A DNA stretch of 60,540 bases, taken from an uncultured bacterium. GTDB taxonomy: Bacteria > Verrucomicrobiota > Kiritimatiellia > RFP12 > UBA1067. A program made the translations under genes and the position numbers. Within the stretch, counting starts at the first letter, position 1, and the number at the start of each line of letters is the position of its first letter. Shown one piece after another: positions 1 to 60,540 of the stretch. The notes beneath the pieces are model-generated. The model did no database searches, had not been told where the DNA came from, and worked only from the letters and a program-made list of their open reading frames with translations. The stretch is from assembly GCA_902799715.1 (NCBI GenBank), contig CADCBS010000004.1, positions 1 through 60,540 on the forward strand, read 5' to 3'.

Positions 1-2
1 GT

Positions 3-81
3 CTTGCAAAAGTTTGCAATCACTTCTGCAAATTGCGTTCACCTGTGCAAACTTGCGTTTACCTTTTCAAACTTGCGTTTA
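3..81 (+). repeat. Four tandem ~20-bp direct repeats with core TGCAAA-N-TTGCGTT. Candidate operator/iteron-like array upstream of the GH97 promoter; it may continue beyond the window edge.
   Basis: Read directly: cttgcaaaagtttgcaatca (3-22), cttctgcaaattgcgttca (23-41), cctgtgcaaacttgcgttta (42-61), ccttttcaaacttgcgttta (62-81). Confidence 0.7.
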
Positions 82-122
82 GTTTTGCGGACGGCACGCC
101 GCCGCGCAAGCGGTTTTTGGCG

Positions 123-203
123 GATTTCTAAAATTTTTTCCGTTAAAATGTCAAATTTCGCAAATGTTTGGCATTGAATCGAACCGCCACGGTAGTATAA
201 ACT
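123..203 (+). promoter_or_regulatory. AT-rich promoter cassette: upstream module GATTTCTAAAA...TGTCAAATTTCGCAAATGTTTGG, -35 TTGAAT (174-179), 18-nt spacer, -10 TAAACT (198-203).
   Basis: Sigma70-like hexamers in an AT-rich island of a GC-rich genome. Near-identical cassette with the same 51-nt offset at 6268-6348. Confidence 0.55.
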
Positions 204-295
204 ATCGGTTGTGCATGGGAAGACATGAACTGAAAACCAGGATAAAGACTGACTCTATGGCTACGGAAAACGCTTTTTACGGAAAGCCGCGTGCG

Positions 296-2398
296 ATGGA
301 TGCGCATGTACGGCTTGACGAAGAGAACGGCGCCGCGCCGGCGCGCCGGTTTTTGCAGCGCACTGCGGAAAACCGCCTGAAGGGCCTGTCGTGCGTCCTC
401 GCCGCCGCGCTGGCGCTCTCCGCCCCGGCGCAGGCGCAGGGCGGATCCTACAGCGCCGTTTCGCCCGACGGGCTGAACGAGGTGCGGTTGGATGTCGGCA
501 AGGACGGCATGCAGTATTCCGTCTGGCGGCGCGGAAAGGCGATCGTCGAACCTGCCGGCATCGCGCTCAAAGCCGGCGTTTCATGGCTGAACGGACGCGA
601 CACGGGCAGGCCGGGCGCGAAAACGGAATCCACCGCCCGCAAAGTGGAAGGTACGCTCGCGACGCCGATCTACAAGAAGTCCGCGATCGACCTCGCGGCG
701 AACGAGACCAAGGTCGATTTCGGCGGCTGGGCGGTGCGGCTCCACGCGCGCAACGACGGCGTCGCCTGGCGTTTCGAGACGGAGTTCGACGCGCCTTCGA
801 TGCTCGTCGCCGCGGAATCGACTGCGGTCCGCTTTCCGAAAGGCACGGAGCTTTGCTACACGGTCGCGCCCGGCTTCATGTCCGGCTTCGAGAGTCCGGC
901 GAAGACCGGCCCGGTGGAGAGCGTTCCGGCCGGACACCCGCAGATCGTTATGACGCCTTTCACCGCCACCGTGCCGGGCGCCGGGGTGGTCTGCGTCACG
1001 GAATCCGATCTGCGCGGATATCCCGGGCTGAACTTCTACCGGCGCAAGGGCGAGCAGGACACGCTCCGCTCGTGGCAGGCCGGCGTCCCGAGGAATGTCG
1101 ACAAAGGACGCCGCAAGATAAAGGTCGTCAGCCGCGAGCCATATCTCGCGAAGACCGCCGCCAGGCGCGTCTTCCCGTGGCGCGTGTTCGTCCTCGCCGA
1201 TTCGCCTTCCGGCCTCGTCGCCTCGGATGCGGTCTACGCGCTCGCCGCGCCGCAATCGCAGAAGTGCGGAACGGACTTCTCCTGGGTCAGGCCGGGGAAG
1301 GTCGCGTGGGACTGGTGGAACGGCTTCAAGATCACAGACGTTCCCGGCCTGAAGACCGGATGCAATTTCGAGACCTACAAGGAATACGTGAACTTCGCCG
1401 CGGCGAACGGCATCGAATACATCATCATGGACGAAGGATGGTCCGAGAAGCTCGACCCGGAAAAGCCGCGCGCCGAGGTTGACGTCCCCGGCGTGATCGA
1501 GTACGCGAAGAAGAAGGGCGTGGGCGTGATTCTCTGGGCGGCGTGGGCGCCGCTGTACGACCGCGAGCGGCGCATCCGCGTGTTCGACCGCTACGCCGCG
1601 ATGGGCGCGAAGGGATTCAAGATCGACTTCATCGAGCGCGACGACCAGGACGCCGAACGATTCCTCGAAGAGGCCGCGGCGGACGCGGCGGCGCGGAAGC
1701 TCGTCGTCATGTACCACGGCATCCACAAGCCGGCCGGGCTTCAGCGCACTTACCCCAACATCCTGAACTTCGAGGGCGTCTACGGGCTGGAGCAGGGGCA
1801 TTCCGCCGGCGGACGGAAGGTCGTGGCGGCGAACGACGTGAACCTTGTCTACACGCGCATGGTAGCGGGCTTCATGGACTACACACCCGGCGCGATGCGC
1901 AACCGCGCGTTCGACGCGCCCCCGTTCGACAAGGCGAAAGACCCGCCGGCCTGCTACGGCACGCGCTGCCACCAGCTCGCGCTCTTCCCGATGTTCGAGG
2001 CGCCTGTGCAGATGCTCTGCGACTCTCCCACGCAATACCGCACCGCGCCCGAATGCACGGCGTTCATCGCGAAAGTCCCGACGACGTGGGACGAGACGGC
2101 CGGCGTCGCCGGCGAGATCGGCAAGTTCGCGGCCGTCGCGCGCCGGAAGGGCGGCGAATGGTGGCTCGGCGCGATAACGACATGGGATGCGCGCGAAATT
2201 GAACTCCCCACCGCGTTTCTCGACGAAGGCGAATGGAAGGTCGAAGCGTTCGAGGACGCGCCTGACGCCGCCGTGAACGCCGAACATTACGTCCGCCGCG
2301 AGTTCACGGTCAAAGCCGGCGAACCGCTCAAAGTCCGCCTCGCGCCCGGCGGCGGCTTCGCCGCGCGCTTCAAGCCCTTGAAAAAGGCAGGAAAATGA
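296..2398 (+). CDS. Glycoside hydrolase family 97 (SusB-like alpha-glucosidase/alpha-galactosidase), secreted.
   Basis: The 744-aa ORF (open from 164) has GH97-like motifs (KIDFIERDDQ, FEGVYGLEQ) and an N-terminal RRFLQ...LSCVLAAALALSAPAQA signal. The start is uncertain (215, 257 or 296). ATG 164 lies upstream of the predicted -35, and the 164-295 stretch is AT-rich and looks non-coding. Confidence 0.8.
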   Translation: MDAHVRLDEENGAAPARRFLQRTAENRLKGLSCVLAAALALSAPAQAQGGSYSAVSPDGLNEVRLDVGKDGMQYSVWRRGKAIVEPAGIALKAGVSWLNGRDTGRPGAKTESTARKVEGTLATPIYKKSAIDLAANETKVDFGGWAVRLHARNDGVAWRFETEFDAPSMLVAAESTAVRFPKGTELCYTVAPGFMSGFESPAKTGPVESVPAGHPQIVMTPFTATVPGAGVVCVTESDLRGYPGLNFYRRKGEQDTLRSWQAGVPRNVDKGRRKIKVVSREPYLAKTAARRVFPWRVFVLADSPSGLVASDAVYALAAPQSQKCGTDFSWVRPGKVAWDWWNGFKITDVPGLKTGCNFETYKEYVNFAAANGIEYIIMDEGWSEKLDPEKPRAEVDVPGVIEYAKKKGVGVILWAAWAPLYDRERRIRVFDRYAAMGAKGFKIDFIERDDQDAERFLEEAAADAAARKLVVMYHGIHKPAGLQRTYPNILNFEGVYGLEQGHSAGGRKVVAANDVNLVYTRMVAGFMDYTPGAMRNRAFDAPPFDKAKDPPACYGTRCHQLALFPMFEAPVQMLCDSPTQYRTAPECTAFIAKVPTTWDETAGVAGEIGKFAAVARRKGGEWWLGAITTWDAREIELPTAFLDEGEWKVEAFEDAPDAAVNAEHYVRREFTVKAGEPLKVRLAPGGGFAARFKPLKKAGK

Positions 2399-2627
2399 AA
2401 CCGGACCCCGTTGAAAACTTGAATTCGGCCGGCCCTGCGGTCCCGGCCGGCACGACAACGCAGGAGTAACTCAGATTGCACCGTTTTTTGCCAGCGGCAA
2501 TGCTTCCAATCTCCCCTCCGCCGGTGCCAAGGCATCCCCCTTCGCCAAGGCAGCGGATCGGGAGTTGGACATTGCCGCTGGCCTTTGAATTTGCTTCCCA
2601 GCCGACGACGCCGCGCCGGAGGACGCC

Positions 2628-4034
2628 ATGCTCCTGAATCGCCGCGAGTTCGCGAAGTCTTCGCTCGCCGCGCTGGGGTTCCTGGCCCTGCCGGGAACGC
2701 CCGTCTTCGCCGCGCCGGCCGGATGGAAGCCGGACAGGAAGCCGAATCTCGTCTTCGGGATATTGTCGGACACCCATCTGCTGGTGGGATGGGACGGCAA
2801 GTCTCCGCATCGGGACTTCCCGCTGAAATACGTCCATGCCGCGATGAAGCTCTTCAAGCGCCGCAACATCGATGCGTTCGTGCATCTCGGCGACGCGGCG
2901 CACCGCGGAGCCGTCCGCGAATGGGAGTTCCACAAGGAGTTGTTCCGGGACGTCTTCGGGAAAAGAAACACGCCCGAAACGATCGTCATCGTAGGCAACC
3001 ACGAGTATTACGGCAAAGACGCCCGCATAAAGAAGATCTGGCCCGATCCGGACAAATGGAAGGAGAACGCGATCTGCGCGGACGTCGCCCGCCACTACGA
3101 GCGCGTGTGGGGCGCGCCATACAAGGAGTTCTTCCACAAGGAGGTCAAGGGCTGCCATTTCTTCGGCCGCCACTGGACCGACGCGGAATACGACGGAACG
3201 CGCGAGGGTCCGTTCTCCGACTACATTCTCTCGAAAGCCGGCGAGTGCGCGCTCAAAGGCGCAAAGCCGTTCTTCATTCTCTCGCACAGGCGGCACCACT
3301 TCCGCTTCTGCAAGTCGCTGAAGGACTATCCGAACGCCATCGCGTTCATGGGCCACTGGCACCAGTCGAACGCCGACTGGAAAACGATCTACTGCGACCG
3401 CGACAGTTTCGGAGGATTCTTCCCGCACGTGGAGGTTGGAGCGTGCCGCTTCGACGGACACAACGGCATGTATCGTCCGCTCGAAACGGTCCAACCGGAG
3501 GATTCCGGCAGCTTCAAGGGCAGCTATATGCCGTCCCGCCAGGCGATGATCGTGAACGTGTACGACAGCATGGTCGTCTTCGAGCGCCACGAAGTCGGCC
3601 TGGGCGGCAAGCTCGGCCCCGACTGGGTTCTGCCGCTCGGCGAATACAGTCCGCATCCGTTCTCGCAGGAAGAGCTGAAGAAAACCATCGGCGAACCGCA
3701 GTTCGGCAGGAACGCCAAGCTTGCGGTGAAGAGGATAAGCTCCGCGCCTCCTCGCATCCAGGTCAGGATACCTCTCGCCGACGGCAACCCCGGTTCGCGC
3801 GTCTATGCATACGAAGTCGCCGTCACAGGGGACGATCCGGACGCGAGGCTGTGCAAAAGCGCATATTCCAAAGGTTGCAACGTCGCGCCCGGCCGCGAAC
3901 CGAACCGCGGCATCACCGAAGTGGATATTCCGGTCGCGGAGCTTCCCGCCGGAAAGAAACTCGCAATAGCCGTCCGTCCATTCAGCTCGCTCGGCACGGC
4001 CGGCCATCCCATCTCTACCGTTTTCAGAGCGTAA
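2628..4034 (+). CDS. Calcineurin-like metallophosphoesterase with a twin-arginine (Tat) signal.
   Basis: N-terminus MLLNRREFAKSSLAALGFLALPGTPVFA. Phosphoesterase motifs GILSDTHL, GDAAHRG, GNHEYY. GGAGGA SD upstream of the ATG. Confidence 0.8.
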   Translation: MLLNRREFAKSSLAALGFLALPGTPVFAAPAGWKPDRKPNLVFGILSDTHLLVGWDGKSPHRDFPLKYVHAAMKLFKRRNIDAFVHLGDAAHRGAVREWEFHKELFRDVFGKRNTPETIVIVGNHEYYGKDARIKKIWPDPDKWKENAICADVARHYERVWGAPYKEFFHKEVKGCHFFGRHWTDAEYDGTREGPFSDYILSKAGECALKGAKPFFILSHRRHHFRFCKSLKDYPNAIAFMGHWHQSNADWKTIYCDRDSFGGFFPHVEVGACRFDGHNGMYRPLETVQPEDSGSFKGSYMPSRQAMIVNVYDSMVVFERHEVGLGGKLGPDWVLPLGEYSPHPFSQEELKKTIGEPQFGRNAKLAVKRISSAPPRIQVRIPLADGNPGSRVYAYEVAVTGDDPDARLCKSAYSKGCNVAPGREPNRGITEVDIPVAELPAGKKLAIAVRPFSSLGTAGHPISTVFRA

Positions 4035-4097
4035 AGCAACCGGCAAGTCGCCGACAGCGCCGGCTTCGACGCCAAATTGCCGTTTGGCCGCGGGAAA

Positions 4098-4258
4098 TTT
4101 GCCGGGGAAATTGGCCGTGTAGAACATGTAGAATGTGCATACCGGGCATATTGGATATTGGTATTGGCTATTGGCAACATTTCCACATTGGCAACATTCA
4201 TTCTGGTAGGGCGCGTTGTCCCAACGCGCCGCGGCGGCTTGGGACAAGCCGCCCTACC
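4098..4258 (+). repeat. Composite repeat element, copy 1. It has an AT-rich head (TTGCCG..TAGAAC/TAGAAT), an ATTGGN microsatellite, 2 x 17-nt units (4170-4203) and a 54-nt REP palindrome (4205-4258).
   Basis: Direct reading. Same architecture at 4318-4511, 5826-6087 and 31358-31503. Confidence 0.85.
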
Positions 4259-4317
4259 AATCCAACGGTTCAAATGCCCCTTGCTTCAAAATAAGATTAC
4301 GGTGCGTATGATTTTGT

Positions 4318-4511
4318 TCGCCGGGGACAATTTGCCGTGTAGAACATTTAGAATGTGCGTACCAAGCATATTGGAAATTGGTATTGGTATTGGCAACATT
4401 TCCACATTGGCAACATTTCCTCATTGGCAACATTTCCACATTGGCAACATTCATCCTGGTAGGGCGCGTTGTCCCAACGCGCCGCGGCGGCTTGGGACAA
4501 GCCGCCCTACC
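4318..4511 (+). repeat. Composite repeat element, copy 2, with 4 x 17-nt units ATTGGCAACATTTCCAC (4389-4456) and a 54-nt REP palindrome (4458-4511).
   Basis: Direct reading. The REP is identical to 4205-4258. Confidence 0.85.
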
Positions 4512-4539
4512 AATCATTCCATTGTCGATGGAAAGACCA

Positions 4540-4568
4540 TTGCACCGAAGGCGAAATGATGCTACAAT
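4540..4568 (+). promoter_or_regulatory. Sigma70-type promoter: -35 TTGCAC (4540-4545), 17-nt spacer, extended -10 TGcTACAAT (4560-4568).
   Basis: Hexamers and spacing read directly. Lies between the REP hairpin and the ATPase start. Confidence 0.55.
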
Positions 4569-4612
4569 ATCGGGCATGACATTCAAGGATGTGACGATCG
4601 AGGATGACAGAT

Positions 4613-5824
4613 ATGAAAGCCAGTGACATCAGACAAGCGATCGAAGAGCAGAGGAAACTGCGCCGCGGGCGGACCGGAATGGAACGCGACGCATTGCGCG
4701 ACATCGCGTGCGAGGACGGATTCGCGACTATCGTGACCGGCGTCAGGCGCTGCGGAAAATCGACGCTGCTCGGCCAGTGGGCGGAGAAAAGCCGTGCGCG
4801 CACGGCATGCGTCAATTTCGACGACCTGCGCATGAGCGCGTTCGAGACGTCAGACTTTGCCGTGCTGGATTCCGTCGTGCGCGGACTGGGCGCGGATACG
4901 CTGGTACTCGACGAGGTGCAGGACATTCCGGAATGGGAGCGGTTTGTGACGGGATGCCTCGACGCGGGCCGCAAGGTGCTTCTCACCGGCTCCAACGCGA
5001 AGATGCTCAGCCGGGAGCTCGGGACGAAACTGACAGGCCGCCATCTGAACATGGAACTCTATCCATTCTCGTATGCCGAGTTTCTGCGCTTCACGAAAGC
5101 CGCCCCGTCCCCTGCATCGGTAGAGAAGTACGTCGGCACCGGCGGATTCCCGGCATACGTGCGGACGCGGCGCAGGGAAGTGCTGGAGGCGCTTTTCAAC
5201 GACATAATATACCGCGACATAGTCGTGCGCTACCGTCTGCGGAATCCAGTCCCGGTGCGTTCGCTCGCGGCGTATCTGCTGGGGCACGTCGGCGGCAGGG
5301 TGTCGCCGACAAGGCTCAAGGACGCGCTACATGTAAACTCGGCCACTACGCTTCTGGAATACTTCTCCTGCCTCGAAGAGACGTATCTCGTGAGGCGGCT
5401 GCCGAGGTTCGCATCGTCACCGAAGGCGCAGATGTCACATCCCAAGAAGATATACGCCTGCGACACAGGCCTGGTCTCCGCGCTGGCTCCGAGGGACGGT
5501 TCGGACAAAGGCCACAAACTGGAGAACCTTGTATATCTGAAACTTGTCCGCGACGGAGGCTCGCTTTCGTATTTCGCAGACGACGCCGGCGGGACGGAAT
5601 GCGACTTCATACAGGAAATGCGGGACGGAAAGGTGCGCGCCGTGCAGGTCTCCTGGACGCTGTCGGCGGAAAACGAAAAGCGTGAAATCAATGGCGCGAT
5701 CCGTGCGATGGAGCGCTTCGGACTTTGCGAATCGGTTTTGGTGACGCATTCGCAGTCCGATCTCGTGAATGCAGGCGGGCGCACTATAAGAGTTGTTCCC
5801 GCGCACGAATATTTGATGTCTTGA
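4613..5824 (+). CDS. AAA+ ATPase of the AAA_14/DUF4143 family (function unknown).
   Basis: Walker A GVRRCGKSTLL and Walker B LVLDEVQ, with a C-terminal region typical of DUF4143 proteins. GAGGA SD 8 nt before ATG 4613; the ORF is open from ATG 4604. Confidence 0.8.
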   Translation: MKASDIRQAIEEQRKLRRGRTGMERDALRDIACEDGFATIVTGVRRCGKSTLLGQWAEKSRARTACVNFDDLRMSAFETSDFAVLDSVVRGLGADTLVLDEVQDIPEWERFVTGCLDAGRKVLLTGSNAKMLSRELGTKLTGRHLNMELYPFSYAEFLRFTKAAPSPASVEKYVGTGGFPAYVRTRRREVLEALFNDIIYRDIVVRYRLRNPVPVRSLAAYLLGHVGGRVSPTRLKDALHVNSATTLLEYFSCLEETYLVRRLPRFASSPKAQMSHPKKIYACDTGLVSALAPRDGSDKGHKLENLVYLKLVRDGGSLSYFADDAGGTECDFIQEMRDGKVRAVQVSWTLSAENEKREINGAIRAMERFGLCESVLVTHSQSDLVNAGGRTIRVVPAHEYLMS

Positions 5825-5825
5825 A

Positions 5826-6087
5826 GGTAGGGCGCGTTGGTGCGAATGATTTAATTTGCCGGGGAAATTGATCGTGTAGAATGTGCGTACCGCGCATATT
5901 GGACATTGGTATTGGTATTGGTATTGGCAACATTTCCACATTGGCAACATTTCCTCATTGGCAACCTTTCCACATTGGCAACATTTCCACATTGGCAACC
6001 TTTCTACATTGGCAACCTTTCCACATTGGCAACATTTCCTCATTGGCAACATTCATTCTGGTAGGGCGCGTTGTCCCAACGCGCCGC
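5826..6087 (+). repeat. Composite repeat element, copy 3. It has a truncated REP (5826-5840), the AT-rich head with TAGAAT, the ATTGGN microsatellite, 8 x 17-nt units (5923-6058) and a half REP (6060-6087).
   Basis: Units counted base by base: 5923, 5940, 5957, 5974, 5991, 6008, 6025, 6042. Confidence 0.85.
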
Positions 6088-6228
6088 AGCCGACGCGGGC
6101 TGTCGGATGTCGAATGCCGGATGTCGAAACCTTCAACCACGATTTCATCATACGCACGGCAACCCCATTTTGTCCATGTTGCGGCATTTTGACGCAGTGA
6201 GATTACGGTGCGTATGAAATCAAATCAC

Positions 6229-6264
6229 GGGGGAGGGGAGGGGGATTGCGGGGGAGGGGGATTG
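6229..6264 (+). repeat. G-tract cluster (G5,G4,G5,G5,G5) including a GGGGGAGGGGGATTG duplication. Potential G-quadruplex upstream of the 6392 promoter.
   Basis: Five runs of at least 4 G within 36 nt, read directly. Confidence 0.6.
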
Positions 6265-6267
6265 TCA

Positions 6268-6348
6268 GATTTCTAAAAAGACATCGAAAAATTTGTCAGA
6301 TTTCGAAAATGTTTGATATTGAACAGGCCGGAGAAGAAGCGGTATAAT
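6268..6348 (+). promoter_or_regulatory. AT-rich promoter cassette paralogous to 123-203: -35 TTGAAC (6319-6324), 18-nt spacer, -10 TATAAT (6343-6348).
   Basis: GATTTCTAAAA and TGTCAGATTTCGAAAATGTTTGATATTGAAC align with the 123-203 copy. AAGGAT SD before ATG 6392. Confidence 0.65.
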
Positions 6349-6391
6349 ATAGCCGAATTGGAAATGCCATGCCACACCAAGGATCGAAACC

Positions 6392-6934
6392 ATGACAAGA
6401 AAAGCACACTGTCTGGGCGTCGCAACGGCGTGTCTCGCCGTCGCTATCGCCGCTGTCGCGAACCAGGCAATGGCCAGGCAGCCTGCGCCGAGGGCGGAAT
6501 CCTCGTCCAATACGCAATCCGCGCGAAAGGCGACAAGCGCCCAGCCGAAGGCAAAGACCGATGCGGGCGAGCAGACACTTGACGCCAAGTCCGCCGGAAT
6601 CATGCGCCGCATGAAAACGATACGCCTGCCGAACGTGTCGTTCGGGCCGCCGGATACGCTCATCGATGCAGTCGAATTCTTCCGCAAGGCGTCCTTCAAA
6701 TACGACAGCCCGGAACTTCCGGAGAAAGATCGCGGCTTCAGCTTCATCATGAACCTTGCCGATCCCGCCGCAGGCCTGCCGGCGCTCCCCAAGATAGCGG
6801 CGGACGACATCACGTTCTACGATGCGCTCAAACTCGTCTGCGGCAAAATCCACTACAAATTCACCGTCGAAAACGGTGTCGTGCGTCTCTACCCCGACGA
6901 CGCAGCCAAAGCCAAAAGCGCAAAGCAAAAGTGA
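6392..6934 (+). CDS. Secreted protein of unknown function. Its C-terminal ~100-aa domain is paralogous to the C-terminus of the next gene (STN/secretin-N-like by eye).
   Basis: Signal peptide MTRKAHCLGVATACLAVAIAAVANQAMA. MRRMKTIRLPNVSFGPPDTLIDAVEFFRKAS...RGFSFIM...FYDALKLVC..YKFTVENGVVRLYP matches 6993..8438 residues MRRMKAIVLPEVKFSPKTPLADAIGALRDAS...RGFSMIL...FHDALKTVC..YRFAVEENGVIVVEP. Confidence 0.7.
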   Translation: MTRKAHCLGVATACLAVAIAAVANQAMARQPAPRAESSSNTQSARKATSAQPKAKTDAGEQTLDAKSAGIMRRMKTIRLPNVSFGPPDTLIDAVEFFRKASFKYDSPELPEKDRGFSFIMNLADPAAGLPALPKIAADDITFYDALKLVCGKIHYKFTVENGVVRLYPDDAAKAKSAKQK

Positions 6935-6992
6935 ACCGGCACCGGCGGCAACGGCTTGGCCGTGGCGGACCGCCATACGGGGAGAAGAGCCT

Positions 6993-8438
6993 ATGAGAGT
7001 CTTGACAGCCTTGATTTCCATGTCTGCGGCCTGTGCAGCCTTCGCCGACGCGCGGGGACACGGCCCGGACGACTTCAAGGTCGAGCTGCGCGAAGTCGGT
7101 GTGATGCCGGCCGCCGACGATGACGGCGAACAGCCGAAAATGTTTCCGGCCGGCTCCCGCATAGTCGTGCCGCCCGGGAAGCTCGCCGTGTTCCATCTCA
7201 AGTACGACTTCCCCGCAGACGTCAAGTCCATGCTGTTTCTCGAGCCGAACTTCAAGGAGTCCGGACTGGACGAGAATCCGTTCGGCACGAGCGGGTCGAG
7301 GCTTTTGTCCGGCAGTGGATCGGTCACGAGAATCGTCATTCTCGGCGCAGGCGGCGCGGAGCCGTACAAGCAGGCGCTGCTGCTGAAGTCGGTTAGGATC
7401 TCCGGCGAAATAGAATCGGCCGAAGGCGCGCCGCGAAACGACTCGTTCTTCATCTGCGACATTCCGGTGAACGTGCTTTTCGCCGACATTCCGGTGAACG
7501 TGCTTTTCGCCGACAGGGAAGAGAACGGCAAGAAAGCGAAGGTGCTCGAGCCGGAGCCATCACCTGCGCCCGATCCGAAGCTCGGCGTCGCGGATTCCGC
7601 GAAGGCGTCCAGGGCAAAGTCGTCCACGCCCGCAGGATTCACCGACAACCTCGACGAGGCGCTCGCCAAGGCGAAAGCCGAAGGCAAGCTCGTCTACGCC
7701 TGCTTCTCCGGCAGCGACTGGTGCGGCTGGTGCATGAAGCTCGAACGCGAAGTGCTGTCCGATCCGCTGTTCGTGGCGGGCGTGGCGGACGACTACGTTC
7801 TCGTGTTCATCGACTCGCCGCAGGACAAGTCGCGGCTCTCGGAACGGGCGAAAGCCGAAAACGCAAAGCTGACGAAAAAATACGGCATACAGGGCTTCCC
7901 GACGGCGCTCATCCTCGACGGCGACGGGAAAAAGATCGCCGAGACCGGCTACCGCAAAGGCGGCGCGGCGGAGTATGCAAAGCATCTCAAATCCATCAAG
8001 GCGGGAGATTTCATGCCAGACGCGAAATGCGGGGAAGAGCCGCAGAAGGCCCGGCCGAAACCGAAGGCGAAAACCGGTGCGCGCGGAACAAGCCCGAAAG
8101 CCGCCGAAACCATGCGCCGCATGAAGGCGATCGTCCTGCCGGAAGTCAAGTTCAGCCCGAAGACGCCGCTCGCCGATGCCATCGGTGCGCTCCGCGACGC
8201 CAGCATCGACCATGACAGCCCCGAAACCCCCAAGGCGGACCGCGGATTCTCCATGATCCTGACGTGGGGGGATGACGGCGTTCCGTCGCTTCCCGAAATC
8301 AAGATGAAGAACGTCCGGTTCCACGACGCGCTGAAAACCGTCTGCGATGCGGTCCGCTACCGGTTCGCCGTCGAAGAAAACGGAGTCATCGTCGTCGAAC
8401 CCGGCGACAACAGCAAGGCAAGGGAGAATCGCCAATGA
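6993..8438 (+). CDS. Secreted thioredoxin-fold protein (WCGWC active site) with a C-terminal paralogous STN-like domain.
   Basis: Signal peptide MRVLTALISMSAACAAFADA after a GGAGA SD. Thioredoxin_7-like segment GKLVYACFSGSDWCGWCMKLEREVL...YGIQGFPTALILDGDGK. The ORF-track start at 6822 overlaps the previous gene and was rejected. Confidence 0.75.
   Translation: MRVLTALISMSAACAAFADARGHGPDDFKVELREVGVMPAADDDGEQPKMFPAGSRIVVPPGKLAVFHLKYDFPADVKSMLFLEPNFKESGLDENPFGTSGSRLLSGSGSVTRIVILGAGGAEPYKQALLLKSVRISGEIESAEGAPRNDSFFICDIPVNVLFADIPVNVLFADREENGKKAKVLEPEPSPAPDPKLGVADSAKASRAKSSTPAGFTDNLDEALAKAKAEGKLVYACFSGSDWCGWCMKLEREVLSDPLFVAGVADDYVLVFIDSPQDKSRLSERAKAENAKLTKKYGIQGFPTALILDGDGKKIAETGYRKGGAAEYAKHLKSIKAGDFMPDAKCGEEPQKARPKPKAKTGARGTSPKAAETMRRMKAIVLPEVKFSPKTPLADAIGALRDASIDHDSPETPKADRGFSMILTWGDDGVPSLPEIKMKNVRFHDALKTVCDAVRYRFAVEENGVIVVEPGDNSKARENRQ
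7458..7511 (+). repeat. Perfect 27-bp tandem duplication inside the coding sequence (DIPVNVLFA x2).
   Basis: gacattccggtgaacgtgcttttcgcc occurs at 7458-7484 and again at 7485-7511. Confidence 0.95.
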
Positions 8439-10615
8439 ACTTGAAAACACTCACACATACAGCGCGGCGCATCCTGCTTGCGGCTGCGGCCGCTGCGGCG
8501 GCGGCCGCGTCCGCGGGGACGGCTGACGTGAAAGTCTATCCGCAAAGCTTCGAGGCGGGCGGATGGGGGCTTGACGCGCAGTTCATGGACGTGATGGGCT
8601 CGCCGTACCTCATCGCGCACGGGCTCGGCGTGCGCGTCCTCGACGCGAAGGCGCGCGTGGCGTTTCCGGCCGCGGGCAGGTACCGCGTGTGGGTGCGCGC
8701 GAAAAACTGGGCCGACGGCGCGCCGGGCCGCTTCCGCGTACTGGTGGACGGCAAGCCGCTCGCCAAAGAGTTCGGCGCGGGGCCGCGCGAATGGACGTGG
8801 GAGGACGGCGGCACCGTAACGGTCGCGAAAGGCGAAGCGACGGTCGCGCTGCGCGACCTCACCGGCTTCGACGGGCGTTGCGCGGGAATAGTGTTCAAGG
8901 CGGACGGGGACGGTCTCCCTCCCGAAGGCCCGCTGAAGATCGACGAATCGAAGGCGGACGAGACGGTGAAGGCCGACTTCGTCGTGGTCGGCGGCGGAAT
9001 GCCGGGGACGTGCGCGGCCGTGGCGGCGGCGCGGCGCGGCATAAAGGTCGCGCTCGTGCAGGACCGCCCGGTGCTGGGCGGCAACGCTTCCGGCGAAATC
9101 CGCGTATACTGCGCGGGCGAGGCGAAGCACGACATCGTGCGCGAGCTGCGCGGCTTTTTCATGAACCGCGACGTGAACACCCCGCTTTGCGACACGCGCC
9201 GGATGCGGATCGTGCAAGACGAGAAGAACATCGACCTGCACCTCTCCACCCGCGCGTTCGGCGTGGAGATGAACGCGGACGGAACCATCGCCGCCGTGAA
9301 GGCGCTCGACCTGAAGACCAACCGCACGATCCGCTTCGAAGCCCCGCTTTTTTGCGATGCGACTGGCGACGGCTGGGTGGGATACTGGGCCGGGGCCGAA
9401 TGGCGCATGGGGCGCGAGGCGAAGAGCGAGTTCGGCGAATCGCGCGCGCCGGAAAAGCCCGACGGCGACACGCTGGGGGCGTCGATCATGTGGACGAGCG
9501 CCGACGCGAACGCGCCCGTACCGTTCTCCGCGCCCTGGGCGGAGCCGCACGCGCAGGGCGTGGTGGCGGTGAACGGCGAGTGGCGCTGGGAATACGGCAT
9601 CCACCGCGACATGATCGCGGAGGGCGAGGAGATTCGCGACAGGATGCTCCTGGCGATCTACGGCGCGTTCTCGCTTGCGAAGAAGCGTCCGGAAAACGCG
9701 AACAAGACGCTGAACTTCTGCCCATACCTGATCGGCAAGCGCGAGTCGCGCCGCCTGATGGGCGACTGGGTGCTTTCGCAGAAGGACGTCGCGGCCAACA
9801 CGCCGTTCAAAGACGCCATCGCGTCCGGCTCGTGGTCGATAGACCTGCACTACGACGGATACAGGCCCGGCGTGGACTTCCTGGCCAGGAACACCGCCGA
9901 CAGCTGCGGACGGTTCTGGATCCCCTACCGCTCCATCTACTCGCGCAACGTTGGCAACCTCTTCATGGCCGGGCGCTGCTTCAGCTGCACGCACGTGGGG
10001 CTGGGCGCGCCGCGCGTGATCTGCACGCTCTCGCAGATGGGCGTGGCGGCGGGCGAAGCGGCGGCGATGTGCCGCGAGCTGGGCGAAACCCCGCGCGGCA
10101 TCTGGAAAAACGGCCACGTGCGCGCGCTCCAGTTGCGGCTCGGCGGCGGCTTCCCCGGCGTGCCCGATCCCAAGACCGCGGGCTGGGCGATAGTCGACGA
10201 CGAATCCAAAGGCGTGACGTTCGGCAAAGGATGGAGAAAGTCCCGCAACCACAACGGCGGGCAGGTCGGCGGATGGACGCACTTTCCGAACAGAAAAGCC
10301 GCGAAGCACGAACCGGCGACATATCCGCTTCCCGTGAAGAAGGCCGGGCGCCACGTCCTCATGGGCAAGGTGCCGTATGCGTATGAAGCGAAGCCCGGCT
10401 CGGCGACTGCGTTCGAAATCGCCTCCGGCGGGAAAAAGACGCCGTTCACGGCCGACCAGGCGCAATCCACCGGACAGTGGGTGAAGCTCGGCGAGTTCGA
10501 CCTCGAACCGGGCGCGACGCTTACCATAATACCTGCGAAGTCGAAAGGCCATGTCGCCGCCGACGGCTTCGCGCTGATATCGCAAGAACAACAGAACAAG
10601 GAGAAAAAGCAATGA
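8435..10615 (+). CDS. Secreted FAD-dependent oxidoreductase (FAD_oxidored family) with N- and C-terminal carbohydrate-binding-like extensions.
   Basis: Dinucleotide-binding motif DFVVVGGGMPGTCAAVAAARRGIKVALVQDRPVLGGNASGE. Signal-like N-terminus. ATGA overlap with the upstream stop. Confidence 0.75.
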   Translation: MNLKTLTHTARRILLAAAAAAAAAASAGTADVKVYPQSFEAGGWGLDAQFMDVMGSPYLIAHGLGVRVLDAKARVAFPAAGRYRVWVRAKNWADGAPGRFRVLVDGKPLAKEFGAGPREWTWEDGGTVTVAKGEATVALRDLTGFDGRCAGIVFKADGDGLPPEGPLKIDESKADETVKADFVVVGGGMPGTCAAVAAARRGIKVALVQDRPVLGGNASGEIRVYCAGEAKHDIVRELRGFFMNRDVNTPLCDTRRMRIVQDEKNIDLHLSTRAFGVEMNADGTIAAVKALDLKTNRTIRFEAPLFCDATGDGWVGYWAGAEWRMGREAKSEFGESRAPEKPDGDTLGASIMWTSADANAPVPFSAPWAEPHAQGVVAVNGEWRWEYGIHRDMIAEGEEIRDRMLLAIYGAFSLAKKRPENANKTLNFCPYLIGKRESRRLMGDWVLSQKDVAANTPFKDAIASGSWSIDLHYDGYRPGVDFLARNTADSCGRFWIPYRSIYSRNVGNLFMAGRCFSCTHVGLGAPRVICTLSQMGVAAGEAAAMCRELGETPRGIWKNGHVRALQLRLGGGFPGVPDPKTAGWAIVDDESKGVTFGKGWRKSRNHNGGQVGGWTHFPNRKAAKHEPATYPLPVKKAGRHVLMGKVPYAYEAKPGSATAFEIASGGKKTPFTADQAQSTGQWVKLGEFDLEPGATLTIIPAKSKGHVAADGFALISQEQQNKEKKQ

Positions 10616-13205
10616 ACATCCCCCCCCCCCCCCCCCCGCAAGGCGCACCCCGCACCGCATAGCCGCGGCGTTTTCGCTTGCCCTCGCCTTCGCCGCCAAT
10701 GCGGCGACGCCAATCTACTGGAAAGGCGGCAGCGGAACTGAAGCCGAGCCGCGGGATGTCTACAGCAAGGACAACTGGACGGGCAACAGTTCATATTCCG
10801 GCGGTTCCATCGGTCAAAACCCGACTGGTCAGCACAACTTCCACTTCAAGGCAGATTCGCTCACGTATCTGACCAACTGCAGCCCCTCTGCGGTTTCGGG
10901 CAACATTTGCGAGCAGATGATGTTTCATACCGGCGACTACTCGCTCTGCGGTTTCTTCACAACAAAATCAGCGGTTAATGTCGGAGCCGATGCGGGAGAC
11001 GAAGCTATCGTCACAGTCAACGGCGGCAGCGTTACCGTAGGCGCCGAACTCTATGTGGGCGGTACCAGCACGGCGGGCGGTACTGGAACGCTGACGATAA
11101 ACGGCGGCAACGTCGTGGTGGCGTCAGGCAAAAACACGCTCGCGGGCTTTGCCAGCGGCTCCACGGGCACGATAAACCTCAACGGCGGCGTTCTAACGAC
11201 GATGCGCATCGCAAAGGACAAAGGAAAGGGCTACCTCAACTTCAACGGCGGAACACTCCAGGCGAACGCCGACCATAACGAATACATAAAGAGCGGCATC
11301 ACGGTCACCGTTCTTGCGGGCGGCGGCACGATCGACTGCAACGGCAAGAACATCGCGATTGACGCGCAATGGAGCACCGAGAGCACCGGCGGCATGAACT
11401 TCACGGGCGGCAACGGCAACACGATTTCGATTCCCAATAAAAGAGCCATCACATACCCCGGCATTACATCCATTACGCCTGGTACGCGGCTCGCCGTTTC
11501 CAATTTGAGTTACTCCAAGAATCTCATTTCGAATGGAATCGTCGTCGCGGGCGTCCCGGCGGTTGGCGATGTGATCTTCACCTGCACGAGAGGCGAAGGA
11601 AATACGCTTGATGGCGTCAGCCTCGATAACGTGAAGTGCCCCATCGCGCCGGGAACCACGTTCGCCCTTGACGACAGCACGACGAACATCGTCGTCACGG
11701 CCGTCGGAACGCCGCTTGAGAACTACTGGACTGGCAACGCCGGCGACGGCAACCTCAGCAACCCCGCAAACTGGGCGAACGGTGTGCCGGGGAGCGGCGA
11801 AAGCGCCAACATCATCTGTGCAGCCCCTGCTACGCTGACGAAGGGAGACACGTTCGCGCCGGCTTCCATCACGTTCCTCGAAGGTTGCGCGGCGGTGACG
11901 ATCGACGGCGGCACGGCGTTCGAGAACATCACGGAGATAGTCAGCCTTTCTTCGTCTTCGCATACGATTAATGTTCCTGTCCGCTTCACGGGCGACATTC
12001 AGGTCAAGCAGCCGGCGATGGCGGAGACGAGCGATCTCGCGAAGCCGCATGTAACGTTCGCGGGCGGCGCGTATGCCGCGGCTGGATATTCTATCGAAAG
12101 CGGCAATTCCGCCGCAGTCTATTCTCGCTGCATCTTCGGCAAGTACTACCTTGGCAGCACATCGGCGAGCCGCTGGACGGCACAGTATCAGGGCGGCAGC
12201 AAGCGCGTTTGCGTTGCGGACGGCTCCTCGCTCTATGTTCCGTACGCAGGGAATGTCTCGGAACTCTATGTCGCTGCCGGCGCGAAGGTGGACATTGGTG
12301 ACATGAACACAAGCGGTCGTCCTTCCTACCGGGTTTACGGCGAAATGGCCGTCACCAACTTGACGGCGACAGGCTCAACTGCAATATATGCGACATATGG
12401 TCAGAGTTTGGACACCCCGGGTGTGTTCAAGTTCGGCACGGTCACGAATGAGATGTCGAACACCAAAGGCGTACTGTTCTATTTTGCCGATGGAAATGTG
12501 GCGGGCAGCCATGTGTTCTACATTGGCGAAGGCGGTGTGAACTACAAGACTGCGACAACTACAATATATATCGTCGGGCGCGACAGCGAAGGGAACAGCG
12601 AGACGATTCGTCCGTGGTATTCCGACTTCACCATAGGGGCGCGCCCTGGCGATGACAACCCAGCCGGACTCAGGTTCTTCCGCGATGTCGAGTTCTGCAC
12701 GGACGACGAGAACGGCACAGGGCGGACGATAACGCTGGAAGCGAGAACGCAGGTACAGGCGAATAAGACAGCGGCAATCATGGTCTCCGGCTCGGGAACG
12801 TTGAAGGTGACGCAGCCAGATGAAAATGGCGCCCAGCCGACCGTTACGCTGGCGGGCACGGCGACGCTGGAGTACACGGCGAAGACCGCAGACCTCGGCG
12901 CGGCGTCGATCGCGCTCGGCGCGGGAACGAAATTCGCGTTCCAGAACTCCGGCAGCACGCTCGCGCTTCCTTCGCCCATAACATTGCCGGCGGAAGGCGC
13001 GGCTACGCTACGCATCGACGGCGACAGGCTCAACGCCGGCAACACGCATACGATCGCGACCGGCGTCGAGGCCGACGCCGCCGACCACCTGACCGTCGAT
13101 CCCGAGAGCGCGGCGCTTGACGGACGCAAGGCCACCCTTGCTGTCAAAGACGGCAACCTCGTCCTCGAATTCGAATCCAGGGGCCTGACCATAATCATCA
13201 AGTAG
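10612..13205 (+). CDS. Adhesin-like secreted beta-helix protein with autotransporter-associated beta-strand (PATR-like) repeats. The reading frame is interrupted at the C18 tract (phase-variable OFF state or homopolymer assembly error).
   Basis: ATG 10612 has an AAGGAG SD (10598-10603) and an ATGA overlap with the upstream gene. The frame open from 10638 encodes signal peptide ARRTPHRIAAAFSLALAFAANA and continues into the 762-aa ORF (10917..13205). One extra C restores a single ORF. Confidence 0.7.
10620..10637 (+). repeat. Homopolymeric C18 tract (simple sequence contingency repeat).
   Basis: Counted directly: the final c of line 10561, plus 10, plus 7. Confidence 0.95.
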
Positions 13206-13277
13206 CCGGCCGTGCGGCTCCGCCGCCGTCCGCCCCCGCGGGAAACTCGATTCCGCGCCCCCGGAAACGGGAAATTA

Positions 13278-13286
13278 TGGTAAACT
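13278..13286 (+). promoter_or_regulatory. Extended -10 TGgTAAACT located 9 nt upstream of ATG 13296 (predicted leaderless or near-leaderless transcript).
   Basis: Motif read directly. No SD before the ATG. Confidence 0.4.
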
Positions 13287-13295
13287 GCGCTTGCC

Positions 13296-14657
13296 ATGAT
13301 TGCGATAGGAATCGATTCTTCCACACAGGGGACGAAGGCGGTTGCGTACGACACCGCGTCCGGCAGGGTTCTGGCGTCCGCATCCGTGAACTACGGGCGC
13401 GACCTGCCGGAGTTCGGCGCGCCCGACGGGTTCATCCCGGACGCCGACCCGCGCGTGCGGCGGGCGGATCCCGCCATGTGGACGCGCGGGCTGGAGCTTG
13501 CGCTGGCGCGCCTGTACAAGGCCGGCGCGCCGATGGGGGAGGCGGAGGCCGTCGGGGGATGCGCACAGCAGCACGCGACGGTGTACCTTGACGCCGAAGG
13601 CGGATTTTCCCGCCCGCGCAGCCCGATATGGATGGATTCCTCCACCGAGGCGGAGACCGCGGCGTTGGACGCGCGCTTCGGCGACGCGCTGCGGGAGCGC
13701 ACCGGCTCGCCCGCGATAGAGCGCTTCGCCGCCGCGCAGATCATGAAGTTCGCCCGCGAAGAGCCGGAAGCGTGGGCGCGCACGGCAAGGGTGCATCTGC
13801 TCAGCTCCTACCTCACTTCGGTCCTCGCGGGGGAGGAAGGGCCGGTCGACACCGGCGACGGCGCGGGGATGAACCTTCTCGACCTGCGCACGATGGAATG
13901 GGACGCCGGGATATGCGGATTCGCCGCGCCGGGGCTCGCCGGAAAGCTCCCGCGCGTGCACCGTCCGGGCGGCGCGCCGCTGCGCCTTGCGGCGCGCTTT
14001 GCGGAATACGGCCTGAGGCCGGGGCTGCCGGTAGCGCCGTTCACCGGCGACAATCCGGCGTCGCTCGTGGGATGCGGCGCTGAAAAGCCCGGCTGCGCGG
14101 TGATATCGCTGGGGACGAGCGACACGTTCTTCGCCGCCATGCCGGAATTCCGCACGGATCCCGGGGGGTGCGGACACGTGTTCGGCAACCCGGCAGGCGG
14201 GTTCATGTCGCTGACATGCTTCAAGAACGGTTCGCTGGCGCGCGACAGGGTGCGGCGCGAATGCGGGGCCGACTGGAAGTTCTTCGACGAGACGGCGTTC
14301 GCGCTCACGCCGCCCGGGAACGGCGGCAAAAGGGCGTTCCCGTATTTCGAGACGGAGATTTCGCCCAAGCACGCCGCGACCGGCGTGGAGGCGAATTTCG
14401 ACTGGGCTGCGGCCGCGCCGGAGACGAAGATACGGGCCGTGGCCGAAGGGCAGATCGCGAACATGCGCGAGCGCACGCGATGGATAGGGGATTTCGGAAA
14501 GATAATCGCGACCGGCGGGGCGTCGCGCTCGAAAGGCCTGCTTTCGGCGATACGCGACATCTTCGGGGCGGAAGTCGAGACGGCCGATTCCGCGGATTCG
14601 GCCGCCATAGGCGGAGCGCGCATCGCGGCGGCCGCGGCGGGGGAGGGAATGGAATGA
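13296..14657 (+). CDS. xylB: FGGY-family carbohydrate kinase, xylulokinase-like.
   Basis: N-terminal MIAIGIDSSTQGTKAVAYD, FGGY length (453 aa), and context with a XylA-like isomerase. Confidence 0.7.
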   Translation: MIAIGIDSSTQGTKAVAYDTASGRVLASASVNYGRDLPEFGAPDGFIPDADPRVRRADPAMWTRGLELALARLYKAGAPMGEAEAVGGCAQQHATVYLDAEGGFSRPRSPIWMDSSTEAETAALDARFGDALRERTGSPAIERFAAAQIMKFAREEPEAWARTARVHLLSSYLTSVLAGEEGPVDTGDGAGMNLLDLRTMEWDAGICGFAAPGLAGKLPRVHRPGGAPLRLAARFAEYGLRPGLPVAPFTGDNPASLVGCGAEKPGCAVISLGTSDTFFAAMPEFRTDPGGCGHVFGNPAGGFMSLTCFKNGSLARDRVRRECGADWKFFDETAFALTPPGNGGKRAFPYFETEISPKHAATGVEANFDWAAAAPETKIRAVAEGQIANMRERTRWIGDFGKIIATGGASRSKGLLSAIRDIFGAEVETADSADSAAIGGARIAAAAAGEGME

Positions 14658-16342
14658 CGCTTGTCGACTGGATGATGATACTGGGATACTTCGGCGTTCT
14701 CGCCGCGGTGGTGGCGGCCACGCGCCGCCGGCAGGAGACGAGCCAGGACTTCTTCCTCGGCGGACGCTCCGTGGGATGGCTCGCGATAGGCGCTTCGATC
14801 TTCGCGGCGAACATCGGCTCGGAGCACGTGGTCGGCCTGGCGGGGCAGGGGGCGAAGTCGGGGCTTTCGCTTTCGCACCTCGAATTCCACTCGTGGGTGC
14901 TGATCCTGATGTGCTGGGCGTTCCTGCCGTTCTACTACAAGAGCGGAGTGCAGACGATGCCGGAGTTCCTGGAGCGCAGGTTCGGTCCGCGCGCGCGGTG
15001 GATACTTTCGCTCGTCTCGCTGTCGGCGTACGTGCTGACGAAAATATCCGTCACGGTGTACGCGGGCGCGCTGTTCTTCGAGGTGATGCTGCCGGAAGTC
15101 GGCTTCACGGTGGCCGGCGTGGAGGTGACGAGCTTCTGGATAGGCGCGTTCACGACAGTCGCGCTCGCGGGGGTGTACGCGAGTTTCGGCGGGCTGCTCG
15201 CAGTGGTGTACACGGACCTCGTGCAGGCGGGGCTGATCATCGCCGGTTCGCTGTCGGTCACGTACTTCGCGCTGAAGCACCTGGGCGGAACGGTGGACGG
15301 CGGAACGTTCCTCGACGGGTGGGGCGTGCTGAAGGAGACGATAAAGGCGTCGCCCGGGACGAAAGAGGCGTTTTCGCTGTGGCATCCGCTTTCGCATCCG
15401 ACGTTCCCGTGGCTTGGGCTTACGATCGCGTCGGCCACGATAGGCGTGTGGTACTGGTGCACCGACCAGTTCATCGTGCAGAGGACGCTTGCGGCGCGCA
15501 ACCTGAAGAATGCGCGGCGCGGCGCGATATGGGGGGCGATGCTGAAGCTGCTGCCCGTGTTCATCTTCCTCGTTCCGGGGCTTCTCGGCTGGGCGCTGCA
15601 CCAGCACCGTGCGGGCGGGTTTTCGATACCGGTGGACGCCGGCGGGACGCTGCAGGAAGACAAAGTGTTCCCGTCGCTCGTGACGCAGCTCCTGCCGCAA
15701 GGCTTCAGGGGCCTTGTGGTGGCGGGTCTCGTGGCGGCGCTGATGTCATCGCTCGCGTCCCTCTTCAACTCCGTGTCCACGCTCTTCACGGTCGACGTGT
15801 ACAAGAAGCTGCGTCCGCAGTCGACGGAAAGGCGTCTCGTGAAAGTGGGTCGCGTCACGACGGTTTCGATGACGGCGCTGGGGCTGATGTGGGTTCCGGT
15901 GATGCGGTCGCTGTCCGGCGGCGGGCTGTACCAGTACATCCAGGCGGTGCAGTCGTTCCTCGCCCCGCCCATAGTGGCGGTTTTCGTGACGGGGCTTCTC
16001 TGGAAGCGCATGAACGGCCGCGGCGCCGTGTGGGGGCTGGGCCTCGGGTTCGCGCTCGGCATGGCGAAGCTCGCGCTGAACGCCTGCGGCGTGGAGACGA
16101 TTCCGGACTTCTACTATTCCGGCCTTCTGCTGGCGGTTTCCGTGGCGATCATCGTGGCGGCGTCGCTCACCGCGCCCGCCCCGGAACCCGCGCAGATCGA
16201 GTCGCTCACGTTCTCGACCCTGGGGGACGACTTCAAGCGCGAGAACCGCGCTTCGTGGAACGCATGGGACGTGGCGGGCTCGGTGGTCGTGCTCGGATTC
16301 GTGGCCGCCGCATACGCGTATTTCTGGACATGGCTCGACTGA
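14654..16342 (+). CDS. Sodium:solute symporter (SSS/SGLT family) sugar transporter.
   Basis: Multi-TM protein starting MTLVDWMMILGYFGVLAAVV, with SSS-like FFLGGRS and GSEHVVG motifs. ATGA overlap with xylB. Confidence 0.8.
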   Translation: MTLVDWMMILGYFGVLAAVVAATRRRQETSQDFFLGGRSVGWLAIGASIFAANIGSEHVVGLAGQGAKSGLSLSHLEFHSWVLILMCWAFLPFYYKSGVQTMPEFLERRFGPRARWILSLVSLSAYVLTKISVTVYAGALFFEVMLPEVGFTVAGVEVTSFWIGAFTTVALAGVYASFGGLLAVVYTDLVQAGLIIAGSLSVTYFALKHLGGTVDGGTFLDGWGVLKETIKASPGTKEAFSLWHPLSHPTFPWLGLTIASATIGVWYWCTDQFIVQRTLAARNLKNARRGAIWGAMLKLLPVFIFLVPGLLGWALHQHRAGGFSIPVDAGGTLQEDKVFPSLVTQLLPQGFRGLVVAGLVAALMSSLASLFNSVSTLFTVDVYKKLRPQSTERRLVKVGRVTTVSMTALGLMWVPVMRSLSGGGLYQYIQAVQSFLAPPIVAVFVTGLLWKRMNGRGAVWGLGLGFALGMAKLALNACGVETIPDFYYSGLLLAVSVAIIVAASLTAPAPEPAQIESLTFSTLGDDFKRENRASWNAWDVAGSVVVLGFVAAAYAYFWTWLD

Positions 16343-16412
16343 CGCCGGGCCGTTCCCGCGAAAAGGACGCAACCGCAAAAACAAAAGCAAACCCGACGAA
16401 AGGAGAAACGAA

Positions 16413-17516
16413 ATGTACGACAAACTGTGCGTAAGCGCCAGATCGATGCCCTTCTGGTGCGTGGCGAACCCGCTGGGCGACCCGTTCGGCGGCCCGGTGC
16501 AGCCGAAGATAGATTCCGTGGACGTGGCGAAGCTGCTCGCCGAGGCGAAGCAGGCCGGGCTGATCGAAATGACGAGCTTCCACGACGACGATCTCGTTCC
16601 GTGGGACCCGGAGAACCCGGAAGACGACCTCGACCCCAAGAGCGCGACGTACGCCAAGCTGTGCGAGATACGCAAGATACTGCGCAAGGCGGGCGTGAAG
16701 GTGAACGCCGCCACGTGCTCGCTGCACGGCAACCCCATGTTCCGCGCGGGCGGGCTTTGCAATCCCGATCCGAAGATCCGCGCGCTCGCGGCGAAGAAGG
16801 TAGAGCGCACGCTGCGCATCGGCGCGTTCTTCGGCGCGAAGCACTACATCTACTGGGTCGCGCGCGACGGGTTCGAAAGCTATCCCGGGTGCGACTTCAA
16901 GCGCTGCTACGACTGGCTGGCCGAAGGCCTGGACCACGTGACGGACTACATCGCCGCCAAGGGGCTGAAGAACTACGCGGGCGGGACGGTGGAGCCGAAG
17001 CCCAACGAGCCGCGCGGCGCGATGTTCCTGCCAACGAGCGGACATTCCGTGGGCTTCATCATGACGCGGCTGAAAAAGCCGGACTTCTGGGGCGTCAACC
17101 CCGAGCTGCTCCAGCACGAGGGGATGTGCCTGATAAACTCCGTCCTGACGGTATCCTACCTCATAGCGTGCCGCAAGCTGAAGTTCCTGCATTTCGGCTC
17201 GCAGATCAAAGGGCAGTTCGACGACGACTTCCCGCCGCTCGTCGGCCCCGAGGGGCTGAAGGAGACGGTGTGGATGTTCCGCGCTCTCGCGGACTGCGGC
17301 TGGAAGGGCGTGATCGAATTCGACTGCCACATGCTGCGCTGCGACGGCGGCGCCGGCAGGGAGGAATCGCTCGACCGCATGCGCCGCTTCATAAAGCAGA
17401 GCTCCGAAGCGGTGGACGTGTGCGTGAAGCTCGCCTCGCGGATCAAGCCCGCGAAGAAGGACCTTACGCAGGGCGAAGCCGACCTCGCCGCCATCCGCCA
17501 GATGTGCAACGTCTGA
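16413..17516 (+). CDS. Xylose isomerase-like (class I XylA-related) sugar isomerase, divergent.
   Basis: PFG, FHDDDL, EPKPNEPRG and NPE..HE motifs match XylA. The protein is short (367 aa) and the region corresponding to the HxDLN metal site differs. AAGGAG SD. Confidence 0.6.
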   Translation: MYDKLCVSARSMPFWCVANPLGDPFGGPVQPKIDSVDVAKLLAEAKQAGLIEMTSFHDDDLVPWDPENPEDDLDPKSATYAKLCEIRKILRKAGVKVNAATCSLHGNPMFRAGGLCNPDPKIRALAAKKVERTLRIGAFFGAKHYIYWVARDGFESYPGCDFKRCYDWLAEGLDHVTDYIAAKGLKNYAGGTVEPKPNEPRGAMFLPTSGHSVGFIMTRLKKPDFWGVNPELLQHEGMCLINSVLTVSYLIACRKLKFLHFGSQIKGQFDDDFPPLVGPEGLKETVWMFRALADCGWKGVIEFDCHMLRCDGGAGREESLDRMRRFIKQSSEAVDVCVKLASRIKPAKKDLTQGEADLAAIRQMCNV

Positions 17517-17568
17517 CGCCCGCCGCGCGGGCGCGACAACGGAACAGCCTTTGAGAAGGAGCACGGCC

Positions 17569-19977
17569 ATGAAAAACGGAACGACCGCAAAACGCGCCGC
17601 CGCGACCGCCCTCGCAGCGGCGGCCGCATTCGCGCTGGCGATCCCGGCGCAGGCGGATTTCTCGTCGCAGGGGGCGAACGCCGAAAACTTCGGCAAGGCC
17701 GAGGACGTGGGCAAGGCCGCGTCCTCCGGCGTGTCCGGCAAGCCGCCGGCGGACGCCCCGTACCGCAACCCGGCGCTTCCGGTGGAAGAGCGCATCGACG
17801 ACCTGCTGCGCCGCCTGAAGCCCGAAGAGAAGGCCGCGCTCCTGCACGCCTGCACGGGGATGTCGTGCGGGCGCATTCCGCGCATAGGGCTCGAAGAGTT
17901 CCGCACGCTCGACGGGCCGAACGGCCCGCGCGGCGAAAAGACCGTGTACTTCCCGTCGGCCATAGCCTACGCCGCCACGTGGAACACGAATCTCCAGTAC
18001 CGCATAGGAAGGGCGCTCGGCGAAGAGACGCGCGGGATGTACCCGCGCTCGAAGACGACGGCGCGGATGCTCCTCGGCCCCGGCTGCAACATCGCGCGCA
18101 CGCCGCTCGGCGCGCGCAACTTCGAGTACCTCGGCGAAGACCCCGTGCTGTCCGGCCGCACGGCGGCGGCGCTGATACGCGGCCTGCAGTCGGTGAAAGT
18201 CGCGCCGTGCCTGAAGCACTACGTCCTGAACGACCAGGAATACTGCCGCACGGTGATCGACGTCGACGCGCCGGAGCGCGCGATCCGCGAAATCTACATG
18301 CGCCCGTTCTCGATAGCGGTGCGCGAGGCCGACCCGTGGGCCGTGATGAACTCGTACAACATGGTGCGCGGCAAATACGCTTCGCACTCGTGGTACATAA
18401 ACTCGGCGCTCTTCGACGAAGGGTGGACAGGCGCGCTGCTGACGGACTGGGGCGGGTACCACGGCGACGTGGCCGCCATCAACGGCGGCACCACTGTCGA
18501 GACGTCCTGCAAGCAGAACCCGAAGCGCGACAGGCGCGAAATCGAACTGGTGGAGAACGGCACGATCCGCAAAGACCGCTTCGACGACGCCGTGCGCCGC
18601 GCCCTGCGCCTGTATTTCCGCGTGGGCGCGTTCGACTTCGACACGCCGGAGGACCGCGCCGAACAGGCGCGCATCGAAAAGGAATACCTCGGCGAAGCGC
18701 ACCGCAAGGTGGCGTACGAAGCCGCCGCGCAGTCCGCGGTCCTGCTGAAGAACGCCGGAGGCTTCCTTCCGCTCGACTTCTCCAAGATAAAGAAGATCGC
18801 GATCGTCGGGCCGAACGCCGACCAGATAACGTCCATGATCGACGGCAAGCACCTCCGCTGGCGCGGCGGCTCCGGTGCGGTCAAGGCCGACCGCGAAACA
18901 ACGCCGCTCAAGGCCGCTGTGGACGCCTTCGGGAAAGACCGAGTCCTCTTCGCGCCCGGATGCCGCTTCGAAGACGCGAAGCTCAAGACCGCGAAATCCG
19001 TCCCGGGGATGCCGGCGATGGATCCGGTGGAAGCGGCGGCGCAGGCCGACGCGGTGCTTTTCTTCGGCGGTCTCGACCACACGCTCGACCGCGAAGTGCT
19101 GGGCTGGGGCCGCATAATGCCGGCCGACCGCCCGGACCTGGAACTCAAGGCCGGAACGGACGCCGCCGGAAAGAAGGTGGACCAGGCGGAACTCATCGCC
19201 GCCGTTGCCGCGGCGAACCCGCGCACGGCCGTGATCATAACCGCCGGCGCGCCGGTGTCGGTGGAACGCTGGCACGAAGCGGTGAAGGCGATACTCGTGG
19301 ACTGGTATCCCGGCGACGAAGGCGTGCGCGCGGTGATGGACATCCTCGGCGGCAAGGTGAACCCGTCCGGCAAGCTTCCGTACACGTTCGGCAAGAAGCT
19401 TTCCGACTGGCCCGTGCACGCCAAGGGGCCGAAATGCTTCCCCGGCGTGGAAGAGCCTCTTCCCGGCGGCAAGGGCAAGCGCTGGCGCGAATACTACGAA
19501 GACGGGATATGGGTGGGCTACCGCGGATTCGACCGCTCCGGCGCGACGCCGCGCTATCCGTTCGGATTCGGCCTTTCGTACACGACGTTCGAAATCAAGC
19601 CGCTGCCGCCCGCCGGCATGGCCTACCGCGTATCCGTGCGCAACACCGGCGCGCGCGCCGGGCGCGAAGTGGTGCAGTTCTACATCTCGAAGCCCAAGGA
19701 CGCCGGCGTGGAGATGCCGGAGAAAGAGCTGATACGGTTCGCCTCCGTGGAACTCGCGCCGGGGGAGGAGAAGGAAATATCCTTCACGTTAGACGTCCTC
19801 GACCTGCGCTACTGGGACGAAAAGGCCGGCGGATGGCGCGTCGCGCCCGGAAAGCACACGGTGCTCGCCGGCGACTCTTCCGACGCGCTGAAGCCCGTCA
19901 TGGAGATCGATTTCGTGTCGCCAGACATGCTTCCGTCTTCCCGCCCCGGCGACAGAAACAAAGCCGCGGCGCGATGA
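17569..19977 (+). CDS. Glycoside hydrolase family 3 (beta-glucosidase/beta-xylosidase), secreted.
   Basis: LLGPGCNIARTPLGARNFEYLGEDP and LLTDWGG motifs, with a C-terminal Fn3-like domain. AAGGAG SD 8 nt before ATG 17569; the ORF is open from 17551. Confidence 0.85.
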   Translation: MKNGTTAKRAAATALAAAAAFALAIPAQADFSSQGANAENFGKAEDVGKAASSGVSGKPPADAPYRNPALPVEERIDDLLRRLKPEEKAALLHACTGMSCGRIPRIGLEEFRTLDGPNGPRGEKTVYFPSAIAYAATWNTNLQYRIGRALGEETRGMYPRSKTTARMLLGPGCNIARTPLGARNFEYLGEDPVLSGRTAAALIRGLQSVKVAPCLKHYVLNDQEYCRTVIDVDAPERAIREIYMRPFSIAVREADPWAVMNSYNMVRGKYASHSWYINSALFDEGWTGALLTDWGGYHGDVAAINGGTTVETSCKQNPKRDRREIELVENGTIRKDRFDDAVRRALRLYFRVGAFDFDTPEDRAEQARIEKEYLGEAHRKVAYEAAAQSAVLLKNAGGFLPLDFSKIKKIAIVGPNADQITSMIDGKHLRWRGGSGAVKADRETTPLKAAVDAFGKDRVLFAPGCRFEDAKLKTAKSVPGMPAMDPVEAAAQADAVLFFGGLDHTLDREVLGWGRIMPADRPDLELKAGTDAAGKKVDQAELIAAVAAANPRTAVIITAGAPVSVERWHEAVKAILVDWYPGDEGVRAVMDILGGKVNPSGKLPYTFGKKLSDWPVHAKGPKCFPGVEEPLPGGKGKRWREYYEDGIWVGYRGFDRSGATPRYPFGFGLSYTTFEIKPLPPAGMAYRVSVRNTGARAGREVVQFYISKPKDAGVEMPEKELIRFASVELAPGEEKEISFTLDVLDLRYWDEKAGGWRVAPGKHTVLAGDSSDALKPVMEIDFVSPDMLPSSRPGDRNKAAAR

Positions 19978-22900
19978 GAAAAGATCTTTTCGCCCGTGCG
20001 GCGCTGGCCGCCTGCATAGCGGCGCTTTCGGCGGCGGCCGCAGGGACGGCCGGGCCCGGTTTCCCCAAGGCGGGCGACGAGGCGGCGAAGACGATCCGCG
20101 CGGACTTCAAGGCTCCGCCGCCGGGGTACGGGGAAGTCCCGTTCTGGTGGTGGAGCGGCCCCGACCGGATAGACAAGGGCAGGCTGCTCGAACAGATCGA
20201 AGAGCTGCACAAGGCCGGAATCGCCGGCGTGCAGGTGAACTATTCGCACTACAGGACGTCGTTCGCCACGCAGGATTCCGATCCGGCGCTATTCACGCCG
20301 GAATGGTGGGACGTGTTCGCGTTCGCCGCGAAGGAATGCGCCAGGCGCGGCATGGGGATTTCATTGAGCAACTACACGCTCGACATCCCGGAAAGGGAAA
20401 ACCTCTGGCGGAAACTCGGCATAAGCACGCGCGAAACGCGCGCCACCGAGCTTGCGTACGTGAACGGCAAGATCGTGAAGCGGAAGGTTCCGGGCACCTA
20501 CGACCCTCTGGCACCGGAAGCCGGGAAGCGCGTGGTGGAACGCTTCTTCGACCCGTTCATGGAGAAGGTCCCGGAAGAGGCGCGGGGCGCTTTGAACTAT
20601 TTCTTCCAGGACGAGCTCGTCCTGGGCCGCGGCATCCTGTGGATGTGGACGGACGATCTTCCGGCCGAGTTCAAAAAGCGCAAGGGCTACGACATCGAAC
20701 CGCTGCTGCCGGCGCTCTTCACCGATTTCGGGCCCGACACCGCGAAAGTGCGCCTGGACATGAACGACGTGATGTCCGCGCTCGCGTGCGAACGCTACTT
20801 CAAGCCGATCTACGACTGGCACGCGAGCCGCGGCCTCGTCTACGGCTGCGACCAGGCGACACGCGGCACGCATCCGACGAAAGAGTACATCGACTACATG
20901 CGCACGATGAAGTATTTCACGGCCCCCGGCTTCGACACGCCCGGCCGCAGCGCCGACATAATAAAGAACAAGACCGGCTCGTCGATCGCGCATCTGAACC
21001 GGCGTCCGCGCGTGTGGCTCGAAGGCTACCATTCCCAGGGCTGGCAGGCGTCGACGTCCACGATATTCGACTCCACCTGCCACAACTACCTCTACGGCTC
21101 GAACCTGCTCAACCTCCACGGCCTCTACTACTCCACCTACGGCGGATGGTGGGAATGGGCGCCGCCATGCTACCACTTCAGGATGCCGTACTGGACGTGC
21201 ATGAAGACGTTCCTGAAATACTTCGAGCGCCTGAGCTTCATGCTCAGCCAGGGCGAGCACGTGTGCGACGTGGCGGTGGTGAATCCGCTCGAGCCTTGCG
21301 TGTACAACAGGGACAGGGGCAATGTTTCCGTAGGCGTCGCCCACGACATCGTGCGGCGTCTCGTGACCGAGGCGCAGACGGACGTAGATTTCATCGACGC
21401 CGATTCGCTCGCCCGGGCCGAGGCGGAGGATGGGCGGCTGCGCGTTGCGGGCGAGGCGTACCGGATGGTTGTCGTGCCGGATATGATCGCGATCAAGCGG
21501 GCGTCGCTTGAAAAACTCGTCGCGTTCAAGCGTGCGGGCGGCAAGGTCGCCGTCCTCGGCGCGAAGCCGCTGTTCACCGACACGCCACATGCCGGGAAAG
21601 CGCAAGCCGACGCCCTTGTGAAGGAACTTTGCGAGGGAGACGGGGCGCTTGTCCTTCCCGCAAAGCCTTCCGCGGCGGAGCTGGCGAAAATCGCCGGCGC
21701 CGCAGGCACGCCGGATTTCCGCGCGCCGGGGGCGGCCAAGGCGCTGCACCGCAGGATAGGCGCGTACGACGTCTACTTCGTGTGCGACCTCGCCAAGACC
21801 GGGGAATGCGTCTTCCGCGCGGCCGGGACGCCGGAGCTGTGGAATCCATGGGACGGATCGCAGAAGCCCCTTCCGGATTTCAGGCGCAACGCCGACGGCA
21901 CCACGACCGTGAAGATCGAAGGCGACGGCGCGCCGAAGCTTGTAGTGTTTTCCCCCGGCGGCGGCGCGCCCCGAAAGAGCGGCTGCTACGCCGGAACGCC
22001 GCAGGCGCCGGAGCGGAAGAAGATCGCGCCCATGGCCATCGACGGCGATTGGGACTTCACCCCGATTCCGACGCTCGACAACAAGCACGGCGACTTCCGC
22101 CTGCCGGTCCGCGAGCGGTTCATCGGACCCGAAATCCGGCGCGTAGAGATGCAAGACGCGGGAAAATACGGCCTGCCGTCCCGCATGACGGTCTCGTTCG
22201 GGCCGCAGTTCATCGACGAATCGACGTCGAAGCCGTTTCTTTTTTCGTGGCGCGAAGGCGCGGAAGGCATGCCCGGCTTCCAGGACTGGCACCACGGGCT
22301 GAACGGCCGCACTGGCGACGACTTTTTCGTCCTCGGTCCGTACGACCGGCGGTTCTACGACGTAAGGCCAAAACGCGGCGCGAAGCCGGAGCCTAAGACG
22401 TTCAAGACATTCGTGTACGCGCCCTGCGACTGCAAGGCCATGCCGGTGGCGCACGGCGCGGCTCCGGAATACATATCCATCGACGGCGCCGCGAGGAAAC
22501 CCGGCGAAGAGGTGGCGCTTTCCGCAGGGTACCACGAACTGTCCGTCCGCTACAGGGCGTTCGGCCGCGCCGCGCTCGTGATGATGCGCACGGACGTCAA
22601 GAGCGAGCCGTCGAAGGTTCCGCTTTCGATGCGCTGGCACGACGATCCGGCGGTGCTGCGTTTCGACCCGTTCGGCGGGAAGATAGCCAAAGCCGCATAC
22701 ACGGCCACGCTCCCGCCCGCCTGCGAAGAGATTTCCGTGCGCCTGCGCGGAACGCTCCTTTCAGCGAAGATCGGCGGCGAAGAGGCGGAAGTCGCGCAGA
22801 CGGCCGCAGAATCAGGCGAAAACATCTGCACGGTCAAACCGGTGAAAGTCCATGAAGGCGTCGCAACGCTTTCGCTGGAAATCGCGCACGAGCCGGGCAA

Positions 22901-23315
22901 TGTCGGCGGAGCGGCCTTCACGGAACCGGTGCGCCTCAAGTGCGGCAAGGGGAAGATATCGCTCGGGAACTGGGCGCGGAAGGCGGACGGACTCATGTTC
23001 TACTCCGGCGGCGCGGTGTATGAAAAGACGTTCACGCTGACTAAAGAACAGGCGGAGCGGTACGATTCGCTCGTGTTCGGCGGAGTGGGCGCATGCTGCA
23101 AAGTTTCGCTGAACGGCGGTGCGGAGACGACGCTCTGCTGCCCGCCGTGGCGCGTCGACGCCGGCGGAAAGCTGAAGGAAGGCGAAAACGTCCTCAGGGT
23201 CGAAGTCTACAACACGCTCAACAACCACTACCAGACGATACCCACGCGCTACCGCACGTCGATAGACCGGGCGCAGTCGGGGCTGTCCGGTCCGGTGACG
23301 CTCGAAGAGAAGTGA
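19974..23315 (+). CDS. Large secreted glycoside hydrolase (GH106-like alpha-L-rhamnosidase family by eye) with a C-terminal GH2-type sugar-binding-like domain.
   Basis: Signal MRKDLFARAALAACIAALSAAAA, followed by GEVPFWWWSG..IDKGRLLEQIEELHKAGIAGVQVNY. ATGA overlap with the GH3 stop. The first 703 codons of the 1816-aa track ORF are an alternate frame of the GH3 gene. Confidence 0.6.
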   Translation: MRKDLFARAALAACIAALSAAAAGTAGPGFPKAGDEAAKTIRADFKAPPPGYGEVPFWWWSGPDRIDKGRLLEQIEELHKAGIAGVQVNYSHYRTSFATQDSDPALFTPEWWDVFAFAAKECARRGMGISLSNYTLDIPERENLWRKLGISTRETRATELAYVNGKIVKRKVPGTYDPLAPEAGKRVVERFFDPFMEKVPEEARGALNYFFQDELVLGRGILWMWTDDLPAEFKKRKGYDIEPLLPALFTDFGPDTAKVRLDMNDVMSALACERYFKPIYDWHASRGLVYGCDQATRGTHPTKEYIDYMRTMKYFTAPGFDTPGRSADIIKNKTGSSIAHLNRRPRVWLEGYHSQGWQASTSTIFDSTCHNYLYGSNLLNLHGLYYSTYGGWWEWAPPCYHFRMPYWTCMKTFLKYFERLSFMLSQGEHVCDVAVVNPLEPCVYNRDRGNVSVGVAHDIVRRLVTEAQTDVDFIDADSLARAEAEDGRLRVAGEAYRMVVVPDMIAIKRASLEKLVAFKRAGGKVAVLGAKPLFTDTPHAGKAQADALVKELCEGDGALVLPAKPSAAELAKIAGAAGTPDFRAPGAAKALHRRIGAYDVYFVCDLAKTGECVFRAAGTPELWNPWDGSQKPLPDFRRNADGTTTVKIEGDGAPKLVVFSPGGGAPRKSGCYAGTPQAPERKKIAPMAIDGDWDFTPIPTLDNKHGDFRLPVRERFIGPEIRRVEMQDAGKYGLPSRMTVSFGPQFIDESTSKPFLFSWREGAEGMPGFQDWHHGLNGRTGDDFFVLGPYDRRFYDVRPKRGAKPEPKTFKTFVYAPCDCKAMPVAHGAAPEYISIDGAARKPGEEVALSAGYHELSVRYRAFGRAALVMMRTDVKSEPSKVPLSMRWHDDPAVLRFDPFGGKIAKAAYTATLPPACEEISVRLRGTLLSAKIGGEEAEVAQTAAESGENICTVKPVKVHEGVATLSLEIAHEPGNVGGAAFTEPVRLKCGKGKISLGNWARKADGLMFYSGGAVYEKTFTLTKEQAERYDSLVFGGVGACCKVSLNGGAETTLCCPPWRVDAGGKLKEGENVLRVEVYNTLNNHYQTIPTRYRTSIDRAQSGLSGPVTLEEK

Positions 23316-23365
23316 CGGGCGTCAAGCGGATTCCATACTGGAAGAAGAAAAGAAAGAAGGGGATA

Positions 23366-25108
23366 ATGGACGGGACGAAAGCAACGATCAAGCCAGCGCT
23401 GGCGGCCGTCGCGGCCGCGGTTTGCGCGGCAGGCGCGGCGTGCGCGGCGCAGGGGAAGCCAAAGGCCGTTGTGTTCATGCTCGACGGATGCCGGGCGGAC
23501 GCGATAGAAAACGCGGCGGCGCCGAACATGCGGAAACTGATGGACGGAAAGTGGCAGGAAGGCTACAGATGCGCGTGGTCGCTGTCGGCCCAGACCGTCC
23601 CCGACGCGATATCCTCCAGCGCGCCGAACCATGTCGCCATCGCGACTGGAGTGACCACGGCCAAGAACTGCGTGACGAACCTCGGCGTGCAGATGTCGCA
23701 GTGCGACTACAAGAAGTATCCCAGCTTGCTCGTGCGGGTGGCGGAGGCCGACCCTTCGGTCAGGGCGCTCTTCATGTACGGCTGGCCCGCCGACGAAAGG
23801 ATATGCCCGCACCCGCGCGTCGAGGCGGTTCCGGGATCGGCCGTCGCGGGCAAAGGCCTGATCGCCCGCGCAGGCGTCCCATGCGCCAAGGACGTCGCGA
23901 ACGGCGCCGAGTACGCGAAAAGGCTTTCCACGGAAAAAGCCCCCGACGCCGCGATGATCTACCTCGACCTGCCGGACCACGCCGGGCACGGCTACTTCGG
24001 CGGCGAAGGCGCGGGCTTCTATCCGTACAGGACGTCGTATCTCAAATCGATCGCGATATGCGACGCGATAATCGGGAAATGCATGGACGCCATAGCGGCG
24101 CGCCCGTCGTTCAAGGACGAAGACTGGATGATCGTGATAACCGCCGACCACGGCGGATATTCAAACACGCACGGACTCCTCGGCGGGCACGCGACATCGA
24201 TTCCGCTCATAGTGTCGTCCCGCGGCGTCAAGCAAGGGCGCATCCCCGGAACGCCCAAGAACTACGACGCGGCGCCGACGGTCCTGCGCCATTTCGGAAT
24301 CGACGTCTCGGGATTCGATCTCGACGGAAAGGCCGTTGGCGGCGAAGTCGCGCAGGAGCGGACGCGCCCGCTGGCGGAAGGGCTTGCGGCGTATTTCACC
24401 TTCGACGGGAAAAAGCCGTCGAACGAGGCCGCCGCCGGACCGTCCGCCGTCCTTTGCGGAAGAACGAAATCCGGCGCCGCCGGGGGCATCCTCGAAAAAT
24501 GCCTTATCGTGGCGAACGGCGCGAAGGGCGCGCCGGGAGGCGTCCTGCTGAAAGGCTCGGAGGCGCTGAAATTCGAAAACGGAGCGGACTTCGCGATGAC
24601 GATGTGGGTCAGGATGGACGCGCCGCAGAAGGCCGACGCGCTTATATTCGGAAACAAAGACTGGAGTTCGGGCAACAACCCCGGCATCGCGCTTTGCGCA
24701 TCGAAATGCACCGAGAACGTGAAGAACCGGGGCGTGGTTTTCAACTGCGTCACGCCCTGGGGACGGAAGCGGATCGACATCGGGACGTACGACGTCGAAT
24801 ACGGCAAGTGGGTGTTCTACGCGATCGTGCGCGGATCCGACGGCGTGGCGAGGCTCTACCAGGGCGCTCCCGACGGCACGCTCTACTTCATCTCCGAAGA
24901 CGTCCGGGACATCAAGCTCGAAACGTCGCTGCCCTTCCACATCGGCCAGGACGGGACCGGCAGGTACGGCGCGACCTTCAACGGCGCCGTGGACGACTTC
25001 GCGCTCTGGACGAGGGCGATTTCGCACGGCGACGTGAGGCGCATCTACGAAGCCGGCCGCAAGGGGCTGCCGCTCGGCGACCTGCTGAAAGGCTCGCCGC
25101 TGCCGTAA
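23366..25108 (+). CDS. Alkaline-phosphatase-superfamily enzyme (type I phosphodiesterase/nucleotide pyrophosphatase-like) fused to a LamG/concanavalin-like domain.
   Basis: Signal peptide, then KAVVFMLDGCRADAIENAAAPN, SSSAPNHVAIATG and ITADHGG motifs. C-terminal LamG-like segment (DFAMTMWVR..ALIFGNKDW..FNGAVDDFALW). GAAGGGGA SD. Confidence 0.65.
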   Translation: MDGTKATIKPALAAVAAAVCAAGAACAAQGKPKAVVFMLDGCRADAIENAAAPNMRKLMDGKWQEGYRCAWSLSAQTVPDAISSSAPNHVAIATGVTTAKNCVTNLGVQMSQCDYKKYPSLLVRVAEADPSVRALFMYGWPADERICPHPRVEAVPGSAVAGKGLIARAGVPCAKDVANGAEYAKRLSTEKAPDAAMIYLDLPDHAGHGYFGGEGAGFYPYRTSYLKSIAICDAIIGKCMDAIAARPSFKDEDWMIVITADHGGYSNTHGLLGGHATSIPLIVSSRGVKQGRIPGTPKNYDAAPTVLRHFGIDVSGFDLDGKAVGGEVAQERTRPLAEGLAAYFTFDGKKPSNEAAAGPSAVLCGRTKSGAAGGILEKCLIVANGAKGAPGGVLLKGSEALKFENGADFAMTMWVRMDAPQKADALIFGNKDWSSGNNPGIALCASKCTENVKNRGVVFNCVTPWGRKRIDIGTYDVEYGKWVFYAIVRGSDGVARLYQGAPDGTLYFISEDVRDIKLETSLPFHIGQDGTGRYGATFNGAVDDFALWTRAISHGDVRRIYEAGRKGLPLGDLLKGSPLP

Positions 25109-25117
25109 ACGCCGCAT

Positions 25118-25180
25118 GGCAGGGCGCGTTGTCCCAACGCGCCGCCTCGCCGCGGCGGCTTGGGGACAAGCCGCCCTACC
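25118..25180 (+). repeat. REP palindrome, long variant, between convergent genes.
   Basis: ggcagggcgcgttgtcccaacgcgccgc...ggcggcttggggacaagccgccctacc. Confidence 0.85.
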
Positions 25181-25208
25181 AGGGGACGAACCGGTTATGC
25201 AACGGCTT

Positions 25209-25236
25209 GGCAGGGCGCGTTGTCCCAACGCGCCGC
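25209..25236 (+). repeat. Half REP palindrome (first hairpin only).
   Basis: ggcagggcgcgttgtcccaacgcgccgc. Confidence 0.8.
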
Positions 25237-25254
25237 CCACGCAAATTTCTGCAC

Positions 25255-25291
25255 GGTCGGCTACTCGGCTTCAAGCGCCGAGAGGCCGACC
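25255..25291 (-). terminator. Long GC hairpin immediately 3' of the giant gene stop codon (GGTCGGC-ta-CTCGGC...GCCGAG-ag-GCCGACC).
   Basis: Complementary arms read directly. There is no clear U-tract, so intrinsic-terminator status is uncertain. Confidence 0.4.
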
Positions 25292-25292
25292 C

Positions 25293-28200
25293 TTATGCGA
25301 AAAAACTTGCGCTCTCGCCTTCGCCGAGATTCCCGGCCAGGACAACCGGCCCGGCGCCGGGGGCGACGGACACGCCATCGCCGACCGGCACCCAATCGCG
25401 GCCAGACCTGCGCTCGAGATACGCCGTCACCGCAACGCCTTCAAGTTCCGCCGGGACGGACAGGTTCTTGGCGCAAACCGCGAACCCGCCACTGGACGGG
25501 ACCTGCGCAAGCGCAGGCTCGCACAGCACGAGAGACGTCGCGTCCGTGGGACGCAGGCCCAAGCAGTACGACTTCCACAGCGGAAGCCCGTTCGCGCCCG
25601 TGGATGCAAGCGTACCTTCGCCGCACGTCTCCAGCCCGGCTTCCCCGGTCAGCCAGTCGCCCGGCACTTTCACGTCGAAATCGCCGCCTGCGTCTGCGTC
25701 GGCTATGCGGATGGTGAAGTACGAGGGCGCGACGTACACGAGATTGCCATCCTCGTCGATACTGAACTTGTCGCTTTCGCCTTCCGGGAAGGAGAACTTC
25801 GCGAGGTCTTCAACCTGGAGGCCCGCCCCGGATATGAGCGTGTAGGTCTTGCCGGGGGCGAAGACCGAACCGGACGCAAGCGTGACCGCAACAGTTCCTT
25901 CTTCGGGAAGCGTCAGCGTCTTGTTGGAAGCGATGGCAAGCGTCGTGTCGGTTTTCCCGAGCGTGAACTTCAGCGTCGTGTCGGCGGCGAGCGTCAGGTT
26001 GCCCCCCATCGTGACGGTGCCAGTCTGCGGGAGGGCGAGCGTCGTCCCCGTCGCGAACGAGATCGCGCCTGTCGTGATCCGCTTCCCGGCGTTGATCGCC
26101 AAGGTCGCCGTGTCCTTCACGTTCACCGCGCCGGAGAACGGCGCTCTGTTGCCGTTGTAGCTATCCGTGGTGTAGTGGTTCGCCACGACCGTGCCCTTGC
26201 CGGTGATGTTCACCGGCGTACCGTTGTCGTAGATGCCGGAGTTGAACGTTATCGTATGCCCTTTGCTGTCGCCCCAGCCAGTCGTGTTGAACGTGATATA
26301 GTCGACCTCCGTGCGGAACACTATCGGCAAGGCGATCTCGAAGTCGTTGGTGTACGCCTGGAATTCCGACTTCAAGAGGTTATACGATCTTGCCCAGAAG
26401 CAGCCGGTCGAGTTGCCGGCGATGCCTTGCGGCCCTATGATCCACTTCTGGTACGTCCTGTCCGAAGAAGTGTACAACGAATTGGCGCCGTTGTTCCTGA
26501 GCCCCCCGGCCACGATCACGCCGCCGCCGACAGAGTAGTTGTTGTTGTACTGCGGGTCGAGATCGCCGGACTTGAGGGTTATGAGGCCCGTCACGATGAA
26601 GGCGCCGCCCGTCTCGACCTTGTATACGATATACACACCCGATCCTCCGGTAAACTCAAGGTTGCCGTCCAAAGTGACCGTGGAGTTGGCGCCCACCGCC
26701 ACTTTCGACGTGTCGCTGAACGACGAGGCCGTAAGCGAGCCCGTAAACGTGACGACTCCCGAACCCATCGTAACCGCGCCGAATGCGACGTTGATGTCGG
26801 CATTGACGGTCTTCGCCGAACCGACGCCAGAGAAGTCGAGCGCGTCGCCGGCGCGCGGAACAAGTCCGTTCTTCCAGTTCCCCGGCGTGGAGAAGTTCGC
26901 GTCCATGCCGCCCATCCACACGCCGTAGGGATATGCTTCGGCGCGGTTGCCGATGCAGAGCTTGACGCTTGCGCCGTCGCGGAATATCCAGGCGTCTTTG
27001 CCGCCGGAAACCGCCGAGGCGTCGAGCGTGAAGTTCGAGAGGACGGTGTCCGCCAACGCCGAGGATGCGGTGAAGAGCGTGTATTCGCCGTCCGCGAGAG
27101 CGGAGTCGCCCGCCGCCTTCAGCGTCACCGTGCCGGGACCCGTGAACGCGAGCGTTCCGAAGAGCGCCGCGTCGCCGGAAGCGACAGGCGTCACTTCAAG
27201 CGTCGTCCCCGCCGTGAATGTGGTCTTGCCCGTCGTAAACTTCATGCCGGGGTTGACGGCCAAGGTCGCCGTGTCGTTCACCTTAACTTCGCCGGAATAA
27301 GGGTTCTTGCCGCCGAACGTCTTTGTGACATGGTTGACGACGACCTTGCCCGGTCCTGTAATGTAGACGGGAACGCCCTTGTCGGAGAATCCGGCGTCGA
27401 GCGTAATCGTGTGACCCAAACCGTCAAGACCGGTCGTGTTGTAGGTCCAGCTTTTCGCGTTCTCGCGCAGAACCGTCCAGAGCGAAACCGTGAAATCGTT
27501 CGTCCAAGGCTGGAACTCGGGATTGACCTTGCTGTTGGCGTTGACCCAAAGGCCGTTGTTCTCCGTGGTTCCCGTAATGCCGCCGGGACCGATGACCCAC
27601 TTATGCGTCACAGAATTGTCGTCGAGCGTTGCATAGATATTCTTGGCGCTGTCATTGACGACGCTTCCCGCCACGACCAGACCCGTTCCGGGGCTTGCCT
27701 GCGGACGCAACGCACAGTTCGATCCGGCCGCAAGGCCGAGCTTGCCCGTCACGATGAACTTGCCGCCGGCGTTCACCTTGTAGACGGCGTAATGGTCGGC
27801 GCCGTCGACATAAGTCAGCATCAAGTCGCCGTCGACCGTGACGGTCGAGTTCGCGCCGACCGCCACTTTCTCCATTTCGCTGAACGATGCCGCCTTCATC
27901 TTGTCCCCTGTGAAGGTGACGATGCCCGAACCCATCGTGACCGCGCCGAGCGCGGCGTCGATGTCGCCTTCGATAGTAGCCGCAGCAGTTACGCCGGAGA
28001 AGTCTACGGCCTCTCCCGCGACGGGAGCCGTTTCGTCAAGCCAGTTGGCGTCCGTAGACATCTTGCCGTCGCCCGCGAATCCGGTCCATGCGTTCCCGGG
28101 GAGGTTGCCGACATTGAGAAGAAGAACGCCATCTTTGACCATCCACGAATACACTTCGCCGCCTGTCGACGGAACGAGTCTGTCCTGCACGTCTGCGGCC

Positions 28201-31200
28201 GCCACATTGCCGGAGAATATCCTGTAGACGCCCTTCGCGAACGCCGAGCCGCCCTTCAAGAGCGTGACGTCGCCGGACGCGGGAAGCGCTATGGACGTTA
28301 TCGCGACGGGCGCGCCGCCGGCCACATCAAGCGTCGTGCCGCCCGCAAACGAAAGCGGACGCGACAGCGTCGCCACGCTCTCGCCGAGCGCGAGCGTGCC
28401 CTCGTTCACGTTCAGAGCGCCGGTGGCGGTCTGGTTGCGTTGGATGTTGAGGATGCCCGAACCTTTTTTGACGATCGCGCCCTCGCCCTGCGGGTCAGCC
28501 TGCAAATTGCAGGTGAAGGCCTGCGTATCGATCGTGAGCCCGCCCGCGCCGATTGTCATCGGCGTCGAGGACGGCCCGAAGTTCTGATGCGTTCCTATCG
28601 ACCAGCTGTCGGCGGCTGAGAGGACGAGCGTCGAATTGTCGAAACGCGCCGAGTTCGCAGGCCTGTCGTGAAAGACCTTGAAGCACTTCGCCGTGATTAC
28701 GCTGTCGACGAAATCTGCCGTGTAGAAGCCCGCGGTGTTCGCGCCTACTACATTGTGCCCGAGGTTGATTATACCCGTTCCGACATCGAGGACGGAGTTC
28801 GTCATCGCAAGCGAGAACTTGGGTTCGAGCGGGTTCCTGTTGCCTGAGTCGTAGCCGATATGGAGATTCTTGTTGTTCGCGACCCTGAACGTGGAATTGC
28901 TGAACATCATGTACATTTCAGGCGTATCGGCCTCAGTCGTGTTGTCGCGGCACGTCATTATGTATGTTTCGCCGCCGGTCTGGAAAAGGCCGCCGTCCGT
29001 GACATTGAACCGGAGCGTCCCACGACGCGAGTTCTGCATGAACCAGTTGTTGCCGTTTTCGTCCGAAACCATCTGGCCGCCGAAGATATTGACCGTTGTG
29101 TCCGAATCGACGTTCGCGTCGTACGAGGCATTCCACGTATAGCGGGCCGACGACCTAAACACGGCGTCTTTCGCAATCGTAAGGACGGCAGGAGCCGCGG
29201 CTCCGTTAAAACCGGGATTCGCCGTAGTATGGAATGTACCGTTCGCGAGAGTGACGTCCATGCCGGGAGCCATGTAGCGGTTCGCGGCGACGGAAAAATC
29301 GGTGGAAAGCGTCTCGCCGTCGCAGTCGAGCGCGACCGGCTTTGAAGGATCCGTGCCGAGCGTCAGTTTCGCGGGAGCGACCGTCGCGCCGGAAAGGACC
29401 TTGAGCGTCCCTTCCGTGACTGTCGTCTGCTCCGTGCGGCTTGCGCCAAGGGCGAGCGTGCCCGCGCCCTTCTTCTCGATCGCGCCGGCCATGGGGGCCG
29501 TAACGGTCGCCGTGACGCCCTGCGCGACCGAAACCGACGGGACGGTGAGGGTGGCAGCGCCGTCCACGGTCGCGTTGTCGCGAAATACGATTTCGTTCAC
29601 AGCCGCGTTCGCAGCGAGCGTCGCCGCCGCGCCGTCCGTCGCGAAGATGGCGTTGTTGCCATCCTCCCAGTCTGCGGCGGCAGAATTCCTGTCCCATGCA
29701 CCCGTATCGTCCCAGCTTGTCCCGCTGCCATTCCAAGTGTAGTCGTCGGCAGTGATCGTGAGCGTGAGCGCACCGTTCACGACCGCGACCTCATGGGGAA
29801 GCGCGACAGCGCCGAATGTCGGGTTGACATTGAACTTTGCCGCGTCATCCGTCTCGAAAAGTGCAAATGTCGTGCCTGCGGCGGGTGCGGCGGTGAAGTT
29901 GAGGTTGATTGTGGCAGGATTGGCCGCCGTCGCAGTGATGTTCGTCGTCGTGACGGAAATCGCGTCTGTCTCCGTGGCGTTGGCGTCAAGACTGAGGATG
30001 CCGCCAGCGCCAAGAGTGAACGCATCGAGCGTATAGGCCGCAACCGCGCCGTCGCGCGTAAAATAGTCGGTCGTGCCGCCGGAAGCGAGCGTCAAGTCAG
30101 GAGAATCGTCGGTTATCGTCGCGCCTGCGAGTGTCAGGACGCCGCCGTCAGTCGCGGAAAGCACCACTGACGAAGCGGAGAGCGCGCCAGAAAGGGTCAG
30201 GTTGCCGCCCTCGGCGCGGAACGCGGATGCCGCGTAATCCTTTGTTGACGCCCATGTTCCGTTCGATACGACGAGCGGGCCCGTGAACGTCATCTTCTTC
30301 GTGGGCGACGACCCGGTGATGTTATTCCACGTTATAGAGCCGGCGCCGGTCTTCGTGATGCCGCCTGCACCCTTGAGCGCGGAGGAGTTGTCGTCGGTTG
30401 TCAGCGATACGCCGGAGGGGATGTCGATTGTCAGCCCGCCGGACTGTATCTCGTAGATGTCGGTCGTGACGGCGGTGTTCTGCCCGATGAAGCTTTTGTT
30501 GCCGCTGGCACCGGCGTAATGGATCGTCGCGCCGTTGAACTTCACCGAGGGCTGCGGATACAAGTAGGCGTAAATCTGGTGGTACAGTGTCAGGTCTGCG
30601 CCTGAGCCAAAGGTGATCGTGTTTGCGCTGCTCGCCGGAGTGTTGAGATATGACGTCGTCTGCCCGATTGTGATCTGATTCGCAGTAATCTTGGAATCCG
30701 CAACAGACGCCGTCATTTTGAGGGTCTTGTGCTTCTTGCTGTTAGCCTGTTCCATGCCACCGAACGTGATGTTCTTGCCGCTCGGAACCGCCATCTCCGA
30801 GTTGCTCGCCATCGTGAAGCTGATGACTACATCGCGATTGTCCGTGGTGGAACTTGCCCTGGCTGTGAACTTGATGTCCGTAGAAGAGCAAATGAACTTT
30901 CCGTTGTTGAGCGAAACGCTCGTCGTGCCGCCGTAAGTTCCCTCGTTGCTGGCGCGCTTTCCGAAGTAGGGCGTAGACGTTGAGGTGTAGTTTATGGTCG
31001 CGCCGTTTATATTCAGGGTTGTCGTGCCGGCGAGTCCCCACCATCCGCTTGTCTGGTTCACGGTCAGACCGGAGCCGAGCGTCGTCGTGGCATCAGCCAA
31101 TGTCTGGTTGGCGGAAACGTCCAACGTGCCGTTGATCCACGTCTTGCCTTTCAGTCCGTCCGCAGTAGTAATTGACCGTGTGCCGCCGTTAAGGTCTTCG

Positions 31201-31295
31201 TCGGCGACGGCAGTTGTTGCAGCGAAGAGCGCGAAAGCCAACGCGACAGCCGCCTTTGTCGCCGCCGCGCTTATTCTTTTCATTGTCGTTTTCAT
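25293..31295 (-). CDS. Giant (2000 aa) secreted beta-helix surface protein/adhesin-like with PATR-type repeats and an internally duplicated ~389-aa module.
   Basis: Signal peptide MKTTMKRISAAATKAAVALAFALFAATTAVA. Repeats of type KKGAGTLALG...EGTLKV. AGGA SD upstream. Confidence 0.9.
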   Translation of the reverse strand: MKTTMKRISAAATKAAVALAFALFAATTAVADEDLNGGTRSITTADGLKGKTWINGTLDVSANQTLADATTTLGSGLTVNQTSGWWGLAGTTTLNINGATINYTSTSTPYFGKRASNEGTYGGTTSVSLNNGKFICSSTDIKFTARASSTTDNRDVVISFTMASNSEMAVPSGKNITFGGMEQANSKKHKTLKMTASVADSKITANQITIGQTTSYLNTPASSANTITFGSGADLTLYHQIYAYLYPQPSVKFNGATIHYAGASGNKSFIGQNTAVTTDIYEIQSGGLTIDIPSGVSLTTDDNSSALKGAGGITKTGAGSITWNNITGSSPTKKMTFTGPLVVSNGTWASTKDYAASAFRAEGGNLTLSGALSASSVVLSATDGGVLTLAGATITDDSPDLTLASGGTTDYFTRDGAVAAYTLDAFTLGAGGILSLDANATETDAISVTTTNITATAANPATINLNFTAAPAAGTTFALFETDDAAKFNVNPTFGAVALPHEVAVVNGALTLTITADDYTWNGSGTSWDDTGAWDRNSAAADWEDGNNAIFATDGAAATLAANAAVNEIVFRDNATVDGAATLTVPSVSVAQGVTATVTAPMAGAIEKKGAGTLALGASRTEQTTVTEGTLKVLSGATVAPAKLTLGTDPSKPVALDCDGETLSTDFSVAANRYMAPGMDVTLANGTFHTTANPGFNGAAAPAVLTIAKDAVFRSSARYTWNASYDANVDSDTTVNIFGGQMVSDENGNNWFMQNSRRGTLRFNVTDGGLFQTGGETYIMTCRDNTTEADTPEMYMMFSNSTFRVANNKNLHIGYDSGNRNPLEPKFSLAMTNSVLDVGTGIINLGHNVVGANTAGFYTADFVDSVITAKCFKVFHDRPANSARFDNSTLVLSAADSWSIGTHQNFGPSSTPMTIGAGGLTIDTQAFTCNLQADPQGEGAIVKKGSGILNIQRNQTATGALNVNEGTLALGESVATLSRPLSFAGGTTLDVAGGAPVAITSIALPASGDVTLLKGGSAFAKGVYRIFSGNVAAADVQDRLVPSTGGEVYSWMVKDGVLLLNVGNLPGNAWTGFAGDGKMSTDANWLDETAPVAGEAVDFSGVTAAATIEGDIDAALGAVTMGSGIVTFTGDKMKAASFSEMEKVAVGANSTVTVDGDLMLTYVDGADHYAVYKVNAGGKFIVTGKLGLAAGSNCALRPQASPGTGLVVAGSVVNDSAKNIYATLDDNSVTHKWVIGPGGITGTTENNGLWVNANSKVNPEFQPWTNDFTVSLWTVLRENAKSWTYNTTGLDGLGHTITLDAGFSDKGVPVYITGPGKVVVNHVTKTFGGKNPYSGEVKVNDTATLAVNPGMKFTTGKTTFTAGTTLEVTPVASGDAALFGTLAFTGPGTVTLKAAGDSALADGEYTLFTASSALADTVLSNFTLDASAVSGGKDAWIFRDGASVKLCIGNRAEAYPYGVWMGGMDANFSTPGNWKNGLVPRAGDALDFSGVGSAKTVNADINVAFGAVTMGSGVVTFTGSLTASSFSDTSKVAVGANSTVTLDGNLEFTGGSGVYIVYKVETGGAFIVTGLITLKSGDLDPQYNNNYSVGGGVIVAGGLRNNGANSLYTSSDRTYQKWIIGPQGIAGNSTGCFWARSYNLLKSEFQAYTNDFEIALPIVFRTEVDYITFNTTGWGDSKGHTITFNSGIYDNGTPVNITGKGTVVANHYTTDSYNGNRAPFSGAVNVKDTATLAINAGKRITTGAISFATGTTLALPQTGTVTMGGNLTLAADTTLKFTLGKTDTTLAIASNKTLTLPEEGTVAVTLASGSVFAPGKTYTLISGAGLQVEDLAKFSFPEGESDKFSIDEDGNLVYVAPSYFTIRIADADAGGDFDVKVPGDWLTGEAGLETCGEGTLASTGANGLPLWKSYCLGLRPTDATSLVLCEPALAQVPSSGGFAVCAKNLSVPAELEGVAVTAYLERRSGRDWVPVGDGVSVAPGAGPVVLAGNLGEGESASFFA

Positions 31296-31357
31296 TTTTG
31301 TTTTTCCTTTCGGGTTAGTAGTTAGTCAATGGAAAGTGTTTGGGTGTTTGAGTTGTT

Positions 31358-31503
31358 GAATGTTGCCAGTGTGGAAGTGTTGCCAGTACCAGTGTTGCCA
31401 ATTTCCAATTGAGAATTGGTATTGGAATTGGAATTGGATATTTTCACATTGGCAACATTTTACAAGTGTTGGGGCCGGTAGGGCGCGATGACCCCATCGC
31501 GCC
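31358..31503. repeat. Mirrored (back-to-back) copy of the composite repeat. Degenerate 17-nt units point toward the giant gene (31358-31410) and toward the + strand (31441-31470), centred on CCAATTgagAATTGG. A REP variant lies at 31477-31503.
   Basis: Direct reading on both strands. The REP variant GGCGCGATG-accc-CATCGCGCC carries a compensatory T>A / A>T pair relative to GGCGCGTTG-tcc-CAACGCGCC. Confidence 0.75.
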
Positions 31504-31591
31504 GCAAAACAAAAACACCCCGCGCCATCCCGCGTGAAACGCGCAGGAAGGCGTCTGCAACGCGCCGGGAGCGCGTTCTTGCTATGAACGT

Positions 31592-31608
31592 GGGGGGGGG
31601 GGGGGGGG
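31592..31608 (+). repeat. Homopolymeric G17 tract (C17 on the minus strand) in the divergent intergenic region.
   Basis: Counted directly (9 + 8 G). Confidence 0.95.
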
Positions 31609-31825
31609 TAAAATGCAAAGCCTCGCCTGCGCGCCGTCCGGCGCGCTCTCAAGGGCGTTCCATGTGATTTTCTCTCTGTCATGGTATCGTCTTCAAGGCT
31701 CTGGCGCATTGCGGAAAGACACCCCCGCAAACGTGCCGATAGTATGCAAAATCCCCCGGCGCGAAGTCAAGCGCGAAAATGCCGCCAACGCGCGGCTTGA
31801 AACTGTGGCGCGCGGCAATGCGATT

Positions 31826-31834
31826 TGCTATACT
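31826..31834 (+). promoter_or_regulatory. Extended -10 TGcTATACT, candidate promoter of the lipoprotein/ABC operon.
   Basis: Motif read directly, about 55 nt upstream of ATG 31889, which has a GGAGA SD. Confidence 0.4.
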
Positions 31835-31888
31835 CGCGCGGCGACCGGACGGCAGGACCTGCGCGTCCGGCGCTGGAGACGCACACCA

Positions 31889-32629
31889 ATGGATAAAACT
31901 GCATTTCACGTTCTCGCCGCGCTGGCGGCGCTTCCGCTTGCGGGATGCTTCACCTTGACCGAAACCCCCGCGCCGAAAATCGAAATCGCACAGGCCGCGG
32001 AATCGGCCCCCGCCGTGAACATAGGCGGATACGCGGTCGAAGTGGTGAACTACATCCCAGTGTACGGCTGGGAGACGCGATACGCCTCCGGATGGGGATA
32101 CGGCGGCCGCCGCGGGCGCTACCGCCACCCGCACTGGCAGACCGTCGCCACCGAAACCTACATCCCGCAGGCGGGCGTCACCGATTTCTACCTGCGGCGC
32201 GCAGCGCACCTTCTCGAGGACAGCGGGCTGATAGTGGCCACGACAAACGCGCAGTACGAAATCTCCGGCGAGTTCACCGGGCCGTTCACGCCGGAAGGGA
32301 CGCGGTGGCGGATGGCGGCCATCGACATCGGCTCGCTTTTCTTCGCGCTCTACGACGCTTCGGAGTGGCAGCTTGAAGTGCGCGTCCGCGACACGTCCAC
32401 GGGGCGCGTCGTATTCTCGCGCACGCTGCGCCAGGAATACGAATGCTGCGCCTTTTCGCCGTTCTGGCTGTTCGGGCTTGCGATGCACGACGGCATAAAC
32501 GGCGACTGGCAGAAGTCGTGGTGCCTTCAGGTTCTGACCGACCGCTCCGTGGCGGAAATCTCGAAGTTCCTGCAATCCGCGCAAAAGGGAGCAACGAAGG
32601 AAACGGCACGGGGGGCGAAGGCGGAATGA
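31889..32629 (+). CDS. Lipoprotein of unknown function (first gene of the ABC operon).
   Basis: MDKTAFHVLAALAALPLAGC lipobox. ATGA overlap with the downstream ABC ATPase. The track ORF start at 31613 was rejected. Confidence 0.7.
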   Translation: MDKTAFHVLAALAALPLAGCFTLTETPAPKIEIAQAAESAPAVNIGGYAVEVVNYIPVYGWETRYASGWGYGGRRGRYRHPHWQTVATETYIPQAGVTDFYLRRAAHLLEDSGLIVATTNAQYEISGEFTGPFTPEGTRWRMAAIDIGSLFFALYDASEWQLEVRVRDTSTGRVVFSRTLRQEYECCAFSPFWLFGLAMHDGINGDWQKSWCLQVLTDRSVAEISKFLQSAQKGATKETARGAKAE

Positions 32630-33435
32630 GCGGAACAGACGACACGCCCGGAGCCGCCGCCACGCTCGAATCGGTGTGCTTCATGTATCCGGGGCAGGAG
32701 GCCCTGCACGACGTCACGCTCTCGATCCCGGCGCGTTCGCTCGTGGCGATCGTGGGGCCGAACGGGGGAGGGAAGACCACGTTGCTGCGCATACTGCTCG
32801 GCGAGCTGAAGCCGGCGTGCGGCAAGGTGCGGGTGCTCGGCGAAGACCCTGCGCGCGCGCGCAGGCGCGTCGGATACGTCCCGCAGAAGGTCGACGTCGA
32901 TCCGCGCTTTCCGCTTTCCGTGCGCGAGGCCGCGCTGATGGGACGCGCGGGAATGGCCGGGCTGTTCTATTCCGCGGCTGACAGGAAATGCGCCGACGAG
33001 GCGCTCGACCGCGTCGGAATGCTCGAGCTCCGCGACAGGCCGGTTTCCTCCCTTTCCGGCGGCGAGTGGCAGCGCGTCCTGATCGCGCAGGCTCTCGCGG
33101 CCGGGCCGGAGCTGCTGCTGCTGGACGAGCCGGTGGCGAACGTCGACCCGGAGCACGCGGCGCGGCTGTACGCGCTTTTCGAAGAGCTTTCGGCGGGAGT
33201 GTCGGTGCTGATGGTGTCGCACAACCTGTCCGCCGTGACGGACCGCGCCAAATACGTGATCTGCGTGAACAGGACGGCCGGGATGCACAAGCTCGGCGAA
33301 ATAGCGTCCGAAACTTTCCGCACGTCGTTCGGGCAGTCGCTCGCGCTCCTGCGCCACGACCACTGCCCGGTGGGGTGCGACTGCACGCCGGGATGCGCCC
33401 ACTTCGCGGGCGGGGGGAAGGAGGCGGCGCGGTGA
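32626..33435 (+). CDS. ABC transporter ATP-binding protein, metal (Zn/Mn) ZnuC/MntB-like.
   Basis: Walker A GPNGGGKTT, signature LSGGEWQRV, Walker B LLLLDEP. Confidence 0.8.
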   Translation: MSGTDDTPGAAATLESVCFMYPGQEALHDVTLSIPARSLVAIVGPNGGGKTTLLRILLGELKPACGKVRVLGEDPARARRRVGYVPQKVDVDPRFPLSVREAALMGRAGMAGLFYSAADRKCADEALDRVGMLELRDRPVSSLSGGEWQRVLIAQALAAGPELLLLDEPVANVDPEHAARLYALFEELSAGVSVLMVSHNLSAVTDRAKYVICVNRTAGMHKLGEIASETFRTSFGQSLALLRHDHCPVGCDCTPGCAHFAGGGKEAAR

Positions 33436-34253
33436 ACGCGGAAGGACTGTGCAATCCCCTGTGCGCGGCCGCGCTTTCCGCCGCGGCGGCGGGGCTTCTC
33501 GGCCCGTTCGTCCTGGCCCGCCGCGCCACGTACGTCGCCGGCGCGGTTTCGCACAGCATGATGGCGGGCATAGGGCTGGCCGCATACTGCGGCGCGAAAC
33601 TGGGCATGGAGTGGTTCACTCCGTTCGCGGGGTCGATAGCCGCGGCCGTGGCCGCCGCCCTGGCGCTCGCGGCGTTCTCCCGCAAGAACGATGCGCGCAC
33701 GGACGCCGTGCTGAGCGGAATCTGGGCCGGCGGCTTCGCGACCGGGCTCGTCCTGATGCTCGCGTCCACGGGGGAGGAGGCCGACGTGGAGGAATACCTT
33801 GTCGGGTCGATACTCGGCGTTGAAAGCGGCAGGCTCGTGTCGCTCGCGGCGCTCGACGCCGCGATAGCCGCGATAGTCTGCCTCGGCTTCGGCAGGCTGA
33901 CGGCGCTGTCTTTCGACAAGCGCCTCGCCGGGCTGCGCGGCGTGAACGTGCCGCTGTGGGAAACGGCGTTCGCCGTGGCGACCGCGCTCGCGGTGGCCCT
34001 GCTCGCGCACACGGGCGGGATACTGACGGCGATCGCGCTGCTTTCGCTGCCCGCGGCCGCGGCGTCGCGGTTCTCCCGCTCGATACGCGGACAGATGGCG
34101 CTCGCGGCGGCGTTCGCGTTCGCGGCGGAATGCGCGGCCGTGGCCGCAGGCAAGATGCTCGATCCGCGGGTTTCCTCCGCCGTCGCGGTGTTCGTCCTCC
34201 TTGCGGCATGCGCGATCCCCGCGCCGGGACGGAACGGAAAGGGAAGGTCCTGA
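33432..34253 (+). CDS. ABC-3 family metal transporter permease (ZnuB/MntC-like).
   Basis: Polytopic membrane protein. GTG start in a GTGA overlap with the ATPase stop. Size and composition typical of ABC-3 permeases. Confidence 0.7.
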   Translation: MNAEGLCNPLCAAALSAAAAGLLGPFVLARRATYVAGAVSHSMMAGIGLAAYCGAKLGMEWFTPFAGSIAAAVAAALALAAFSRKNDARTDAVLSGIWAGGFATGLVLMLASTGEEADVEEYLVGSILGVESGRLVSLAALDAAIAAIVCLGFGRLTALSFDKRLAGLRGVNVPLWETAFAVATALAVALLAHTGGILTAIALLSLPAAAASRFSRSIRGQMALAAAFAFAAECAAVAAGKMLDPRVSSAVAVFVLLAACAIPAPGRNGKGRS

Positions 34254-34254
34254 C

Positions 34255-34605
34255 ATGCATCTGGACGGAAACGCGGACGGCGCAGGGATTTCGGACGAAC
34301 GCATAGGGCTGGAGATGGAACGGCTCCAGCTCGAACGCGAACGGCTCGAGCGCGAGCGCGAACGCGCGGACCGCGAAACCGGGCTCGACGCCAAGGCCGC
34401 CCGGCGCGTCACGATGCTGACGGCCGCCGTAATGGCGGCGGCCGGGCTGATCGCAGGATTCATCCTGGGCATGCAGACATCGGAGTTTCTCCGCAAAAGC
34501 GACGACGAACGCGCGCTGAAGGAAGCCATTTCCGCAATCCCCGAAGAGATAGGGAAGCAGGACGGGCCGACAGGCGGCGTGCCGGCCGCGATCAAGATAC
34601 GCTGA
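34255..34605 (+). CDS. Small coiled-coil protein with one TM helix, function unknown.
   Basis: ERLQLERERLERERERADRE coiled coil followed by TM segment VTMLTAAVMAAAGLIAGFILG. Starts 1 nt after the permease stop. Confidence 0.5.
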   Translation: MHLDGNADGAGISDERIGLEMERLQLERERLERERERADRETGLDAKAARRVTMLTAAVMAAAGLIAGFILGMQTSEFLRKSDDERALKEAISAIPEEIGKQDGPTGGVPAAIKIR

Positions 34606-34618
34606 ACCGGCCGCGCCG

Positions 34619-35278
34619 CTAACGGCCTGCGGCGGCGGACAGCATTCCGGCGGCCGCGCACGCCGCGTCGCGGACCGCGAGATACGCCTGTTTTGCATGG
34701 TCTGCCGCCGCGACGGCGGGAATCGACAGCGGAACCTGCCCCGCGGCGGCGAGAGAGAAGGCGAGAAACGCCGCGTTGGCCGCCAGGATGAGCGTCCAGG
34801 AAAACACCCTGCCGTATTCCTGTATGTCAGGCTGCCTGACAACAAGCGACGACACCGTGAAGCACAGGTGGAACCCCCACAGGAACCCCGCGCCTGCAAG
34901 CCACGCCTGCGGGCACGGAAGCGCCCCGCACGCCAGGCTGGCGCACAGGGCCGCCAACGCCAGCAGAACCGCGTAGAAGGGGAAGAAATACGGGGAAAGG
35001 GTGATCAGCATGTTCGACTTCGAAAGCGCCACGGAGCCGCCGCTCGCCGCGACCTTCAGCCTGCCGACCTTCGCGCCGCAGAGGATCCCGAACAGCGCAT
35101 GGGTAAGCTCGTGCGCAAGGACGTACGCCCGCACGGGGCGCACGCGCACCGCCCACGCCGCGCCGAACGCCATGAACCCGCAGGACGCCCAGAACACCGG
35201 CCCGGCCGTTCCGGCGTCGCCTATTGCGGAAAACACGGCCGGGACGGAAGCGGCCGCGCCCCAGGCCGCCGGCATCAT
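34619..35278 (-). CDS. Polytopic membrane protein with an HExxH motif (M50/DUF3267-like putative zinc metalloprotease).
   Basis: YVLAHELTHALFG motif plus several TM segments. Only the C-terminal 219 aa of the 454-aa track ORF look coding; an upstream TTG start is possible. Confidence 0.55.
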   Translation of the reverse strand: MMPAAWGAAASVPAVFSAIGDAGTAGPVFWASCGFMAFGAAWAVRVRPVRAYVLAHELTHALFGILCGAKVGRLKVAASGGSVALSKSNMLITLSPYFFPFYAVLLALAALCASLACGALPCPQAWLAGAGFLWGFHLCFTVSSLVVRQPDIQEYGRVFSWTLILAANAAFLAFSLAAAGQVPLSIPAVAAADHAKQAYLAVRDAACAAAGMLSAAAGR

Positions 35279-35325
35279 CGCGACTCCCGCGATAAAGCGC
35301 AAAAAGCCCAATGCCGCGCCCCGCG

Positions 35326-35610
35326 TCAGTCCTCGAAAATGAAAACGGTCTCGCCGGGGAACACCCGGCGGGCCTTGCGCGCCACGTATTCCACGAACGC
35401 GGGGTCTTTCTTGAAGCGTTCGCGGTTCTCGCGCAGCCTGGCGATTTCGGCGCGCTTGGCGTTTATGCGCCTTGCAATCTCTTCGCGCTTGCGGCAGATG
35501 CTGTCGCCGCGGTTGAATTTCGGCACGCAGAATATCGCGCCGGCGGCGACAACCCCTGCCACGGCGAGCCACCAGGTGACGACGAGCACTTTGGCGTAGA
35601 ATTTTTCCAT
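35326..35610 (-). CDS. ftsB: Septum formation initiator (FtsB/DivIC family).
   Basis: N-terminal TM, coiled coil (REEIARRINAKRAEIARLRENRERF), and conserved C-terminal DPAFVEYVARKARRVFPGETVF. Confidence 0.75.
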   Translation of the reverse strand: MEKFYAKVLVVTWWLAVAGVVAAGAIFCVPKFNRGDSICRKREEIARRINAKRAEIARLRENRERFKKDPAFVEYVARKARRVFPGETVFIFED

Positions 35611-35616
35611 GTAATG

Positions 35617-35646
35617 ATTTTACCCCCGCGGCGGTGCGGATGTCAA
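35617..35646 (-). promoter_or_regulatory. Consensus promoter: -35 TTGACA (35646..35641), 18-nt spacer, -10 TAAAAT (35622..35617). It ends 6 nt before the ftsB-like ATG (leaderless).
   Basis: Reverse complement read directly. No SD is present. Confidence 0.6.
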
Positions 35647-35688
35647 GCAATTCCCGCGCCCCGCGGAAGGCGCGGAAAGAACGCGATA

Positions 35689-35717
35689 TGGAAAAAAAGC
35701 CCCGCATTTGGTAGAAT
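35689..35717 (+). promoter_or_regulatory. Promoter: -35 TGGAAA, 17-nt spacer, extended -10 TGgTAGAAT (35709-35717).
   Basis: Read directly. GGAGGGAAGGG SD before ATG 35742. Confidence 0.55.
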
Positions 35718-35741
35718 TTCCGGCATGGAGGGAAGGGACAA

Positions 35742-36200
35742 ATGAAGAAAACCATTGTCGCCGCGCTGCTCGCGGCATTGTCGGCGGCCGCTCCGGCCGC
35801 GTACGGGGCGGAAAAAGAAAACGACGGCGGAAGGATATGGCTGCCGATCGGGCTGTCGATCGTCGCGCCGCCCGTGCAGCTGCCCAGTCCGTCGCACACG
35901 GTGTTCGGCGGGATGGTGAATCTCGGATACGGACAGGTGGAAAACATCGCGATACTCGATGCCGGAATCGCGAACAACGTCACCGGTACGATGTGCGGCG
36001 TGCAGGCCGGCGCGCTGAACTTCGCCGGAAACGCCTACGGCGTGCAGGCGGGCGTCTTCAACTCCGCCGACGTCACGGCCGGCCTGCAGATCGGCGTGCT
36101 GAATTTCACAGGCGATCTCCACGGCGTGCAGATAGGCGTGCTGAACTTCAGCAGTTCGGGCGGCGCGCTCGTGTTCCCGATCGTGAACATCGGCTTCTGA
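35742..36200 (+). CDS. Secreted protein made of short G(V/L)Q(A/I)G(A/V)(L/F)N repeats; resembles LA_2272-type surface repeat proteins.
   Basis: Signal MKKTIVAALLAALSAAAPAAYG. Repeated GVQAGALNF / GVQAGVFNS / GLQIGVLNF / GVQIGVLNF. Confidence 0.65.
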   Translation: MKKTIVAALLAALSAAAPAAYGAEKENDGGRIWLPIGLSIVAPPVQLPSPSHTVFGGMVNLGYGQVENIAILDAGIANNVTGTMCGVQAGALNFAGNAYGVQAGVFNSADVTAGLQIGVLNFTGDLHGVQIGVLNFSSSGGALVFPIVNIGF

Positions 36201-36253
36201 CATCGTCCGGCGGGCGCAGGCGCCCGGCCCGGGAACCAGAAAGGATCATGCAC

Positions 36254-37696
36254 ATGGACAGACGGCTTGTCACTATCGTTTCGGCGTTGGCGCTGATTCC
36301 GCCGGCGTCCGGAATCCAGGCGTTCGAAATCGGCGAGGCGCTTTCCGGCGAGGCGTTCTGGAAGTCCGACCCGGTGATGTTCGTCCAGAACCACCGCGAA
36401 CAGGGCTTCAAATTCACCTCGGAAAGCCGCAAGGGCGCCGACACGCGCCTCGACGGCGCCGTGACGTATTTCGGGATACCGGTGTTCGAGAGCCGCATCG
36501 AATTCACCGGCGACGGAACCGGCATCGAGCGGGTGGAGCTTACGCTCTACAGCACGGCCGGGACGGAATCCTTCGAGGAGAGGGGGACCGGCGAGGGCAC
36601 GATGCGCAGGCTGGTGCGCAACGAGAAGACGATCACGCGCGAGGGGTTCCGCAAGATACTGTCCGACACGAGGGCCAGGCTTACGCCGGCCGGCAGGAAG
36701 AATCCGCAGGCCGTGCCGGTGCCCGTGAAGGGGCAGGGGCAGGTGCAGCGGGTCCAGACGTGGCCCAAGACGGACATCCCGACCGTCACGTCCATGACAT
36801 GGAGTTTTTCGCAGGACGGCGGCCGGGCGGAGACGTTCAAGCCCGGGTTCGTGCGCGTGGCGGTGGACGGCCCGGCGAGGCTCGCCGCAGGCGCAGGCGG
36901 CATGTCGCGCGGCGGCAGGACCGCGAGACAGGTCGCGAAGTCGCGCAAGTCGGTGAAGGAGAATGTCGTACGCGATCCGCGCGGCGACGTTTTCGTGGAC
37001 AACGTGCCGATGGTGGACCAGGGGCAGAAGGGATACTGCGCGGCCGCGGCCGCCGAACGCGTGCTGCGCTACTACGGCGTGGAAGTGGACGAGCATGAAA
37101 TCGGACAGAGCGCCGGAACCTCCGCGGAGGGCGGCACCACGGCCAAGGGCATGAAGGACGCGGTCGACGCGATCGGGCGGCGTTTCAAGCTCGCCACCGT
37201 GACGCTGTACGGCGATTTCGAGAAATCCACCGACGAACAGGTCAAAGGGCTCGAGAAGGCGGTGGACAGCTACAACAAGACCGCGAAGAAACTCAGGAAG
37301 CCGACGATCGGCAAGGACGTCTACATCAAGCGGCAGGGCGGCGCGCTCGCATACGACGCGGTGGCGCTGGACGAGGCGATGGACGCCGAGGTGCTGAAGG
37401 AAATGAAGGTGAACGGCGCCCAGAAATCGCGCTACATGAAGTTCATGAAAGACGTGCGCCAGTACGTCAACGAAGGGATGCCGCTCTTCTGGAGCGTGAC
37501 GCTGGGCAGGTATCCCGAGGCGGATCTTCCGCAGGCGAGCGGCGGGCACATGCGCCTTATCATCGGCTACAACGACAAGAAGCGCGAGATACTCTATTCC
37601 GACACCTGGGGCAAGGGGCACGAACTGAAGCGCATGCCGGCCGACTGGGCCTGGACGATTTCGAACTGCCTGATGGTGATGAAGCCGCTCCGCTGA
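36254..37696 (+). CDS. Secreted protein with a C-terminal papain-fold cysteine peptidase domain (C39-like).
   Basis: Signal MDRRLVTIVSALALIPPASG. Candidate catalytic Cys in QKGYCAAAAAERVLRYYG and His in GGHMRLIIGYND. AAAGGA SD. An alternative ATG lies at 36248. Confidence 0.6.
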   Translation: MDRRLVTIVSALALIPPASGIQAFEIGEALSGEAFWKSDPVMFVQNHREQGFKFTSESRKGADTRLDGAVTYFGIPVFESRIEFTGDGTGIERVELTLYSTAGTESFEERGTGEGTMRRLVRNEKTITREGFRKILSDTRARLTPAGRKNPQAVPVPVKGQGQVQRVQTWPKTDIPTVTSMTWSFSQDGGRAETFKPGFVRVAVDGPARLAAGAGGMSRGGRTARQVAKSRKSVKENVVRDPRGDVFVDNVPMVDQGQKGYCAAAAAERVLRYYGVEVDEHEIGQSAGTSAEGGTTAKGMKDAVDAIGRRFKLATVTLYGDFEKSTDEQVKGLEKAVDSYNKTAKKLRKPTIGKDVYIKRQGGALAYDAVALDEAMDAEVLKEMKVNGAQKSRYMKFMKDVRQYVNEGMPLFWSVTLGRYPEADLPQASGGHMRLIIGYNDKKREILYSDTWGKGHELKRMPADWAWTISNCLMVMKPLR

Positions 37697-37706
37697 CCGG
37701 CGGCTT

Positions 37707-38450
37707 CTACGCAAGCGCCCGCGCCGCCGCGACGGCCGCCGCGAGCGCTATCGCCGCGGTGTCGCTGCGCAGTATGCGCGGGCCGAGGGAGATGCGCGCG
37801 AAGCTTTCCTTCTCCAGCATCCCGAGCTCGGCGTCCGTCCAGCCGCCTTCCGGCCCTATCGCGAGCACGGGGACCGTGCCGGCCGCGGCCCGGAGATCCG
37901 CGCCGGGATCGCGCGAAGGATGCGCCGCGAACCGCGCGGGCTGGCCTTCGAACATCCGCGCAAGCGCCCCGGAACGCGCGAACGCGGCGAAATCCCTGTG
38001 CGCGGAAACCAGCGGCAGGACCGTCGCGCCAGACTGCATGAGCCCTTCGACCATGCAAGGGCGGGCGACGCCGGGATCGACGATCTTCGCCCCCCAGTAC
38101 GCCTTTTCCGTCTTCTCCGCCCACACGAGCGCGATGCGCCTTGCGCCCATGGCGGTTATCTGCGGCAGCAGGCGCTTGTAGGAACGCGGGCGCGGCATCG
38201 CCAGCAGCAGGTCGAACCACGGCGCCGGCGCTTCGTCGCCGTGGGAAGTCTGTATGGACACCGCGCCTTCCGGCGAGACTGAAAGTATCCGCGAAACGCC
38301 GGCCGGGCCGTCCACCACGCCGGTTTTCAGCGGGCAGCCCGCCTCCGCCTTCAGGACGGTCCTGACATGCACGGCCCGCACGTCGTCCGGCGCGAGGCGC
38401 GCCGTGCCGTCCGCGCCGATCTCCTCCCGCTCGAAAAGGATGCGGTTCAC
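37707..38450 (-). CDS. rsmE: 16S rRNA (uracil1498-N3)-methyltransferase RsmE.
   Basis: GPEGGWTDAE and LGPRILRSDTAAIA motifs. GTG start in a GTGA overlap with the upstream stop. Confidence 0.75.
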   Translation of the reverse strand: MNRILFEREEIGADGTARLAPDDVRAVHVRTVLKAEAGCPLKTGVVDGPAGVSRILSVSPEGAVSIQTSHGDEAPAPWFDLLLAMPRPRSYKRLLPQITAMGARRIALVWAEKTEKAYWGAKIVDPGVARPCMVEGLMQSGATVLPLVSAHRDFAAFARSGALARMFEGQPARFAAHPSRDPGADLRAAAGTVPVLAIGPEGGWTDAELGMLEKESFARISLGPRILRSDTAAIALAAAVAAARALA

Positions 38451-39706
38451 TTGCCCTGCTTCCGCATGGACTCCGGCATCACGCGCGAGACGGATTTCAG
38501 GGAATCGTCGAAAACGTCGTTCGCCACGGCCGACACGTCGGCGGCCGTCACGGACTCGATGTCGTCCACGATTTCCTCGATGGTGCAGATGCGCCCGTAG
38601 CACAGCACGGACGGCCCGGCGTGGAACACGCGGCTGCGGGGCGACTCCAATGACAGGCGGAACGTCCCTTCGAGATAATCCTTCGTGCGGCGGAGTTCGG
38701 CGGCGGAAGGCTTGTGCGCCTTTATGCGGGCGAGTTCCCTGTCGATCGCCGCCCGGGCCTTGGATTCGTTCGCCGGGTCGAGGCCAAGGAACACCGCCCA
38801 CGCGCCTGTGTCGTCGAAGTACTGCGCGGTGCTGTGCACGTCGTAGCTCAGCCCGCGCTTCTCGCGTATGCTCTGGAACAGGCGCGACGACATCGACCTG
38901 CCCATCATGGCGTCGAGCACGTTCAGCGCCCAGCGGCGCGGATCGTTCCGGCCGAACGTCCTGTACCCTATCGCAAGCTGCATCTGCTGCACGTCGCGGT
39001 ACGCGTCCGTCTGCGGCTTCGGCGGGCGGCGGACGGGAAAAGCCGGCGAGCGCGGCGGACGGCCGCCTGAAAGCGTCCCGAAGAATTTCTCCGCGAGGGC
39101 TTTGGCGTCTCCGGGGTCGAAATTGCCCGACACTGCGATCACGGTGGCGGAAGGCACGTACGACTTCGCGATGTACGCGCGCAGCGTCTCGGGCGTCATC
39201 CCGGCGAGCGTCTCCTCCGTGCCGATAACCGGGCGCGCGAGGGGATGCCCGCAGAAGAGCGCGGCGCTCAGGTTTTCGTCGACGACGCTCGAAGGGTCGT
39301 CGTCGTACATCTTCATCTCCTCCAGCACCACGCGGCGTTCGCGCTCGAACTCGACGCCGGGGATGGAGGCGTTCATGTACATGTCGGCGATGATCTCCGC
39401 CGCCGTGGGCAGGAATTCGCACGGCATGGTGGCGTAGAAGAGCGTGGACTCCTCGCCGGTGGCCGCGTTGAAGCCGCCGCCGCGCCCTTCGATCGCCTGC
39501 GAAATCTCGAGCGCCGTGCGCGTGGGCGTGCCCTTGAAGAGCATGTGCTCGATGAAGTGCGATATGCCGCCGAGCGCGGCGGGCTCGTGCCGCGAACCCG
39601 ACTTCACGAACACGGCGAACGTCACCGACTCGGCGTTCGGGTCCGGCATCAGCGCCATGCGGGCGCCGTTGCGCAATTTTTCAAGCGTTGCGGGAAACAT
39701 CTTCAA
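38447..39706 (-). CDS. M16 family (pitrilysin-like) zinc peptidase.
   Basis: HxxEH motif in GISHFIEHMLFKGT. 419 aa. Confidence 0.85.
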   Translation of the reverse strand: MKMFPATLEKLRNGARMALMPDPNAESVTFAVFVKSGSRHEPAALGGISHFIEHMLFKGTPTRTALEISQAIEGRGGGFNAATGEESTLFYATMPCEFLPTAAEIIADMYMNASIPGVEFERERRVVLEEMKMYDDDPSSVVDENLSAALFCGHPLARPVIGTEETLAGMTPETLRAYIAKSYVPSATVIAVSGNFDPGDAKALAEKFFGTLSGGRPPRSPAFPVRRPPKPQTDAYRDVQQMQLAIGYRTFGRNDPRRWALNVLDAMMGRSMSSRLFQSIREKRGLSYDVHSTAQYFDDTGAWAVFLGLDPANESKARAAIDRELARIKAHKPSAAELRRTKDYLEGTFRLSLESPRSRVFHAGPSVLCYGRICTIEEIVDDIESVTAADVSAVANDVFDDSLKSVSRVMPESMRKQGK

Positions 39707-40412
39707 GTTCCTTCAGGGTTGTGGCGCCGTCGTACAGCGCCTTTCCGACTATGGCCGCGCGCAGGTTGGGCCTGCCGAGCGCGGCGAGCGCGCGGACGTC
39801 CGCGGGGGAGGACACGCCGCCGGAGGCGGTCACGGACGCGTGGGGCGCGGCGTCGCACACGGCGGCGGTCTGCTCCAGGTTCGGCCCGCGCAGCATGCCG
39901 TCCGTCGCGGTGTCGGTGTAGATTATCGTCTGCACGCCCAGGGCGTCCATATTCGCGGCGAGGTCCACCGCCGGAGTCCCCGAAGTGCTGGTCCAGCCGC
40001 GCGTCTGCACGAAACCTCCGCGCGCGTCGATGCCCACTGCTATCCTGGCGCCGAAGCGCTCCACGGCGCGCGCGGTGAAATCCGGATCCTCGATCGCGGC
40101 GGAGCCGAGTATCGCCCTCGCCGCGCCGGCGGCCAGCACGGCCTCGACGCATTCCATGCCGCGCAGGCCGCCGCCAACCTCCACGGGCCGGCCGAACGCC
40201 TCTATTATCGCGCGGATCGCGTCCGCGTGGCGCGGCGCGCCGCCGAATGCGCCGTCCAGGTCCACCACGTGGAGCTCCGCCGCGCCTTGCGCGCGCCAGT
40301 CGCGCGCCTGCGCCGCGGGGTCGGCGCAGTACACCGTCTCGTCCTCGGCCCGCCCCTGCCGCAGGCGCACGCACCTGCCGCCTTTCAAGTCTATCGCTGG
40401 CAATATGGTCAT
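39681..40412 (-). CDS. hisA: 1-(5-phosphoribosyl)-5-[(5-phosphoribosylamino)methylideneamino]imidazole-4-carboxamide isomerase.
   Basis: MTILPAIDLKGGRCVRLRQG..., 243 aa, adjacent to hisB. Confidence 0.85.
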   Translation of the reverse strand: MTILPAIDLKGGRCVRLRQGRAEDETVYCADPAAQARDWRAQGAAELHVVDLDGAFGGAPRHADAIRAIIEAFGRPVEVGGGLRGMECVEAVLAAGAARAILGSAAIEDPDFTARAVERFGARIAVGIDARGGFVQTRGWTSTSGTPAVDLAANMDALGVQTIIYTDTATDGMLRGPNLEQTAAVCDAAPHASVTASGGVSSPADVRALAALGRPNLRAAIVGKALYDGATTLKELEDVSRNA

Positions 40413-40433
40413 GCCGCCTCCGCGCCTTTCCGG

Positions 40434-41015
40434 TCAGATCACGCCCTTCGACGACGGCACGCCGCTTTCGCGCGGATCGTCCTCCGCCGCCTGCCGCAAC
40501 GCGCGCGCGAACGCCTTGAAGATGCCTTCGCACACGTGGTGCGCCTCGTCGCCGCATATCTGGCGCAGGTGGATGTTCATCCGCCCCTCCACCGACACCG
40601 CGCGGAAGAATTCGTCGAGCAGCTTCACTTCGAAATCGCGCACCTTCGCGTGCTTCATCGCGCACTGGAACGTCTCGTACGGGCGCCCGCCCAGATCGAT
40701 CGAAGCCTCGCACAGCGCCTCGTCCATCGGTATCGAAGCGAAGCCGTACCTGCGTATGCCGCGCCTTTCGCCGAGCGCCTTGTCGATGGCCTTGCCTATC
40801 ACAAGCCCCACGTCCTCCACCGTGTGGTGGTAGTCCACGTCTATGTCGCCTTCGGCCTTGACTTCGAGGCCGGCCGCCGCATGCTTGCCGAGAAGCTCCA
40901 GCATGTGGTCGAAGAATCCGATCCCGGTCGCCGCCGACACGGCGCCGCCGTCAAGGTCCAGCGCGACGCGCACGGACGTTTCTTTTGTAGTGCGTTCTAT
41001 TTCGGCTTTTCTCAT
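40434..41015 (-). CDS. hisB: Imidazoleglycerol-phosphate dehydratase.
   Basis: RKAEIERTTKETSVRVALDLDG and GIGFFDHML motifs. Confidence 0.9.
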   Translation of the reverse strand: MRKAEIERTTKETSVRVALDLDGGAVSAATGIGFFDHMLELLGKHAAAGLEVKAEGDIDVDYHHTVEDVGLVIGKAIDKALGERRGIRRYGFASIPMDEALCEASIDLGGRPYETFQCAMKHAKVRDFEVKLLDEFFRAVSVEGRMNIHLRQICGDEAHHVCEGIFKAFARALRQAAEDDPRESGVPSSKGVI

Positions 41016-41058
41016 AGTCTATGTCTCCATGCGAAAGCATCCGCCGCCGCGCCGGGCG

Positions 41059-43110
41059 TCATGCGCGCCCGCGACGGCCGCGGCCTGCCCTCTTGCCTTC
41101 CGCGCCGGAAGTCTTGCGTCCGCCATTTCCCTGCCGGCGCGCCGGGCGGCCGGCCGCTCCGCCGTCCGGACCGCCGGCCGGGACGAAATCGGCGCGGCGC
41201 GCGTCGATGTCCACAGTCTTCACGCGCACGCGCATCCGCGTGCCGGCGCTCCACGCGTCGCGCCCGGCCGAAAGTTCCCCGCGCCCCGCGTCGAACCGCA
41301 CGTACGCGCCCGAAAGGTCCGCGATATGCACAAGCCCGCCCACGGCGAGGTCCGGTATGTCGATGAACGCGCCGGCGCTGGTGCATTTCGCCACCACGGC
41401 TTCGTATTCGCGCAGGTCGCCTATCTCGATCTGCTTCGCGAGGAAGCGGAACTTCTTTATCTCGGTAAGCGCGCGCTCCGCCTCGTCGGCCGCCTGCTCG
41501 CGCTCGCTGCAGTGCTTCGCCGCGGCGGACAGGTACTGCGGGCGCTCCTTCGGGGACTTCCCGGACAGGATCGCCGCGAGCTGCCTGTGGACCGTGAGGT
41601 CGGGATACCTGCGGATGGGGGAGGTGAAGTGCGTGTAGTCGGTTTTCGCGAGGCCGAAATGCCCGCTTTCCTCCGAAGAATAGCATGCGCGCTTCATCGA
41701 GCGCAGTATCTGCATCGACACCGTCGATTCAAGCGGCGAGCCTTTCATCTTCTCGAGAAGGGCCGGTATCGCGCGCGGGCGCGAAAGGTCGCCGGTCTTC
41801 ACGCCGGCAAGGCGCAGGGCGCCGGAAAGCTCCTGCAGCCTGTCGGGGTCGGGCTTTTCGTGGTAGCGCGCCAGCGAGCGCACGCGCCGCGAGCGCAGCT
41901 CCGCCGCCACGGCCTCGTTCGCCGCAACCATGCATTCCTCCACGAGGCGGTGGGCGTCGTCGGGGCGCTCCGTGCGCACGTCGGAGATTTCGCCGTTCTC
42001 GTCGAGTTTGATGGACACTTCGGGCAGTTCCATCTCGAGCGATCCCGCGGCCTTCCTGTTCGCGGTCATCTGCCGGGCGAGCGCGCCGAGTTCGCGCAGG
42101 CGCTCCAGGTTCTCCGGCGCGATCGCGATGCCGGGCAGCCTGCCGCCGCGCAGTATCTCCAAAAGCTGCGAATACTCGAGGCGCAGGCTCGAACGCACGA
42201 GCGTGCGCGCGAACGAGCGCGCCACGGGCACGCCTTTCGCGTCGAACGTGATGAACACCGACATCGCGCAGCGCGTCTTGCCGGGAAGCAGCGAGCACAC
42301 GCCGTTCGAAAGCTGTTCGGGCAGCATCGGCACAACCCTGTCGCAAAGGTACACGGACGTCCCGCGCTCGTACGCCTCGGCGTCTATCGCCGAACCGCGC
42401 CTTATCCAGCGCGACACGTCGGCGATGTGCACCCCGAGCACGCGCCGCCCGCGGCCGTCGCGCTCGAGCGAAAGCGCGTCGTCGAAATCGCGGGCCTCCG
42501 CCGGGTCGCACGTGAACACGAACTTGCGCCGGAAGTCCGTGCGCGAGCGCGCGTCGTCGGGGATCTCCCTGATGCGCTCGGCCTCTTCCGCCGCCGCCTC
42601 GGGGAACGCCTCCGGCAGGCCGTACTGCTTCATCACGGATATCGTGTCCAGCGACGGCTTCGAGGCCGGGCCGATGATCTCCGTTATCTCGCCCTCCGGC
42701 GCCACGTGGCGGTTCTCCCAGCGCACGAAGCGCATCACGACGCGGTCGCCCTCTTTCGCGCCTTTCGTGTCGGCCACGTAGAAATCGCGGTGGTACGCCG
42801 GGTTCAGCGGGATCACGCAGGAAAAGCGCCCTATCCCCGCGAGCGTCCCCACGATGTCGCGCTCGGACCGCTCCAGCACCTTCTCCACCCTGCCGGCGGT
42901 CTCGCCTTTCGCCGGATGGAACAGCCGCACCGAAACCGTGTCGCCGGGAAGCGCCGTCCCCAGGTCGCGCTGCTCCACCCACACCTGCGCGCCGGTCTCC
43001 GGATGCGTTATCCACCCGGCCCCGTTGCGCGCGAACTTTATGCACGCCGCCACGGTGTCGCCCGCCGTGCGCCTGCGCTTCTTCGCGCCGTCTGCGCGTC
43101 TGTCTTCCAT
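41059..43110 (-). CDS. rnr: Ribonuclease R (RNase II/RNB family exoribonuclease with an S1 domain and a basic tail).
   Basis: RNB-domain motifs (DPAEARDFDDALS, HFGLA..YTHFTSPIRRYPD), a C-terminal S1-like region and an Arg/Gly-rich tail. Confidence 0.85.
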   Translation of the reverse strand: MEDRRADGAKKRRRTAGDTVAACIKFARNGAGWITHPETGAQVWVEQRDLGTALPGDTVSVRLFHPAKGETAGRVEKVLERSERDIVGTLAGIGRFSCVIPLNPAYHRDFYVADTKGAKEGDRVVMRFVRWENRHVAPEGEITEIIGPASKPSLDTISVMKQYGLPEAFPEAAAEEAERIREIPDDARSRTDFRRKFVFTCDPAEARDFDDALSLERDGRGRRVLGVHIADVSRWIRRGSAIDAEAYERGTSVYLCDRVVPMLPEQLSNGVCSLLPGKTRCAMSVFITFDAKGVPVARSFARTLVRSSLRLEYSQLLEILRGGRLPGIAIAPENLERLRELGALARQMTANRKAAGSLEMELPEVSIKLDENGEISDVRTERPDDAHRLVEECMVAANEAVAAELRSRRVRSLARYHEKPDPDRLQELSGALRLAGVKTGDLSRPRAIPALLEKMKGSPLESTVSMQILRSMKRACYSSEESGHFGLAKTDYTHFTSPIRRYPDLTVHRQLAAILSGKSPKERPQYLSAAAKHCSEREQAADEAERALTEIKKFRFLAKQIEIGDLREYEAVVAKCTSAGAFIDIPDLAVGGLVHIADLSGAYVRFDAGRGELSAGRDAWSAGTRMRVRVKTVDIDARRADFVPAGGPDGGAAGRPARRQGNGGRKTSGAEGKRAGRGRRGRA

Positions 43111-43129
43111 CGCCGGAAACCCCTGCCGT

Positions 43130-44368
43130 TCAGCTCCGGCACTGCCCGGAGCCTTTTATCCTGTATTTGTACGTCGTCAACTCTTCAAGGCCCATCGGGC
43201 CGCGCGCGTGCAGCTTGTCGGTGGAAATGCCTATCTCCGCGCCCATGCCGAACTCGGCGCCGTCGGTGAACCGCGTGGACGCGTTCACGTACACCGCCGC
43301 GGAATCGACGTCGCGCAGGAATCTCTCCGCCGACGCCTCGGACCGCGTCACGATCGCGTCGGAGTGGTGCGACCCCCATGCGTTCACGTGCGCTATGGCT
43401 TCGTCTATCGACTTCACCACGGCCACGTTCATCTCGAGCGAAAGGAATTCGCGGGAGAAGTCGCAGCCGCTTTCGTGCAGCACGACCCCGGCCTTGCGCG
43501 CCCACTCCCGCACGCGGGGGAGGAACGCCGCCGCCTCGGCCTCGTGCACGAGAAGGCATTCCGCGGCGTTGCACGCCGAAGGGCGCTGCGCCTTCGAGTT
43601 GGCCGTCAGCGCCAGCGCCATGTCGAGGTCCGCCCCGGCGTCCACGTACACGTGGCACACGCCTTTGTAGTGCTTCAGCACCGGCACGAGCGCGGCCTCG
43701 GTCACGGCGCGTATAAGCCGCTCGCCGCCGCGCGGTATCGCCACGTCCACGTATTCCGGCAGCCGCACCAGTTCGCGCACGGCTTCGTGGTCCTGCACCG
43801 GCACGGACTGCACGGCCGCCGCGGCCGCCGGCCCGGCCGAGCGCGCGAGCGCCGCGGAAAGGACCGCCGAAAGGGCGGCGTTGGACCGCGCGGCCTCCTT
43901 GCCTCCGCGCAGTATTATCGCGTTGGAGGTCTTCAGGCACAGCGCGGCGGTGTCCACGCCCACGTTCGGCCGGGATTCGAATATCACCGCCACCACGCCG
44001 AACGGTTCGCGCGTCTTCAGTATCTCGAGCCCGTTCGGGCGCACCGTGCGCTTCACCGTCTCGCCCACCGGGTCCGGCAGCGCCGCCACTTCGCGAACGC
44101 CGCGCACCATCGCCGCGAAACGCTCCGGCGTCAGCGCGAGCCTGTCGACGAGCGCAGGCGGGTAGCCCGCCGCGCGCGCATCCGCCACGTCCTGCGCGTT
44201 CGCGGCCGCGATCTCCCCGCGCGACTCCTCCAGCGAGCGCGCGATCTCCTCCAGCGCCGCGTTCTTGCGCGCGGTGTCGAGCGTCCTGAGGAAACGCGAC
44301 GCCGCGCGCGCGTCTTTCGCGATCTTCAATACCGTCTCTGCGACTGTCACGGCAACCTCCCGGAGCAT
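43130..44368 (-). CDS. proA: Gamma-glutamyl phosphate reductase.
   Basis: ProA-like sequence throughout (e.g. GSHHSDAIVT). Start chosen at MLREV, 1 nt after the proB stop; the ORF is open to 44428. Confidence 0.85.
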   Translation of the reverse strand: MLREVAVTVAETVLKIAKDARAASRFLRTLDTARKNAALEEIARSLEESRGEIAAANAQDVADARAAGYPPALVDRLALTPERFAAMVRGVREVAALPDPVGETVKRTVRPNGLEILKTREPFGVVAVIFESRPNVGVDTAALCLKTSNAIILRGGKEAARSNAALSAVLSAALARSAGPAAAAAVQSVPVQDHEAVRELVRLPEYVDVAIPRGGERLIRAVTEAALVPVLKHYKGVCHVYVDAGADLDMALALTANSKAQRPSACNAAECLLVHEAEAAAFLPRVREWARKAGVVLHESGCDFSREFLSLEMNVAVVKSIDEAIAHVNAWGSHHSDAIVTRSEASAERFLRDVDSAAVYVNASTRFTDGAEFGMGAEIGISTDKLHARGPMGLEELTTYKYRIKGSGQCRS

Positions 44369-44369
44369 G

Positions 44370-45179
44370 TCACATCGCCGTGGCGGCCATGAACGTGCCG
44401 CAGTCTTCGCCGGCGAAAACCCTGTCAAGCACCTTCGGCTTGCGCCCGTCTGCTATGACCACGTTCGCGCCCGCCTTGCACGCCGCGCGCGCCGCGGCCA
44501 GCTTCGAATCCATGCCGCCCTTCGAAAGCGCGCCCTTCGCGCCGGCGCGCACGAGCTTCAGCGCGTCCGCGAAGCGCTCCACCTCGGGCACGCGCCGTCC
44601 CGCGGCGTCGAGCAGACCGTCCACCGTGGACAGCAGCACCAGCGCGTCGGCGCGGACGAGCTTCGCGATCAGCGCCGACAGCCTGTCGTTGTCGCCGAAC
44701 GCGAGCCCTTTCAGCTCCTCGTCGGACACCACGTCGTTCTCGTTTATCACCGGAACGATTCCGGCGCGCATCAGATGGTCCAGCACTCGCCGCACGTTCA
44801 AGGCGCGGCGCCTGTCGTTGAAATCGGCGCGCGTCAGCAGCACCTGCCCGATCTTCACGCCCTCGGCGGCGAAAAGCCGCTCGTACTCGTTGATGTACCG
44901 GGCCTGTCCCACCGCCGCGCACATCTGCACGTCGTTCACCTGCTTCGGGCGCGCCTTCAGGCCCAGCGCCTCGACGCCCGCCGCGACCGCGCCGGACGAT
45001 ACGAACGCCACCTCCACGCCGGACTTCTCCAGCGCGCAGATCTGCGACACGAGCCTTCTGAGCACTCTCCTGTCGGGGCGCCCGGTCTGCGTGGCTATCG
45101 CGTGCGTGCCGACCTTGACCACTACCCGGCGCGCGTCGCGCATCACGCCCCTGCATTTCAGCGGTTCTTTCATTGCCAT
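44370..45179 (-). CDS. proB: Glutamate 5-kinase (short form without a PUA domain).
   Basis: RRVVVKVGTHAI, VAFVSSGAVAAG and VPVINENDVV motifs. GGAAG SD before ATG 45179; the ORF is open to 45203. Confidence 0.85.
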   Translation of the reverse strand: MAMKEPLKCRGVMRDARRVVVKVGTHAIATQTGRPDRRVLRRLVSQICALEKSGVEVAFVSSGAVAAGVEALGLKARPKQVNDVQMCAAVGQARYINEYERLFAAEGVKIGQVLLTRADFNDRRRALNVRRVLDHLMRAGIVPVINENDVVSDEELKGLAFGDNDRLSALIAKLVRADALVLLSTVDGLLDAAGRRVPEVERFADALKLVRAGAKGALSKGGMDSKLAAARAACKAGANVVIADGRKPKVLDRVFAGEDCGTFMAATAM

Positions 45180-45321
45180 GCTTTTTCTTCCGGGGGGATC
45201 CATGCGGAATTCCAGACGTTCCGCCCCCGCGCCTGCAGCTGCCGTGCCGGCCGCGCGGCCGGAAAACCGGTTCCGTCCAAGGCCGCGGCGCCCGTGGCGC
45301 CGCTCCAGAGCCTTCGCTTTC

Positions 45322-45398
45322 TGGTGGGGCTGCCGGGAATCGAACCCGGAACCTACGGTTTAGGAAACCGTCGCTCTGTCCAGTTGAGCTACAACCCC
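45322..45398 (-). tRNA. tRNA-Arg (anticodon CCU) with encoded CCA.
   Basis: Cloverleaf folded by hand: acceptor GGGGTTG/CAGCCCC, D-arm GCTC..GAGC with GG, anticodon stem ACGGT/ACCGT with loop TTCCTAA, T-arm CCGGG-TTCGATT-CCCGG, then discriminator A and CCA. Confidence 0.9.
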
Positions 45399-45499
45399 GC
45401 GGAAGATTTGGGTATTATAGCACAACTTTCCGTTTTGCGCCATACCCCGCGCGCCGCCGCGCGGGCCGCGGCGGCGGATTCGCAATGCGGGGCGGTTTA

Positions 45500-45508
45500 T
45501 GGTAGACT
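45500..45508 (+). promoter_or_regulatory. Extended -10 TGgTAGACT, 6 nt upstream of the pgsA ATG (leaderless).
   Basis: Read directly. No SD. Confidence 0.45.
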
Positions 45509-45514
45509 TGCGCC

Positions 45515-46171
45515 ATGGAAAAGAAAAGAAAACACGCAATCGCCGTGAACGCGATAACGTTCTCGCGCGTCCCGATGATCCTGCTGTACCTCGTATTCGC
45601 CGTCCTGCAGGTCTGCTGCTTCAGGCCGGATTCAGCCGGGGCGTTCGCTTTCGCCTGGATCGCCGGCCTTTTCATGTTCGGCGCCGGGATATCCGATTTC
45701 TTCGACGGACGGCTCGCGCGCAAGTGGGGCGTGGTGTCGGACCTGGGCAAGCTCGCGGACCCGCTGATGGACAAGGTCTTCTTCATAACGGCGTTCCCGT
45801 CGCTCGTGTGGATAGCCGGCACGCGCCCCGGCGAGGAGGCGCACGCCGTCCTTCTGCTTTTCTTCGCCGTGTTCTGCATTCTGCGCGACCAGTGGGTCAC
45901 TTTCATGCGCACGCTGGCCGCCGCCGACGGCAAGGAGATCTCCGCGCAGTGGATCGGCAAGGTGCGCACCGCGCTGTCGTTCCCCGCGGCGGGTTTCGTA
46001 TACGCCTACGAAACCATGTTCCCGTTCCTGCCGGATTCCTTCCGCGGGCCGTGGCGCGGCGCCTGCATGGCAGCGGAGGCGTTCCTGCTCGTGCTCAATT
46101 TCTACTCGGCGTGGGTGTACACCGTCCGCTACTGGCCGAGCGTGCGCAAGGCCGCCGGCGGACGGCATTGA
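45515..46171 (+). CDS. pgsA: CDP-alcohol phosphatidyltransferase (CDP-diacylglycerol--glycerol-3-phosphate 3-phosphatidyltransferase-like).
   Basis: DG(x2)AR(x8)G(x3)D(x3)D motif: DFFDGRLARKWGVVSDLGKLADPLMDK. Confidence 0.8.
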   Translation: MEKKRKHAIAVNAITFSRVPMILLYLVFAVLQVCCFRPDSAGAFAFAWIAGLFMFGAGISDFFDGRLARKWGVVSDLGKLADPLMDKVFFITAFPSLVWIAGTRPGEEAHAVLLLFFAVFCILRDQWVTFMRTLAAADGKEISAQWIGKVRTALSFPAAGFVYAYETMFPFLPDSFRGPWRGACMAAEAFLLVLNFYSAWVYTVRYWPSVRKAAGGRH

Positions 46172-46176
46172 AACGG

Positions 46177-46200
46177 CCGCCGCCCGGCGCCGGGCGGCGG
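46177..46200 (+). terminator. Perfect 12+12 GC palindrome directly after the pgsA stop (CCGCCGCCCGGC/GCCGGGCGGCGG).
   Basis: Read directly. It is followed by an A-run rather than a T-run, so terminator function is uncertain. Confidence 0.3.
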
Positions 46201-46223
46201 CGGAAAAAAGAAAGGCAAAAGAC

Positions 46224-47297
46224 ATGTCCATAACGTGCGAACCGTTCGGCAAGACCAGATACGGCGAGGAAACGAGGCTCTTCACCATACAGGGCAGGGG
46301 CGGGCTGAAAATGTGCGTCACCGACTGGGGCGGCCGCGTGGTGCGGCTCTACACGCCCGACAGGAACGGCGAACTGAAGGACGTCACCGTGGGCTTCGAC
46401 GATCCCTCCGGCTACGAGAACACCGACCGCTACTGGGCCGCGCTGATCGGCCGCGTGGGCAACCGCATCGGCGGCGGAAAGTTCAAGCTCGACGGGAAGG
46501 AATACACGCTCGCCCTGAACAACTTCCCCGCCGGCATCGGCTGCCACCTGCACGGCGGCGAACGCGGCTGGGACAGCTACGTCTGGGACGCGAAGCCTTT
46601 CGAGGAGGGCGATTGCGCAGGCATCGTGTTCTCCCGCACGAGCCCCGACGGCGAGGAGGGCTATCCGGGCACGGTGGACGTGTCGGTGAAATACACCGTG
46701 ACGCCGGACAACGTCTGGCGCGTGGAATACACGGCCACGACCGACAAGGCCACGCCGGTTAACATGACCCAGCACGTCTATTTCAACTTCAAGGGCGAGG
46801 CCGGCGGCACCATCTGCGACCACACGCTCCAGATCGAGTCCGACGTGTTCACGCCCTACGGGCCGGACCAGATCCCGACCGGCGAGCTGCGCGCCGTGGA
46901 GGGCACGCCTTTCGACTTCCGCGAGCCGCAGGCCATCGGCTCGCGCATCGACGCCGACGACGACCAGATACGCTTCGGCAAGGGCTACGACCACAACTGG
47001 GTGCTGCGCAACGCCTCCGGCGCGCTCGCCCGCGCCGCCACTCTGCGCGAGCCGGCGAGCGGACGCAAGCTCGAAGTGTGGACCACCGAGCCCGCCGTGC
47101 AGGTGTACACGGCGAACTGGTGCCAGAACGGCTGGAAGGCGAAGGGCGGCGACGTCCTGTGCGAACGCTGCGCGATCGCCCTGGAGACGCAGCACTTCCC
47201 AGACGCCCCGAACAAGCCGGGCTTCCCGTCGATAATCCTGCGCCCCGGCGACATCTACCGCACGACCACCGAATTCCGCTTCTCCGCCGAGGCGTGA
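46224..47297 (+). CDS. galM: Aldose 1-epimerase (galactose mutarotase).
   Basis: GRVGNRIGGGKFKLDGKEYTLALNN and LHGG motifs. 357 aa. Confidence 0.8.
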   Translation: MSITCEPFGKTRYGEETRLFTIQGRGGLKMCVTDWGGRVVRLYTPDRNGELKDVTVGFDDPSGYENTDRYWAALIGRVGNRIGGGKFKLDGKEYTLALNNFPAGIGCHLHGGERGWDSYVWDAKPFEEGDCAGIVFSRTSPDGEEGYPGTVDVSVKYTVTPDNVWRVEYTATTDKATPVNMTQHVYFNFKGEAGGTICDHTLQIESDVFTPYGPDQIPTGELRAVEGTPFDFREPQAIGSRIDADDDQIRFGKGYDHNWVLRNASGALARAATLREPASGRKLEVWTTEPAVQVYTANWCQNGWKAKGGDVLCERCAIALETQHFPDAPNKPGFPSIILRPGDIYRTTTEFRFSAEA

Positions 47298-47341
47298 CCG
47301 CGCGCGGAAGGAACAAGGAAAACGGCGAAGGAGACAGGAAG

Positions 47342-49069
47342 ATGAAGATGACGATGTTCGCGGCCGCCGCGCTGTCCGCGGCCGCTACGCTCTTCGCGGG
47401 CGAGAAGGAGTATATCTGGCCCGAGGGGAAGATGCCCGACGCGCAGCCGCACCAGATCGCGGCCATGACCGACGTTTCCACGAAGAAGGGCTTCAAGCCC
47501 GGCGAATGGCGCAAGCCGTACATAGAATGGTTCGACCCGCCGGCGCCGGCCGCCAACACCGGCGTGTGCATGATCCTGATATCCGGCGGCGCCTACAACG
47601 TCCAGTGCGACATCAGCCTCGTGCGCCAATGGCGGGAAAAACTCGCCGCGCTCGGCGTGACGTGCGTAAGCCTGGTCCACCGCACCCCCCGCCCGAAGGG
47701 CCTGCCGATATGGCAGTCCGCATGGGAGGACGGACAGCGCGCCGTGAGGCTTGTGCGCAGCCAGGCCGCCAAGCGCGGATTCGACCCCGGCAAGATAGGC
47801 GTGATGTCGATGTCCGCCGGCTCGCACCTGGCGGTCCTGCTCGCCACGAGTTCGCTCACGCCGGCGTACGCGCCGGTCGACGCACTCGACGCGCAGCCGT
47901 GCAACATAAACTTCGCATGCACGTTCGCGATAGCCTACGCGATGTCCGACGGCGTGGGCATGCCGAACAGGCAGGGCGGCGACGCGCCCGGCGTGACGCT
48001 GGACCCAGTGTTCAAGTTCGACGCCAAGACCTGCCCGGTGTGGATGTCGCACGGCGGCAACGATCCGTACGCGCCAGCGTCCTCCGCGCACGTCTACCGC
48101 AGGCTGCGCGAACGCGGCGTCCCGGCCGAGCTGCACCTGTACCCCGGCAAGCGGCACGGCGCGTTCGGCTTCGACCGCGCGGTCGAGTTCATGCGCCAGA
48201 TGCGCTTTCTGCCGTGCGGCCCGGAAAAGCCGCTGATGAAGCGCTTCCCGGACGATTCCGCGCGCGCGAAATACGCGAAGAAGGCGGTCTGGCCCAAAGG
48301 CAAGACCCCGGACTTCCAGAAGAACCAGTGCGAACCGTACCTTGAATGGCACTTCCCGAAGAAGCTTTCCACGAAGGCGATCCAGATAATATTCTCCGGC
48401 GGCTCGTACCAAGGCAATTCCCCCGAAGGCTTCGAGGTCAAGCCGGCGCGCCGCTACCTGAACGCGAAGGGAATGACGGTCGTGACCGTGCGATACCGCA
48501 CGCCGCGCCCGGCGGCGCCGCTCGCCAAACACGTCACCGCTTGGCAGGACCTCCAGCGCGCGATCAGGCTGGTCCGCGCCGAAGCTCCGAAGCACGGGCT
48601 CGACCCGGACCGCATCGGCGTGATGGGGTCTTCCGCGGGCGGGCATCTCGCGCTCATGTGCGCGACAAGCTCCACGCAGGCCGCGTACAAGCCGATCGAC
48701 GAAACCGACTCGATCCCCTGCAACGTGCAGTGGGCCGTGGCCATCTATCCGGCGTACGCGCTCGACGACGGCGCGGAGGCGTTCAACACTACCGGCGGCA
48801 ACGCCGATTCCGCGCGGCTCGTCCCCGAATTCAAGTTCGACTCCGCCACGCCGCCGGTTCTCTTCGTGCACGGCGACGCAGACAAGTGGGCAGCGATGAA
48901 TTCCGTGAAGGCGTGGGAACGGCTCCGCCGCATGGGCGTGCAGGGCGAGCTGCACACGCTGGCGCTGCGCGGCCACTGCTTCCAGAAGACGGCTTCGCCA
49001 GGCACGGGAAGCTACACGTACCTCGACCGCATCTGGGAATTCCTGTCCGGCAAGAAGCTGAACAAGTAG
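47342..49069 (+). CDS. Secreted tandem alpha/beta-hydrolase with two esterase/lipase-like domains (carbohydrate esterase candidate).
   Basis: Signal MKMTMFAAAALSAAATLFAG. Two GxSxG nucleophile elbows (GVMSMSAGSHLA, GVMGSSAGGHLA), with repeated EKEYIWPEGKMPD / KKAVWPKGKTPD openings. Confidence 0.7.
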   Translation: MKMTMFAAAALSAAATLFAGEKEYIWPEGKMPDAQPHQIAAMTDVSTKKGFKPGEWRKPYIEWFDPPAPAANTGVCMILISGGAYNVQCDISLVRQWREKLAALGVTCVSLVHRTPRPKGLPIWQSAWEDGQRAVRLVRSQAAKRGFDPGKIGVMSMSAGSHLAVLLATSSLTPAYAPVDALDAQPCNINFACTFAIAYAMSDGVGMPNRQGGDAPGVTLDPVFKFDAKTCPVWMSHGGNDPYAPASSAHVYRRLRERGVPAELHLYPGKRHGAFGFDRAVEFMRQMRFLPCGPEKPLMKRFPDDSARAKYAKKAVWPKGKTPDFQKNQCEPYLEWHFPKKLSTKAIQIIFSGGSYQGNSPEGFEVKPARRYLNAKGMTVVTVRYRTPRPAAPLAKHVTAWQDLQRAIRLVRAEAPKHGLDPDRIGVMGSSAGGHLALMCATSSTQAAYKPIDETDSIPCNVQWAVAIYPAYALDDGAEAFNTTGGNADSARLVPEFKFDSATPPVLFVHGDADKWAAMNSVKAWERLRRMGVQGELHTLALRGHCFQKTASPGTGSYTYLDRIWEFLSGKKLNK

Positions 49070-49097
49070 CGGCGCTCGGAGGCGCAAGGAGGACGCG

Positions 49098-50474
49098 ATG
49101 GGATTCTTCAAGGCATACGACATGCGCGGGACGTTCGGAAAGGACTTCACCGCCGACACCGTGCGCGCGGTGGGGGAGGCCCTTCCCGGAGTCGTCGGCG
49201 CGAAGAAATTCCTCGTGGGCCGCGACATGCGCCTCACGTCGCGCACCGTGCGCGACGCCCTCGTGGCGGGCCTCCTTTCCGCCGGCGCCGAGGTGGACGA
49301 CATCGGCCCCGCGACGACCCCGATGGTCTACTTCTTCACGGCGGACGGAGACTGCGGCGCAAGCGTGCAGATCACGGCTTCGCACAACCCCGCAGGCGAC
49401 AACGGGATGAAGGTTTCCTTCGGCGACGCCATGCCGGTCGGCTACGCGAACGGCATCGGCGAACTCGAGAAGATCGCCGGCGCACGCCTCGCATCCGGCC
49501 GGCCCGTCCCGCCGTTCGCGGACGTCCCGGCGCTTTTTCCAGCGCCGGAGGAGCCGGACGCCGCGCGGCTCGCGCGGTACGTGGAATGGATGCGCGAACG
49601 CCTTTCGCCGGACGCCGCCAAGGTGAAATTCGCCGTGGACTGCTCAAACGGCATGGCGTCGCTCTTCGCCCGCACGCTCTTCGGCGGCGCGGCCGTGCGG
49701 CTGAACGACGTCCCGGACGGCTCGTTCCCCGCCCACTCCCCGAACCCGCTCGCCGCGGAGGCCCGCGCGCAGATCTCCGCCGCGGTGCGGGAACAGGGCC
49801 TGGATCTCGGGCTGATATTCGACGGCGACGCCGACCGCGTGATGGCGGTGGACCGCGACGGGGATTTCGTCCAGCCGGACTTCCTCATCCCCGCGGTCGC
49901 CTCCACGTACCTGCGCGCGGAGCCGGGCGCGCCCGTGCTGCACGACGTCCGCACTTCGCGCGCCGCGATCGAGGCGCTGCGCGCCGCCGGCGCGCGCCCG
50001 GTGATGGGCAAGGTCGGGCACGCCTTCGCCAAGCCTCTCATGCGCAAAACGGGCGCGCCGTGCGGCGGCGAACTCGCCGGGCACTACTACTTCCGCGAAT
50101 TCGCCTGCTGCGACTCCGGCGCGCTCGCCGCCGTGAGGCTGCTGAATTTCGCAGCCGAAGCGCGCGAAGCCGGATCGTCGTTCACGGACCGCATCCGCCC
50201 GCTCGTCTCGAAATACGCGAACTCCGGGGAGCTGAACTTCACGGTCGCGGACAAGCCGGCCGCGATAGGCAGGGCCTTGAAGGCCGCGGAATCCATAGGC
50301 AGGGAAGTTTCGCGGAGCGACATCGACGGCTTCCGCATCGAATACGAAGAAGGCTGGGTGTCGATACGCCAGTCGAACACCGAGCCTTATCTGCGCCTGA
50401 TAATCGAAACGGACGGCGCGGAGCGCCTCGCGGCGTGGAAGGCCGCCCTGTCGGCGGCCGTGGCCGCGGCCTGA
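49098..50474 (+). CDS. Phosphomannomutase/phosphoglucomutase (alpha-D-phosphohexomutase family).
   Basis: Active-site loop TASHNPAGDNGMK and Mg site FDGDADR. Confidence 0.85.
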   Translation: MGFFKAYDMRGTFGKDFTADTVRAVGEALPGVVGAKKFLVGRDMRLTSRTVRDALVAGLLSAGAEVDDIGPATTPMVYFFTADGDCGASVQITASHNPAGDNGMKVSFGDAMPVGYANGIGELEKIAGARLASGRPVPPFADVPALFPAPEEPDAARLARYVEWMRERLSPDAAKVKFAVDCSNGMASLFARTLFGGAAVRLNDVPDGSFPAHSPNPLAAEARAQISAAVREQGLDLGLIFDGDADRVMAVDRDGDFVQPDFLIPAVASTYLRAEPGAPVLHDVRTSRAAIEALRAAGARPVMGKVGHAFAKPLMRKTGAPCGGELAGHYYFREFACCDSGALAAVRLLNFAAEAREAGSSFTDRIRPLVSKYANSGELNFTVADKPAAIGRALKAAESIGREVSRSDIDGFRIEYEEGWVSIRQSNTEPYLRLIIETDGAERLAAWKAALSAAVAAA

Positions 50475-50529
50475 CGCCGCGCGCCGCCGGCGCGGGCCGG
50501 CCGGTCCGGTTCTTGGAACTCCGGCCGGA

Positions 50530-51894
50530 TCAGTTCTTGAAACTGTGGATGGGCGCGGGGATGCGCCCCTTCCTGGCGATGAGGCGCGAGCAGTCGAACG
50601 TGTTCACCGGCATGACCGGCGCGTGGCCGAGCAGCCCGCCGAATTCCACCGTGTCGCCCGCGCGCTTGCCGGACACCGGAATCACGCGCACGGCGGTTGT
50701 CTTCTGGTTCACCATGCCGATCGCGGCTTCGTCGGCGATGATGCCGGCTATCGCGGCCGCGGACGTGTCGCCCGGGATCGCGATCATGTCCAGCCCCACG
50801 GAGCAGACGCACGTCATCGCCTCGAGCTTTTCGATCGTGAGCGCGCCGGCCTGGACGGCGTCGATCATCCCCTGGTCTTCCGACACCGGGATGAACGCGC
50901 CGGAAAGCCCGCCCACGTAGGAGCTGGCCATCACGCCGCCCTTCTTCACCTGGTCGTTCAAAAGCGCCAGCGCGGCAGTCGTGCCCGGCGCACCGGGATG
51001 CTCCACGCCGATTTCGCGCAGGATGTCCGCCACCGAATCGCCCACGGCCGGGGTGGGCGCGAGCGAAAGGTCGATTATCCCGAACGGCACGCCCAGCCGC
51101 CGCGACGCCTCCTGCGCCACGAGCTGCCCCACGCGCGTTATCTTGAAGGCCGTGCGCTTTACCGTCTCGCACAGGGTTTCGAAATCCGCGCCGGGAATCT
51201 GCGCGAGCGCGCACTTCACCACGCCGGGGCCGCTCACGCCCACGTTCACCACGGCGTCGCCTTCGGACACGCCGTGGAACGCTCCGGCCATGAACGGGTT
51301 GTCGTCCGGCGCGTTGCAGAGGACCACCAGCTTCGCGCAGGCGATGGAATCCCTGTCCTTCGTGCGCTCGGCCGCCGCCTTCACCGTCTCGCCCATCAGG
51401 CGCACGGCGTCCATGTCGATGCCAGTCTTGGTGGAGCCTACGTTCACGCTGGAGCATATCCGCTCCGTAGAGGCCAGCGCCTCGGGGATGGAGCGTATCA
51501 GAAGTTCGTCGGCGGGCGTCATGCCTTTCGACACCACTGCCGAGAACCCGCCCAGGAAGTTCACGCCCAGATCGCGCGCCGCGTCGTCGAGCGTGCGGGC
51601 GATGTCCACGAAATCCTGCGGGCTCCTGCAGCAGGACGCGCCCACGGCCGCCGCCGGCGTCACGGACACGCGCTTGTTCACTATCGGCACGCCGAACTCG
51701 CTCGCGATGGCGTCGCCAGTCTCCACGAGCCGCCCCGCGCAGCGTTTCAGCTTCGCGCATATCTTCCTGCGGCACTCCGCCACGCTGGCGTCCGCGCAGT
51801 CGAGAAGCGACACGCCCATCGTTATCGTGCGCACGTCCAGGTTCTCGTCCTGGATCATCTTGTTCGTTTCGATGACTTCGCTTATGTTGATCAT
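50530..51894 (-). CDS. UPF0210 (DUF711/PFL4705) family protein.
   Basis: [33 protein letters not shown] is typical of UPF0210. Paired with an upstream ACT protein, as is usual for this family. Confidence 0.75.
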
Positions 51895-51924
51895 TACGGC
51901 AGTCCCGTTCCGCGCGTCCGCAGG

Positions 51925-52197
51925 CTATATGCGGTGCATCTTCTCGAAAATCTCCGCCTTCTGGCACTTGACCTGCAGCCCCATCTCTTCGCCGGTCTTG
52001 GCCAGGCCGCCGGCGATTTCCCCGAACGGCCGCGAGGTCTCCGGCAGGTCCACCACCATCATCATGTTGAAGTAGCCCTGCACCACTGTCTGCGCGATGT
52101 CGAGTATGTTTATGCCGTTTTCGGCCAGGTATGTGCACGTCTTTGCGAGGATGCCTACGGTATCCTTGCCCACCACGGTAATTATCGCTTTGTTCAT
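51925..52197 (-). CDS. ACT domain protein (UPF0237 family).
   Basis: MNKAIITVVGKDTVGILAKTCTYLAENGINILDIAQT. The ORF is open to 52215. Confidence 0.75.
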   Translation of the reverse strand: MNKAIITVVGKDTVGILAKTCTYLAENGINILDIAQTVVQGYFNMMMVVDLPETSRPFGEIAGGLAKTGEEMGLQVKCQKAEIFEKMHRI

Positions 52198-52205
52198 GGG
52201 CGGAA

Positions 52206-52214
52206 AGTGTAGCA
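52206..52214 (-). promoter_or_regulatory. Extended -10 TGcTACACT, 8 nt upstream of the ACT-gene ATG (leaderless).
   Basis: Reverse complement read directly. No SD. Confidence 0.4.
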
Positions 52215-52259
52215 AAAACCGGCCTTGCGAAAAAAATCAAAAATTTTTCGAAAACACGC

Positions 52260-52288
52260 TTGCATTACGAAAAAGGATTTGATAACAT
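52260..52288 (+). promoter_or_regulatory. Promoter: -35 TTGCAT (52260-52265), 17-nt spacer, extended -10 TGaTAACAT (52280-52288). Preceded by a TTTTCGAAAA palindrome.
   Basis: Read directly in an AT-rich intergenic island. Confidence 0.5.
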
Positions 52289-52337
52289 ACGCGCAAACCC
52301 TTCGGGGTAATAAACACAAACAAAAAGGAAAATGAAA

Positions 52338-52472
52338 ATGAAGAAGCTCGTTATCGCCGCTCTCGCGCTCGCGGTTGTCGTCGCTGGTTGCAAGAAGGAA
52401 GCCAAGAAGGATGCCGCCAAGGGCACCAACGACACGGTTCAGGCCACCAACGCTCCGGCTCAGGCCAAGTAA
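52338..52472 (+). CDS. Small (44-46 aa) lysine-rich lipoprotein, absent from the ORF track.
   Basis: Hand translation: (MK)MKKLVIAALALAVVVAGC KKEAKKDAAKGTNDTVQATNAPAQAK, then stop. Lipobox VAGC. AGGA 8 nt before ATG 52338 (in-frame ATG also at 52332). Strong promoter and an intrinsic terminator flank it. Confidence 0.7.
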   Translation: MKKLVIAALALAVVVAGCKKEAKKDAAKGTNDTVQATNAPAQAK

Positions 52473-52492
52473 TCGCTTGCGATTGCGTGCTG

Positions 52493-52529
52493 AAACCCGG
52501 CTCCCCTTTCGGGGCGGCCGGGTTTTTTT
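52493..52529 (+). terminator. Rho-independent terminator (AAACCCGGCtCCCC-tttc-GGGGcgGCCGGGTTT + T-run).
   Basis: GC stem followed by TTTTTTT, read directly. Confidence 0.8.
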
Positions 52530-52565
52530 GTCCCTTCGCGCAACCGCCCCTGAGGGGAATCCGCA

Positions 52566-53729
52566 TTGAAGACCCGGCGCGAAAGATTCGCCGCAGCGGC
52601 GTTCATCGTCTGCACCGTCGCATTGTGCATGGCCGCAGGGCTTGTGGCGTCCGCCCTGCGCAGACGCGCCCCGTCCGCGCCCGGCGCCGCGCCGGCGCGG
52701 TTCGCATGGCCTGCGATGGGAACCGTCGCGGCCGTGGTTTTCGCCACGCCGCGCGACGGCCGGCCTCTTGACGGCCGCGAACGCGACGCCGCCCGCGAAA
52801 CCGTCCAGAACGTCTTTTCTTCGCTCGAACGCGAACTTTCCGCATGGCGCGCCGACAGCGGCCTCGCAGCCGTAAACGCTTCCGCCGGCACGGGGGAGGG
52901 GGTCGCCGTCCCCGCAGACACGGTCCGCATCTATCGCGCCGCCGCCGATCTCGCGAAAAACACTTCCGGCGCGTTCAATCCCCTTGTCGGTCCCGTCATG
53001 CGCCTTTACGGATTCAACGGCGCGGACGGTCTTTCGCTCCCTTCGCCGGCGGCGATCGCGGCTGTTCCGTTCGCATGGGACGGTTTTTCCGTCGACGCCG
53101 CCGGGCGCGTGCATCTGCGCGACAAGGGGATGAAACTCGATTTGGGTGCCATCGCAAAGGGCGGCGCCGTGGATTGCGCTTTCGACCGCGTCACCAACGC
53201 CTTTCCCGGCATCGAAGCCGTAATAGACCTTGGCGGAAACCTGCGCGCGATCGGCGAACAGGCCACCGGAAGCGGCGGCTGGGAAACCGCCATCCGCGAT
53301 CCGTTCTCCAAAGGATCGGAAGCCGCCAGATTCGTCTTGCGTCCGGGGGAGGCCGTCGCCACAAGCGGCAGCTACGAGCGTTTCCGCATCCTCGACGGCA
53401 AGCGCGTGTCGCACATCCTCGACGGCCGCACCGGCCTGCCGTGCACGGGGTTCGCCTCATGCACCGTCCTGGCCCCGACGGCCTTGCAGGCCGACGGACT
53501 TTCCACCGCGCTTTTCATTCTCGGCCCCGAGGCTGGCGGGAAGCTCTTGCGCCGCATCGCCCCGTCCGCTTTCGCCGCATGGATTCCCGACGATCCGTCC
53601 CGTAGGCGGATCGTGTGCGGCGGGCGTACCGCGGAACGCCTGTCCCGCGTGGCCGACGGCTGGCAGACGGTCATACTGCCCGGCATCGACGCGCCGCCGG
53701 ACGTCGAAAACAAGGAGAACGCGCCATGA
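52566..53729 (+). CDS. apbE: FAD:protein FMN transferase (ApbE family).
   Basis: AMGTVAAVVF and LDLGAIAKGGAVD motifs. TTG start with a GAGGGGA SD. Confidence 0.75.
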   Translation: MKTRRERFAAAAFIVCTVALCMAAGLVASALRRRAPSAPGAAPARFAWPAMGTVAAVVFATPRDGRPLDGRERDAARETVQNVFSSLERELSAWRADSGLAAVNASAGTGEGVAVPADTVRIYRAAADLAKNTSGAFNPLVGPVMRLYGFNGADGLSLPSPAAIAAVPFAWDGFSVDAAGRVHLRDKGMKLDLGAIAKGGAVDCAFDRVTNAFPGIEAVIDLGGNLRAIGEQATGSGGWETAIRDPFSKGSEAARFVLRPGEAVATSGSYERFRILDGKRVSHILDGRTGLPCTGFASCTVLAPTALQADGLSTALFILGPEAGGKLLRRIAPSAFAAWIPDDPSRRRIVCGGRTAERLSRVADGWQTVILPGIDAPPDVENKENAP

Positions 53730-54553
53730 AGCTTTCGGTGGTGGTGACAACCCGCAACGAGTCGGCGAACATCGCCGCCTGTCTGGAACCTTTCGCCGGA
53801 GCCGTCCGCGAAGGGCTTGCCGAAACCATAGTGGTGGACAACGCTTCGACAGACGACACCAAGGACATCGCCCGGAAGATGGGCGCGACCGTCCTCGACA
53901 AAGGCCCCGAGCGCAGCGCGCAGCGCAACCTCGGCTGGCGCACGGCCAGGGGCGAATGGGTTCTGGTCCTCGACGCCGACATGATCATGCCTCCCGAAAC
54001 CGTCGCGGAAATCCTTTCCGTCTCGGGCGGCGATGCCTGGTGGATTCCGGAAGTCCGAACCGGGCGCGGCCTGCGCGTGAAGGCGCGCAATTTCGAGCGC
54101 AGTTTCTACGACGGCACGTGCATCGACGCCTTGCGGCTTTTCCGCCGCGAAGTCCTGGAAAAGACCGGCGGATACGACGAGAACCTCCTGGCCGGCATAG
54201 AAGACTGGGAGCTCGACATCCGCGTCCTCGCGACAGGCGCGAAATGCGCGGTGCTGGAAAACCACCTGATCCACAACGAAAAGCGTCTCTCGTTCCGGAA
54301 GATGCTCGAGAAGAAAGCGTACTACGCCAACAGCTTCGCCGCGTACAAGGAAAAGTGGAAAGGCCACCCTGCGGTGCGCAGGCAGTTCTCCCCGCTGTAC
54401 CGCTACTTCACCGTGTTCGTGGAAAAAGGCAGATGGCGCAAGGTCGTGCGGCATCCCGTCCTGTTCGCGGTCGCAATGTCCGAGCGCGTGGCCGTAGGCG
54501 CGGTCTACGCATACAGTCTGCTGAAGGGCGCGTTTTCGCGGAAGCGGCGCTGA
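53726..54553 (+). CDS. Family 2 glycosyltransferase.
   Basis: MKLSVVVTTRNESANI... and LVLDADM motifs. ATGA overlap with apbE. Confidence 0.75.
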   Translation: MKLSVVVTTRNESANIAACLEPFAGAVREGLAETIVVDNASTDDTKDIARKMGATVLDKGPERSAQRNLGWRTARGEWVLVLDADMIMPPETVAEILSVSGGDAWWIPEVRTGRGLRVKARNFERSFYDGTCIDALRLFRREVLEKTGGYDENLLAGIEDWELDIRVLATGAKCAVLENHLIHNEKRLSFRKMLEKKAYYANSFAAYKEKWKGHPAVRRQFSPLYRYFTVFVEKGRWRKVVRHPVLFAVAMSERVAVGAVYAYSLLKGAFSRKRR

Positions 54554-54591
54554 AGCCTCCGCGCCGGAACCGCACCGCATCCACGGCAAAC

Positions 54592-54631
54592 GGAAGCGCC
54601 TGCGCCGCGATCCGCGGAGCAGGCGCTTTCC
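54592..54631. terminator. Hairpin between convergent GT2 and secA genes (GGAAGCGCCTGC ... GCAGGCGCTTTCC).
   Basis: 12-bp stem with one bulge, read directly. Confidence 0.4.
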
Positions 54632-54635
54632 GCCG

Positions 54636-57600
54636 TCAGGCTTCGTTGCGGCCGCAGCAGTTCTTGTACTTCTTGCCGCTTCCGCACGGGCACGGCTCGT
54701 TGCGCCCCACTTTCCTGCGCGCTCCCGCCATCGAAGGCGGCGGCATCGCCGGGCGCGGCATGGCCGACGGCGGCCGGCCGGTGCCTTCGGCCATCATCGA
54801 AGCGAACGTGTCGGAAATCGCCTCCGCGCGCGAGGCCGGCTTCTGCGGCGCATCTGCGGCTTCCGGCGCGGGCTCCGGCTCCATTCCGCCGCCCGAAGGG
54901 TCGGGATGTATCGCGCGCGCGCGCGCCTCGGCGGCCTCCGCCTGCGCAATCATCCGGCGGACGTTCTGCACCGTCGACGCGCGGAACTCCATGTTGGCGA
55001 CCTGCGTCTTTATCGAATTCAGCAGCCGCTCGAACATGTCGAAAGCCTCGCGCTTGTACTCGATCAGCGGATCGCGCTGTCCGTACGCGCGCAGGTTCAC
55101 GCTCTGGCGCAGGTCGTCCATCGCGCGCAGATAGTCCTGCCACTGCCTGTCTATGCACTGCAGGAACACGCCGCGCTCCATGTACGGCAGGACTTCCTGG
55201 TCTTCGCACGAGCACTTGTCTTCGTACGCCGCCTTCACGCGGCCGAATATCAGGTCGCCCGCCTCTTCCGGCTTGCCGGCCAGATCCTGGAGCTCCTCCG
55301 GCTTCACCGACACCGGGAATGTCACGCCGAGCCACGCAAGCAGGTCTTCGGGGGAGGAGTCCTTCTCGGACGCCATGTATGCGTCGCACTGGATGCGCAC
55401 GAGATCTTCGAAGACGTCCAGTATCGACTGGTGCACCGTTTCGGCGTCGCCGGTCAGTATCTTGCCGCGCAGCTCGTACACTATGCTGCGCTGCTTGTTC
55501 ATCACGTCGTCGTATTCGAGCGTGCGCTTGCGCACCGCGTAGTGCGACTGCTCCACCCGGCGCTGGGCGCGCTCCACCGACTTGTTCAGCCAGCGGTGCT
55601 CCATCACTTCGCCTTCCTTCATTCCGAGGCGCGTCATGATGCCGGCTATGCGGTCGCCGCTGAAAAGCCGCATCAGCGGATCTTCGAGCGAAACGAAGAA
55701 CTGCGAGCTTCCCGGGTCGCCCTGGCGCGAGCAGCGCCCGCGCAGCTGGCGGTCGATGCGCCGCGACTCGTGGCGTTCCGAGCCGATCACGTGCAGGCCT
55801 TGCGGCTTTTCCTCCAGCAGCTGGCGGATCGTCTTGCGGCTTCCGGGCGGGCACTGGGAAAGCCCCGTCTGCGATTTCACCACTTCCTGCGGAAGCTCCA
55901 CCACGCCGGGACCGAGCTTGATGTCGGTGCCGCGGCCGGCCATGTTCGTCGCGATCGTCACGGCGCCGGCCTGTCCGGCCATCGCCACGATTTCCGCTTC
56001 GCGGGCGTGGTTCTTCGCGTTCAGCACTTCGTGCGGTATCTTCGAGATGCGCAGCATGCGCGAAAGGATTTCGCTGGTGTTCACCGACACCGTGCCGAGA
56101 AGCACCGGCTGGCCGGCCTCGTGGCGCCTGCGGACTTCGTCGATTATCGCGCGGTACTTTTCGCGCTGCGTGCGGTATATCTGGTCGTTGCCGTCTATGC
56201 GGCGCACCGGCCTGTTGGTCGGGATCGTCAGCACGTCAAGCTTGTAGATGTCTTTGAACTCGCGCGCCTCGGTCTCCGCCGTGCCTGTCATGCCCGCGAG
56301 CTTCCTGTACAGGCGGAAGTAGTTCTGGATCGTGATGGTGGCGAGCGTCTGCGACTCTTTCTCGATCTCCACGCGCTCTTTCGCCTCCACGGCCTGGTGC
56401 AGGCCGTCGGACCAGCGGCGGCCCGGCAGGATGCGCCCCGTGAACTCGTCCACGATGTACACGTGGTTGTCTTTCACCACGTAGTCCTTGCCTTCTTCGT
56501 ACAGGCAGTATGCGCGCAGCAGCTGGTCCACCACGTGCACGCGGTCGGACCGCACCATGAAGTCGCTCTGCACCGCGCGGTGGCGCTCCTGCCGCTCGGT
56601 GTCGGAAAGCGTCTTGTCGCCGTCGATTTCGGACATTGCCGCGGCAAGGTCCGGCAGGACGAACATCTTGGGGTCCTGCGGGTTCATCCTGTCGCAGCCC
56701 TTGTCCGTCAGCGCCACTTCGCGCGTGCGCTCGTCGATGGTGAAATACAGCTCCTCGCGCAGGCTTATCGCCTCTTCCTTGCGCATTTCCGAGAGCATCT
56801 GCATCTCCACCGTCTCGTGCAGCTTGCGTATCGCGGGGTCTTCGAAAAGATGCAGCAGCTGCTTGTGCCGCGGCATTGAGTGGAACACCTGGTATATCCG
56901 GCGCTTGGCGCCTTCCTCGTCGCCTTCGGCGATCAGCTTCTTCGCCTCGGCCATGAACCCGTTGCACTGCTCGGTCTGGAGTTTCACGAGCTTGTCGACG
57001 AGCGGCCGCATGGCTATGTACTGCGCGCTGGTCGACACCGTCGCAGGCCCCGATATGATGAGCGGCGTGCGCGCCTCGTCGATCAGGATCGAGTCCACTT
57101 CGTCCACGATCGCGAACTCGTGCCCGTTCTGCACCACGTCGCCGGGGTTCACCGCCATGCCGTTGTCGCGCAGGTAGTCGAAGCCGAATTCGCTGTTTGT
57201 GCCGTACGTTATGTCGCAGGCGTACTGCGCGCGCCGCTCTTCGCTCCCCATCGTGTTCTGGATGCAGCCCACCGTCAGGCCCAGGAACTTGTACAGATGC
57301 CCCATCCATGTCGCGTCGCGCAGCGCGAGATAGTCGTTCACCGTGACAAGGTGCACGTTCTTCCCGGAAAGGGCGTTCAGGTACATCGGCAGCGTGGCAA
57401 CGAGCGTCTTGCCTTCGCCGGTCTGCATCTCGGCGATCTTCCCCTGGTGCAGCGCGATGCCGCCCACGAGCTGGCAGTCGAACGGGATCATGTCCCACGT
57501 CAGGACGTGCCCGCACACTTCTTCGGTCGTCCCCACGAGCTTGCGGCAGGCGTGCTTCACGAGCGCGTACGCCTCGGGAAGGATGCTGTCGAGCGATTCG

Positions 57601-57770
57601 CCTTTGCGGACGCGCTCCTTGAATTCCTCCGTCATGCGGGGGAAATCCCCGGCGGCGAGGTTCCTTTTCTGGTATTCCTCCTCGATGCGGTTGATCTCCG
57701 CAACAAGAGGCCGTATCTTTTTCAGTTCGCGGTCGTTCTTCGTGCCGAAAAGAAATTTCAGAATATTCAT
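54636..57770 (-). CDS. secA: Preprotein translocase ATPase SecA.
   Basis: MNILKFLFGTKNDRELKK N-terminus, DEAD-like motor motifs, C-terminal zinc motif CPCGSGKKYKNCCG. The ORF is open to 57860. Confidence 0.95.
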   Translation of the reverse strand: MNILKFLFGTKNDRELKKIRPLVAEINRIEEEYQKRNLAAGDFPRMTEEFKERVRKGESLDSILPEAYALVKHACRKLVGTTEEVCGHVLTWDMIPFDCQLVGGIALHQGKIAEMQTGEGKTLVATLPMYLNALSGKNVHLVTVNDYLALRDATWMGHLYKFLGLTVGCIQNTMGSEERRAQYACDITYGTNSEFGFDYLRDNGMAVNPGDVVQNGHEFAIVDEVDSILIDEARTPLIISGPATVSTSAQYIAMRPLVDKLVKLQTEQCNGFMAEAKKLIAEGDEEGAKRRIYQVFHSMPRHKQLLHLFEDPAIRKLHETVEMQMLSEMRKEEAISLREELYFTIDERTREVALTDKGCDRMNPQDPKMFVLPDLAAAMSEIDGDKTLSDTERQERHRAVQSDFMVRSDRVHVVDQLLRAYCLYEEGKDYVVKDNHVYIVDEFTGRILPGRRWSDGLHQAVEAKERVEIEKESQTLATITIQNYFRLYRKLAGMTGTAETEAREFKDIYKLDVLTIPTNRPVRRIDGNDQIYRTQREKYRAIIDEVRRRHEAGQPVLLGTVSVNTSEILSRMLRISKIPHEVLNAKNHAREAEIVAMAGQAGAVTIATNMAGRGTDIKLGPGVVELPQEVVKSQTGLSQCPPGSRKTIRQLLEEKPQGLHVIGSERHESRRIDRQLRGRCSRQGDPGSSQFFVSLEDPLMRLFSGDRIAGIMTRLGMKEGEVMEHRWLNKSVERAQRRVEQSHYAVRKRTLEYDDVMNKQRSIVYELRGKILTGDAETVHQSILDVFEDLVRIQCDAYMASEKDSSPEDLLAWLGVTFPVSVKPEELQDLAGKPEEAGDLIFGRVKAAYEDKCSCEDQEVLPYMERGVFLQCIDRQWQDYLRAMDDLRQSVNLRAYGQRDPLIEYKREAFDMFERLLNSIKTQVANMEFRASTVQNVRRMIAQAEAAEARARAIHPDPSGGGMEPEPAPEAADAPQKPASRAEAISDTFASMMAEGTGRPPSAMPRPAMPPPSMAGARRKVGRNEPCPCGSGKKYKNCCGRNEA

Positions 57771-57777
57771 GGGCGCG

Positions 57778-57786
57778 AGTATACCA
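57778..57786 (-). promoter_or_regulatory. Extended -10 TGgTATACT, 7 nt upstream of the secA ATG (leaderless).
   Basis: Reverse complement of agtatacca, read directly. No SD. Confidence 0.5.
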
Positions 57787-57841
57787 AAAACGCACTTCCA
57801 TGGAGAGACAAATCGCTCCGTCCGCGGGATGCGCCCCGGTG

Positions 57842-57870
57842 TTGACCCGGCCGCGCGCAATTGGTAGAAT
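57842..57870 (+). promoter_or_regulatory. Near-consensus promoter: -35 TTGACC, 17-nt spacer, extended -10 TGgTAGAAT.
   Basis: Read directly. GGGAGA SD before ATG 57900. Confidence 0.65.
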
Positions 57871-57899
57871 GCGCGCGGGATTTTCCAGGGAGAACCGCT

Positions 57900-58172
57900 A
57901 TGAAAGACTACGTATACGGAACTTCAGGCGTCTGCGCCAGAAGAATCGCCTTCTCGATCGAGGACGGGAAACTGCACAACGTCCGCTTCGAAGGCGGATG
58001 CCCCGGCAACACCGCCGCGATCGGAAAGCTCCTCGAGGGCGCCGGCGCCAGGGCGACGATGGAACTTCTGCGGGGGAACGACTGCGGCGGGCGCGGGACG
58101 TCCTGCGCGGACCAGCTTTCGCGCGGCATCGAAAAGGCTCTCGCCGCGGAACAGGGCGTCGTCGCGCCGTGA
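57900..58172 (+). CDS. TSCPD-domain protein (TIGR03905 4-Cys family).
   Basis: YVYGTSGVCARRIAFSIEDGKLHNVRFEGGCPGNTAAI..GNDCGGRGTSCADQL. Confidence 0.7.
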   Translation: MKDYVYGTSGVCARRIAFSIEDGKLHNVRFEGGCPGNTAAIGKLLEGAGARATMELLRGNDCGGRGTSCADQLSRGIEKALAAEQGVVAP

Positions 58173-58204
58173 ACAGGCGCGACGCGCGGCCCGCCCGCGC
58201 CTGT
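58173..58204. terminator. Bidirectional hairpin between convergent genes (ACAGGCGCG ... CGCGCCTGT).
   Basis: 9-bp perfect stem, read directly. Confidence 0.4.
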
Positions 58205-59256
58205 CAGAAGAACCATTTGGCCGCGGCGAGCAGCCCTTGCTTCCACGGGACGCGGTGCGACACGCCGGTCTTGCCCTTGAATTCCTCCAGGTGCTCCACG
58301 TACCAGTCGTAGTTGCGGACGAGCGCCTGCTTGTTGGAATACTTCGGCTGCCACCCGAGTTCCCGCTGCGCCTTCTCTATCGACACGAAACTTTCGGTCG
58401 AGGCCGTCTCGTACACCCACGGATACAGCGGCGAAAGATGCAGCTTTTCAAGTATCCGCAGGATGGCCACCACCGGCTTCACCGGAAGGCCGCGGATTTT
58501 CTTGCCGTGCCCGGCGCGGTCGAGCACGGCCTGGTAGTCTTCGCGCATGGTGGTGAATTCCGCCGCGCCGGTGTTGAATTCCGTGTTCACCTTGCCGGCC
58601 GGCAGCGTCAGGCACAGCCATATCGCCTCGTCAAGGTCCTCCACGTCCATCAGCTGGTAGCGGTTGTCGCCCTTGCCGATCATCGGAAAGCCGTGCCCGG
58701 TGTACGCCCAGTCGTAGAAAAGGGCGAACACCCCCAGCCGCTCCGGGCCTATGAAGCTTTTCGGCCGTATCACCGCCACCGTCTGCCCGGCGGCGCGCGC
58801 CTCGCGGCACACGGCTTCCGCCTCTATCTTGGCGTGCCCGTACGGCCCGACGCCCACAAGCTCGTCCGTTTCGTATATCGGATGCTTCTTGGGCACGCCG
58901 TACACCGCCGTCGACGAAATCTGCACCACACGCTCCACCCCGTGCTTCTTCGCCGCGGCCAGCACGTTGCGTATCCCGTCCACCTCCGTCGTGCGTATGT
59001 CTTCCTCGGAATACAGCGGCAGCGCGGCCGCCGTGTTCACCACGGCGTCGCACCCTTCTGTGCATCTGTCCACGGCCGCCGCGTCGCGCACGTCTCCGAG
59101 CGTGAACTTCAGCCATGGCTCGGACGCCTCTGGATATTCGAACGGCGCGATGTCGAGAACCCTTATCTCCGACACGCCTTTGGCGCGCAGGTTCCTGATC
59201 AGGTTGATCCCCAGAAACCCGCTTCCGCCCGTGACAAGCACCTTGCCGATCGCCAT
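58204..59256 (-). CDS. NAD-dependent epimerase/dehydratase (extended SDR).
   Basis: [23 protein letters not shown] Rossmann motif. GGGAGAG SD before ATG 59256; the track start at 59262 is a TTG. Confidence 0.8.
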
Positions 59257-59384
59257 TTGCAACTCTCCCTTTTTTGCGAATCTTTCAGCCGCGGCGGCTG
59301 CCGCCGCCGCGGGTTGCGCAAGATTCTACCATTTCCCGCCCCGGCGGGCAATATCGCCTGAACCCGGCGGCATGGAGGTTTTCG

Positions 59385-60251
59385 ATGATACCTGCTATAG
59401 GACAAGTCCTGCAATGCTACCGCGCGGCGGCGCAGACCGAACGCATGAAAACCGGCCGCCCTTCCGCCGGCACCGTGGCCAACGCCCTCCGCGGCGCCGC
59501 CAGCGTCTGCCGCGCCGCGGGCATAGACATCTCCGCCCCCGTCACCGAAATCTCGCGCAGGCGCATCGACGCCGCCTTGTCCGCTTTCATGCAGCGCGGC
59601 CTCGCGCGCATCTCCGCCTGGAGCTACGTATGCCAGCTCCGCGCCGTGTTCGCGAAATGGTGCCGGCCGTACTACGAGGACGCCGGATGGGACATCCCTC
59701 CGCTCGAAATCCCTTCGTTCAGGGCCAGGGCGCCTCGGTACGCGCGCCCTTCGCCCGACACGCTCCGCCGCGTCAAGGCTTGGTACGCAAGACTCGAGGG
59801 CGAACACTGGTTCGCCGCCACTATGATGCTCGAATTCGCCATGCGCAACGGCGACGTCCTGCGTCTCGACGACTCCAATTTCGCCGAAAAGGACGGCCGC
59901 CGCTATCTCGATTACGTCCCGCACAAAACCGAACTTTCCTCCGGACGCCGCGTCTTCTGGCCGATCCACGAATCCATCTGGAACAGGTTTGTCGATTACG
60001 GCGGCCTGCCGGGCCTCGACGTCACCAGCGAAACGTTCTCTGATTTGAACCGGGATCTTCGAGCCATCGGCTTCTGCGGCAGCAAGGCCTCGTACGAGCT
60101 TCGCAAGATATGCATCGACCACGTCTACCAGAAATACGGCGCCGAAATCGCAGTCTCGCTCTCCGGCGACGACATACGAACCATCACACGCTACTACGCC
60201 GACCCCGCCCAGCCCAACATCGGCGCAGTCCGCATAATAGATTTGCTGTAG
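59385..60251 (+). CDS. Divergent tyrosine recombinase/phage-integrase-like protein.
   Basis: Candidate catalytic positions by eye: R (AMRNGDVLRL), K (PHKTEL), R (YELRK), Y (TITRYY). The conserved His positions appear substituted. GGAGG SD. Confidence 0.5.
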   Translation: MIPAIGQVLQCYRAAAQTERMKTGRPSAGTVANALRGAASVCRAAGIDISAPVTEISRRRIDAALSAFMQRGLARISAWSYVCQLRAVFAKWCRPYYEDAGWDIPPLEIPSFRARAPRYARPSPDTLRRVKAWYARLEGEHWFAATMMLEFAMRNGDVLRLDDSNFAEKDGRRYLDYVPHKTELSSGRRVFWPIHESIWNRFVDYGGLPGLDVTSETFSDLNRDLRAIGFCGSKASYELRKICIDHVYQKYGAEIAVSLSGDDIRTITRYYADPAQPNIGAVRIIDLL

Positions 60252-60421
60252 CCCAGGTCATGCATGCCACCCCCTCTCGCCCCAGGTTTTGCAAGCCGCG
60301 CTCCGTCGCGGCTCTCCGCCCGCCTCCGCGCGCCACTTCCAGCATTGATGGCCGAGCTACGCTCGGCCAATTCCAGCCCCCCATCCCCCTCGCCATGTCC
60401 TGTGCCGCCGCGTTTTCGCGG

Positions 60422-60475
60422 TGGCCTCCCGTCCCTCCAGTCCCTCCCGTCCCGCCAGTCCCTCCTGTCCCCCCC
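60422..60475. repeat. Five to six tandem 9-bp C-rich units (GTCCCTCCN).
   Basis: Read directly. Flanked by a 16-bp direct repeat CCCCCTCTCGCCCCAG at 60270-60285 and 60471-60486. Confidence 0.7.
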
Positions 60476-60540
60476 TCTCGCCCCAGTTCACATTCCACAC
60501 TCCGCCGCGGCACTTCCCCCGCCATCCCGCCCGCCCCCCC

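Follow-up and report, generated by a model that had tools for sequence, protein, structure and literature searches.

The window, that is, the whole stretch of 60,540 nt analyzed from an uncultured bacterium of the Kiritimatiellia, carries three same-orientation composite repeats (at ~4084-4258, 4318-4511, and 5846-6085), and the question is what kind of element these repeats represent. The original prediction had put forward a family of small RNAs (with a CsrB/RsmZ-type sponge as a variant), an iteron-like array, and a MITE-like element. The present analysis suggests that they are probably ordinary repeated DNA, composed of REP doublets and decayed copies of a hairpin-forming repeat.

Composite repeats and REP hairpins in the window

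Alignment indicated an order of parts common to all three copies, namely, a head, an (ATTGGN)3-4 run, a 17-nt array, CATTCATYCT, and a GC-rich palindrome. Copies 1, 2, and 3 contained 2, 4, and 8 TTGGCAAC modules at 17-nt spacing, respectively, and the final module of every array was the truncated form ATTGGCAACATTC. TRF identified the 17-nt unit ATTGGCAACATTTCCAC at 4389-4451 (3.7 copies, 95% matches) and 5923-6053 (7.7 copies, 92% matches); the variants CCTTTCCAC, TTTCCTC, and CCTTTCTAC occurred in the array of copy 3. With up to three mismatches allowed, the 17-mer matched the window at 12 positions (0.06 expected from shuffles); 11 of these matches fell inside the arrays, and the remaining one was at 31371-31387 on the minus strand. 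TRF, module counts, and alignment thus confirmed the predicted composite repeat with 2, 4, and 8 units, and its membership in a repeat family was borne out. Two details of the predicted layout required correction. The 54-nt palindromic REP was present in copies 1 and 2, whereas copy 3 retained 26 nt (6060-6085) followed by divergent sequence. Furthermore, copy 3 does not start at 5826, because 5826-5839 is the stump of another REP that was cut by an 83-nt deletion.

Judged from its sequence, the array belongs to a larger palindrome, of which it forms a single arm; this had been overlooked. The palindrome is a hairpin-forming repeat of ~100 nt, designated here the Kiritimatiellae palindromic element (KPE). 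The 17-mer corresponded to the outer portion of its right arm and consisted of the 9-nt module ATTGGCAAC and the 8-nt module ATTTCCAC of the KPE consensus, AATGTTGCCAAT-GTGGAAAT-(GTTGCCARTnCCAAT)n-CCAATTGG-(ATTGGN)n-ATTGGCAAC-ATTTCCAC-ATTGGCAACATT. The family profile was built from 53 KPE copies and had a length of 104; the window arrays matched it only over positions 53-104, with E-values of 1e-13 to 1e-15 (nhmmer). In copy 1, window positions 4150-4200 corresponded to profile positions 54-104 (E 6.8e-15), and the match of copy 2 had an E-value of 3.8e-14. No match between the head and the KPE left arm was obtained in the profile search; therefore, "half copy" describes the present state of these elements and not a demonstrated history. 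When metagenomes were scanned for the head 16-mer GTAGAATGTGCRTACC, a pattern that is too short for this purpose, the scan returned 120 matches from unrelated environments, all of which were chance matches with no TTGGCAAC nearby. The full-length KPE of the window was located upstream of a 2000-aa minus-strand gene (25293-31295), and a 166-nt segment containing this copy and its flanks had a predicted RNA fold of -70.9 kcal/mol on the plus strand and -45.0 kcal/mol on the minus strand.

Table 1. Positions of repeat parts and associated features in the window.
Feature	Position	Strand	Description
Copy 1 head	4084-4149	+	Degenerate 13-nt repeat 4084-4117; TTGCCG 4099-4104
Copy 1 head, continued		+	9-nt duplication GTAGAACAT/GTAGAATGT 4119-4136; possible stem ATGTGC..GCATAT
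Copy 1 half-KPE	4150-4204	+	ATTGGN run 4150-4169; one 17-mer and truncated ATTGGCAACATTC 4170-4199; ATTCT
REP inverted doublet, copy 1	4205-4258	+	GTAG-tagged, REPIN-like: GGTAGGGCGCGTTGTCCCAACGCGCC GCG GCGGCTTGGGACAAGCCGCCCTACC
Promoter-like TTCAAA-16-TATGAT	4285-4312	+	Spacer directly upstream of copy 2; consensus match only, 9/12 positions
Copy 2 head	4318-4369	+	TTGCCG 4332-4337, TAGAAC 4340-4345, TAGAAT 4349-4354
Copy 2 half-KPE	4370-4457	+	ATTGGN run 4370-4388; three full 17-mers and truncated module 4389-4452; ATCCT
REP inverted doublet, copy 2	4458-4511	+	Sequence identical to doublet 4205-4258
AAA_14/DUF4143 ATPase gene	4613-5824	+	Pfam; context, outside the repeat; repeat modules bracket both sides
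REP doublet stump	5826-5839	+	Rest of doublet and spacer missing in window relative to L214 and L215
Copy 3 head	5846-5897	+	Without 9-nt duplication; TTGCCG 5856-5861, TAGAAT 5877-5882
Copy 3 half-KPE	5898-6059	+	ATTGGN run 5898-5922; seven full 17-mers and truncated module 5923-6054; ATTCT
Single REP, copy 3	6060-6085	+	First half of doublet only
REP doublet without adjoining KPE	25118-25180	+	10 nt past stop codon of gene 23093-25108
Single REP, GCAG tag variant	25209-25234	+	
Full-length palindromic KPE	31359-31459	+	Profile positions 4-102, E 2.8e-23 (nhmmer); intergenic
Variant single GTAG REP GGTAGGGCGCGATGACCCCATCGCGCC	31477-31503	+	18 nt past full KPE copy

The REP unit GGTAGGGCGCGTTGTCCCAACGCGCC was an imperfect palindrome of 25-26 nt with a 9-bp stem (GGCGCGTTG/CAACGCGCC), and the doublet at 4205-4258 was predicted to fold into a long GC-rich hairpin. 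The GTAG tag was located at 4206, 4459, 5827, 6061, and 31478 on the plus strand and at 4257, 4510, and 25179 on the minus strand, with the variant GCAG at 25119 and 25210. Inverted doublets were present at 4205-4258, 4458-4511, and 25118-25180, and all seven REP sites were intergenic. REP is an independent family, which the original prediction had also overlooked, because it occurs without KPE at 25118 and 25209. No RAYT or other transposase domain was detected in the 23 window proteins scanned (60 kb of the genome).

Structure, distribution, and variation of KPE

The exact 26-mer ATTGGCAACMTTTCYWCATTGGCAAC, which marks the 3' end of the left-arm/center/right-arm palindrome in related loci, was found in 91 stretches from 41 species-representative assemblies (rumen MAGs), all but two of which were labeled Kiritimatiellae/Kiritimatiellia, Lentisphaerae, or Verrucomicrobia, or carried no taxon label. 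Viral contigs contained no exact match to this 26-mer. A census with the KPE profile yielded 118 matches in 621 kb of loci from 41 genomes, in which well-preserved copies are over-sampled because the loci were picked by the exact 26-mer. KPE copies had terminal inverted repeats (AATGTTGCC...GGCAACATT) and were predicted to fold into hairpins, with a mean energy of -43.8 kcal/mol, a z-score of -8.2, and 72% of their bases paired. Left-arm half elements (GTTGCCAAT...) in related genomes were often situated between the stop codon of one gene and the RBS and start codon of the following gene. No earlier description of KPE was found in the literature, and this repeat family of an uncultured, ecologically important rumen lineage has apparently gone undescribed.

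KPE breaks metagenome assemblies: several contigs end inside the repeats, which is often the case in other assemblies; one 26-mer match was also located on a 2.4-kb contig that was binned as Fibrobacter. An origin of the repeats as assembly or binning artefacts is nevertheless extremely improbable, as identical arrays were recovered in independent assemblies (copies 1 and 2 in ENA contig L001, and the 8-module array in L214 and L215), and a KPE insert in CarB was in frame in four assemblies with different project labels (RUG, RGIG, and metaWRAP bins).

Slippage or recombination of the unit number, as originally suggested, was supported by paralogues with the same head but 4 and 8 modules, by a site with 2 modules in strain L216 and 4 in the window, and by a recombinant copy of the composite repeat in L214. 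Relative to L214 and L215, the window lacked 83 nt between 5839 and 5840, comprising the remainder of a REP doublet and a spacer. Two Type ISP genes that were otherwise ~99% identical differed by the gain or loss of a 15-nt in-frame module, and L039 had lost, by deletion, a KPE right arm that L041 and L081 possess. In related species, arms thus change through module slippage and can also be deleted.

KPE copies inside genes and functional alternatives

Of the 118 KPE profile matches, 37 (~30%) were situated 60 nt or more inside ORFs called with a home-made codon-usage caller, and Pfam or PDB checks covered 11 host proteins. The host ORFs ran on past the insert, with Pfam or PDB matches on both of its sides. 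CarB of L003 aligned with E. coli CarB (1bxr) over its full length except for residues 537-576, which replaced E. coli residues 551-559, a segment that falls between two aligned stretches. A second CarB site was occupied in L026, L030, L047, and L068, whereas in L003 and L079 it was empty. GltB contained two KPE copies, and the L016 orthologue had unrelated low-complexity sequence at the second of these sites. The empty CarB and GltB sites carried unrelated linker sequence with no clean excision footprint. Three KPE copies were present in an MmeI-type restriction enzyme, and further hosts included a Type ISP restriction enzyme, GH31, GH38, GH2, an N6_N4 methylase, and a metallophosphoesterase.

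Most in-frame sites encoded the peptide NVANVEMLPI-ANSNSQL-GTGNIGTGN, with CCQCGNVAN... and MLPMWKCCQ... as alternative frames of entry. The insert peptides matched no Pfam family. A protein-database search with the 41-aa consensus insert peptide returned four candidates sharing words, none of which scored, and a search with a 116-aa CarB segment across the insert returned short CarB fragments only. KPE copies had on average 4.6 of six frames open, compared with 3.06 in dinucleotide shuffles, and all six were open in 11 of the 53 copies versus ~1% of shuffles. The kept frame and the missing stop codons suggest that the inserts are translated. Such copies could survive inside genes because the 6- and 9-nt modules keep the frame and contain few stops, so that the element would simply be read through as an Asn/Gly-rich loop (NVANVEMLPIANSNSQLGTGNIGTGN). 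The arrays of the window are non-coding, as had been noted. The reasoning that a unit length that is not a multiple of three precludes coding holds for the 17-mer, but not for the 6- and 9-nt KPE modules, which are read in frame elsewhere. The Asn/Gly-rich loops of ~25-40 residues in core metabolic enzymes such as CarB and GltB, and in restriction enzymes, can mislead gene callers as well as the annotation of domains and the prediction of structures.

In-ORF copies were strongly biased in orientation (21 to 4, with two ties, at 27 independent sites), whereas intergenic copies between co-directional genes were unbiased (9 to 8). The strength of the mRNA hairpin was only weakly supported as a cause of this bias, as the two strands differed by 2.7 kcal/mol on average. 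The lack of orientation preference among intergenic copies also bears on the proposal that KPE and REP hairpins are not selfish DNA but cis-elements selected by the host, acting as 3'-end stabilizers, terminators, or operon spacers. The hairpins are very stable in predicted folds, many half elements occupy short gaps between co-directional genes, and window REPs (25118 and 5826) lie just past stop codons, which is the usual position of REPs, as these are extragenic and mostly downstream of ORFs (PMC3733652). However, a terminator would be harmful inside ORFs, where ~30% of KPE copies reside; moreover, no U-tracts were found, and presence or absence differs between close relatives. Host-selected cis-elements are thus an unlikely explanation.

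A role as small RNA genes is about equally unlikely. Transcription of each module would then start from a promoter within the spacer or head and yield an RNA made up of a 5' hairpin, single-stranded AUUGGCAAC repeats, and the REP hairpin as its 3' end, and the repeats would bind an RNA-binding protein or pair with complementary GUUGCCAAU tracts just upstream of RBSs. The promoter-like site directly upstream of copy 2, the retention of the head among the three window copies, and the GC-rich hairpin closing each module are consistent with such a gene; left-arm half elements situated before RBSs imply that complementary targets exist in the lineage. On the other hand, no promoter was consistent across the three copies. 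The hexamers that had been read as -35-like (TTGCCG) and -10-like (TAGAAT) were present, but their spacing was 24, 11, and 15 nt, and they were missed by a promoter scan; in L214, the second hexamer of the site upstream of copy 2 was AATGAT. The head was found in none of the 91 related loci and had already diverged in strain L216, in which the putative ATGTGC/GCATAT head stem was not kept; a conserved head hairpin was therefore dropped as a candidate. In the predicted fold of copy 1, the head segment GGGAAAUUUGCC pairs with the array segment GGCAACAUUUCC. The hairpins had no U-tail, a scan detected no terminator there, the number of modules varied freely, and Rfam gave no match even at E ≤ 10. 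The apparent translation of the same sequence in other genomes also argues against a conserved RNA function of the motif.

The Rfam result applies equally to the proposed sponge of the CsrB/RsmZ type, for which the only likeness was the regular spacing of GGA on the minus strand; the predicted minus-strand folds gave no sign of regularly repeated hairpins with GGA in their loops, and the motif is apparently translated elsewhere. Even less probable than a small RNA is an iteron- or operator-like array, through which a DNA-binding protein would regulate or mobilize the AAA_14/DUF4143 gene by means of tandem TTGGCAAC. The 17-nt direct repeats flank this gene on both sides, and their copy number is variable, which is typical of iterons. 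However, no replication initiator gene, partition gene, or plasmid context adjoined the arrays, and the neighboring genes encoded GH97, metallophosphoesterase, AAA_14/DUF4143, and thioredoxin-like proteins (Pfam). The motif occurred at 118 sites in 41 genomes beside or inside unrelated genes, including CarB and GltB, and the AAA gene was unlinked to KPE in other loci. Its exact 403-aa product was encoded on five further contigs, several of which terminated in the flanking repeats. Readings of TTGGCAAC as a sigma-54 promoter or an NF-I-like site were dropped because the GG-to-GC spacing was unsuitable. Taken together, the small RNA, sponge, and iteron readings are not supported for the window arrays.

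Proposed origin and comparison with known systems

The explanation that is preferred here, with a probability of roughly 0.7, is that the three elements represent half copies of KPE that have decayed, do not code, and are fused to REPs, and that the family as a whole is selfish or neutral and tolerated by genes. KPE would be repeated DNA that has spread as a hairpin. In this genome, the right arm, which usually has 2 TTGGCAAC modules, would have grown to 4 and 8, likely through replication slippage or unequal recombination; as the copies are intergenic, a run of 17-nt units would be tolerated. A species-specific head would have taken the place of the left arm. Each copy abuts a GTAG-tagged REP or REP doublet of the second, independent family. 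The whole REP-spacer-head-array-REP module appears to have been duplicated, so that it flanks the AAA_14/DUF4143 gene on both sides, and the copies recombine between strains. Apart from hairpin formation, either in DNA or in transcripts reading through them, the window copies probably serve no function of their own.

In the 621 kb of loci, no autonomous element in the form of a left-arm/right-arm pair enclosing a gene was detected, nor was a parent IS with matching ends. The longest word shared by the flanks was distributed as in random controls, with one isolated 17-nt case in L013; there is thus no sign of target-site duplication, and mobility can be inferred only from presence or absence between species and from copy number. 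A more speculative possibility, considered less likely than not, is that KPE is still active as a mobile hairpin that is compatible with coding and special to rumen Kiritimatiellae. It might move as ssDNA through a trans-acting, possibly HUH/RAYT-like enzyme, and its codon-sized 6- and 9-nt modules might allow it to insert, expand, and contract harmlessly inside essential enzymes. The lack of target duplications and the asymmetry of the two arms in G-T wobbles would be consistent with movement as ssDNA.

GTAG-tagged REPs and REPINs are presumed substrates of RAYT transposases, and the tag and inverted-dimer layout of the window palindrome are as described for them (PMC3733652). Like these REPs, the palindrome has a length of 25-26 nt with GTAG at its outer end and occurs extragenically, after stop codons, in doublets and singlets. 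In contrast, KPE and the 17-mer array are AT-richer (43% GC in KPE), four times longer, and without a GTAG or CGTC tag. Among the roles that had been proposed, a MITE-like element comes closest. Correia, ERIC, and Coxiella QMITE are examples of bacterial MITEs for which in-frame fusion to ORFs is likewise described (PMC10969869, PMC5896051). KPE shares with MITEs its small size (~100 nt), non-autonomy, multiple copies, terminal inverted repeats, long stem-loop, and occasional intragenic location, but no target-site duplication was detected for it, and no parent IS with matching ends was found in the 621 kb of loci. PARCELs are likewise coding repeats with DNA dyad symmetry and apparent mobility within genomes. 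They consist of tandem 25-residue amphipathic domains in otherwise uncharacterized ORFs, many with membrane-targeting sequences, whereas KPE forms a single ~33-aa Asn/Gly-rich insert in known enzyme families and is common between genes too.

By analogy, KPE resembles, as a kind and not as a homologous family, the Rickettsia palindromic elements (RPEs; Ogata et al., 2000). As summarized in the cited accounts, RPEs are multicopy palindromes of ~100-150 nt without a transposase that are found in intergenic regions and in frame in housekeeping genes, and they encode a conserved peptide that is apparently tolerated by the host protein (PMC10969869, PMC3184786). KPE is similarly a ~100-nt palindrome with many copies, located between genes and in frame in unrelated genes, and it also encodes a conserved peptide. 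RPEs reside in obligate intracellular alphaproteobacteria, whereas KPE is found in PVC-group anaerobes of the gut. KPE further differs in its strong orientation bias inside genes and in its arms, which consist of 6-, 8-, and 9-nt modules that change in number by slippage, a feature that to our knowledge is not known in RPEs. Homology with RPE-1 to RPE-10 is presumably unlikely, judging by host phylum and modular sequence. KPE would offer a second, independent system for studying how selfish palindromic DNA enters protein-coding genes, which has so far been followed mainly in Rickettsia.

Anatomy of the composite repeats

Direct reading of positions 3600-6600 revealed three copies with a common order. 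A head richer in AT is followed by a short (ATTGGN)n run, then by ATTGGCAACATTTCCAC units arrayed head to tail, a CATTCATYCT junction, and finally a GC-rich palindrome (REP). With up to three mismatches allowed, the window has 12 matches to the 17-mer where 0.06 would be expected, TRF detected the 17-mer as a tandem unit in the second and third arrays, and TTGGCAAC modules at 17-nt spacing numbered 2, 4, and 8 in copies 1, 2, and 3, respectively. These results confirmed the original prediction of three same-orientation composite repeats, and its view that they belong to a repeat family and are non-coding in the window also held. The shared architecture that it described was retained for the head, the ATTGGN run, the array, and the junction. 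The 54-nt palindrome is complete in copies 1 and 2 only, with just its first 26 nt in copy 3, and the nucleotides taken as the start of copy 3 are the stump of another palindrome outside its head. Identical arrays were present in independent assemblies (L001, L214, and L215), and the repeats are therefore not an assembly artefact.

The heads had been proposed to carry a promoter, and the elements to act as small RNAs, Csr-type sponges, or iterons. The spacing between TTGCCG and TAGAAT was 24, 11, and 15 nt across the three copies, a promoter scan did not report these hexamers, and no Rfam family was matched. None of these three readings gained support. Since a site resembling a promoter precedes copy 2, transcription of the window module as an RNA retains a small probability. 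Other promoter-like sites and spacer repeats were observed nearby (see the table). The likely promoter of the AAA_14/DUF4143 gene, which is located between copies 2 and 3, is downstream of the copy 2 REP, so that the repeats lie upstream of that site.

Elsewhere in the window, the C18 and G17 tracts are candidates for slippage-prone or phase-variable sites, or for assembly trouble spots. The thioredoxin-like gene in whose longest ORF a perfect tandem repeat was called probably starts later than that ORF (333 aa as called in L214).

Repeats and associated features of the window
Feature	Position	Details
Composite copy 1	about 4084-4258	2 modules
Spacer motif	4296-4312	GATTACGGTGCGTATGA, downstream of copy 1
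Composite copy 2	about 4318-4511	4 modules
17-nt array (TRF)	4389-4451	3.7 copies
Likely promoter of AAA_14/DUF4143 gene	4537-4566	TTGCAC-17-TACAAT with TG extension (TGCTACAAT)
AAA_14/DUF4143 gene	4613-5824	plus strand
Palindrome stump	5826-5839	
Composite copy 3	about 5846-6085	8 modules
17-nt array (TRF)	5923-6053	7.7 copies
Spacer motif	6150-6217	GATTACGGTGCGTATGA, downstream of copy 3
Reverse complement of spacer motif	near 6150-6165	TCATACGCACGG, ~40 nt upstream of GATTACGGTGCGTATGA; could form a hairpin
G-rich direct repeat	6229-6312	GGGGAGGGGAGGGGGATTGCGGGGGAGGGGGATTG, then TTGTCAGATTTC.AAAA twice; directly upstream of the next promoter
Good sigma-70-like promoter	6319-6348	TTGAAC-18-TATAAT; gene starts at 6392
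Perfect 27-nt tandem repeat	7457-7515	2.2 copies, in called thioredoxin-like ORF 6822-8438
C18 tract	10620-10637	just after end of gene 8435-10615
REP doublet without KPE	25118-25180	just after stop codon
Single REP without KPE	25209-25234	after same stop codon
2000-aa ORF	25293-31295	minus strand; no Pfam match; internal ~1.16-kb direct repeats (families D4, D7, D8, D16)
Full KPE	31359-31459	E 2.8e-23 (profile)
Variant REP	31477-31503	
G17 tract	31592-31608	intergenic, downstream of full KPE
9/18-nt tandem repeat	60425-60482	CCTCCAGTC-like, 5 copies, very end of window

The larger palindromic element and its association with REPs

When one genome per species was scanned with the exact 26-mer ATTGGCAACMTTTCYWCATTGGCAAC, 91 stretches in 41 assemblies were recovered. 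The carriers were labelled Kiritimatiellae/Kiritimatiellia, Lentisphaerae, or Verrucomicrobia, or had no taxon label, except for two, a Victivallales bin and a contig of 2.4 kb assigned to a Fibrobacter bin; where the assembly titles give a source, it was mostly a ruminant gut site. Most of these loci contain a ~100-nt palindrome that ends, at its 3' side, in the 26-mer; this palindrome is here termed the Kiritimatiellae palindromic element (KPE). GTTGCCA(A/G)T and NCCAAT modules make up its left arm, and ATTGGN and ATTGGCAAC modules its right arm, on either side of the centre CCAATTGG; each arm also has one 8-nt module (GTGGAAAT/ATTTCCAC). KPE copies are predicted to fold into long hairpins (mean -43.8 kcal/mol per 100 nt, z -8.2, 72% of bases paired). 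A profile built from 53 copies identified a full KPE in the window, and the three arrays matched profile positions 53-104 only (E 1e-13 to 1e-15), which correspond to the centre and right arm. The (ATTGGN)n run and the 17-mer array thus constitute a right half-element in which the outer 17 nt (9 + 8) were multiplied. Every other locus had at most three modules, so that the window's arrays of 4 and 8 modules exceed all others seen.

Variants of KPE were also observed among the related loci. One subfamily has an extra central GC hairpin (CCTCCTTCGCCAARGGCTACGGAGGATAA; L045 4114-4219, L076 2338-2426, and L086 1034-1157), and a second, in a GH31 gene (L020, L054, L062, L085, L089, and L092), differs in its central insert, for which the predicted translation is ...NEGDKPNWKLG.... 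Left-arm half elements (GTTGCCAATGTGGAAATGTTGCCAA plus an NCCAAT run) were located exactly between the stop codon of a gene and the RBS and start codon (ATG) of its downstream neighbour in L018, L029, L033, L038, L049, L060, L073, and L090, where they make up most of the short intergenic gap; the downstream genes often start with MKK... and look like those of secreted proteins or lipoproteins.

The head and the GC-rich palindrome were absent from all 91 related loci, and REPs also occur in the window without KPE. The window palindrome is an imperfect palindrome of 25-26 nt with GTAG at its outer end, arranged in inverted doublets, which is the published layout of GTAG-tagged REPs (PMC3733652); it is an ordinary member of this class. 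A GTAG REP follows all four KPE-derived sites of the window, including the full copy (31459-31503), and half-KPEs of other species adjoin other GC-rich hairpins (L004, L021, L063, and L072). One repeat family may be a preferred landing site for the other. An example of a REP-like hairpin joined to KPE is GGCGGGCGCGGAGGCCCGC in RUG10619 and RUG14821.

The unit that brackets the AAA_14/DUF4143 gene on both sides comprises a REP doublet, a spacer (...GATTACGGTGCG.ATGA...), the head, the array, and a REP. Compared with L214 and L215, the window lacks 83 nt after the stop codon of this gene, representing the rest of the REP doublet and the spacer. Upstream of the gene, the copy in L214 combines the head of copy 3 with the 4-module tail of copy 2, and L216, another assembly of the species, has a diverged copy with two modules and three 9-nt GTAGRAC-type repeats. 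The 8-module array was unchanged in all three assemblies that cover it, and several contigs end inside window-type repeats. Among related genomes, two Type ISP genes that are otherwise ~99% identical differ by one 15-nt (6 + 9) module, and the right arm of KPE was removed by deletion in L039 relative to L041 and L081. These differences support the slippage or recombination suggested originally, and the comparisons, including the deletion in L039, show a possible origin of half-elements.

KPE copies within genes

Genes were called with a simple codon-usage caller, and many KPE copies were found deep within long ORFs. This is not a gene-calling error. The ORF of L003 encodes CarB and aligns over its full length with E. 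coli CarB (1bxr) except for the KPE insert, where E. coli residues 551-559 give way to a stretch of 40 (...GHTPLANVANVEMLPIANANNQVVTGNTGNIGNTGNIGNI); predicted junction peptides would include ...YYSAEGHAPLANVANVEMLPI... and ...GNTGNIGKIMVLGGGPNR. KPE occupies this first site in four species, and comparison of the flanks suggests a short or empty first site in L047. Another CarB site has a KPE in four species and is empty in two. GltB has two copies, in place of one of which the L016 orthologue carries a Pro/Glu-rich linker of unrelated sequence, and an MmeI-type enzyme has three. Type ISP, GH31, GH38, GH2, N6_N4 methylase, and metallophosphoesterase genes have one each, with Pfam domains flanking the insert on both sides. 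KPE usually encodes the peptide NVANVEMLPI-ANSNSQL-GTGNIGTGN, with CCQCGNVAN... and MLPMWKCCQ... arising from two alternative entry frames, and no Pfam family was found for these peptides. Overall, 37 of 118 profile matches (31%) lay 60 nt or more inside called ORFs, and called genes cover 80% of the censused loci, indicating that KPE is depleted in genes yet far from excluded. Restriction-modification genes (MmeI-type, Type ISP, and N6_N4 methylase) were frequent in-frame hosts (L009, L011, L067, L077, and L083), accounting for roughly 4 of about 13 distinct host genes; this could reflect tolerance, horizontal gene transfer, or something more specific.

KPE is stop-poor on both strands, with a mean of 4.6 of six frames open per copy vs. 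3.06 in dinucleotide shuffles, and all six open in 11 of 53 copies vs. about 1% of shuffles; intergenic copies were as open as those in ORFs. Since the modules of 6 and 9 nt have lengths divisible by three, module slippage keeps the frame. The 8-nt module alone, and with it the 17-mer, breaks the frame, which would fit the restriction of long 17-mer arrays to the intergenic copies of the window. The arms are inexact complements, and the strand that tends to have CCAGT opposite ATTGG forms G-U or G-T wobbles, the other A-C mismatches. At 27 independent in-ORF sites, the sense strand was the A/C version in 21 and the G/T version in 4, with 2 ties, whereas intergenic copies between co-directional genes were unbiased (9 to 8). 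The absence of bias between genes speaks against an insertion preference linked to the direction of replication and points to selection inside genes. This selection may act on the peptide or on mRNA structure, the predicted folds of the two strands being on average just 2.7 kcal/mol apart.

Putative mobility and interpretation

No target-site duplication was found flanking KPE, no autonomous copy among the loci examined, no transposase among the scanned window genes, and no exact match to the 26-mer in viral contigs; among the papers searched, none dealt with such repeats in Kiritimatiellae. The sole copy with a long flanking direct repeat was L013 604-703 (17 nt, CGGCCCGCGCAAACATC, about 6 nt out from each end). 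This motif recurs several times in L012 and could represent a further repeat instead of a duplicated target. Mobility of KPE is suggested by its copy number, its presence or absence between species, and analogy, and the earlier "MITE-like" suggestion holds.

The elements of the window are best interpreted as decayed half-copies of KPE that are non-coding. In this reading, slippage expanded their right arm, and the elements were fused to GTAG REPs and duplicated around the AAA_14/DUF4143 gene. No evidence of a dedicated function of these elements was seen in this analysis, and at most they would add hairpins to DNA or read-through transcripts. Although common descent is not apparent as far as we can tell, KPE is alike in kind to the Rickettsia palindromic elements.

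Follow-up and report, generated by a model that had tools for sequence, protein, structure and literature searches.

To our knowledge, repeat-driven multi-locus phase variation has been described almost exclusively in host-adapted pathogens. In the opa family of Neisseria, paralogous genes for surface proteins that are small beta-barrels, CTCTT/CTTCT repeats lie in the leader-peptide coding region, and since each copy has its own repeat in the signal-peptide part, every copy switches on its own and leaves the mature protein unchanged. The G tract of Neisseria pilC is said to be located in the signal-peptide coding region. It was described in N. gonorrhoeae and N. meningitidis (Jonsson et al., 1991, as cited in PMC5953494), and the tract ranges given are G9-20 for pilC, G9-21 for pglA, C10-16 for lgtG and C9-13 for the genic poly-C tract of nalP (PMC5953494). 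The poly-G phasome of Campylobacter jejuni is made up of numerous surface-structure genes that carry G/C homopolymers (PMC6321876). According to a recent review, whether the pathogen bias of multi-locus phase variation reflects biology or database bias is an open question (PMC11868660).

An earlier, first-pass annotation of the DNA analyzed here knew of no such mechanism in PVC-type genomes. This does not hold, as phase variation at a homopolymer was both proposed for and observed in Akkermansia muciniphila. There, the EPS-export gene Amuc_1413 carries a G9 tract at roughly codon 55, which varies between genomes and in culture (8, 9 or 10 G) and by its variation truncates a cell-envelope-related protein (PMC3048395; PMC13055324). 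For Kiritimatiellae, no report of phase variation was found in the literature searched. Here we analyzed a 60.5-kb stretch of DNA (the window) from an uncultured gut/rumen Kiritimatiellae MAG, in which a long C tract follows the start codon of a gene for a predicted secreted protein. The mechanism itself is classical (Neisseria pilC, opa, nalP); the lineage and the protein family are without an earlier report.

Start region, reading frames and encoded protein

The focal gene lies third in an operon, behind a thioredoxin-like gene and an FAD oxidoreductase gene (FAD_oxidored/Golvesin_C), and its ATG overlaps the TGA of the latter (10613-10615) as ATGA. This overlap and an AAGGAG 8 nt upstream had led the first-pass annotation to regard the ATG as a genuine start, followed by 18 C and an early stop in the as-assembled frame; all of these features were seen again (Table 1). 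The tract, whose first C is 8 nt downstream of the ATG's A, is an uninterrupted long repeat in the 5' part of the reading frame, as is typical of contingency loci. Apart from this C18 and a G17, homopolymers in the window reach 7 nt at most, and dinucleotide-preserving shuffles yield on average 0.03 C12 words per window; the tract length is far above chance, and a chance origin of C18 is excluded. The spacer containing the G17 is flanked by the gene of a 2000-aa secreted repeat protein (25293-31295, minus strand) and a lipoprotein gene (ATG at about 31889, plus strand).

Table 1. Features of the focal locus and of the second homopolymer, in window coordinates.
Feature	Position	Strand	Remarks
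FAD-dependent oxidoreductase, secreted, with Golvesin_C, 726 aa	8435..10615	+	Pfam PF12831 E 1.4e-65, PF25275 E 5e-14
Shine-Dalgarno AAGGAG	10598..10603	+	8-nt spacer before start codon; read from sequence
Start codon ATG of candidate phase-variable gene	10612..10614	+	used by gene callers in ON alleles L003 (P0123) and L015 (P0001)
OFF-state product at C18	10612..10662	+	16-codon ORF MNIPPPPPPQGAPRTA, ends at TAG 10660-10662
C18 homopolymer tract, proposed hypermutable switch	10620..10637	+	poly-Pro in signal-peptide n-region when ON
Rest of ON-frame signal peptide (ARRTPHRIAAAFSLALAFAANA)	10638..10703	+	predicted cleavage after ANA, before ATPIYWKGG
Mature predicted-secreted, putative beta-solenoid protein, about 833 aa	10704..13205 (stop codon included)	+	from homologues and AF2 model
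Second long homopolymer G17 (C17 on the minus strand)	31592..31608		divergent spacer

When tract lengths of 12-25 C were modelled, a full-length product of 862-866 aa arose only at 13, 16, 19, 22 and 25 C, and the remaining two phases gave peptides of 14-18 aa or 41-44 aa. In these modelled frames, a length change of a single unit toggles between full-length and truncated product. As first proposed, 16, 19 or 22 C join the ATG to the long frame, and the precursor is then 863-865 aa long with a signal peptide. The window allele, C18, is OFF in the assembled consensus, which is as far as the earlier description of the gene as currently OFF can be carried. The ON frame is open from 10578 to 13205, and the earlier observation that it contains no ATG, GTG or TTG between 10638 and 10917 was borne out for all of the frame before 10917, where there are only the rare ATA, ATC, CTG and ATT codons. 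Because of the frameshift, the ORF track lists the protein only from ATG 10917, and its public database annotation is a 761-aa product from the same position (P0121). The frame 3' of the tract is the conserved coding frame, with orthologues sharing ...AATAIYWKGGSGTEAEP... from the signal-peptide cleavage site on.

Export and a surface location of the focal protein are predicted from a typical n-h-c signal peptide ending in ANA before A; the signal peptides of orthologues end in MKTPTKRTARRLAAVLSLAFAFATTGAWA directly before ATAIYWKGG. There are 231 homologues at E<=1e-3. The AF2 model (pLDDT 88.4) is all-beta, with residues 1-28 disordered and the first strand from residue 32, and its best PDB matches in Foldseek are all autotransporter passenger beta-helices (SepA, Hbp, IgA1 protease, pertactin, Hap and Ag43). 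These matches are weak (E 7e-4 at best, TM about 0.15) and weakly suggest a beta-solenoid fold resembling autotransporter passengers. This fold class, weakly backed, is what is left of the original label of PATR-repeat adhesin: the protein matched 0 Pfam families at E<=0.01, no NCBIfam repeat at E<=1, and not PATR itself (PF12951/TIGR02601) in the profile searches of both collections. Identity as a type V autotransporter was rejected, since the protein matched no autotransporter barrel (translocator) family, a C-terminal beta-barrel translocator was not found, and the Foldseek matches are to passenger domains only. The neighbouring 2000-aa protein passes TIGR02601 (21.4 against a cut-off of 19.85), and the paralogue P0045 passes TIGR04393.

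Tract length in other assemblies and in paralogues

We compared copies of the focal locus in assemblies from other rumen metagenomes, all of them short-read (Illumina) assemblies; some of the ENA, NCBI and Logan assemblies may stem from the same runs. A C16 allele (L003), which is ON, differs from the window over 7,617 bp by one SNP and a tract two C shorter, and nothing else; its gene was called as an 863-aa protein with the N-terminus MNIPPPPPARRTPHR. For the C24 allele (L001), which is OFF, all differences in the 9,777 bp compared fall at the tract and its 5' border (ATGAAAA-C24). In a strain with 98% identity (L015), the tract is C19 and the gene is ON. The near-clonal copies are 99.9-100% identical over 7-10 kb, with the tract as the only indel, so that in these short-read assemblies a polymorphic tract (C16, C18, C24 and C19) lies within conserved flanks (98-100% identity), as expected of a contingency locus. 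The bases flanking the tract also differ in L001 and L015, and may be real alleles or error. In three further copies the assembly is interrupted within the C tract, by a scaffold gap (N33) in L002 and by contig ends in L004 and L005, and in another assembly a contig (L007) starts inside the G17. Such gaps and contig ends are compatible with heterogeneity, though not specific to it.

The differing lengths in relatives and other populations support the phase switch suspected by the first-pass annotation. The comparison of orthologous loci, which it had suggested, comes out in two parts: near-clonal and 98% identical copies differ in length as anticipated, but in orthologues at 85-87% identity the tract is absent and the protein starts MKTP(T/I)K.... 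The C24 allele reads ATG AAA ACC CCC..., that is MKTPPP, and together with the MKTP start of the orthologues this indicates that the C tract grew out of the Pro codon of an ordinary leader.

In many paralogues the tract is instead poly-G (G9-G21), situated in a conserved leader, and ON or OFF depending on the sample. We define the Kiritimatiellae poly-G leader cassette as AAGGAGATAA..ATGAAC(A/G)TAATTGC.AAAA..CTCA-Gn-TAAAAC..TAAC.TATCTCCTTGCGGGC. A run of at least three G or at least four P residues occurs within the first 20 residues in 22 of the 120 cluster representatives, and in a further seven the same leader is present but the run is interrupted. At one locus, G12 (OFF) and G13 (ON) were found between identical flanks (L016 and L017), and at another G16 (OFF, twice) and G21 (ON; L018, L019 and L022). 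One 90% protein cluster contains leaders with G3, G5 and G7, besides four truncated calls and one with an alternative start. After the poly-G tract, one OFF frame runs straight into a TAA, and the other reaches one three codons later. In L027, the cassette is grafted ahead of a second complete leader. The focal locus has poly-C rather than poly-G, its signal peptide follows the type without a tract (MKTP..RRLAA), and the cassette sequence on either side of the tract is not shared; only the AAGGAGA...ATGAACAT start is common to both. The lack of cassette sequence indicates that the focal tract arose independently within the same protein family.

A proposed translational switch and its alternatives

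Since tract length changes between otherwise identical assemblies, the C tract very likely works as a classical slipped-strand ON/OFF switch, and a contingency switch by slipped-strand mispairing that acts at translation is the probable reading of the locus. The focal gene would be translationally coupled to the upstream gene through the ATGA, with a strong SD. Where 8+n is divisible by 3 (n = 16, 19, 22), the ribosome would read MNI-Pro(5-7)-ARRTPHR, a hydrophobic core and ANA followed by A; the precursor would be exported and the variable poly-Pro stretch cut off with the signal peptide, so that in-frame length changes would leave the mature protein the same. At OFF lengths, translation would end after 14-44 codons and no exported protein would be made. 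Replication slippage on a C:G run of 16-24 nt would be expected to gain or lose single bases reversibly and at high frequency, in which case ON and OFF cells would always both be present in a population. Phage, protozoa, host antibody or substrate are candidates for the selection that could shift their ratio. Five to seven prolines in a row stall ribosomes (EF-P dependence). A Pro stretch at codons 4-10 should therefore stall them here, which is odd for an efficiently expressed gene and counts against the switch.

It is unlikely, though worth weighing, that RNA polymerase or ribosomal slippage on the C run instead yields some in-frame product at any DNA length, leaving expression reduced and tract-dependent but never truly OFF. 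Frameshifting by +1 is known at CCC-C motifs, re-pairing of tRNA-Pro is possible in every frame, and realignment would cost nothing because an 18-nt homopolymer exceeds the length of the RNA:DNA hybrid. However, most documented transcriptional slippage concerns A/T runs, G/C runs being considered less prone (cited in PMC5084427), and recoding at C18 needs a -1 shift or two +1 shifts. The natural alleles vary in the DNA itself, and the stop layout after the poly-G tracts looks selected for tight termination, not read-through. Recoding could also coexist with switching at the DNA level and make the OFF state leaky.

We consider it less probable still that the lengths are an assembly or sequencing artefact, with one fixed in-frame length (e.g., 16 or 19) and a constitutively intact gene. 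Illumina assemblies are unreliable at G/C runs of 16-24 nt, as the gap and contig breaks indicate, so that individual tract lengths could be off by at least 1; lengths of this order exceed reliable short-read consensus calling, assemblers struggle at both tracts of the window, and the flank differences of L001 and L015 may be error. Yet the same pipeline yielded C16, C24 and C19 from three different BioSamples (STEW19; SAMEA5384001, SAMEA5384007, SAMEA5383868), and the shorter, more reliable tracts of paralogues also vary between samples with identical flanks (G12/G13; G16/G16/G21). The G3, G5 and G7 leaders within protein clusters are too far apart for miscounting, and real heterogeneity would likewise yield contig breaks. 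G/C runs of at least 16 nt are intrinsically unstable in every bacterium studied, which also counts against an artefact.

A decaying pseudogene, inactivated one way or with its real product starting at ATG 10917 without a signal peptide, agrees with the 761-aa database call but is highly improbable, because the 2.5-kb frame is intact with no other lesion, an in-frame allele of the same strain exists (L003), the residues encoded in 10704-10916 are conserved in all full-length homologues, and a protein begun at 10917 would lack both its signal peptide and the initial strands of the AF2 fold.

Implications and comparison with known systems

Returning to the switch, it is quite possible, if short of probable, that uncultured, non-pathogenic Kiritimatiellae of rumen and hindgut have a multi-locus phasome to which the focal tract belongs. 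If so, dozens of paralogous secreted beta-solenoids, encoded among glycoside-hydrolase and sulfatase genes, would each be switched independently of the others, through a G/C homopolymer of 9-24 nt within the n-region of a signal peptide that is cleaved off. Paralogues would pass the switch on to one another as a portable 5' cassette (5' UTR, SD, ATG, poly-G and signal peptide), and in the focal gene the switch would have arisen a second time, as poly-C. This would amount to combinatorial surface variation of the Neisseria/Campylobacter type in a free-living gut glycan degrader. The same device would now be placed in rumen Kiritimatiellae, in a large uncharacterised family of putative secreted beta-solenoids in polysaccharide-degradation loci. 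Annotation pipelines truncate or split such genes, as the public record of the focal gene illustrates, and the tracts break assemblies, so rumen MAG studies of gene presence/absence or expression will misread them if tract phase is ignored. The tracts could also provide a handle on surface proteins under fluctuating selection in the rumen by phage, protozoa or host antibody.

Among known systems, pilC resembles the focal gene in its G/C homopolymer early in the coding sequence for a surface-associated protein (a predicted location in the focal case), its frameshift ON/OFF logic and its comparable tract range. It differs in that the protein and phylum are unrelated, the focal tract starts from codon 3-4 and is read as poly-Pro, the focal gene is translationally coupled to an enzyme gene, and the bacterium is an uncultured commensal of the rumen rather than a pathogen. 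The poly-G leader cassette, common to many paralogues of the focal protein, follows the same logic as opa, although the opa repeat is a pentamer rather than a homopolymer and Opa proteins are small beta-barrels; this likeness is drawn for the family as a whole rather than for many switchable copies in one Kiritimatiellae genome. With nalP, a phase-variable autotransporter, the focal locus shares a genic poly-C tract and, by prediction, a secreted beta-helical product, the focal fold match being weak (E 7e-4, TM about 0.15), but the focal protein is no autotransporter and matches neither a translocator-barrel family nor PATR. Amuc_1413 likewise belongs to a gut member of the PVC superphylum and has a genic G/C tract of varying length; unlike its 8-10 nt, the tracts here measure 16-24 nt, fall within the n-region of the signal peptide in a large paralogous family and belong to the class Kiritimatiellae. 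As in the C. jejuni phasome, between-strain polymorphism of tract length serves as the diagnostic. G tracts stand out in C. jejuni because its genome is AT-rich, whereas the host genome here has 65% G+C and the gene families differ.

The C tract and its length alleles

The gene that starts at ATG 10612 was proposed in the first-pass annotation to be a PATR-repeat, adhesin-like gene with a slipped-strand ON/OFF switch in its C tract (Table). The anatomy described there is borne out by the sequence, including the Shine-Dalgarno spacing, the overlap of the ATG with the TGA of the upstream oxidoreductase gene, the 18 C, and the short ORF (MNIPPPPPPQGAPRTA) that ends at 10660-10662 as assembled. 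We modelled tract lengths of 12-25 C and obtained the full-length product (862-866 aa; ON) only with 13, 16, 19, 22 or 25 C, which agrees with the proposal that 16, 19 or 22 C restore the long frame. In the remaining two phases (OFF), translation terminates after 14-18 or 41-44 codons. A scan of the long frame, which is open to 13205, found no ATG, GTG or TTG between 10578 and 10917, again as claimed; the database protein P0121 (761 aa) is called from ATG 10917. In the window, whose G+C content is 64.8%, homopolymer runs reach at most 7 nt except for this tract and a G17 run (tract 2), and a C12 word is expected only 0.03 times.

Coordinates of the two long homopolymer tracts and of the features next to the C18 tract
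Feature	Position	Strand	Remarks
Upstream gene	8435-10615	+	726-aa secreted FAD-dependent oxidoreductase with Golvesin_C domain (Pfam/sequence)
Shine-Dalgarno AAGGAG	10598-10603	+	8-nt spacer to ATG 10612
C18 tract	10620-10637	+	preceded by ATG, then AAC AT
Tract 2, G17 (C17 on -)	31592-31608		middle of a 593-bp divergent spacer, outside both coding regions

Exact-protein look-ups gave matches in cattle-rumen metagenome assemblies, and the upstream oxidoreductase recurs with identical sequence in six contigs. Contig L003 matches 7,617 bp of the window with two differences, a single SNP at 12743 and a C tract shorter by two (C16), and its gene is called from the same ATG (863 aa, MNIPPPPPARRTPHRIAAAF...). 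Over 9,777 bp, L001 differs from the window only in the tract and its 5' edge, where it carries an out-of-frame ATGAAAA-C24 allele. A 98%-identical strain (L015) has ATGAACATA-C19-A-C7, in frame (protein P0001). The tract contains 33 N in L002, and contigs L004 and L005 break off within it, after 9 and 13 C respectively. The alleles of near-clonal DNA therefore make this tract the sole indel-polymorphic site in about 10 kb. The comparison of C16, C24 and C19 with C18 in 98-100%-identical assemblies rests on short reads, whose consensus is unreliable at G/C runs of 16-24 nt; L001, L003 and L015 came from the same assembly pipeline and three different BioSamples, and some assemblies may share reads. 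ON and OFF phases of the tract both exist in nature, and the presence of both alleles among near-clonal assemblies favours the phase-switch interpretation. JGI metagenomes scanned with the exact flank of the tract gave 0 matches.

These sequences are best explained by slipped-strand mispairing of the classical kind in a homopolymer within the gene, which would switch its translation ON and OFF. Since the tract sits in the n-region of the signal peptide, which is predicted to be cleaved, in-frame length changes would leave the mature protein unaltered. We infer slippage as the mutational process, together with its reversibility and rate, export of the protein and a selective agent; switching might also have polar effects on the FGGY-kinase and SSF-transporter genes that lie downstream. 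The 5-7 consecutive prolines directly after the start should need EF-P, and a long homopolymer could permit some RNA-polymerase or ribosome slippage, which would make the OFF phase leaky. Transcriptional slippage is considered less likely on G/C runs than on A/T runs (PMC5084427). A search of Rfam found no known RNA element near either long tract, the only match being a tRNA at 45325-45398.

The encoded protein, its homologues and their leaders

Pfam and NCBIfam profile searches placed the protein in no family, and we have therefore dropped the label of PATR-repeat protein or PATR adhesin; no barrel (translocator) family was found in the same searches. A neighbouring 2000-aa protein passes TIGR02601 and a paralogue of the focal protein passes TIGR04393; within the window, the only paralogue match is a weak one (23%) to the 2000-aa protein. 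For the AlphaFold2 model we used P0123, the natural ON product of L003, together with 33 homologues; the model is confident (pLDDT 88.4, pTM 0.82) and all-beta, with residues 1-28 disordered. In the PDB, the best matches were uniformly beta-helical passengers of autotransporters (SepA, Hbp, IgA1 protease, pertactin, Hap and Ag43), and a capybara-gut beta-helix domain was another match; every match is weak (E 7e-4 at best, TM about 0.15). The protein is characterisable only as a predicted "secreted beta-solenoid". The neighbourhoods of the gene and its relatives contain GH97, GH92, GH123, GH127, GH106, sulfatase and FAD-oxidoreductase genes, and glycan capture is as plausible a role as adhesion.

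Orthologues of 85-87% identity (P0002, P0003 and P0122; locus L008) lack the tract and start with an ordinary signal peptide, MKTP(T/I)K(R/Q)T..RLAAV.... From the cleavage site onward they have ATAIYWKGGSGTEAEP... in common with the focal gene, which shows that the functional reading frame is the one following the tract. The L001 allele starts ATG AAA ACC CCC... (MKTPPP...), which makes the tract look like an expanded Pro codon of an ordinary MKTP-type leader.

We found 231 homologues, all unnamed and nearly all from gut metagenomes. Of the 120 cluster representatives listed, 22 have at least 3 Gly or at least 4 Pro in a row in their first 20 residues; in 7 more, this leader is present but its run is interrupted. 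The common leader is M-N-(I/V)-I-A-K-N-L-K-Gly(n)-K-T-L-(S/T)-Y-L-L-A-G...., encoded by a conserved DNA cassette, AAGGAGATAA...ATGAAC(A/G)TAATTGC.AAAA..CTCA(A)-Gn-TAAAAC..TAAC.TATCTCCTTGCGGGC. One of its OFF frames meets TAA directly after the tract, and the other is terminated by GTAAAACCTTAA. Tract length in this cassette also differs between samples at single loci, with the flanks identical: G12 (OFF from the Shine-Dalgarno-preceded ATG) versus G13 (ON) in L016/L017, and G16 (OFF, two independent assemblies) versus G21 (ON) in L018, L019 and L022. Other loci carry G10 (ON; L020, L021, L028 and L014) or G12 (OFF; L027). A single 90%-identity protein cluster contains Gly3, Gly5 and Gly7 leaders, an alternative-start call, one tract-less leader, and four calls truncated into the signal peptide. 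A JGI metagenome scan with the cassette found two loci (L027 and L028). GTDB representative genomes, whose relatives of the focal protein come from sheep rectum and rumen, hold seven related loci, in MAGs labelled Kiritimatiellae, Verrucomicrobia or RUG. A tract is present at just one of these loci (L014, G10), so the tracts are lineage-restricted rather than universal.

The focal locus has only the Shine-Dalgarno...ATGAACAT start in common with the poly-G cassette; unlike the cassette, it has poly-C and a signal peptide of the tract-less type. This difference suggests that a homopolymer switch originated two or more times within the family, and such repeated origin argues for selection on switchable expression.

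Several further features of the poly-G leaders were observed. At 2640-2860 of L027, a second complete leader (MTRRISASLAIITVLAASSAWA) continues in frame from that of the cassette (..KTLTYLLAGMFALAASGAWA), as if the cassette had been grafted before a gene already equipped with a start codon and a signal peptide. In L016 (10027-10100) and L017, a stretch of about 75 nt without any C comes after the poly-G tract; it is translated as NSLKFRVKSEEVRVGG... and separates the tract from the real signal peptide. The inserted peptide also occurs in distinct paralogues (P0124, P0129, P0133, P0118, P0109, P0150 and P0159). In OFF poly-G alleles (L018 599-630, L016 10001-10026), gene callers choose a TTG 10-20 nt past the Shine-Dalgarno-preceded ATG, in a second frame, giving N-termini MLKTSRGGG... 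or MQKIQGGGG...; many database N-termini of the family are therefore artefacts of tract phase.

The second tract and other repeats in the window

Tract 2 separates the gene for the 2000-aa secreted repeat protein (minus strand, ATG 31295) from that for a 246-aa lipoprotein (plus strand, ATG about 31889). Its plus strand reads ATGAACGT-G17-TAAAATGC, the two flanks of the family cassette minus the 18 nt between them, and resembles a collapsed copy of the poly-G leader cassette. A minus-strand ORF of 134 aa (118 aa from the first ATG) spans the tract at its current length only. The 2000-aa gene look-up found C17 in one other assembly and one contig that begins within the tract; the lipoprotein look-up added no further allele, its contigs stopping 43-109 nt before the lipoprotein gene and short of the tract. 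We found no sigma-70-type promoter with the tract in its spacer, only one weak site upstream of the tract. With tract 2, this genome has long G/C tracts at more than one place beside large secreted proteins. Contigs L024 and L025, from different pipelines, both begin at 31846, 43 nt upstream of the lipoprotein gene, which suggests a strain-variable or repetitive junction in this spacer.

At 4090-4260, 4320-4515 and 5850-6090 (plus strand) and at 31340-31510 (both orientations), genes are preceded by a repeated module about 200 bp long. It comprises a TTGCCG-N15-TAGAAT-like box, hexamer runs of ATTGG(T), a tandem array of the 17-bp ATTGGCAACATTTCCAC (up to 7.7 copies), and then a GGTAGGGCGCG...CGCGCC hairpin; ATTGGCAACA occurs 18 times versus 1.75 expected. 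Between two copies, a 1.39-kb segment (4452-5838) carries a gene of about 400 aa, called in L002 with Pfam AAA_14/DUF4143. The window and L002 have this segment and L001 and L004 lack it, a difference that recombination between the modules probably produced. At 6231-6264, upstream of an uncharacterised 180-aa gene, there is a G-rich repeat, GGGGAGGGGAGGGGGATTGCGGGGGAGGGGGATTG. The contig end (60260-60540) is a C-rich, G-poor direct repeat with 9-bp CCTCCAGTC units, and its last bases are C7. We considered a third long tract here, but L029, which extends about 60 nt further, enters a second repeat copy with only C9, so the 3' end is not another long tract.

Comparison with known phase-variable systems

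The first-pass annotation took the source for a PVC-type genome, and rightly so, since it is a Kiritimatiellae bacterium of gut or rumen. That annotation knew of no description of such switching for PVC-type genomes, a statement that is too broad. In Akkermansia muciniphila, a PVC member, homopolymer slippage was predicted in 2011, and variation of the Amuc_1413 G9 tract in culture and among genomes was described in 2026 (PMC3048395, PMC13055324). Our literature search found no paper linking Kiritimatiellae with phase variation. Phase-variable tracts in Neisseria have documented ranges of 9-21 (PMC5953494). The proposed switch is of an already known type, here in a new lineage and a new protein family. 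The G tract of Neisseria pilC, in the 5' coding region and within the part encoding the signal peptide, has the same design as the focal tract. The poly-G leaders recall the Neisseria opa family, in which every paralogue has repeats in the leader-peptide region, and nalP-type autotransporters of Neisseria are poly-C-switched, as the focal gene would be.

Follow-up and report, generated by a model that had tools for sequence, protein, structure and literature searches.

The G17 tract and its surroundings

The DNA analysed here, which we call the window, is a chromosomal stretch of 60,540 bases with a GC content of 64.8%, carrying secA, hisA/hisB, proA/proB, an RNase R gene and a tRNA-Arg. Its gene content also includes PATR-type repeat proteins, a sulfatase-like gene and GH106, a set that may point to the PVC group. 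Matches to the proteins flanking the locus come solely from rumen metagenome assemblies and from "uncultured bacterium RUG14632", the GTDB representative; in JGI metagenomes a relative at 42% identity was the only match.

Two divergent genes are separated by non-coding DNA that contains a run of 17 G on the plus strand (C17 on the minus strand). A recount bore out the earlier note on its place: the run occupies positions 31592-31608, 297 nt from the start of a giant open reading frame (31295, minus strand) and 281 nt from the ATG of a lipoprotein gene (31889), within the non-coding region between them. It is flanked by ATGAACGT (31584..31591, plus strand) on its 5' side and by TAAAATGC on its 3' side. 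All features of the locus are collected in Table 1.

The giant protein matches the beta-strand repeat model TIGR02601 with 21.4 bits, above the cut-off of 19.85, and Pfam PATR with 18.7 bits, under the cut-off of that model; an adhesin function is what we infer for it. In the operon on the other side, ABC_tran and ABC-3 are matched, and AztA/AztB-like matches fall below the cut-off. The lipoprotein itself belongs to only two clusters among 5.8 billion proteins.

Table 1. Features of the locus and of the companion tract, in window coordinates
Feature	Position	Strand	Remarks
Strain-variable block, 6.55 kb	25238..31788		Terminator hairpin, giant ORF, repeat element, GC-rich hairpins, G tract
Giant gene, 2000-aa secreted repeat protein	25293..31295	-	Signal-peptide-like N-terminus
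Member of a repeated intergenic element family	31357..31506		TGGCAACA 17-mers, ATTGG hexamers, REP-like hairpin
Best minus-strand -10-like site, TAAAAT, facing giant gene	31457..31462	-	9.9 bits, rank 28 in window
TTGCTA, alternative -35-like hexamer	31579..31584	+	Usable only with short tract
ATGAAC / TGAACG, -35-like hexamers	within ATGAACGT, 31584..31591 (hexamers 31584-31590)	+	Found by consensus scan and organism-derived model
G17 tract	31592..31608	+
Candidate P2, extended -10-like GGG-TAAAAT	31606..31614	+	Fits TGnTAnAAT; directly adjoins tract; start predicted near 31621
TTGACT-18-CATACT, upstream of tract, facing giant gene	31741..31770	-	Only match of the generic scan; 7.3 bits in local model
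P1, promoter of the operon, TGGCGC-N14-TGCTATACT	31806..31834	+	Architecture of tRNA-Arg promoter
246-aa lipoprotein, first gene of Zn/Mn-type ABC operon	31889..32629	+	Lipobox LAGC; gene calls agree in 10 contigs
C18, in-ORF frame switch of related surface protein	10620..10637	+	Comparison case

The window contains just two homopolymers of 8 nt or longer, G17 and a C18 tract (10620-10637); the next longest run has 7 nt, and runs of 8-16 nt are absent from the whole window. A first-order Markov estimate predicts about 1e-5 G runs of 17 nt or more, which places G17 far beyond chance. The repeat is pure and uninterrupted, and far above the length at which slippage becomes frequent. An assembly, dark-cycle or sequencing artefact was ruled out, the tract being internal and having unique flanks in three assemblies (the window; ERZ27280661, contigs L001/L010; ERZ1029114, contig L021). 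Rfam searches of 30800-32400 and of the whole window for RNA families or riboswitches returned only one spurious miRNA match and one tRNA. There is no intrinsic terminator at the tract, where folding gives REP-like hairpins only.

Tract length across assemblies

All complete copies of the tract (3/3: the window, ERZ27280661 and ERZ1029114) are G17, including that of the diverged strain represented by L021. Another contig (L025), which is identical to the window over 1910/1910 bases, nevertheless begins with at least 20 G, followed by TAAAT and not TAAAAT; since this variant is located at a contig end, it may be a sequencing or PCR error. The contig L011 (8799/8799 bases identical to the window) ends inside the G tract, and L022 begins 34 nt to the right of it. 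These data are suggestive of tract instability, short of proof.

The companion C18 tract is preceded by ATGAACAT and directly follows ATG AAC AT. The gene that it interrupts comes after an FAD-oxidoreductase gene and has its start codon at 10612, with AAGGAG upstream; its product is weakly related to the giant protein. Assemblies (L012-L016) differ in the length of the C tract (16, 18, at least 22, or 24 nt), and in two contigs the sequence breaks off within it. With C16 (L014) the gene encodes an 863-aa protein with a signal peptide, and with C18, as in the window, the frame is broken; the C16 and C18 sequences have no mismatches over 1.5 kb on each side. The C tract thus behaves as a true switch that varies in a clonal background, and very long G/C tracts do serve this organism as contingency switches. 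Of the two tracts, G17 seems the less variable, and may be either less mutable or held at 17 by selection.

The rejected frame-switch reading of ATG 31584

The earlier note pointed out that at G17 the ATG at 31584 opens a 27-codon ORF, and that at G18 it enters a stop-free frame that runs into the lipoprotein gene. This arithmetic is correct (the G18 frame has 348 codons; at G16 or G19 a stop is reached at once), and the NCBI annotation of the source contig gives the lipoprotein a 338-aa form starting from ATG 31613. A translational frame switch, in which a gene starts from ATG 31584 and is fused to the lipoprotein at G18, is nevertheless close to refuted. Whichever frame is read, the GC content at third codon positions in 31470-31888 stays at 0.53-0.67, as is usual for non-coding DNA here, versus 0.79-0.88 in neighbouring real genes, and ATG 31584 lacks a ribosome-binding site. 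The lipoprotein has signals of its own, namely GGAG, a lipobox signal peptide and a promoter conserved in the sister species. We reject the coding switch on these three grounds: third-position composition, the missing ribosome-binding site and the independent lipoprotein start. Further arguments against it come from comparison. The same 246-aa lipoprotein is encoded in strains without any of the tract region, and 246 aa is the length called in most contigs with gene calls examined; the longer calls, 317 or 338 aa in L021 and L025, arise where the stop-free frame upstream lets the ORF be extended. This extension is rich in arginine and would leave the signal peptide of the lipoprotein buried, and the sister species has a TGA in that frame ahead of its own G tract. 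A real coding sequence with a start that carries a ribosome-binding site, as expected for an in-ORF switch, is present at C18 (10620) and absent at G17. The G tract would therefore act, if at all, on transcription and not on translation.

The earlier note had also seen in ATGAAC at 31584 an echo of the same letters at 10612. The identity is real; the implied Met-Asn reading does not carry over, because the hexamer at 10612 belongs to a true start codon with AAGGAG upstream, and that at 31584 is better read as a -35-like element. ATGAAC-N-T precedes both tracts on the plus strand, one of them C and the other G. The chance of such identity is about 1e-3; we found no common cause, and it stays unexplained.

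Promoter pattern of the organism

Promoters read from the window follow an extended -10 pattern, TGnTAnAAT. The motif TGnTAnnnT with at least 5/6 matches to TATAAT occurs eight times, seven of them just upstream of gene starts, and of the 15 sites of the looser motif G[GC]TAnA[AC]T, 13 are placed likewise (in both cases as we read the flanking sequence). Most local promoters have a -35 of TTG- or TGG-type at 17-18 nt; the one at 6343 reads TTGAAC-18-TATAAT. At least four motif sites are followed 6-9 nt on by an independently found ORF start (45515, 35610, 52197 and 57770). Start codons so close to the -10 suggest that leaderless mRNAs may be common here. TGnTAnAAT sites with a start codon 6-9 nt downstream are located at 13281, 35622(-), 45503, 52211(-) and 57783(-), and include those of secA and a DivIC-like gene. 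To score 121,000 positions, we based a position-weight model (the organism-derived model) on 12 local promoters.

Candidate rightward promoter P2

The 3' edge of the G tract forms, together with the nucleotides that follow it, an extended -10-like element, the core of a candidate promoter that we call P2. Its 9-mer, GGGTAAAAT, recurs unchanged in the promoter at 35622, 6 nt ahead of the start codon of the DivIC-like gene. In the organism-derived model GGG-TAAAAT ranks 12th among the 121,000 positions and is the best site outside the training set; when the twin at 35622 is left out of training, it ranks 18th, and the twin itself is still 11th. In L021 the element reads GGG-TAGAAT, which also fits the local pattern, TAGAAT being the commonest local hexamer. 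This change is a single SNP beside the tract in a strain diverged by about 2%, and it falls at the least constrained position of the hexamer.

The distance from this element to the -35-like hexamers upstream depends on the number of G residues. A consensus scan, which accepts spacers of 15-19 nt, places ATGAAC or TGAACG at a permitted distance from TAAAAT for G13-18 (at G17 the hexamers are 18-19 nt apart) and TTGCTA for G8-12 (17 nt at G10); from G19 up none qualifies. The length model, which uses spacers of 16-18 nt, gives totals of 14.2-14.5 bits at G9-11, where TTGCTA scores, and at G14-17, where ATGAAC/TGAACG holds. For G18-19 the total drops to 6.4 bits. The consensus scan found no minus-strand promoter with the tract as its spacer at any length from 6 to 25. 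Because of these register scores and the absence of a minus-strand promoter across the tract, we tentatively read the tract as the spacer of P2; G17 would then stand at the upper limit of the permissive lengths. The fit has its weak points, as the -35 part contributes only 2.4 bits and the T at -15 is replaced by G. No start codon or ORF follows P2.

Giant gene and the strain-variable block

Two contigs (L019 and L020) lack positions 25238-31788 altogether, and their copies of the operon are about 98% identical to that of the window. At their junction, position 31789 comes immediately after the sulfatase-like gene, with its stop at 25108, and a REP-like unit. In L021 the tract region is followed by a 38-nt copy of the 3' end of the sulfatase gene and two REP units, and then by the lipoprotein promoter. 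These arrangements point to a block that has been gained and lost by recombination between direct repeats; as it stands, the 6.55-kb presence/absence block is bounded by REP-like units. Contigs of other assemblies break at 31780, 31796 and 31846, which we attribute to the polymorphism of the block and a nearby SNP.

The boundary of the block lies 18 nt upstream of the TTGACT hexamer of the distal minus-strand site (31770..31741). In L022 the -10-like hexamer of this site reads CATAAT. The pair TTGAAG-18-GAAAAT, proposed in the earlier note as a weak minus-strand promoter, is indeed present (31696..31667), but it scores only 4.7 bits as a promoter in the organism-derived model. If the better site at 31462 is used, the tract is located about 145 nt upstream of the transcription start of the giant gene. 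In the GTDB representative RUG14632 (L017, CADCGZ010000180.1, 330-1620) an IS3-family element, with genes orfA (121 aa) and orfB (306 aa), is inserted some 50 nt ahead of the ATG of the giant gene and severs that gene from the tract region; this contig stops short of the tract. Upstream of the three more distant giant-gene homologues L018, L026 and L027 there is no homopolymer.

Operon promoter P1 and the sister species

The promoter of the operon, P1, is outside the 6.55-kb block, and it is kept both in the block-less strains and in a sister species at about 82% identity. In L021, P2 and P1 are separated by about 215 nt made up of a gene fragment and REP hairpins, which could halt read-through from P2.

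The sister species (L023, about 82% identity) has no giant gene; it has a G13 run on the same strand upstream of the same operon (L023 positions 780-792), 20 nt past the stop of the sulfatase gene and 24 nt ahead of the conserved TTGAAAC-P1 block, that is, at roughly -69 to -81 from the predicted start. G13 and G17 have unrelated flanks, and no -10-like hexamer comes after G13. L024, a second contig from this species, begins 24 nt past the tract position. At about two tracts per 60 kb, the chance of finding one in this 150-nt gap is perhaps 1-5%, and these odds favour either a link of the tract with the upstream region of the operon or a local hot spot.

Interpretation of the G17 tract

The tract lies in non-coding DNA, adjoins a promoter-like element and is part of a strain-variable block. 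We put at about 40% the probability that it acts as a length-variable, slippage-prone spacer of the rightward promoter P2. P2 would then consist of ATGAAC/TGAACG, a spacer of GT and the G run in which the run takes up nearly all the length, GGG-TAAAAT, and a start at about 31621. Slippage, by gain or loss of G, would reset the distance between -35 and -10: G14-17 would hold the -35-like hexamer in register, G17 being the longest such length, G18-19 would lose the register, and at far shorter lengths (G9-11) TTGCTA would take over as the -35. Transcripts from P2 would head for the lipoprotein/ABC operon, which has the fixed promoter P1 besides, and would collide head-on with any giant-gene transcript that starts from the distal minus-strand site at 31770..31741. 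We infer, rather than show, the activity of P2, its control by tract length and the identity of the gene served. Besides the promoter scores, the rarity of such runs, the switching of C18, the L025, L011 and L022 contig ends and the G13 upstream of the same operon in the sister species speak for the spacer reading. Several observations count against it: the tract is inherited as part of the giant-gene block rather than of the operon; the operon already has a strong promoter in P1; all complete copies are G17; no ORF follows P2; the REP hairpins of L021 could stop read-through; and G13 of the sister species has no -10-like hexamer behind it. The caution of the earlier note that sequence alone cannot settle the target gene stands in part.

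There is a serious rival, although we think it rather unlikely: the tract may be a relic or a neutral by-product, left by spacer slippage in the promoter of a gene that was lost as the block moved, or by drift, with no present fitness effect. What makes it serious is that no ORF follows P2, that P1 is present, being enough for the operon in block-less strains, and that REP units intervene in L021. The identical length in three assemblies would fit it, as would the patchwork of REP-like hairpins and rearrangements all around. However, runs of 17 nt or more are not expected to last unselected, and the absence of runs of 8-16 nt speaks against a general drift to long tracts. The neighbouring -10-like hexamer stays consensus across strains, and a second poly-G is found at the equivalent site in the sister species. 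That second tract occurs where there is no giant gene, which also weighs on an explanation that we consider unlikely, in which C17 tunes the giant gene. It could do so as an element of a long 5' leader, with transcription from the distal minus-strand sites at 31770..31741 or 31696..31667 (a leader of about 440 nt if the former fires), or as a spacer that sets the distance from an upstream site to the proximal promoter near 31462. Inheritance of the tract together with the giant gene on the 6.55-kb block argues for such control, the more so as the block, reaching from 18 nt upstream of TTGACT to the terminator hairpin past the stop codon, has the appearance of an entire transcription unit, and the change of CATACT to CATAAT in L022 moves the distal site towards consensus. 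C18 acts as the switch of a related surface protein, the upstream region is a hot spot of structural change (for example, the IS3-family insertion in RUG14632), the minus-strand RNA is C-rich near the tract (C/G of about 2.4), and uspA1 offers a precedent (PMC7302503). On the other hand, the distal sites score poorly (7.3 and 4.7 bits), the best site, at 31462, lies between the tract and the gene, the minus strand has no -10-like element next to the tract, and the three distant homologues show no upstream homopolymer.

A combination of the two promoter readings can also be envisaged, and we regard it as quite improbable. If P2 fired head-on against the site at 31770..31741, the predicted transcripts would overlap by about 110 nt, and a single poly-G could toggle both read-through into the ABC operon and silencing of the giant protein: with P2 on, read-through would be accompanied by silencing of the giant gene through transcriptional interference, and with P2 off the outcome would be the reverse. 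In a related and likewise improbable variant, C17 in the leader of the giant gene would serve as a Rho-loading site with a strength set by its length. To our knowledge, no antisense or convergent switch that is gated by a repeat and carried on a block gained and lost by strains has been described.

Comparison with known systems

The closest comparisons for the spacer reading are porA of N. meningitidis and tp0126 of T. pallidum, where a poly-G between -35 and -10 alters spacing and promoter strength by slippage; the poly-G tracts of tpr genes are also among them (PMC7864442). The likeness, as predicted from sequence, is that the G run adjoins a -10-like hexamer, with a -35-like hexamer beyond it. 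The tract described here differs in being 17 to at least 20 nt long, versus about 8-12 nt, in forming nearly the whole spacer and in the weak match of its -35, and its host is an uncultured rumen bacterium with 65% GC and not a pathogen. The vlp genes of M. hyorhinis, with a poly-A promoter spacer, follow the same principle. In Bordetella fim2/fim3, a poly-C of about 13-15 nt in the promoters of surface structures sets the register between an upstream element and the -10, and switching depends on BvgA binding sites. The GC-rich genome and the long C/G run are shared with our case; no activator site was identified at G17.

In M. catarrhalis uspA1, a G(n) tract outside the ORF and upstream of a large surface adhesin gene grades transcription (PMC7302503). 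This matches the alternative in which C17 affects the giant gene, with the difference that the tract here is 297 nt from the ATG and that the best minus-strand candidate promoter is located between tract and gene. The uspA1 tract sits shortly downstream of a mapped transcription start. In Campylobacter, intergenic G/C tracts are a recognised minority class (PMC8355987). The in-ORF switches of that genus, and C18 in the window, would share with G17 the mutational mechanism and targets among secreted repeat proteins, whereas G17 is outside any ORF. In Akkermansia, long mononucleotide repeats, of 8-10 nt, have been described (PMC3048395).

The mechanism proposed for G17, a transcriptional simple-sequence switch, probably belongs to a known kind, with a host that is new and a tract that is unusually long; in practical terms the gain is modest. 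Work on repeat-driven phase variation has dealt almost entirely with animal pathogens. Here, two very long G/C tracts (17 to 24 nt) are found in a GC-rich uncultured rumen commensal known only from metagenomes. Confirmation of G17 would mean that rumen bacteria share the same bet-hedging for surface proteins; it would also call for caution with metagenome assemblies, since contigs break at the tracts and at the block junction.

Other repeats and hairpins in the window

The intergenic element next to the giant gene (31357-31506) has kin at about 4140-4260, 4370-4512 and 5900-6090. These composite elements have the order (ATTGGT)n, tandem 17-mers ATTGGCAACATTTCCAC (2, 3.7 and 7.7 copies) and REP-like hairpins GGCGCGTTGTCCCAACGCGCC and GCGGCGGCTTGGGACAAGCCGCC; the copy number varies by site and probably by strain too. 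Apart from the SNP beside the tract, the differences that set the variant strain L021 (ERZ1029114), and also L022, apart from the window cluster in two short hairpins, 31533-31545 and 31722-31740. A hairpin with a GAA loop is kept despite joint base changes in its stem (CGCGT-GAA-ACGCG versus GCGCA-GAA-TGCGC), a pattern like that left by template switching or by conversion among REP-like copies. Finally, the AT-rich intergenic region upstream of the promoter at 6343 contains a G-rich repeat, GGGGGAGGGGAGGGGGATTGCGGGGGAGGGGGATTG (6220-6262), that could form a G-quadruplex.

Follow-up and report, generated by a model that had tools for sequence, protein, structure and literature searches.

The window, a 60,540-nt stretch of DNA from an uncultured rumen bacterium of the class Kiritimatiellia, is one contig (C4) of a draft genome that comprises 2.55 Mb in 172 contigs with a G+C content of 65%. 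Within it, secA, an ftsB/DivIC-like gene, an ACT-domain gene, a pgsA-like gene and an xylB-like gene are each preceded by a −10 element that lies a few nucleotides before the ATG (Table 1). A preliminary description of the sequence had listed these five sites and reported that none has a Shine-Dalgarno (SD) sequence. On rereading the sequence, we found every coordinate to be exact and neither an SD nor space for one at any of the five. The gene names fit Pfam and PDB matches (DivIC, ACT_6, CDP-OH_P_transf and FGGY_N/C; solved structures for SecA), and the six genes named as contrasts in that description do have a GGAG-type SD 6–9 nt before the ATG.

Table 1. Promoter elements, coding sequences (CDS) and contrast sites in the window (feature, positions, strand, details)
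secA extended −10, TGGTATACT	57778..57786	−	7-nt spacer to ATG 57770; no recognisable −35
secA CDS, 1044 aa	54636..57770	−	spacer CGCGCCC, leading to C(−1)A(+1)T(+2)
ftsB/DivIC-like promoter	35617..35646	−	TTGACA 35646..35641, 18-nt spacer, TAAAAT 35622..35617, 6 nt to ATG 35610
ftsB/DivIC-like CDS, 94 aa	35326..35610	−	Pfam DivIC; start by coding potential
ACT-gene extended −10, TGCTACACT	52206..52214	−	8-nt spacer to ATG 52197
ACT-domain CDS, 90 aa	51925..52197	−	ACT_6 profile positions 4–76 = residues 5–79
pgsA-like extended −10, TGGTAGACT	45500..45508	+	6-nt spacer to ATG 45515
pgsA-like (CDP-alcohol phosphatidyltransferase) CDS, 218 aa	45515..46171	+	CDP-OH_P_transf
xylB-like extended −10, TGGTAAACT	13278..13286	+	9-nt spacer to ATG 13296
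FGGY carbohydrate kinase (xylB-like) CDS, 453 aa	13296..14657	+	FGGY_N profile position 2 = residue 3
TSCPD contrast gene, divergent from secA	57862..57899	+	TGGTAGAAT 57862–57870, 29 nt to ATG 57900; SD GGGAG 57888–57892
Contrast gene divergent from ftsB	35709..35741	+	TGGTAGAAT 35709–35717, 24 nt to ATG 35742; SD GGAGGG 35727–35732

Two contrast genes are divergent from genes of interest. The mRNAs of the TSCPD gene and of the gene starting at ATG 35742 are predicted to be leadered, with the same type of promoter set further upstream. For the xylB-like gene, whose spacing is at the edge of the range enriched in the genome, the predicted leader is 0–3 nt and probably 1–3 nt. The window also contains a match to TGGTAGTCT-N6-ATG at 58532–58549 (+), antisense within the gene at 58204–59256 (−), which could be due to chance or mark an antisense start.

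Spacing of the extended −10 box before start codons

We scanned the draft genome for TGNTANNNT followed at a distance of d nucleotides by ATG. There were 56, 50 and 29 matches at d = 6, 7 and 8, compared to 8.6, 9.3 and 8.9 expected from dinucleotide-preserving shuffles (n = 30; z = 15, 14 and 7) and to 17.5 ± 5.5 at all other spacings. A separate pattern search of the genome returned the same 56 matches for TGNTANNNT-N6-ATG. A −10 box adjacent to the start codon is sharply peaked at ~6–8 nt, beyond chance; the genome-wide enrichment over shuffled controls on which the preliminary description had staked its proposal is present, and it also holds relative to other spacings. The range of 6–9 nt given there stands for N6, N7 and N8 but not for N9, which had 14 matches in the raw scan and is not enriched. 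When anchored on gene starts, d = 9 is modestly above the trough at longer spacings. The xylB-like site, with its 9-nt spacer, is the weakest of the five.

The peak is specific. Among all 64 triplets downstream of the box at d = 6–7, ATG has the highest enrichment. The reverse complement of the motif and two scrambled motifs gave no peak at d = 6–8 anywhere in the genome, nor did TGNTANNNA give any spacing peak in the genome scan. Plain TANNNT was rejected as a leaderless box, as enrichment is seen only in the TG-extended form. We likewise rejected a sizeable leaderless class with a −35 and a −10 element and no TG, for which the genome-wide signal is faint. The ftsB-type promoter, which has this structure, has little genome-wide support, and its proposed role relies mainly on conservation in orthologues. 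The reverse-complement control, ANNNTANCA-N14-ATG, showed a lone peak (41 matches versus ~14 at other spacings) that may reflect repeat copies.

To place the box relative to genes, we used a home-made codon log-odds model in which the start of each ORF is the position of maximum coding score; promoter and ribosome-binding-site information is unused. The model output 1827 genes at 85% coding density, and its starts coincide with all five ATGs in the window. TGNTANNNT was found before exact model starts of 23, 23, 6, 5 and 6 genes at d = 6, 7, 8, 9 and 10, respectively. At d = 11–21 there is a trough of ~0–2 genes per spacing, and counts climb again at d ≥ 22, where SD-length leaders begin. Allowing some tolerance around the coding start, ~76 genes have TGNTANNNT 6–10 nt before the start. 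These candidates make up ~4% of genes and ~9–10% of transcription units (64–76 among ~730 or more first-in-unit genes), although the percentages are rough because the codon model probably misses a few hundred genes.

Before most other model starts, GGAG, AGGA or GAGG peaks at 6–9 nt. The 6–8-nt spacers of the candidates are G+C-rich, of the cgcgcc type, and lack GGAG, so an SD precedes most other starts and is absent before candidate starts. Use of the SD is deduced from the GGAG/AGGA peak because the 16S rRNA gene, which would carry the anti-SD, was searched for and not found in the assembly (89.6% complete by marker genes). SD-led initiation is the dominant mode in this genome and the leaderless class is modest. 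The preliminary description had spoken of a dual initiation regime with a sizeable leaderless class; the two regimes are supported, and the class is smaller than that wording implies.

The candidate promoters share the consensus tTtTGGTAtA(c/a)T; a G+C-rich spacer comes next and leads to ATG-AAA/GAA. Their −35 region consists only of a weak TTg at a 17-nt spacer, a usual feature of extended −10 promoters. The base immediately before the start codon is C in 27 of 27 genes with d = 6 and in 27 of 29 with d = 7 (54/56 in total), compared to ~34% elsewhere (p = 3e-23); at d = 8–10 this falls to 62–67%. A 'start element' of Y−1/R+1/Y+2, located 7–8 nt after the −10 element, has been described as a mark of bacterial transcription start sites (TSSs; bioRxiv 10.1101/2025.01.23.634641). 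A C followed by ATG places C-A-T at these positions and therefore matches the element. Of the indirect evidence, this match speaks most strongly for +1 at the A of the ATG.

The candidates are largely restricted to the first genes of transcription units: 60 are first in the unit and 4 are internal, compared to 669 and 859 of the other genes (Fisher p = 8e-17). The rarity of the box at operon-internal genes (4/64) argues against a signal that acts only in translation. ATG is strongly preferred as the start codon (56 ATG, 8 GTG and 2 TTG). The first 40 nt of candidates fold more weakly, at −5.6 kcal/mol, compared to −7.3 for SD-led genes and −11.4 for internal 40-mers (candidates versus SD-led genes, p = 1e-4).

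Functional coherence of the candidate set was considered and rejected, since the Pfam families are unrelated; they include oxidoreductases, glycosidases, a sulfatase, transporters, regulators, SAH hydrolase, RNase PH, an Rnf subunit and threonine dehydratase. One leaderless candidate outside the window (L233; G000:C45:1870-6741, +), with TGGTATAAT-N7-ATG, is a 1623-aa ORF whose single polypeptide unites RNA polymerase beta-type (Rpb2_6, Rpb2_7) and beta'-type (Rpb1_2, Rpb1_5) domains. A fused rpoB-rpoC gene would be much longer, and the product could be a divergent RNA polymerase of the two-barrel type, perhaps from a mobile element.

Start codons and conservation among relatives

Coding potential, N-terminal homology and orthologue alignments all indicate that the codon following the box is the true translation start. 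All five ATGs in the window maximise coding potential, and N-terminal homology agrees with their proposed role as starts. Residue 2 of SecA aligns to residue 2 of solved SecA chains, and the orthologues from 25 relatives align with it starting at residue 1; upstream in-frame extensions are unconserved in relatives. The ACT gene as called publicly on ten metagenome contigs has the same start and encodes the identical 90-aa protein. All of the ACT-gene contigs found are metagenomic DNA and are identical across the promoter. Among 45 candidates checked genome-wide, 16 have a Pfam or PDB match that starts at residues 1–12 and at the start of the profile. Examples are DAO (residues 4–354, profile 1–352), AdoHcyase (2–462, profile 1–299), Metallophos_2 (1–162, profile 1–150), TrkA_N (5–119, profile 2–116) and Rnf-Nqr (4–189, profile 2–173). 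A profile match from residues 1–12 excludes a downstream start for those genes.

Upstream of the proposed start, 39 of the 76 candidate ORFs remain open and contain another in-frame ATG, GTG or TTG. The rule of taking the longest ORF overshoots in these genes; secA and the ACT gene are examples, and their ORFs had been correctly suspected of being over-extended. A box-to-ATG rule can correct wrong longest-ORF N-termini in metagenome-assembled genomes of this lineage.

We then compared the five sites with their orthologues. For secA, seven genomes, each from a different genus and including this one, have an extended −10 element 6–10 nt upstream of the ATG, with a pyrimidine always at −1 and with spacer sequences that differ among the seven. 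In one of them (L016) the TG abuts TATAGT directly, so that there is no exact match to TGNTANNNT. Of 8 ACT-gene orthologues, 6 retain an extended −10 at a distance of 7–9 nt from the ATG, and one of these 6 is from another family. For ftsB, TTGAC[AC]-17/18-TAAAAT-6/7-ATG is kept in 3 genomes (2 besides this genome), and the other orthologues are leadered with an SD. The extended −10 was found in none of the 13 xylB-like orthologues examined in relatives, nearly all of which have an SD of the GGAG, GAGG or AGGT type before the ATG. A pgsA orthologue from the same genus (L112; G001:C192) has the same promoter, TGGTAAAAT, and ~16 extra nt that carry AAGGGA before the ATG, which would represent a switch between leaderless and short-leadered states inside one genus.

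Other arrangements were seen elsewhere in the family. The secA genes of its more distant members (L006–L013, L029) are leadered, with a −10-like box ~45–50 nt upstream. At the same loci, a conserved CAAGGTTGA[TC]NC directly precedes the ATG and may serve as a weak SD or in regulation. In pgsA orthologues from other genera of the family (L120–L127), TGGTTT[CGT]AT is conserved exactly 6–7 nt before the ATG. This box is −10-like and lacks the usually essential A at −11; it could be a variant promoter or a site for another sigma factor.

To determine how far the layout extends through the class, we compared TGNTANNNT-N6-7-ATG to a control spacing of N14-15 in 151 genomes. The ratio is 4.4 in this genome, 1.9–5.3 in four other genomes of the same family (f1), up to 4.9 in f11 and 2.1 in f6 (both of the same order), up to 6.5 in f19 and up to 4.4 in f40, compared to about 1 in most of the remaining families; these ratios are somewhat inflated because N14-15 falls in the depleted zone. 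After Bonferroni correction the enrichment is significant in 20 of 151 genomes, which through kinship are not independent of one another. Within the class, this order and a few further families share the enrichment. The closest named relatives of the SecA protein come from rumen 'RUG' and 'Kiritimatiellae bacterium' metagenome-assembled genomes (71% identity), followed by Victivallales/Lentisphaerae and Verrucomicrobia. The organism resembles a PVC bacterium of the Kiritimatiellae type.

Proposed leaderless promoters and competing explanations

From the architecture of the box, the spacing statistics, the start codon positions and the conservation of the layout, we infer both where transcription begins and how the mRNAs are translated. 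The likely explanation is that ~76 genes have leaderless promoters of the extended −10 type, used by housekeeping sigma, with starts at or near the ATG, alongside an SD-led majority. In the proposed mechanism, RNA polymerase with the housekeeping (σ70-type) factor would use the extended −10 promoters at these genes. With spacers of 6–8 nt the expected first nucleotide is the A of the ATG; with spacers of 9–10 nt it would lie 1–3 nt before the ATG. The resulting mRNAs would have no 5' leader and no SD, and their translation would have to follow the leaderless route: the ribosome, together with initiator tRNA, binds the 5'-terminal AUG. The same promoter type, set at least 22 nt upstream, would drive the SD-led majority, giving two initiation regimes. 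The leaderless regime would serve diverse functions, including the secA, ftsB/DivIC-like and pgsA-like genes.

The competing explanation closest to this mechanism accepts the promoters as real and places the TSS a few nucleotides before the ATG, giving leaders of 1–5 nt, mainly at genes with 8–10-nt spacers such as the ACT and xylB-like genes. TSSs are commonly 7–8 nt after the −10 element (bioRxiv 10.1101/2025.01.23.634641), and the xylB-like spacer, GCGCTTGCC, contains a T-G step at positions 6/7. The weaker preference for C at −1 with d = 8–10 and the missing peak at d = 9 in the raw scan point in the same direction. However, at d = 6–7, which accounts for most of the class, the sole purine 7–8 nt after the −10 element is usually the A of the ATG, with C before it. 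The ACT spacer, TTCCGCCC, has as its sole purine a G at position 5, too near the −10 element for the usual start at 7–8 nt. We regard such short leaders as unlikely to be the general explanation, and leaders of ≤5 nt are in any case generally classed as leaderless. It is much less probable that the box is a non-SD translation signal, or simply an unstructured patch, within a longer leader, comparable to the non-SD sites of Bacteroidota ('group B'). In its favor, the genome has 65% G+C, so that AT-richness ahead of any start codon would reduce local structure. Nevertheless, the box has the form of a classical extended −10: its TG stands two bases upstream of the hexamer, the sequence further upstream is rich in T, and a weak TTG occurs at a spacer of 17 nt. 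The identical box also sits 24–29 nt upstream of SD-led genes. A translation signal should also occur before operon-internal genes, where the box is almost missing, and would leave unexplained a spacing that is constant within one base and the near-invariant C at −1 for d = 6–7.

Two further explanations deny that the box marks a gene start. The boxes could be internal promoters or chance motifs in longer genes that start upstream, for example at TTG 57860 (secA) or TTG 52215 (ACT gene), and the many candidate ORFs that are open upstream would allow this. Coding potential, however, falls at the proposed ATG, SecA aligns with solved N-termini and with its orthologues from its first residues, and many of the candidates' domain profiles begin within the first 12 residues, while the extensions are unconserved in relatives. 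Longer genes are therefore a very improbable explanation. Least probable of all, to the point of being negligible, is a coincidence of chance or composition, or a set of repeat copies. A few near-identical matches do exist, such as TGGTATAATATGCGCATG, which occurs three times on contigs C9 and C34. We count this explanation as already refuted by the z-scores of 14–15 against dinucleotide shuffles at d = 6–7 and by the specificity of the peak to spacing, strand and the ATG triplet; the flanks and gene families are also diverse. Leaderless transcription from extended −10 promoters thus remains the explanation that we favor.

Comparison to known leaderless systems

The observation is real and the leaderless reading is supported. 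It represents an ordinary, already described mode of expression in a little-studied lineage. A literature search found no report pairing 'leaderless' with Kiritimatiellae beyond an unrelated mention, and ProTISA detected no TA-like signal in its 11 Chlamydiae/Verrucomicrobia genomes (PMC2238952). With no earlier report found, this lineage of the PVC group would join the bacteria predicted to use leaderless mRNAs. The orthologue comparisons add clear cases of genes switching between leaderless and SD-led states; the known mechanism is unchanged. A more far-reaching proposal is that the leaderless layout, made up almost entirely of extended −10 promoters and a C-A-T start element, is specific to certain lineages, namely this rumen order of Kiritimatiellae and some further families of the class. 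Genes would flip between leaderless and short-leadered SD states even within a genus (pgsA, secA and the xylB-like gene), and the set, which spans secretion, division and lipid synthesis, might form a separate class in translation when conditions favor leaderless initiation. We offer this proposal as speculation and doubt that it holds in full.

The closest described counterparts are the TA-led leaderless genes of other bacteria, in which a TANNNT Pribnow box lies ~6–8 nt before the start codon (Zheng et al. 2011, PMC3160421; ProTISA, PMC2238952). As in those genes, the −10 box is at a fixed short distance, there is no SD, SD-led genes coexist, and the leaderless or leadered state varies between orthologues of related genomes. 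Unlike them, the genes described here have the extended TG in almost every case, and plain TANNNT is unenriched. The class is also smaller, at ~4% of genes, compared to >20% in Actinobacteria and Deinococcus-Thermus.

In GeneMarkS-2, 'group C' genomes have a Pribnow box 6–8 nt from the start and are predicted to produce 25–50% leaderless transcripts (Lomsadze et al. 2018, PMC6028130). This genome resembles them in that the box lies 6–8 nt from the starts of operon-first genes and SD-type ribosome-binding sites occur on others. However, its share of ~9–10% of units, as estimated from a rough gene model, falls short of that range. It is SD-dominated with a leaderless minority below group C levels.

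In Mycobacterium tuberculosis (PMC3898074), sequenced 5' ends place the TSS on the start codon; the same architecture and mechanism are predicted here from the genome. The same likeness in architecture and mechanism, and the same difference between sequenced and predicted 5' ends, applies to Deinococcus deserti as it is cited in PMC6028130. Finally, the C-A-T at −1/+1/+2, 7–8 nt after the −10 element, in 54 of 56 genes agrees with the start element (bioRxiv 10.1101/2025.01.23.634641, also PMC12641261). That paper does not discuss leaderless genes; in the genes described here, the element is the start codon itself.
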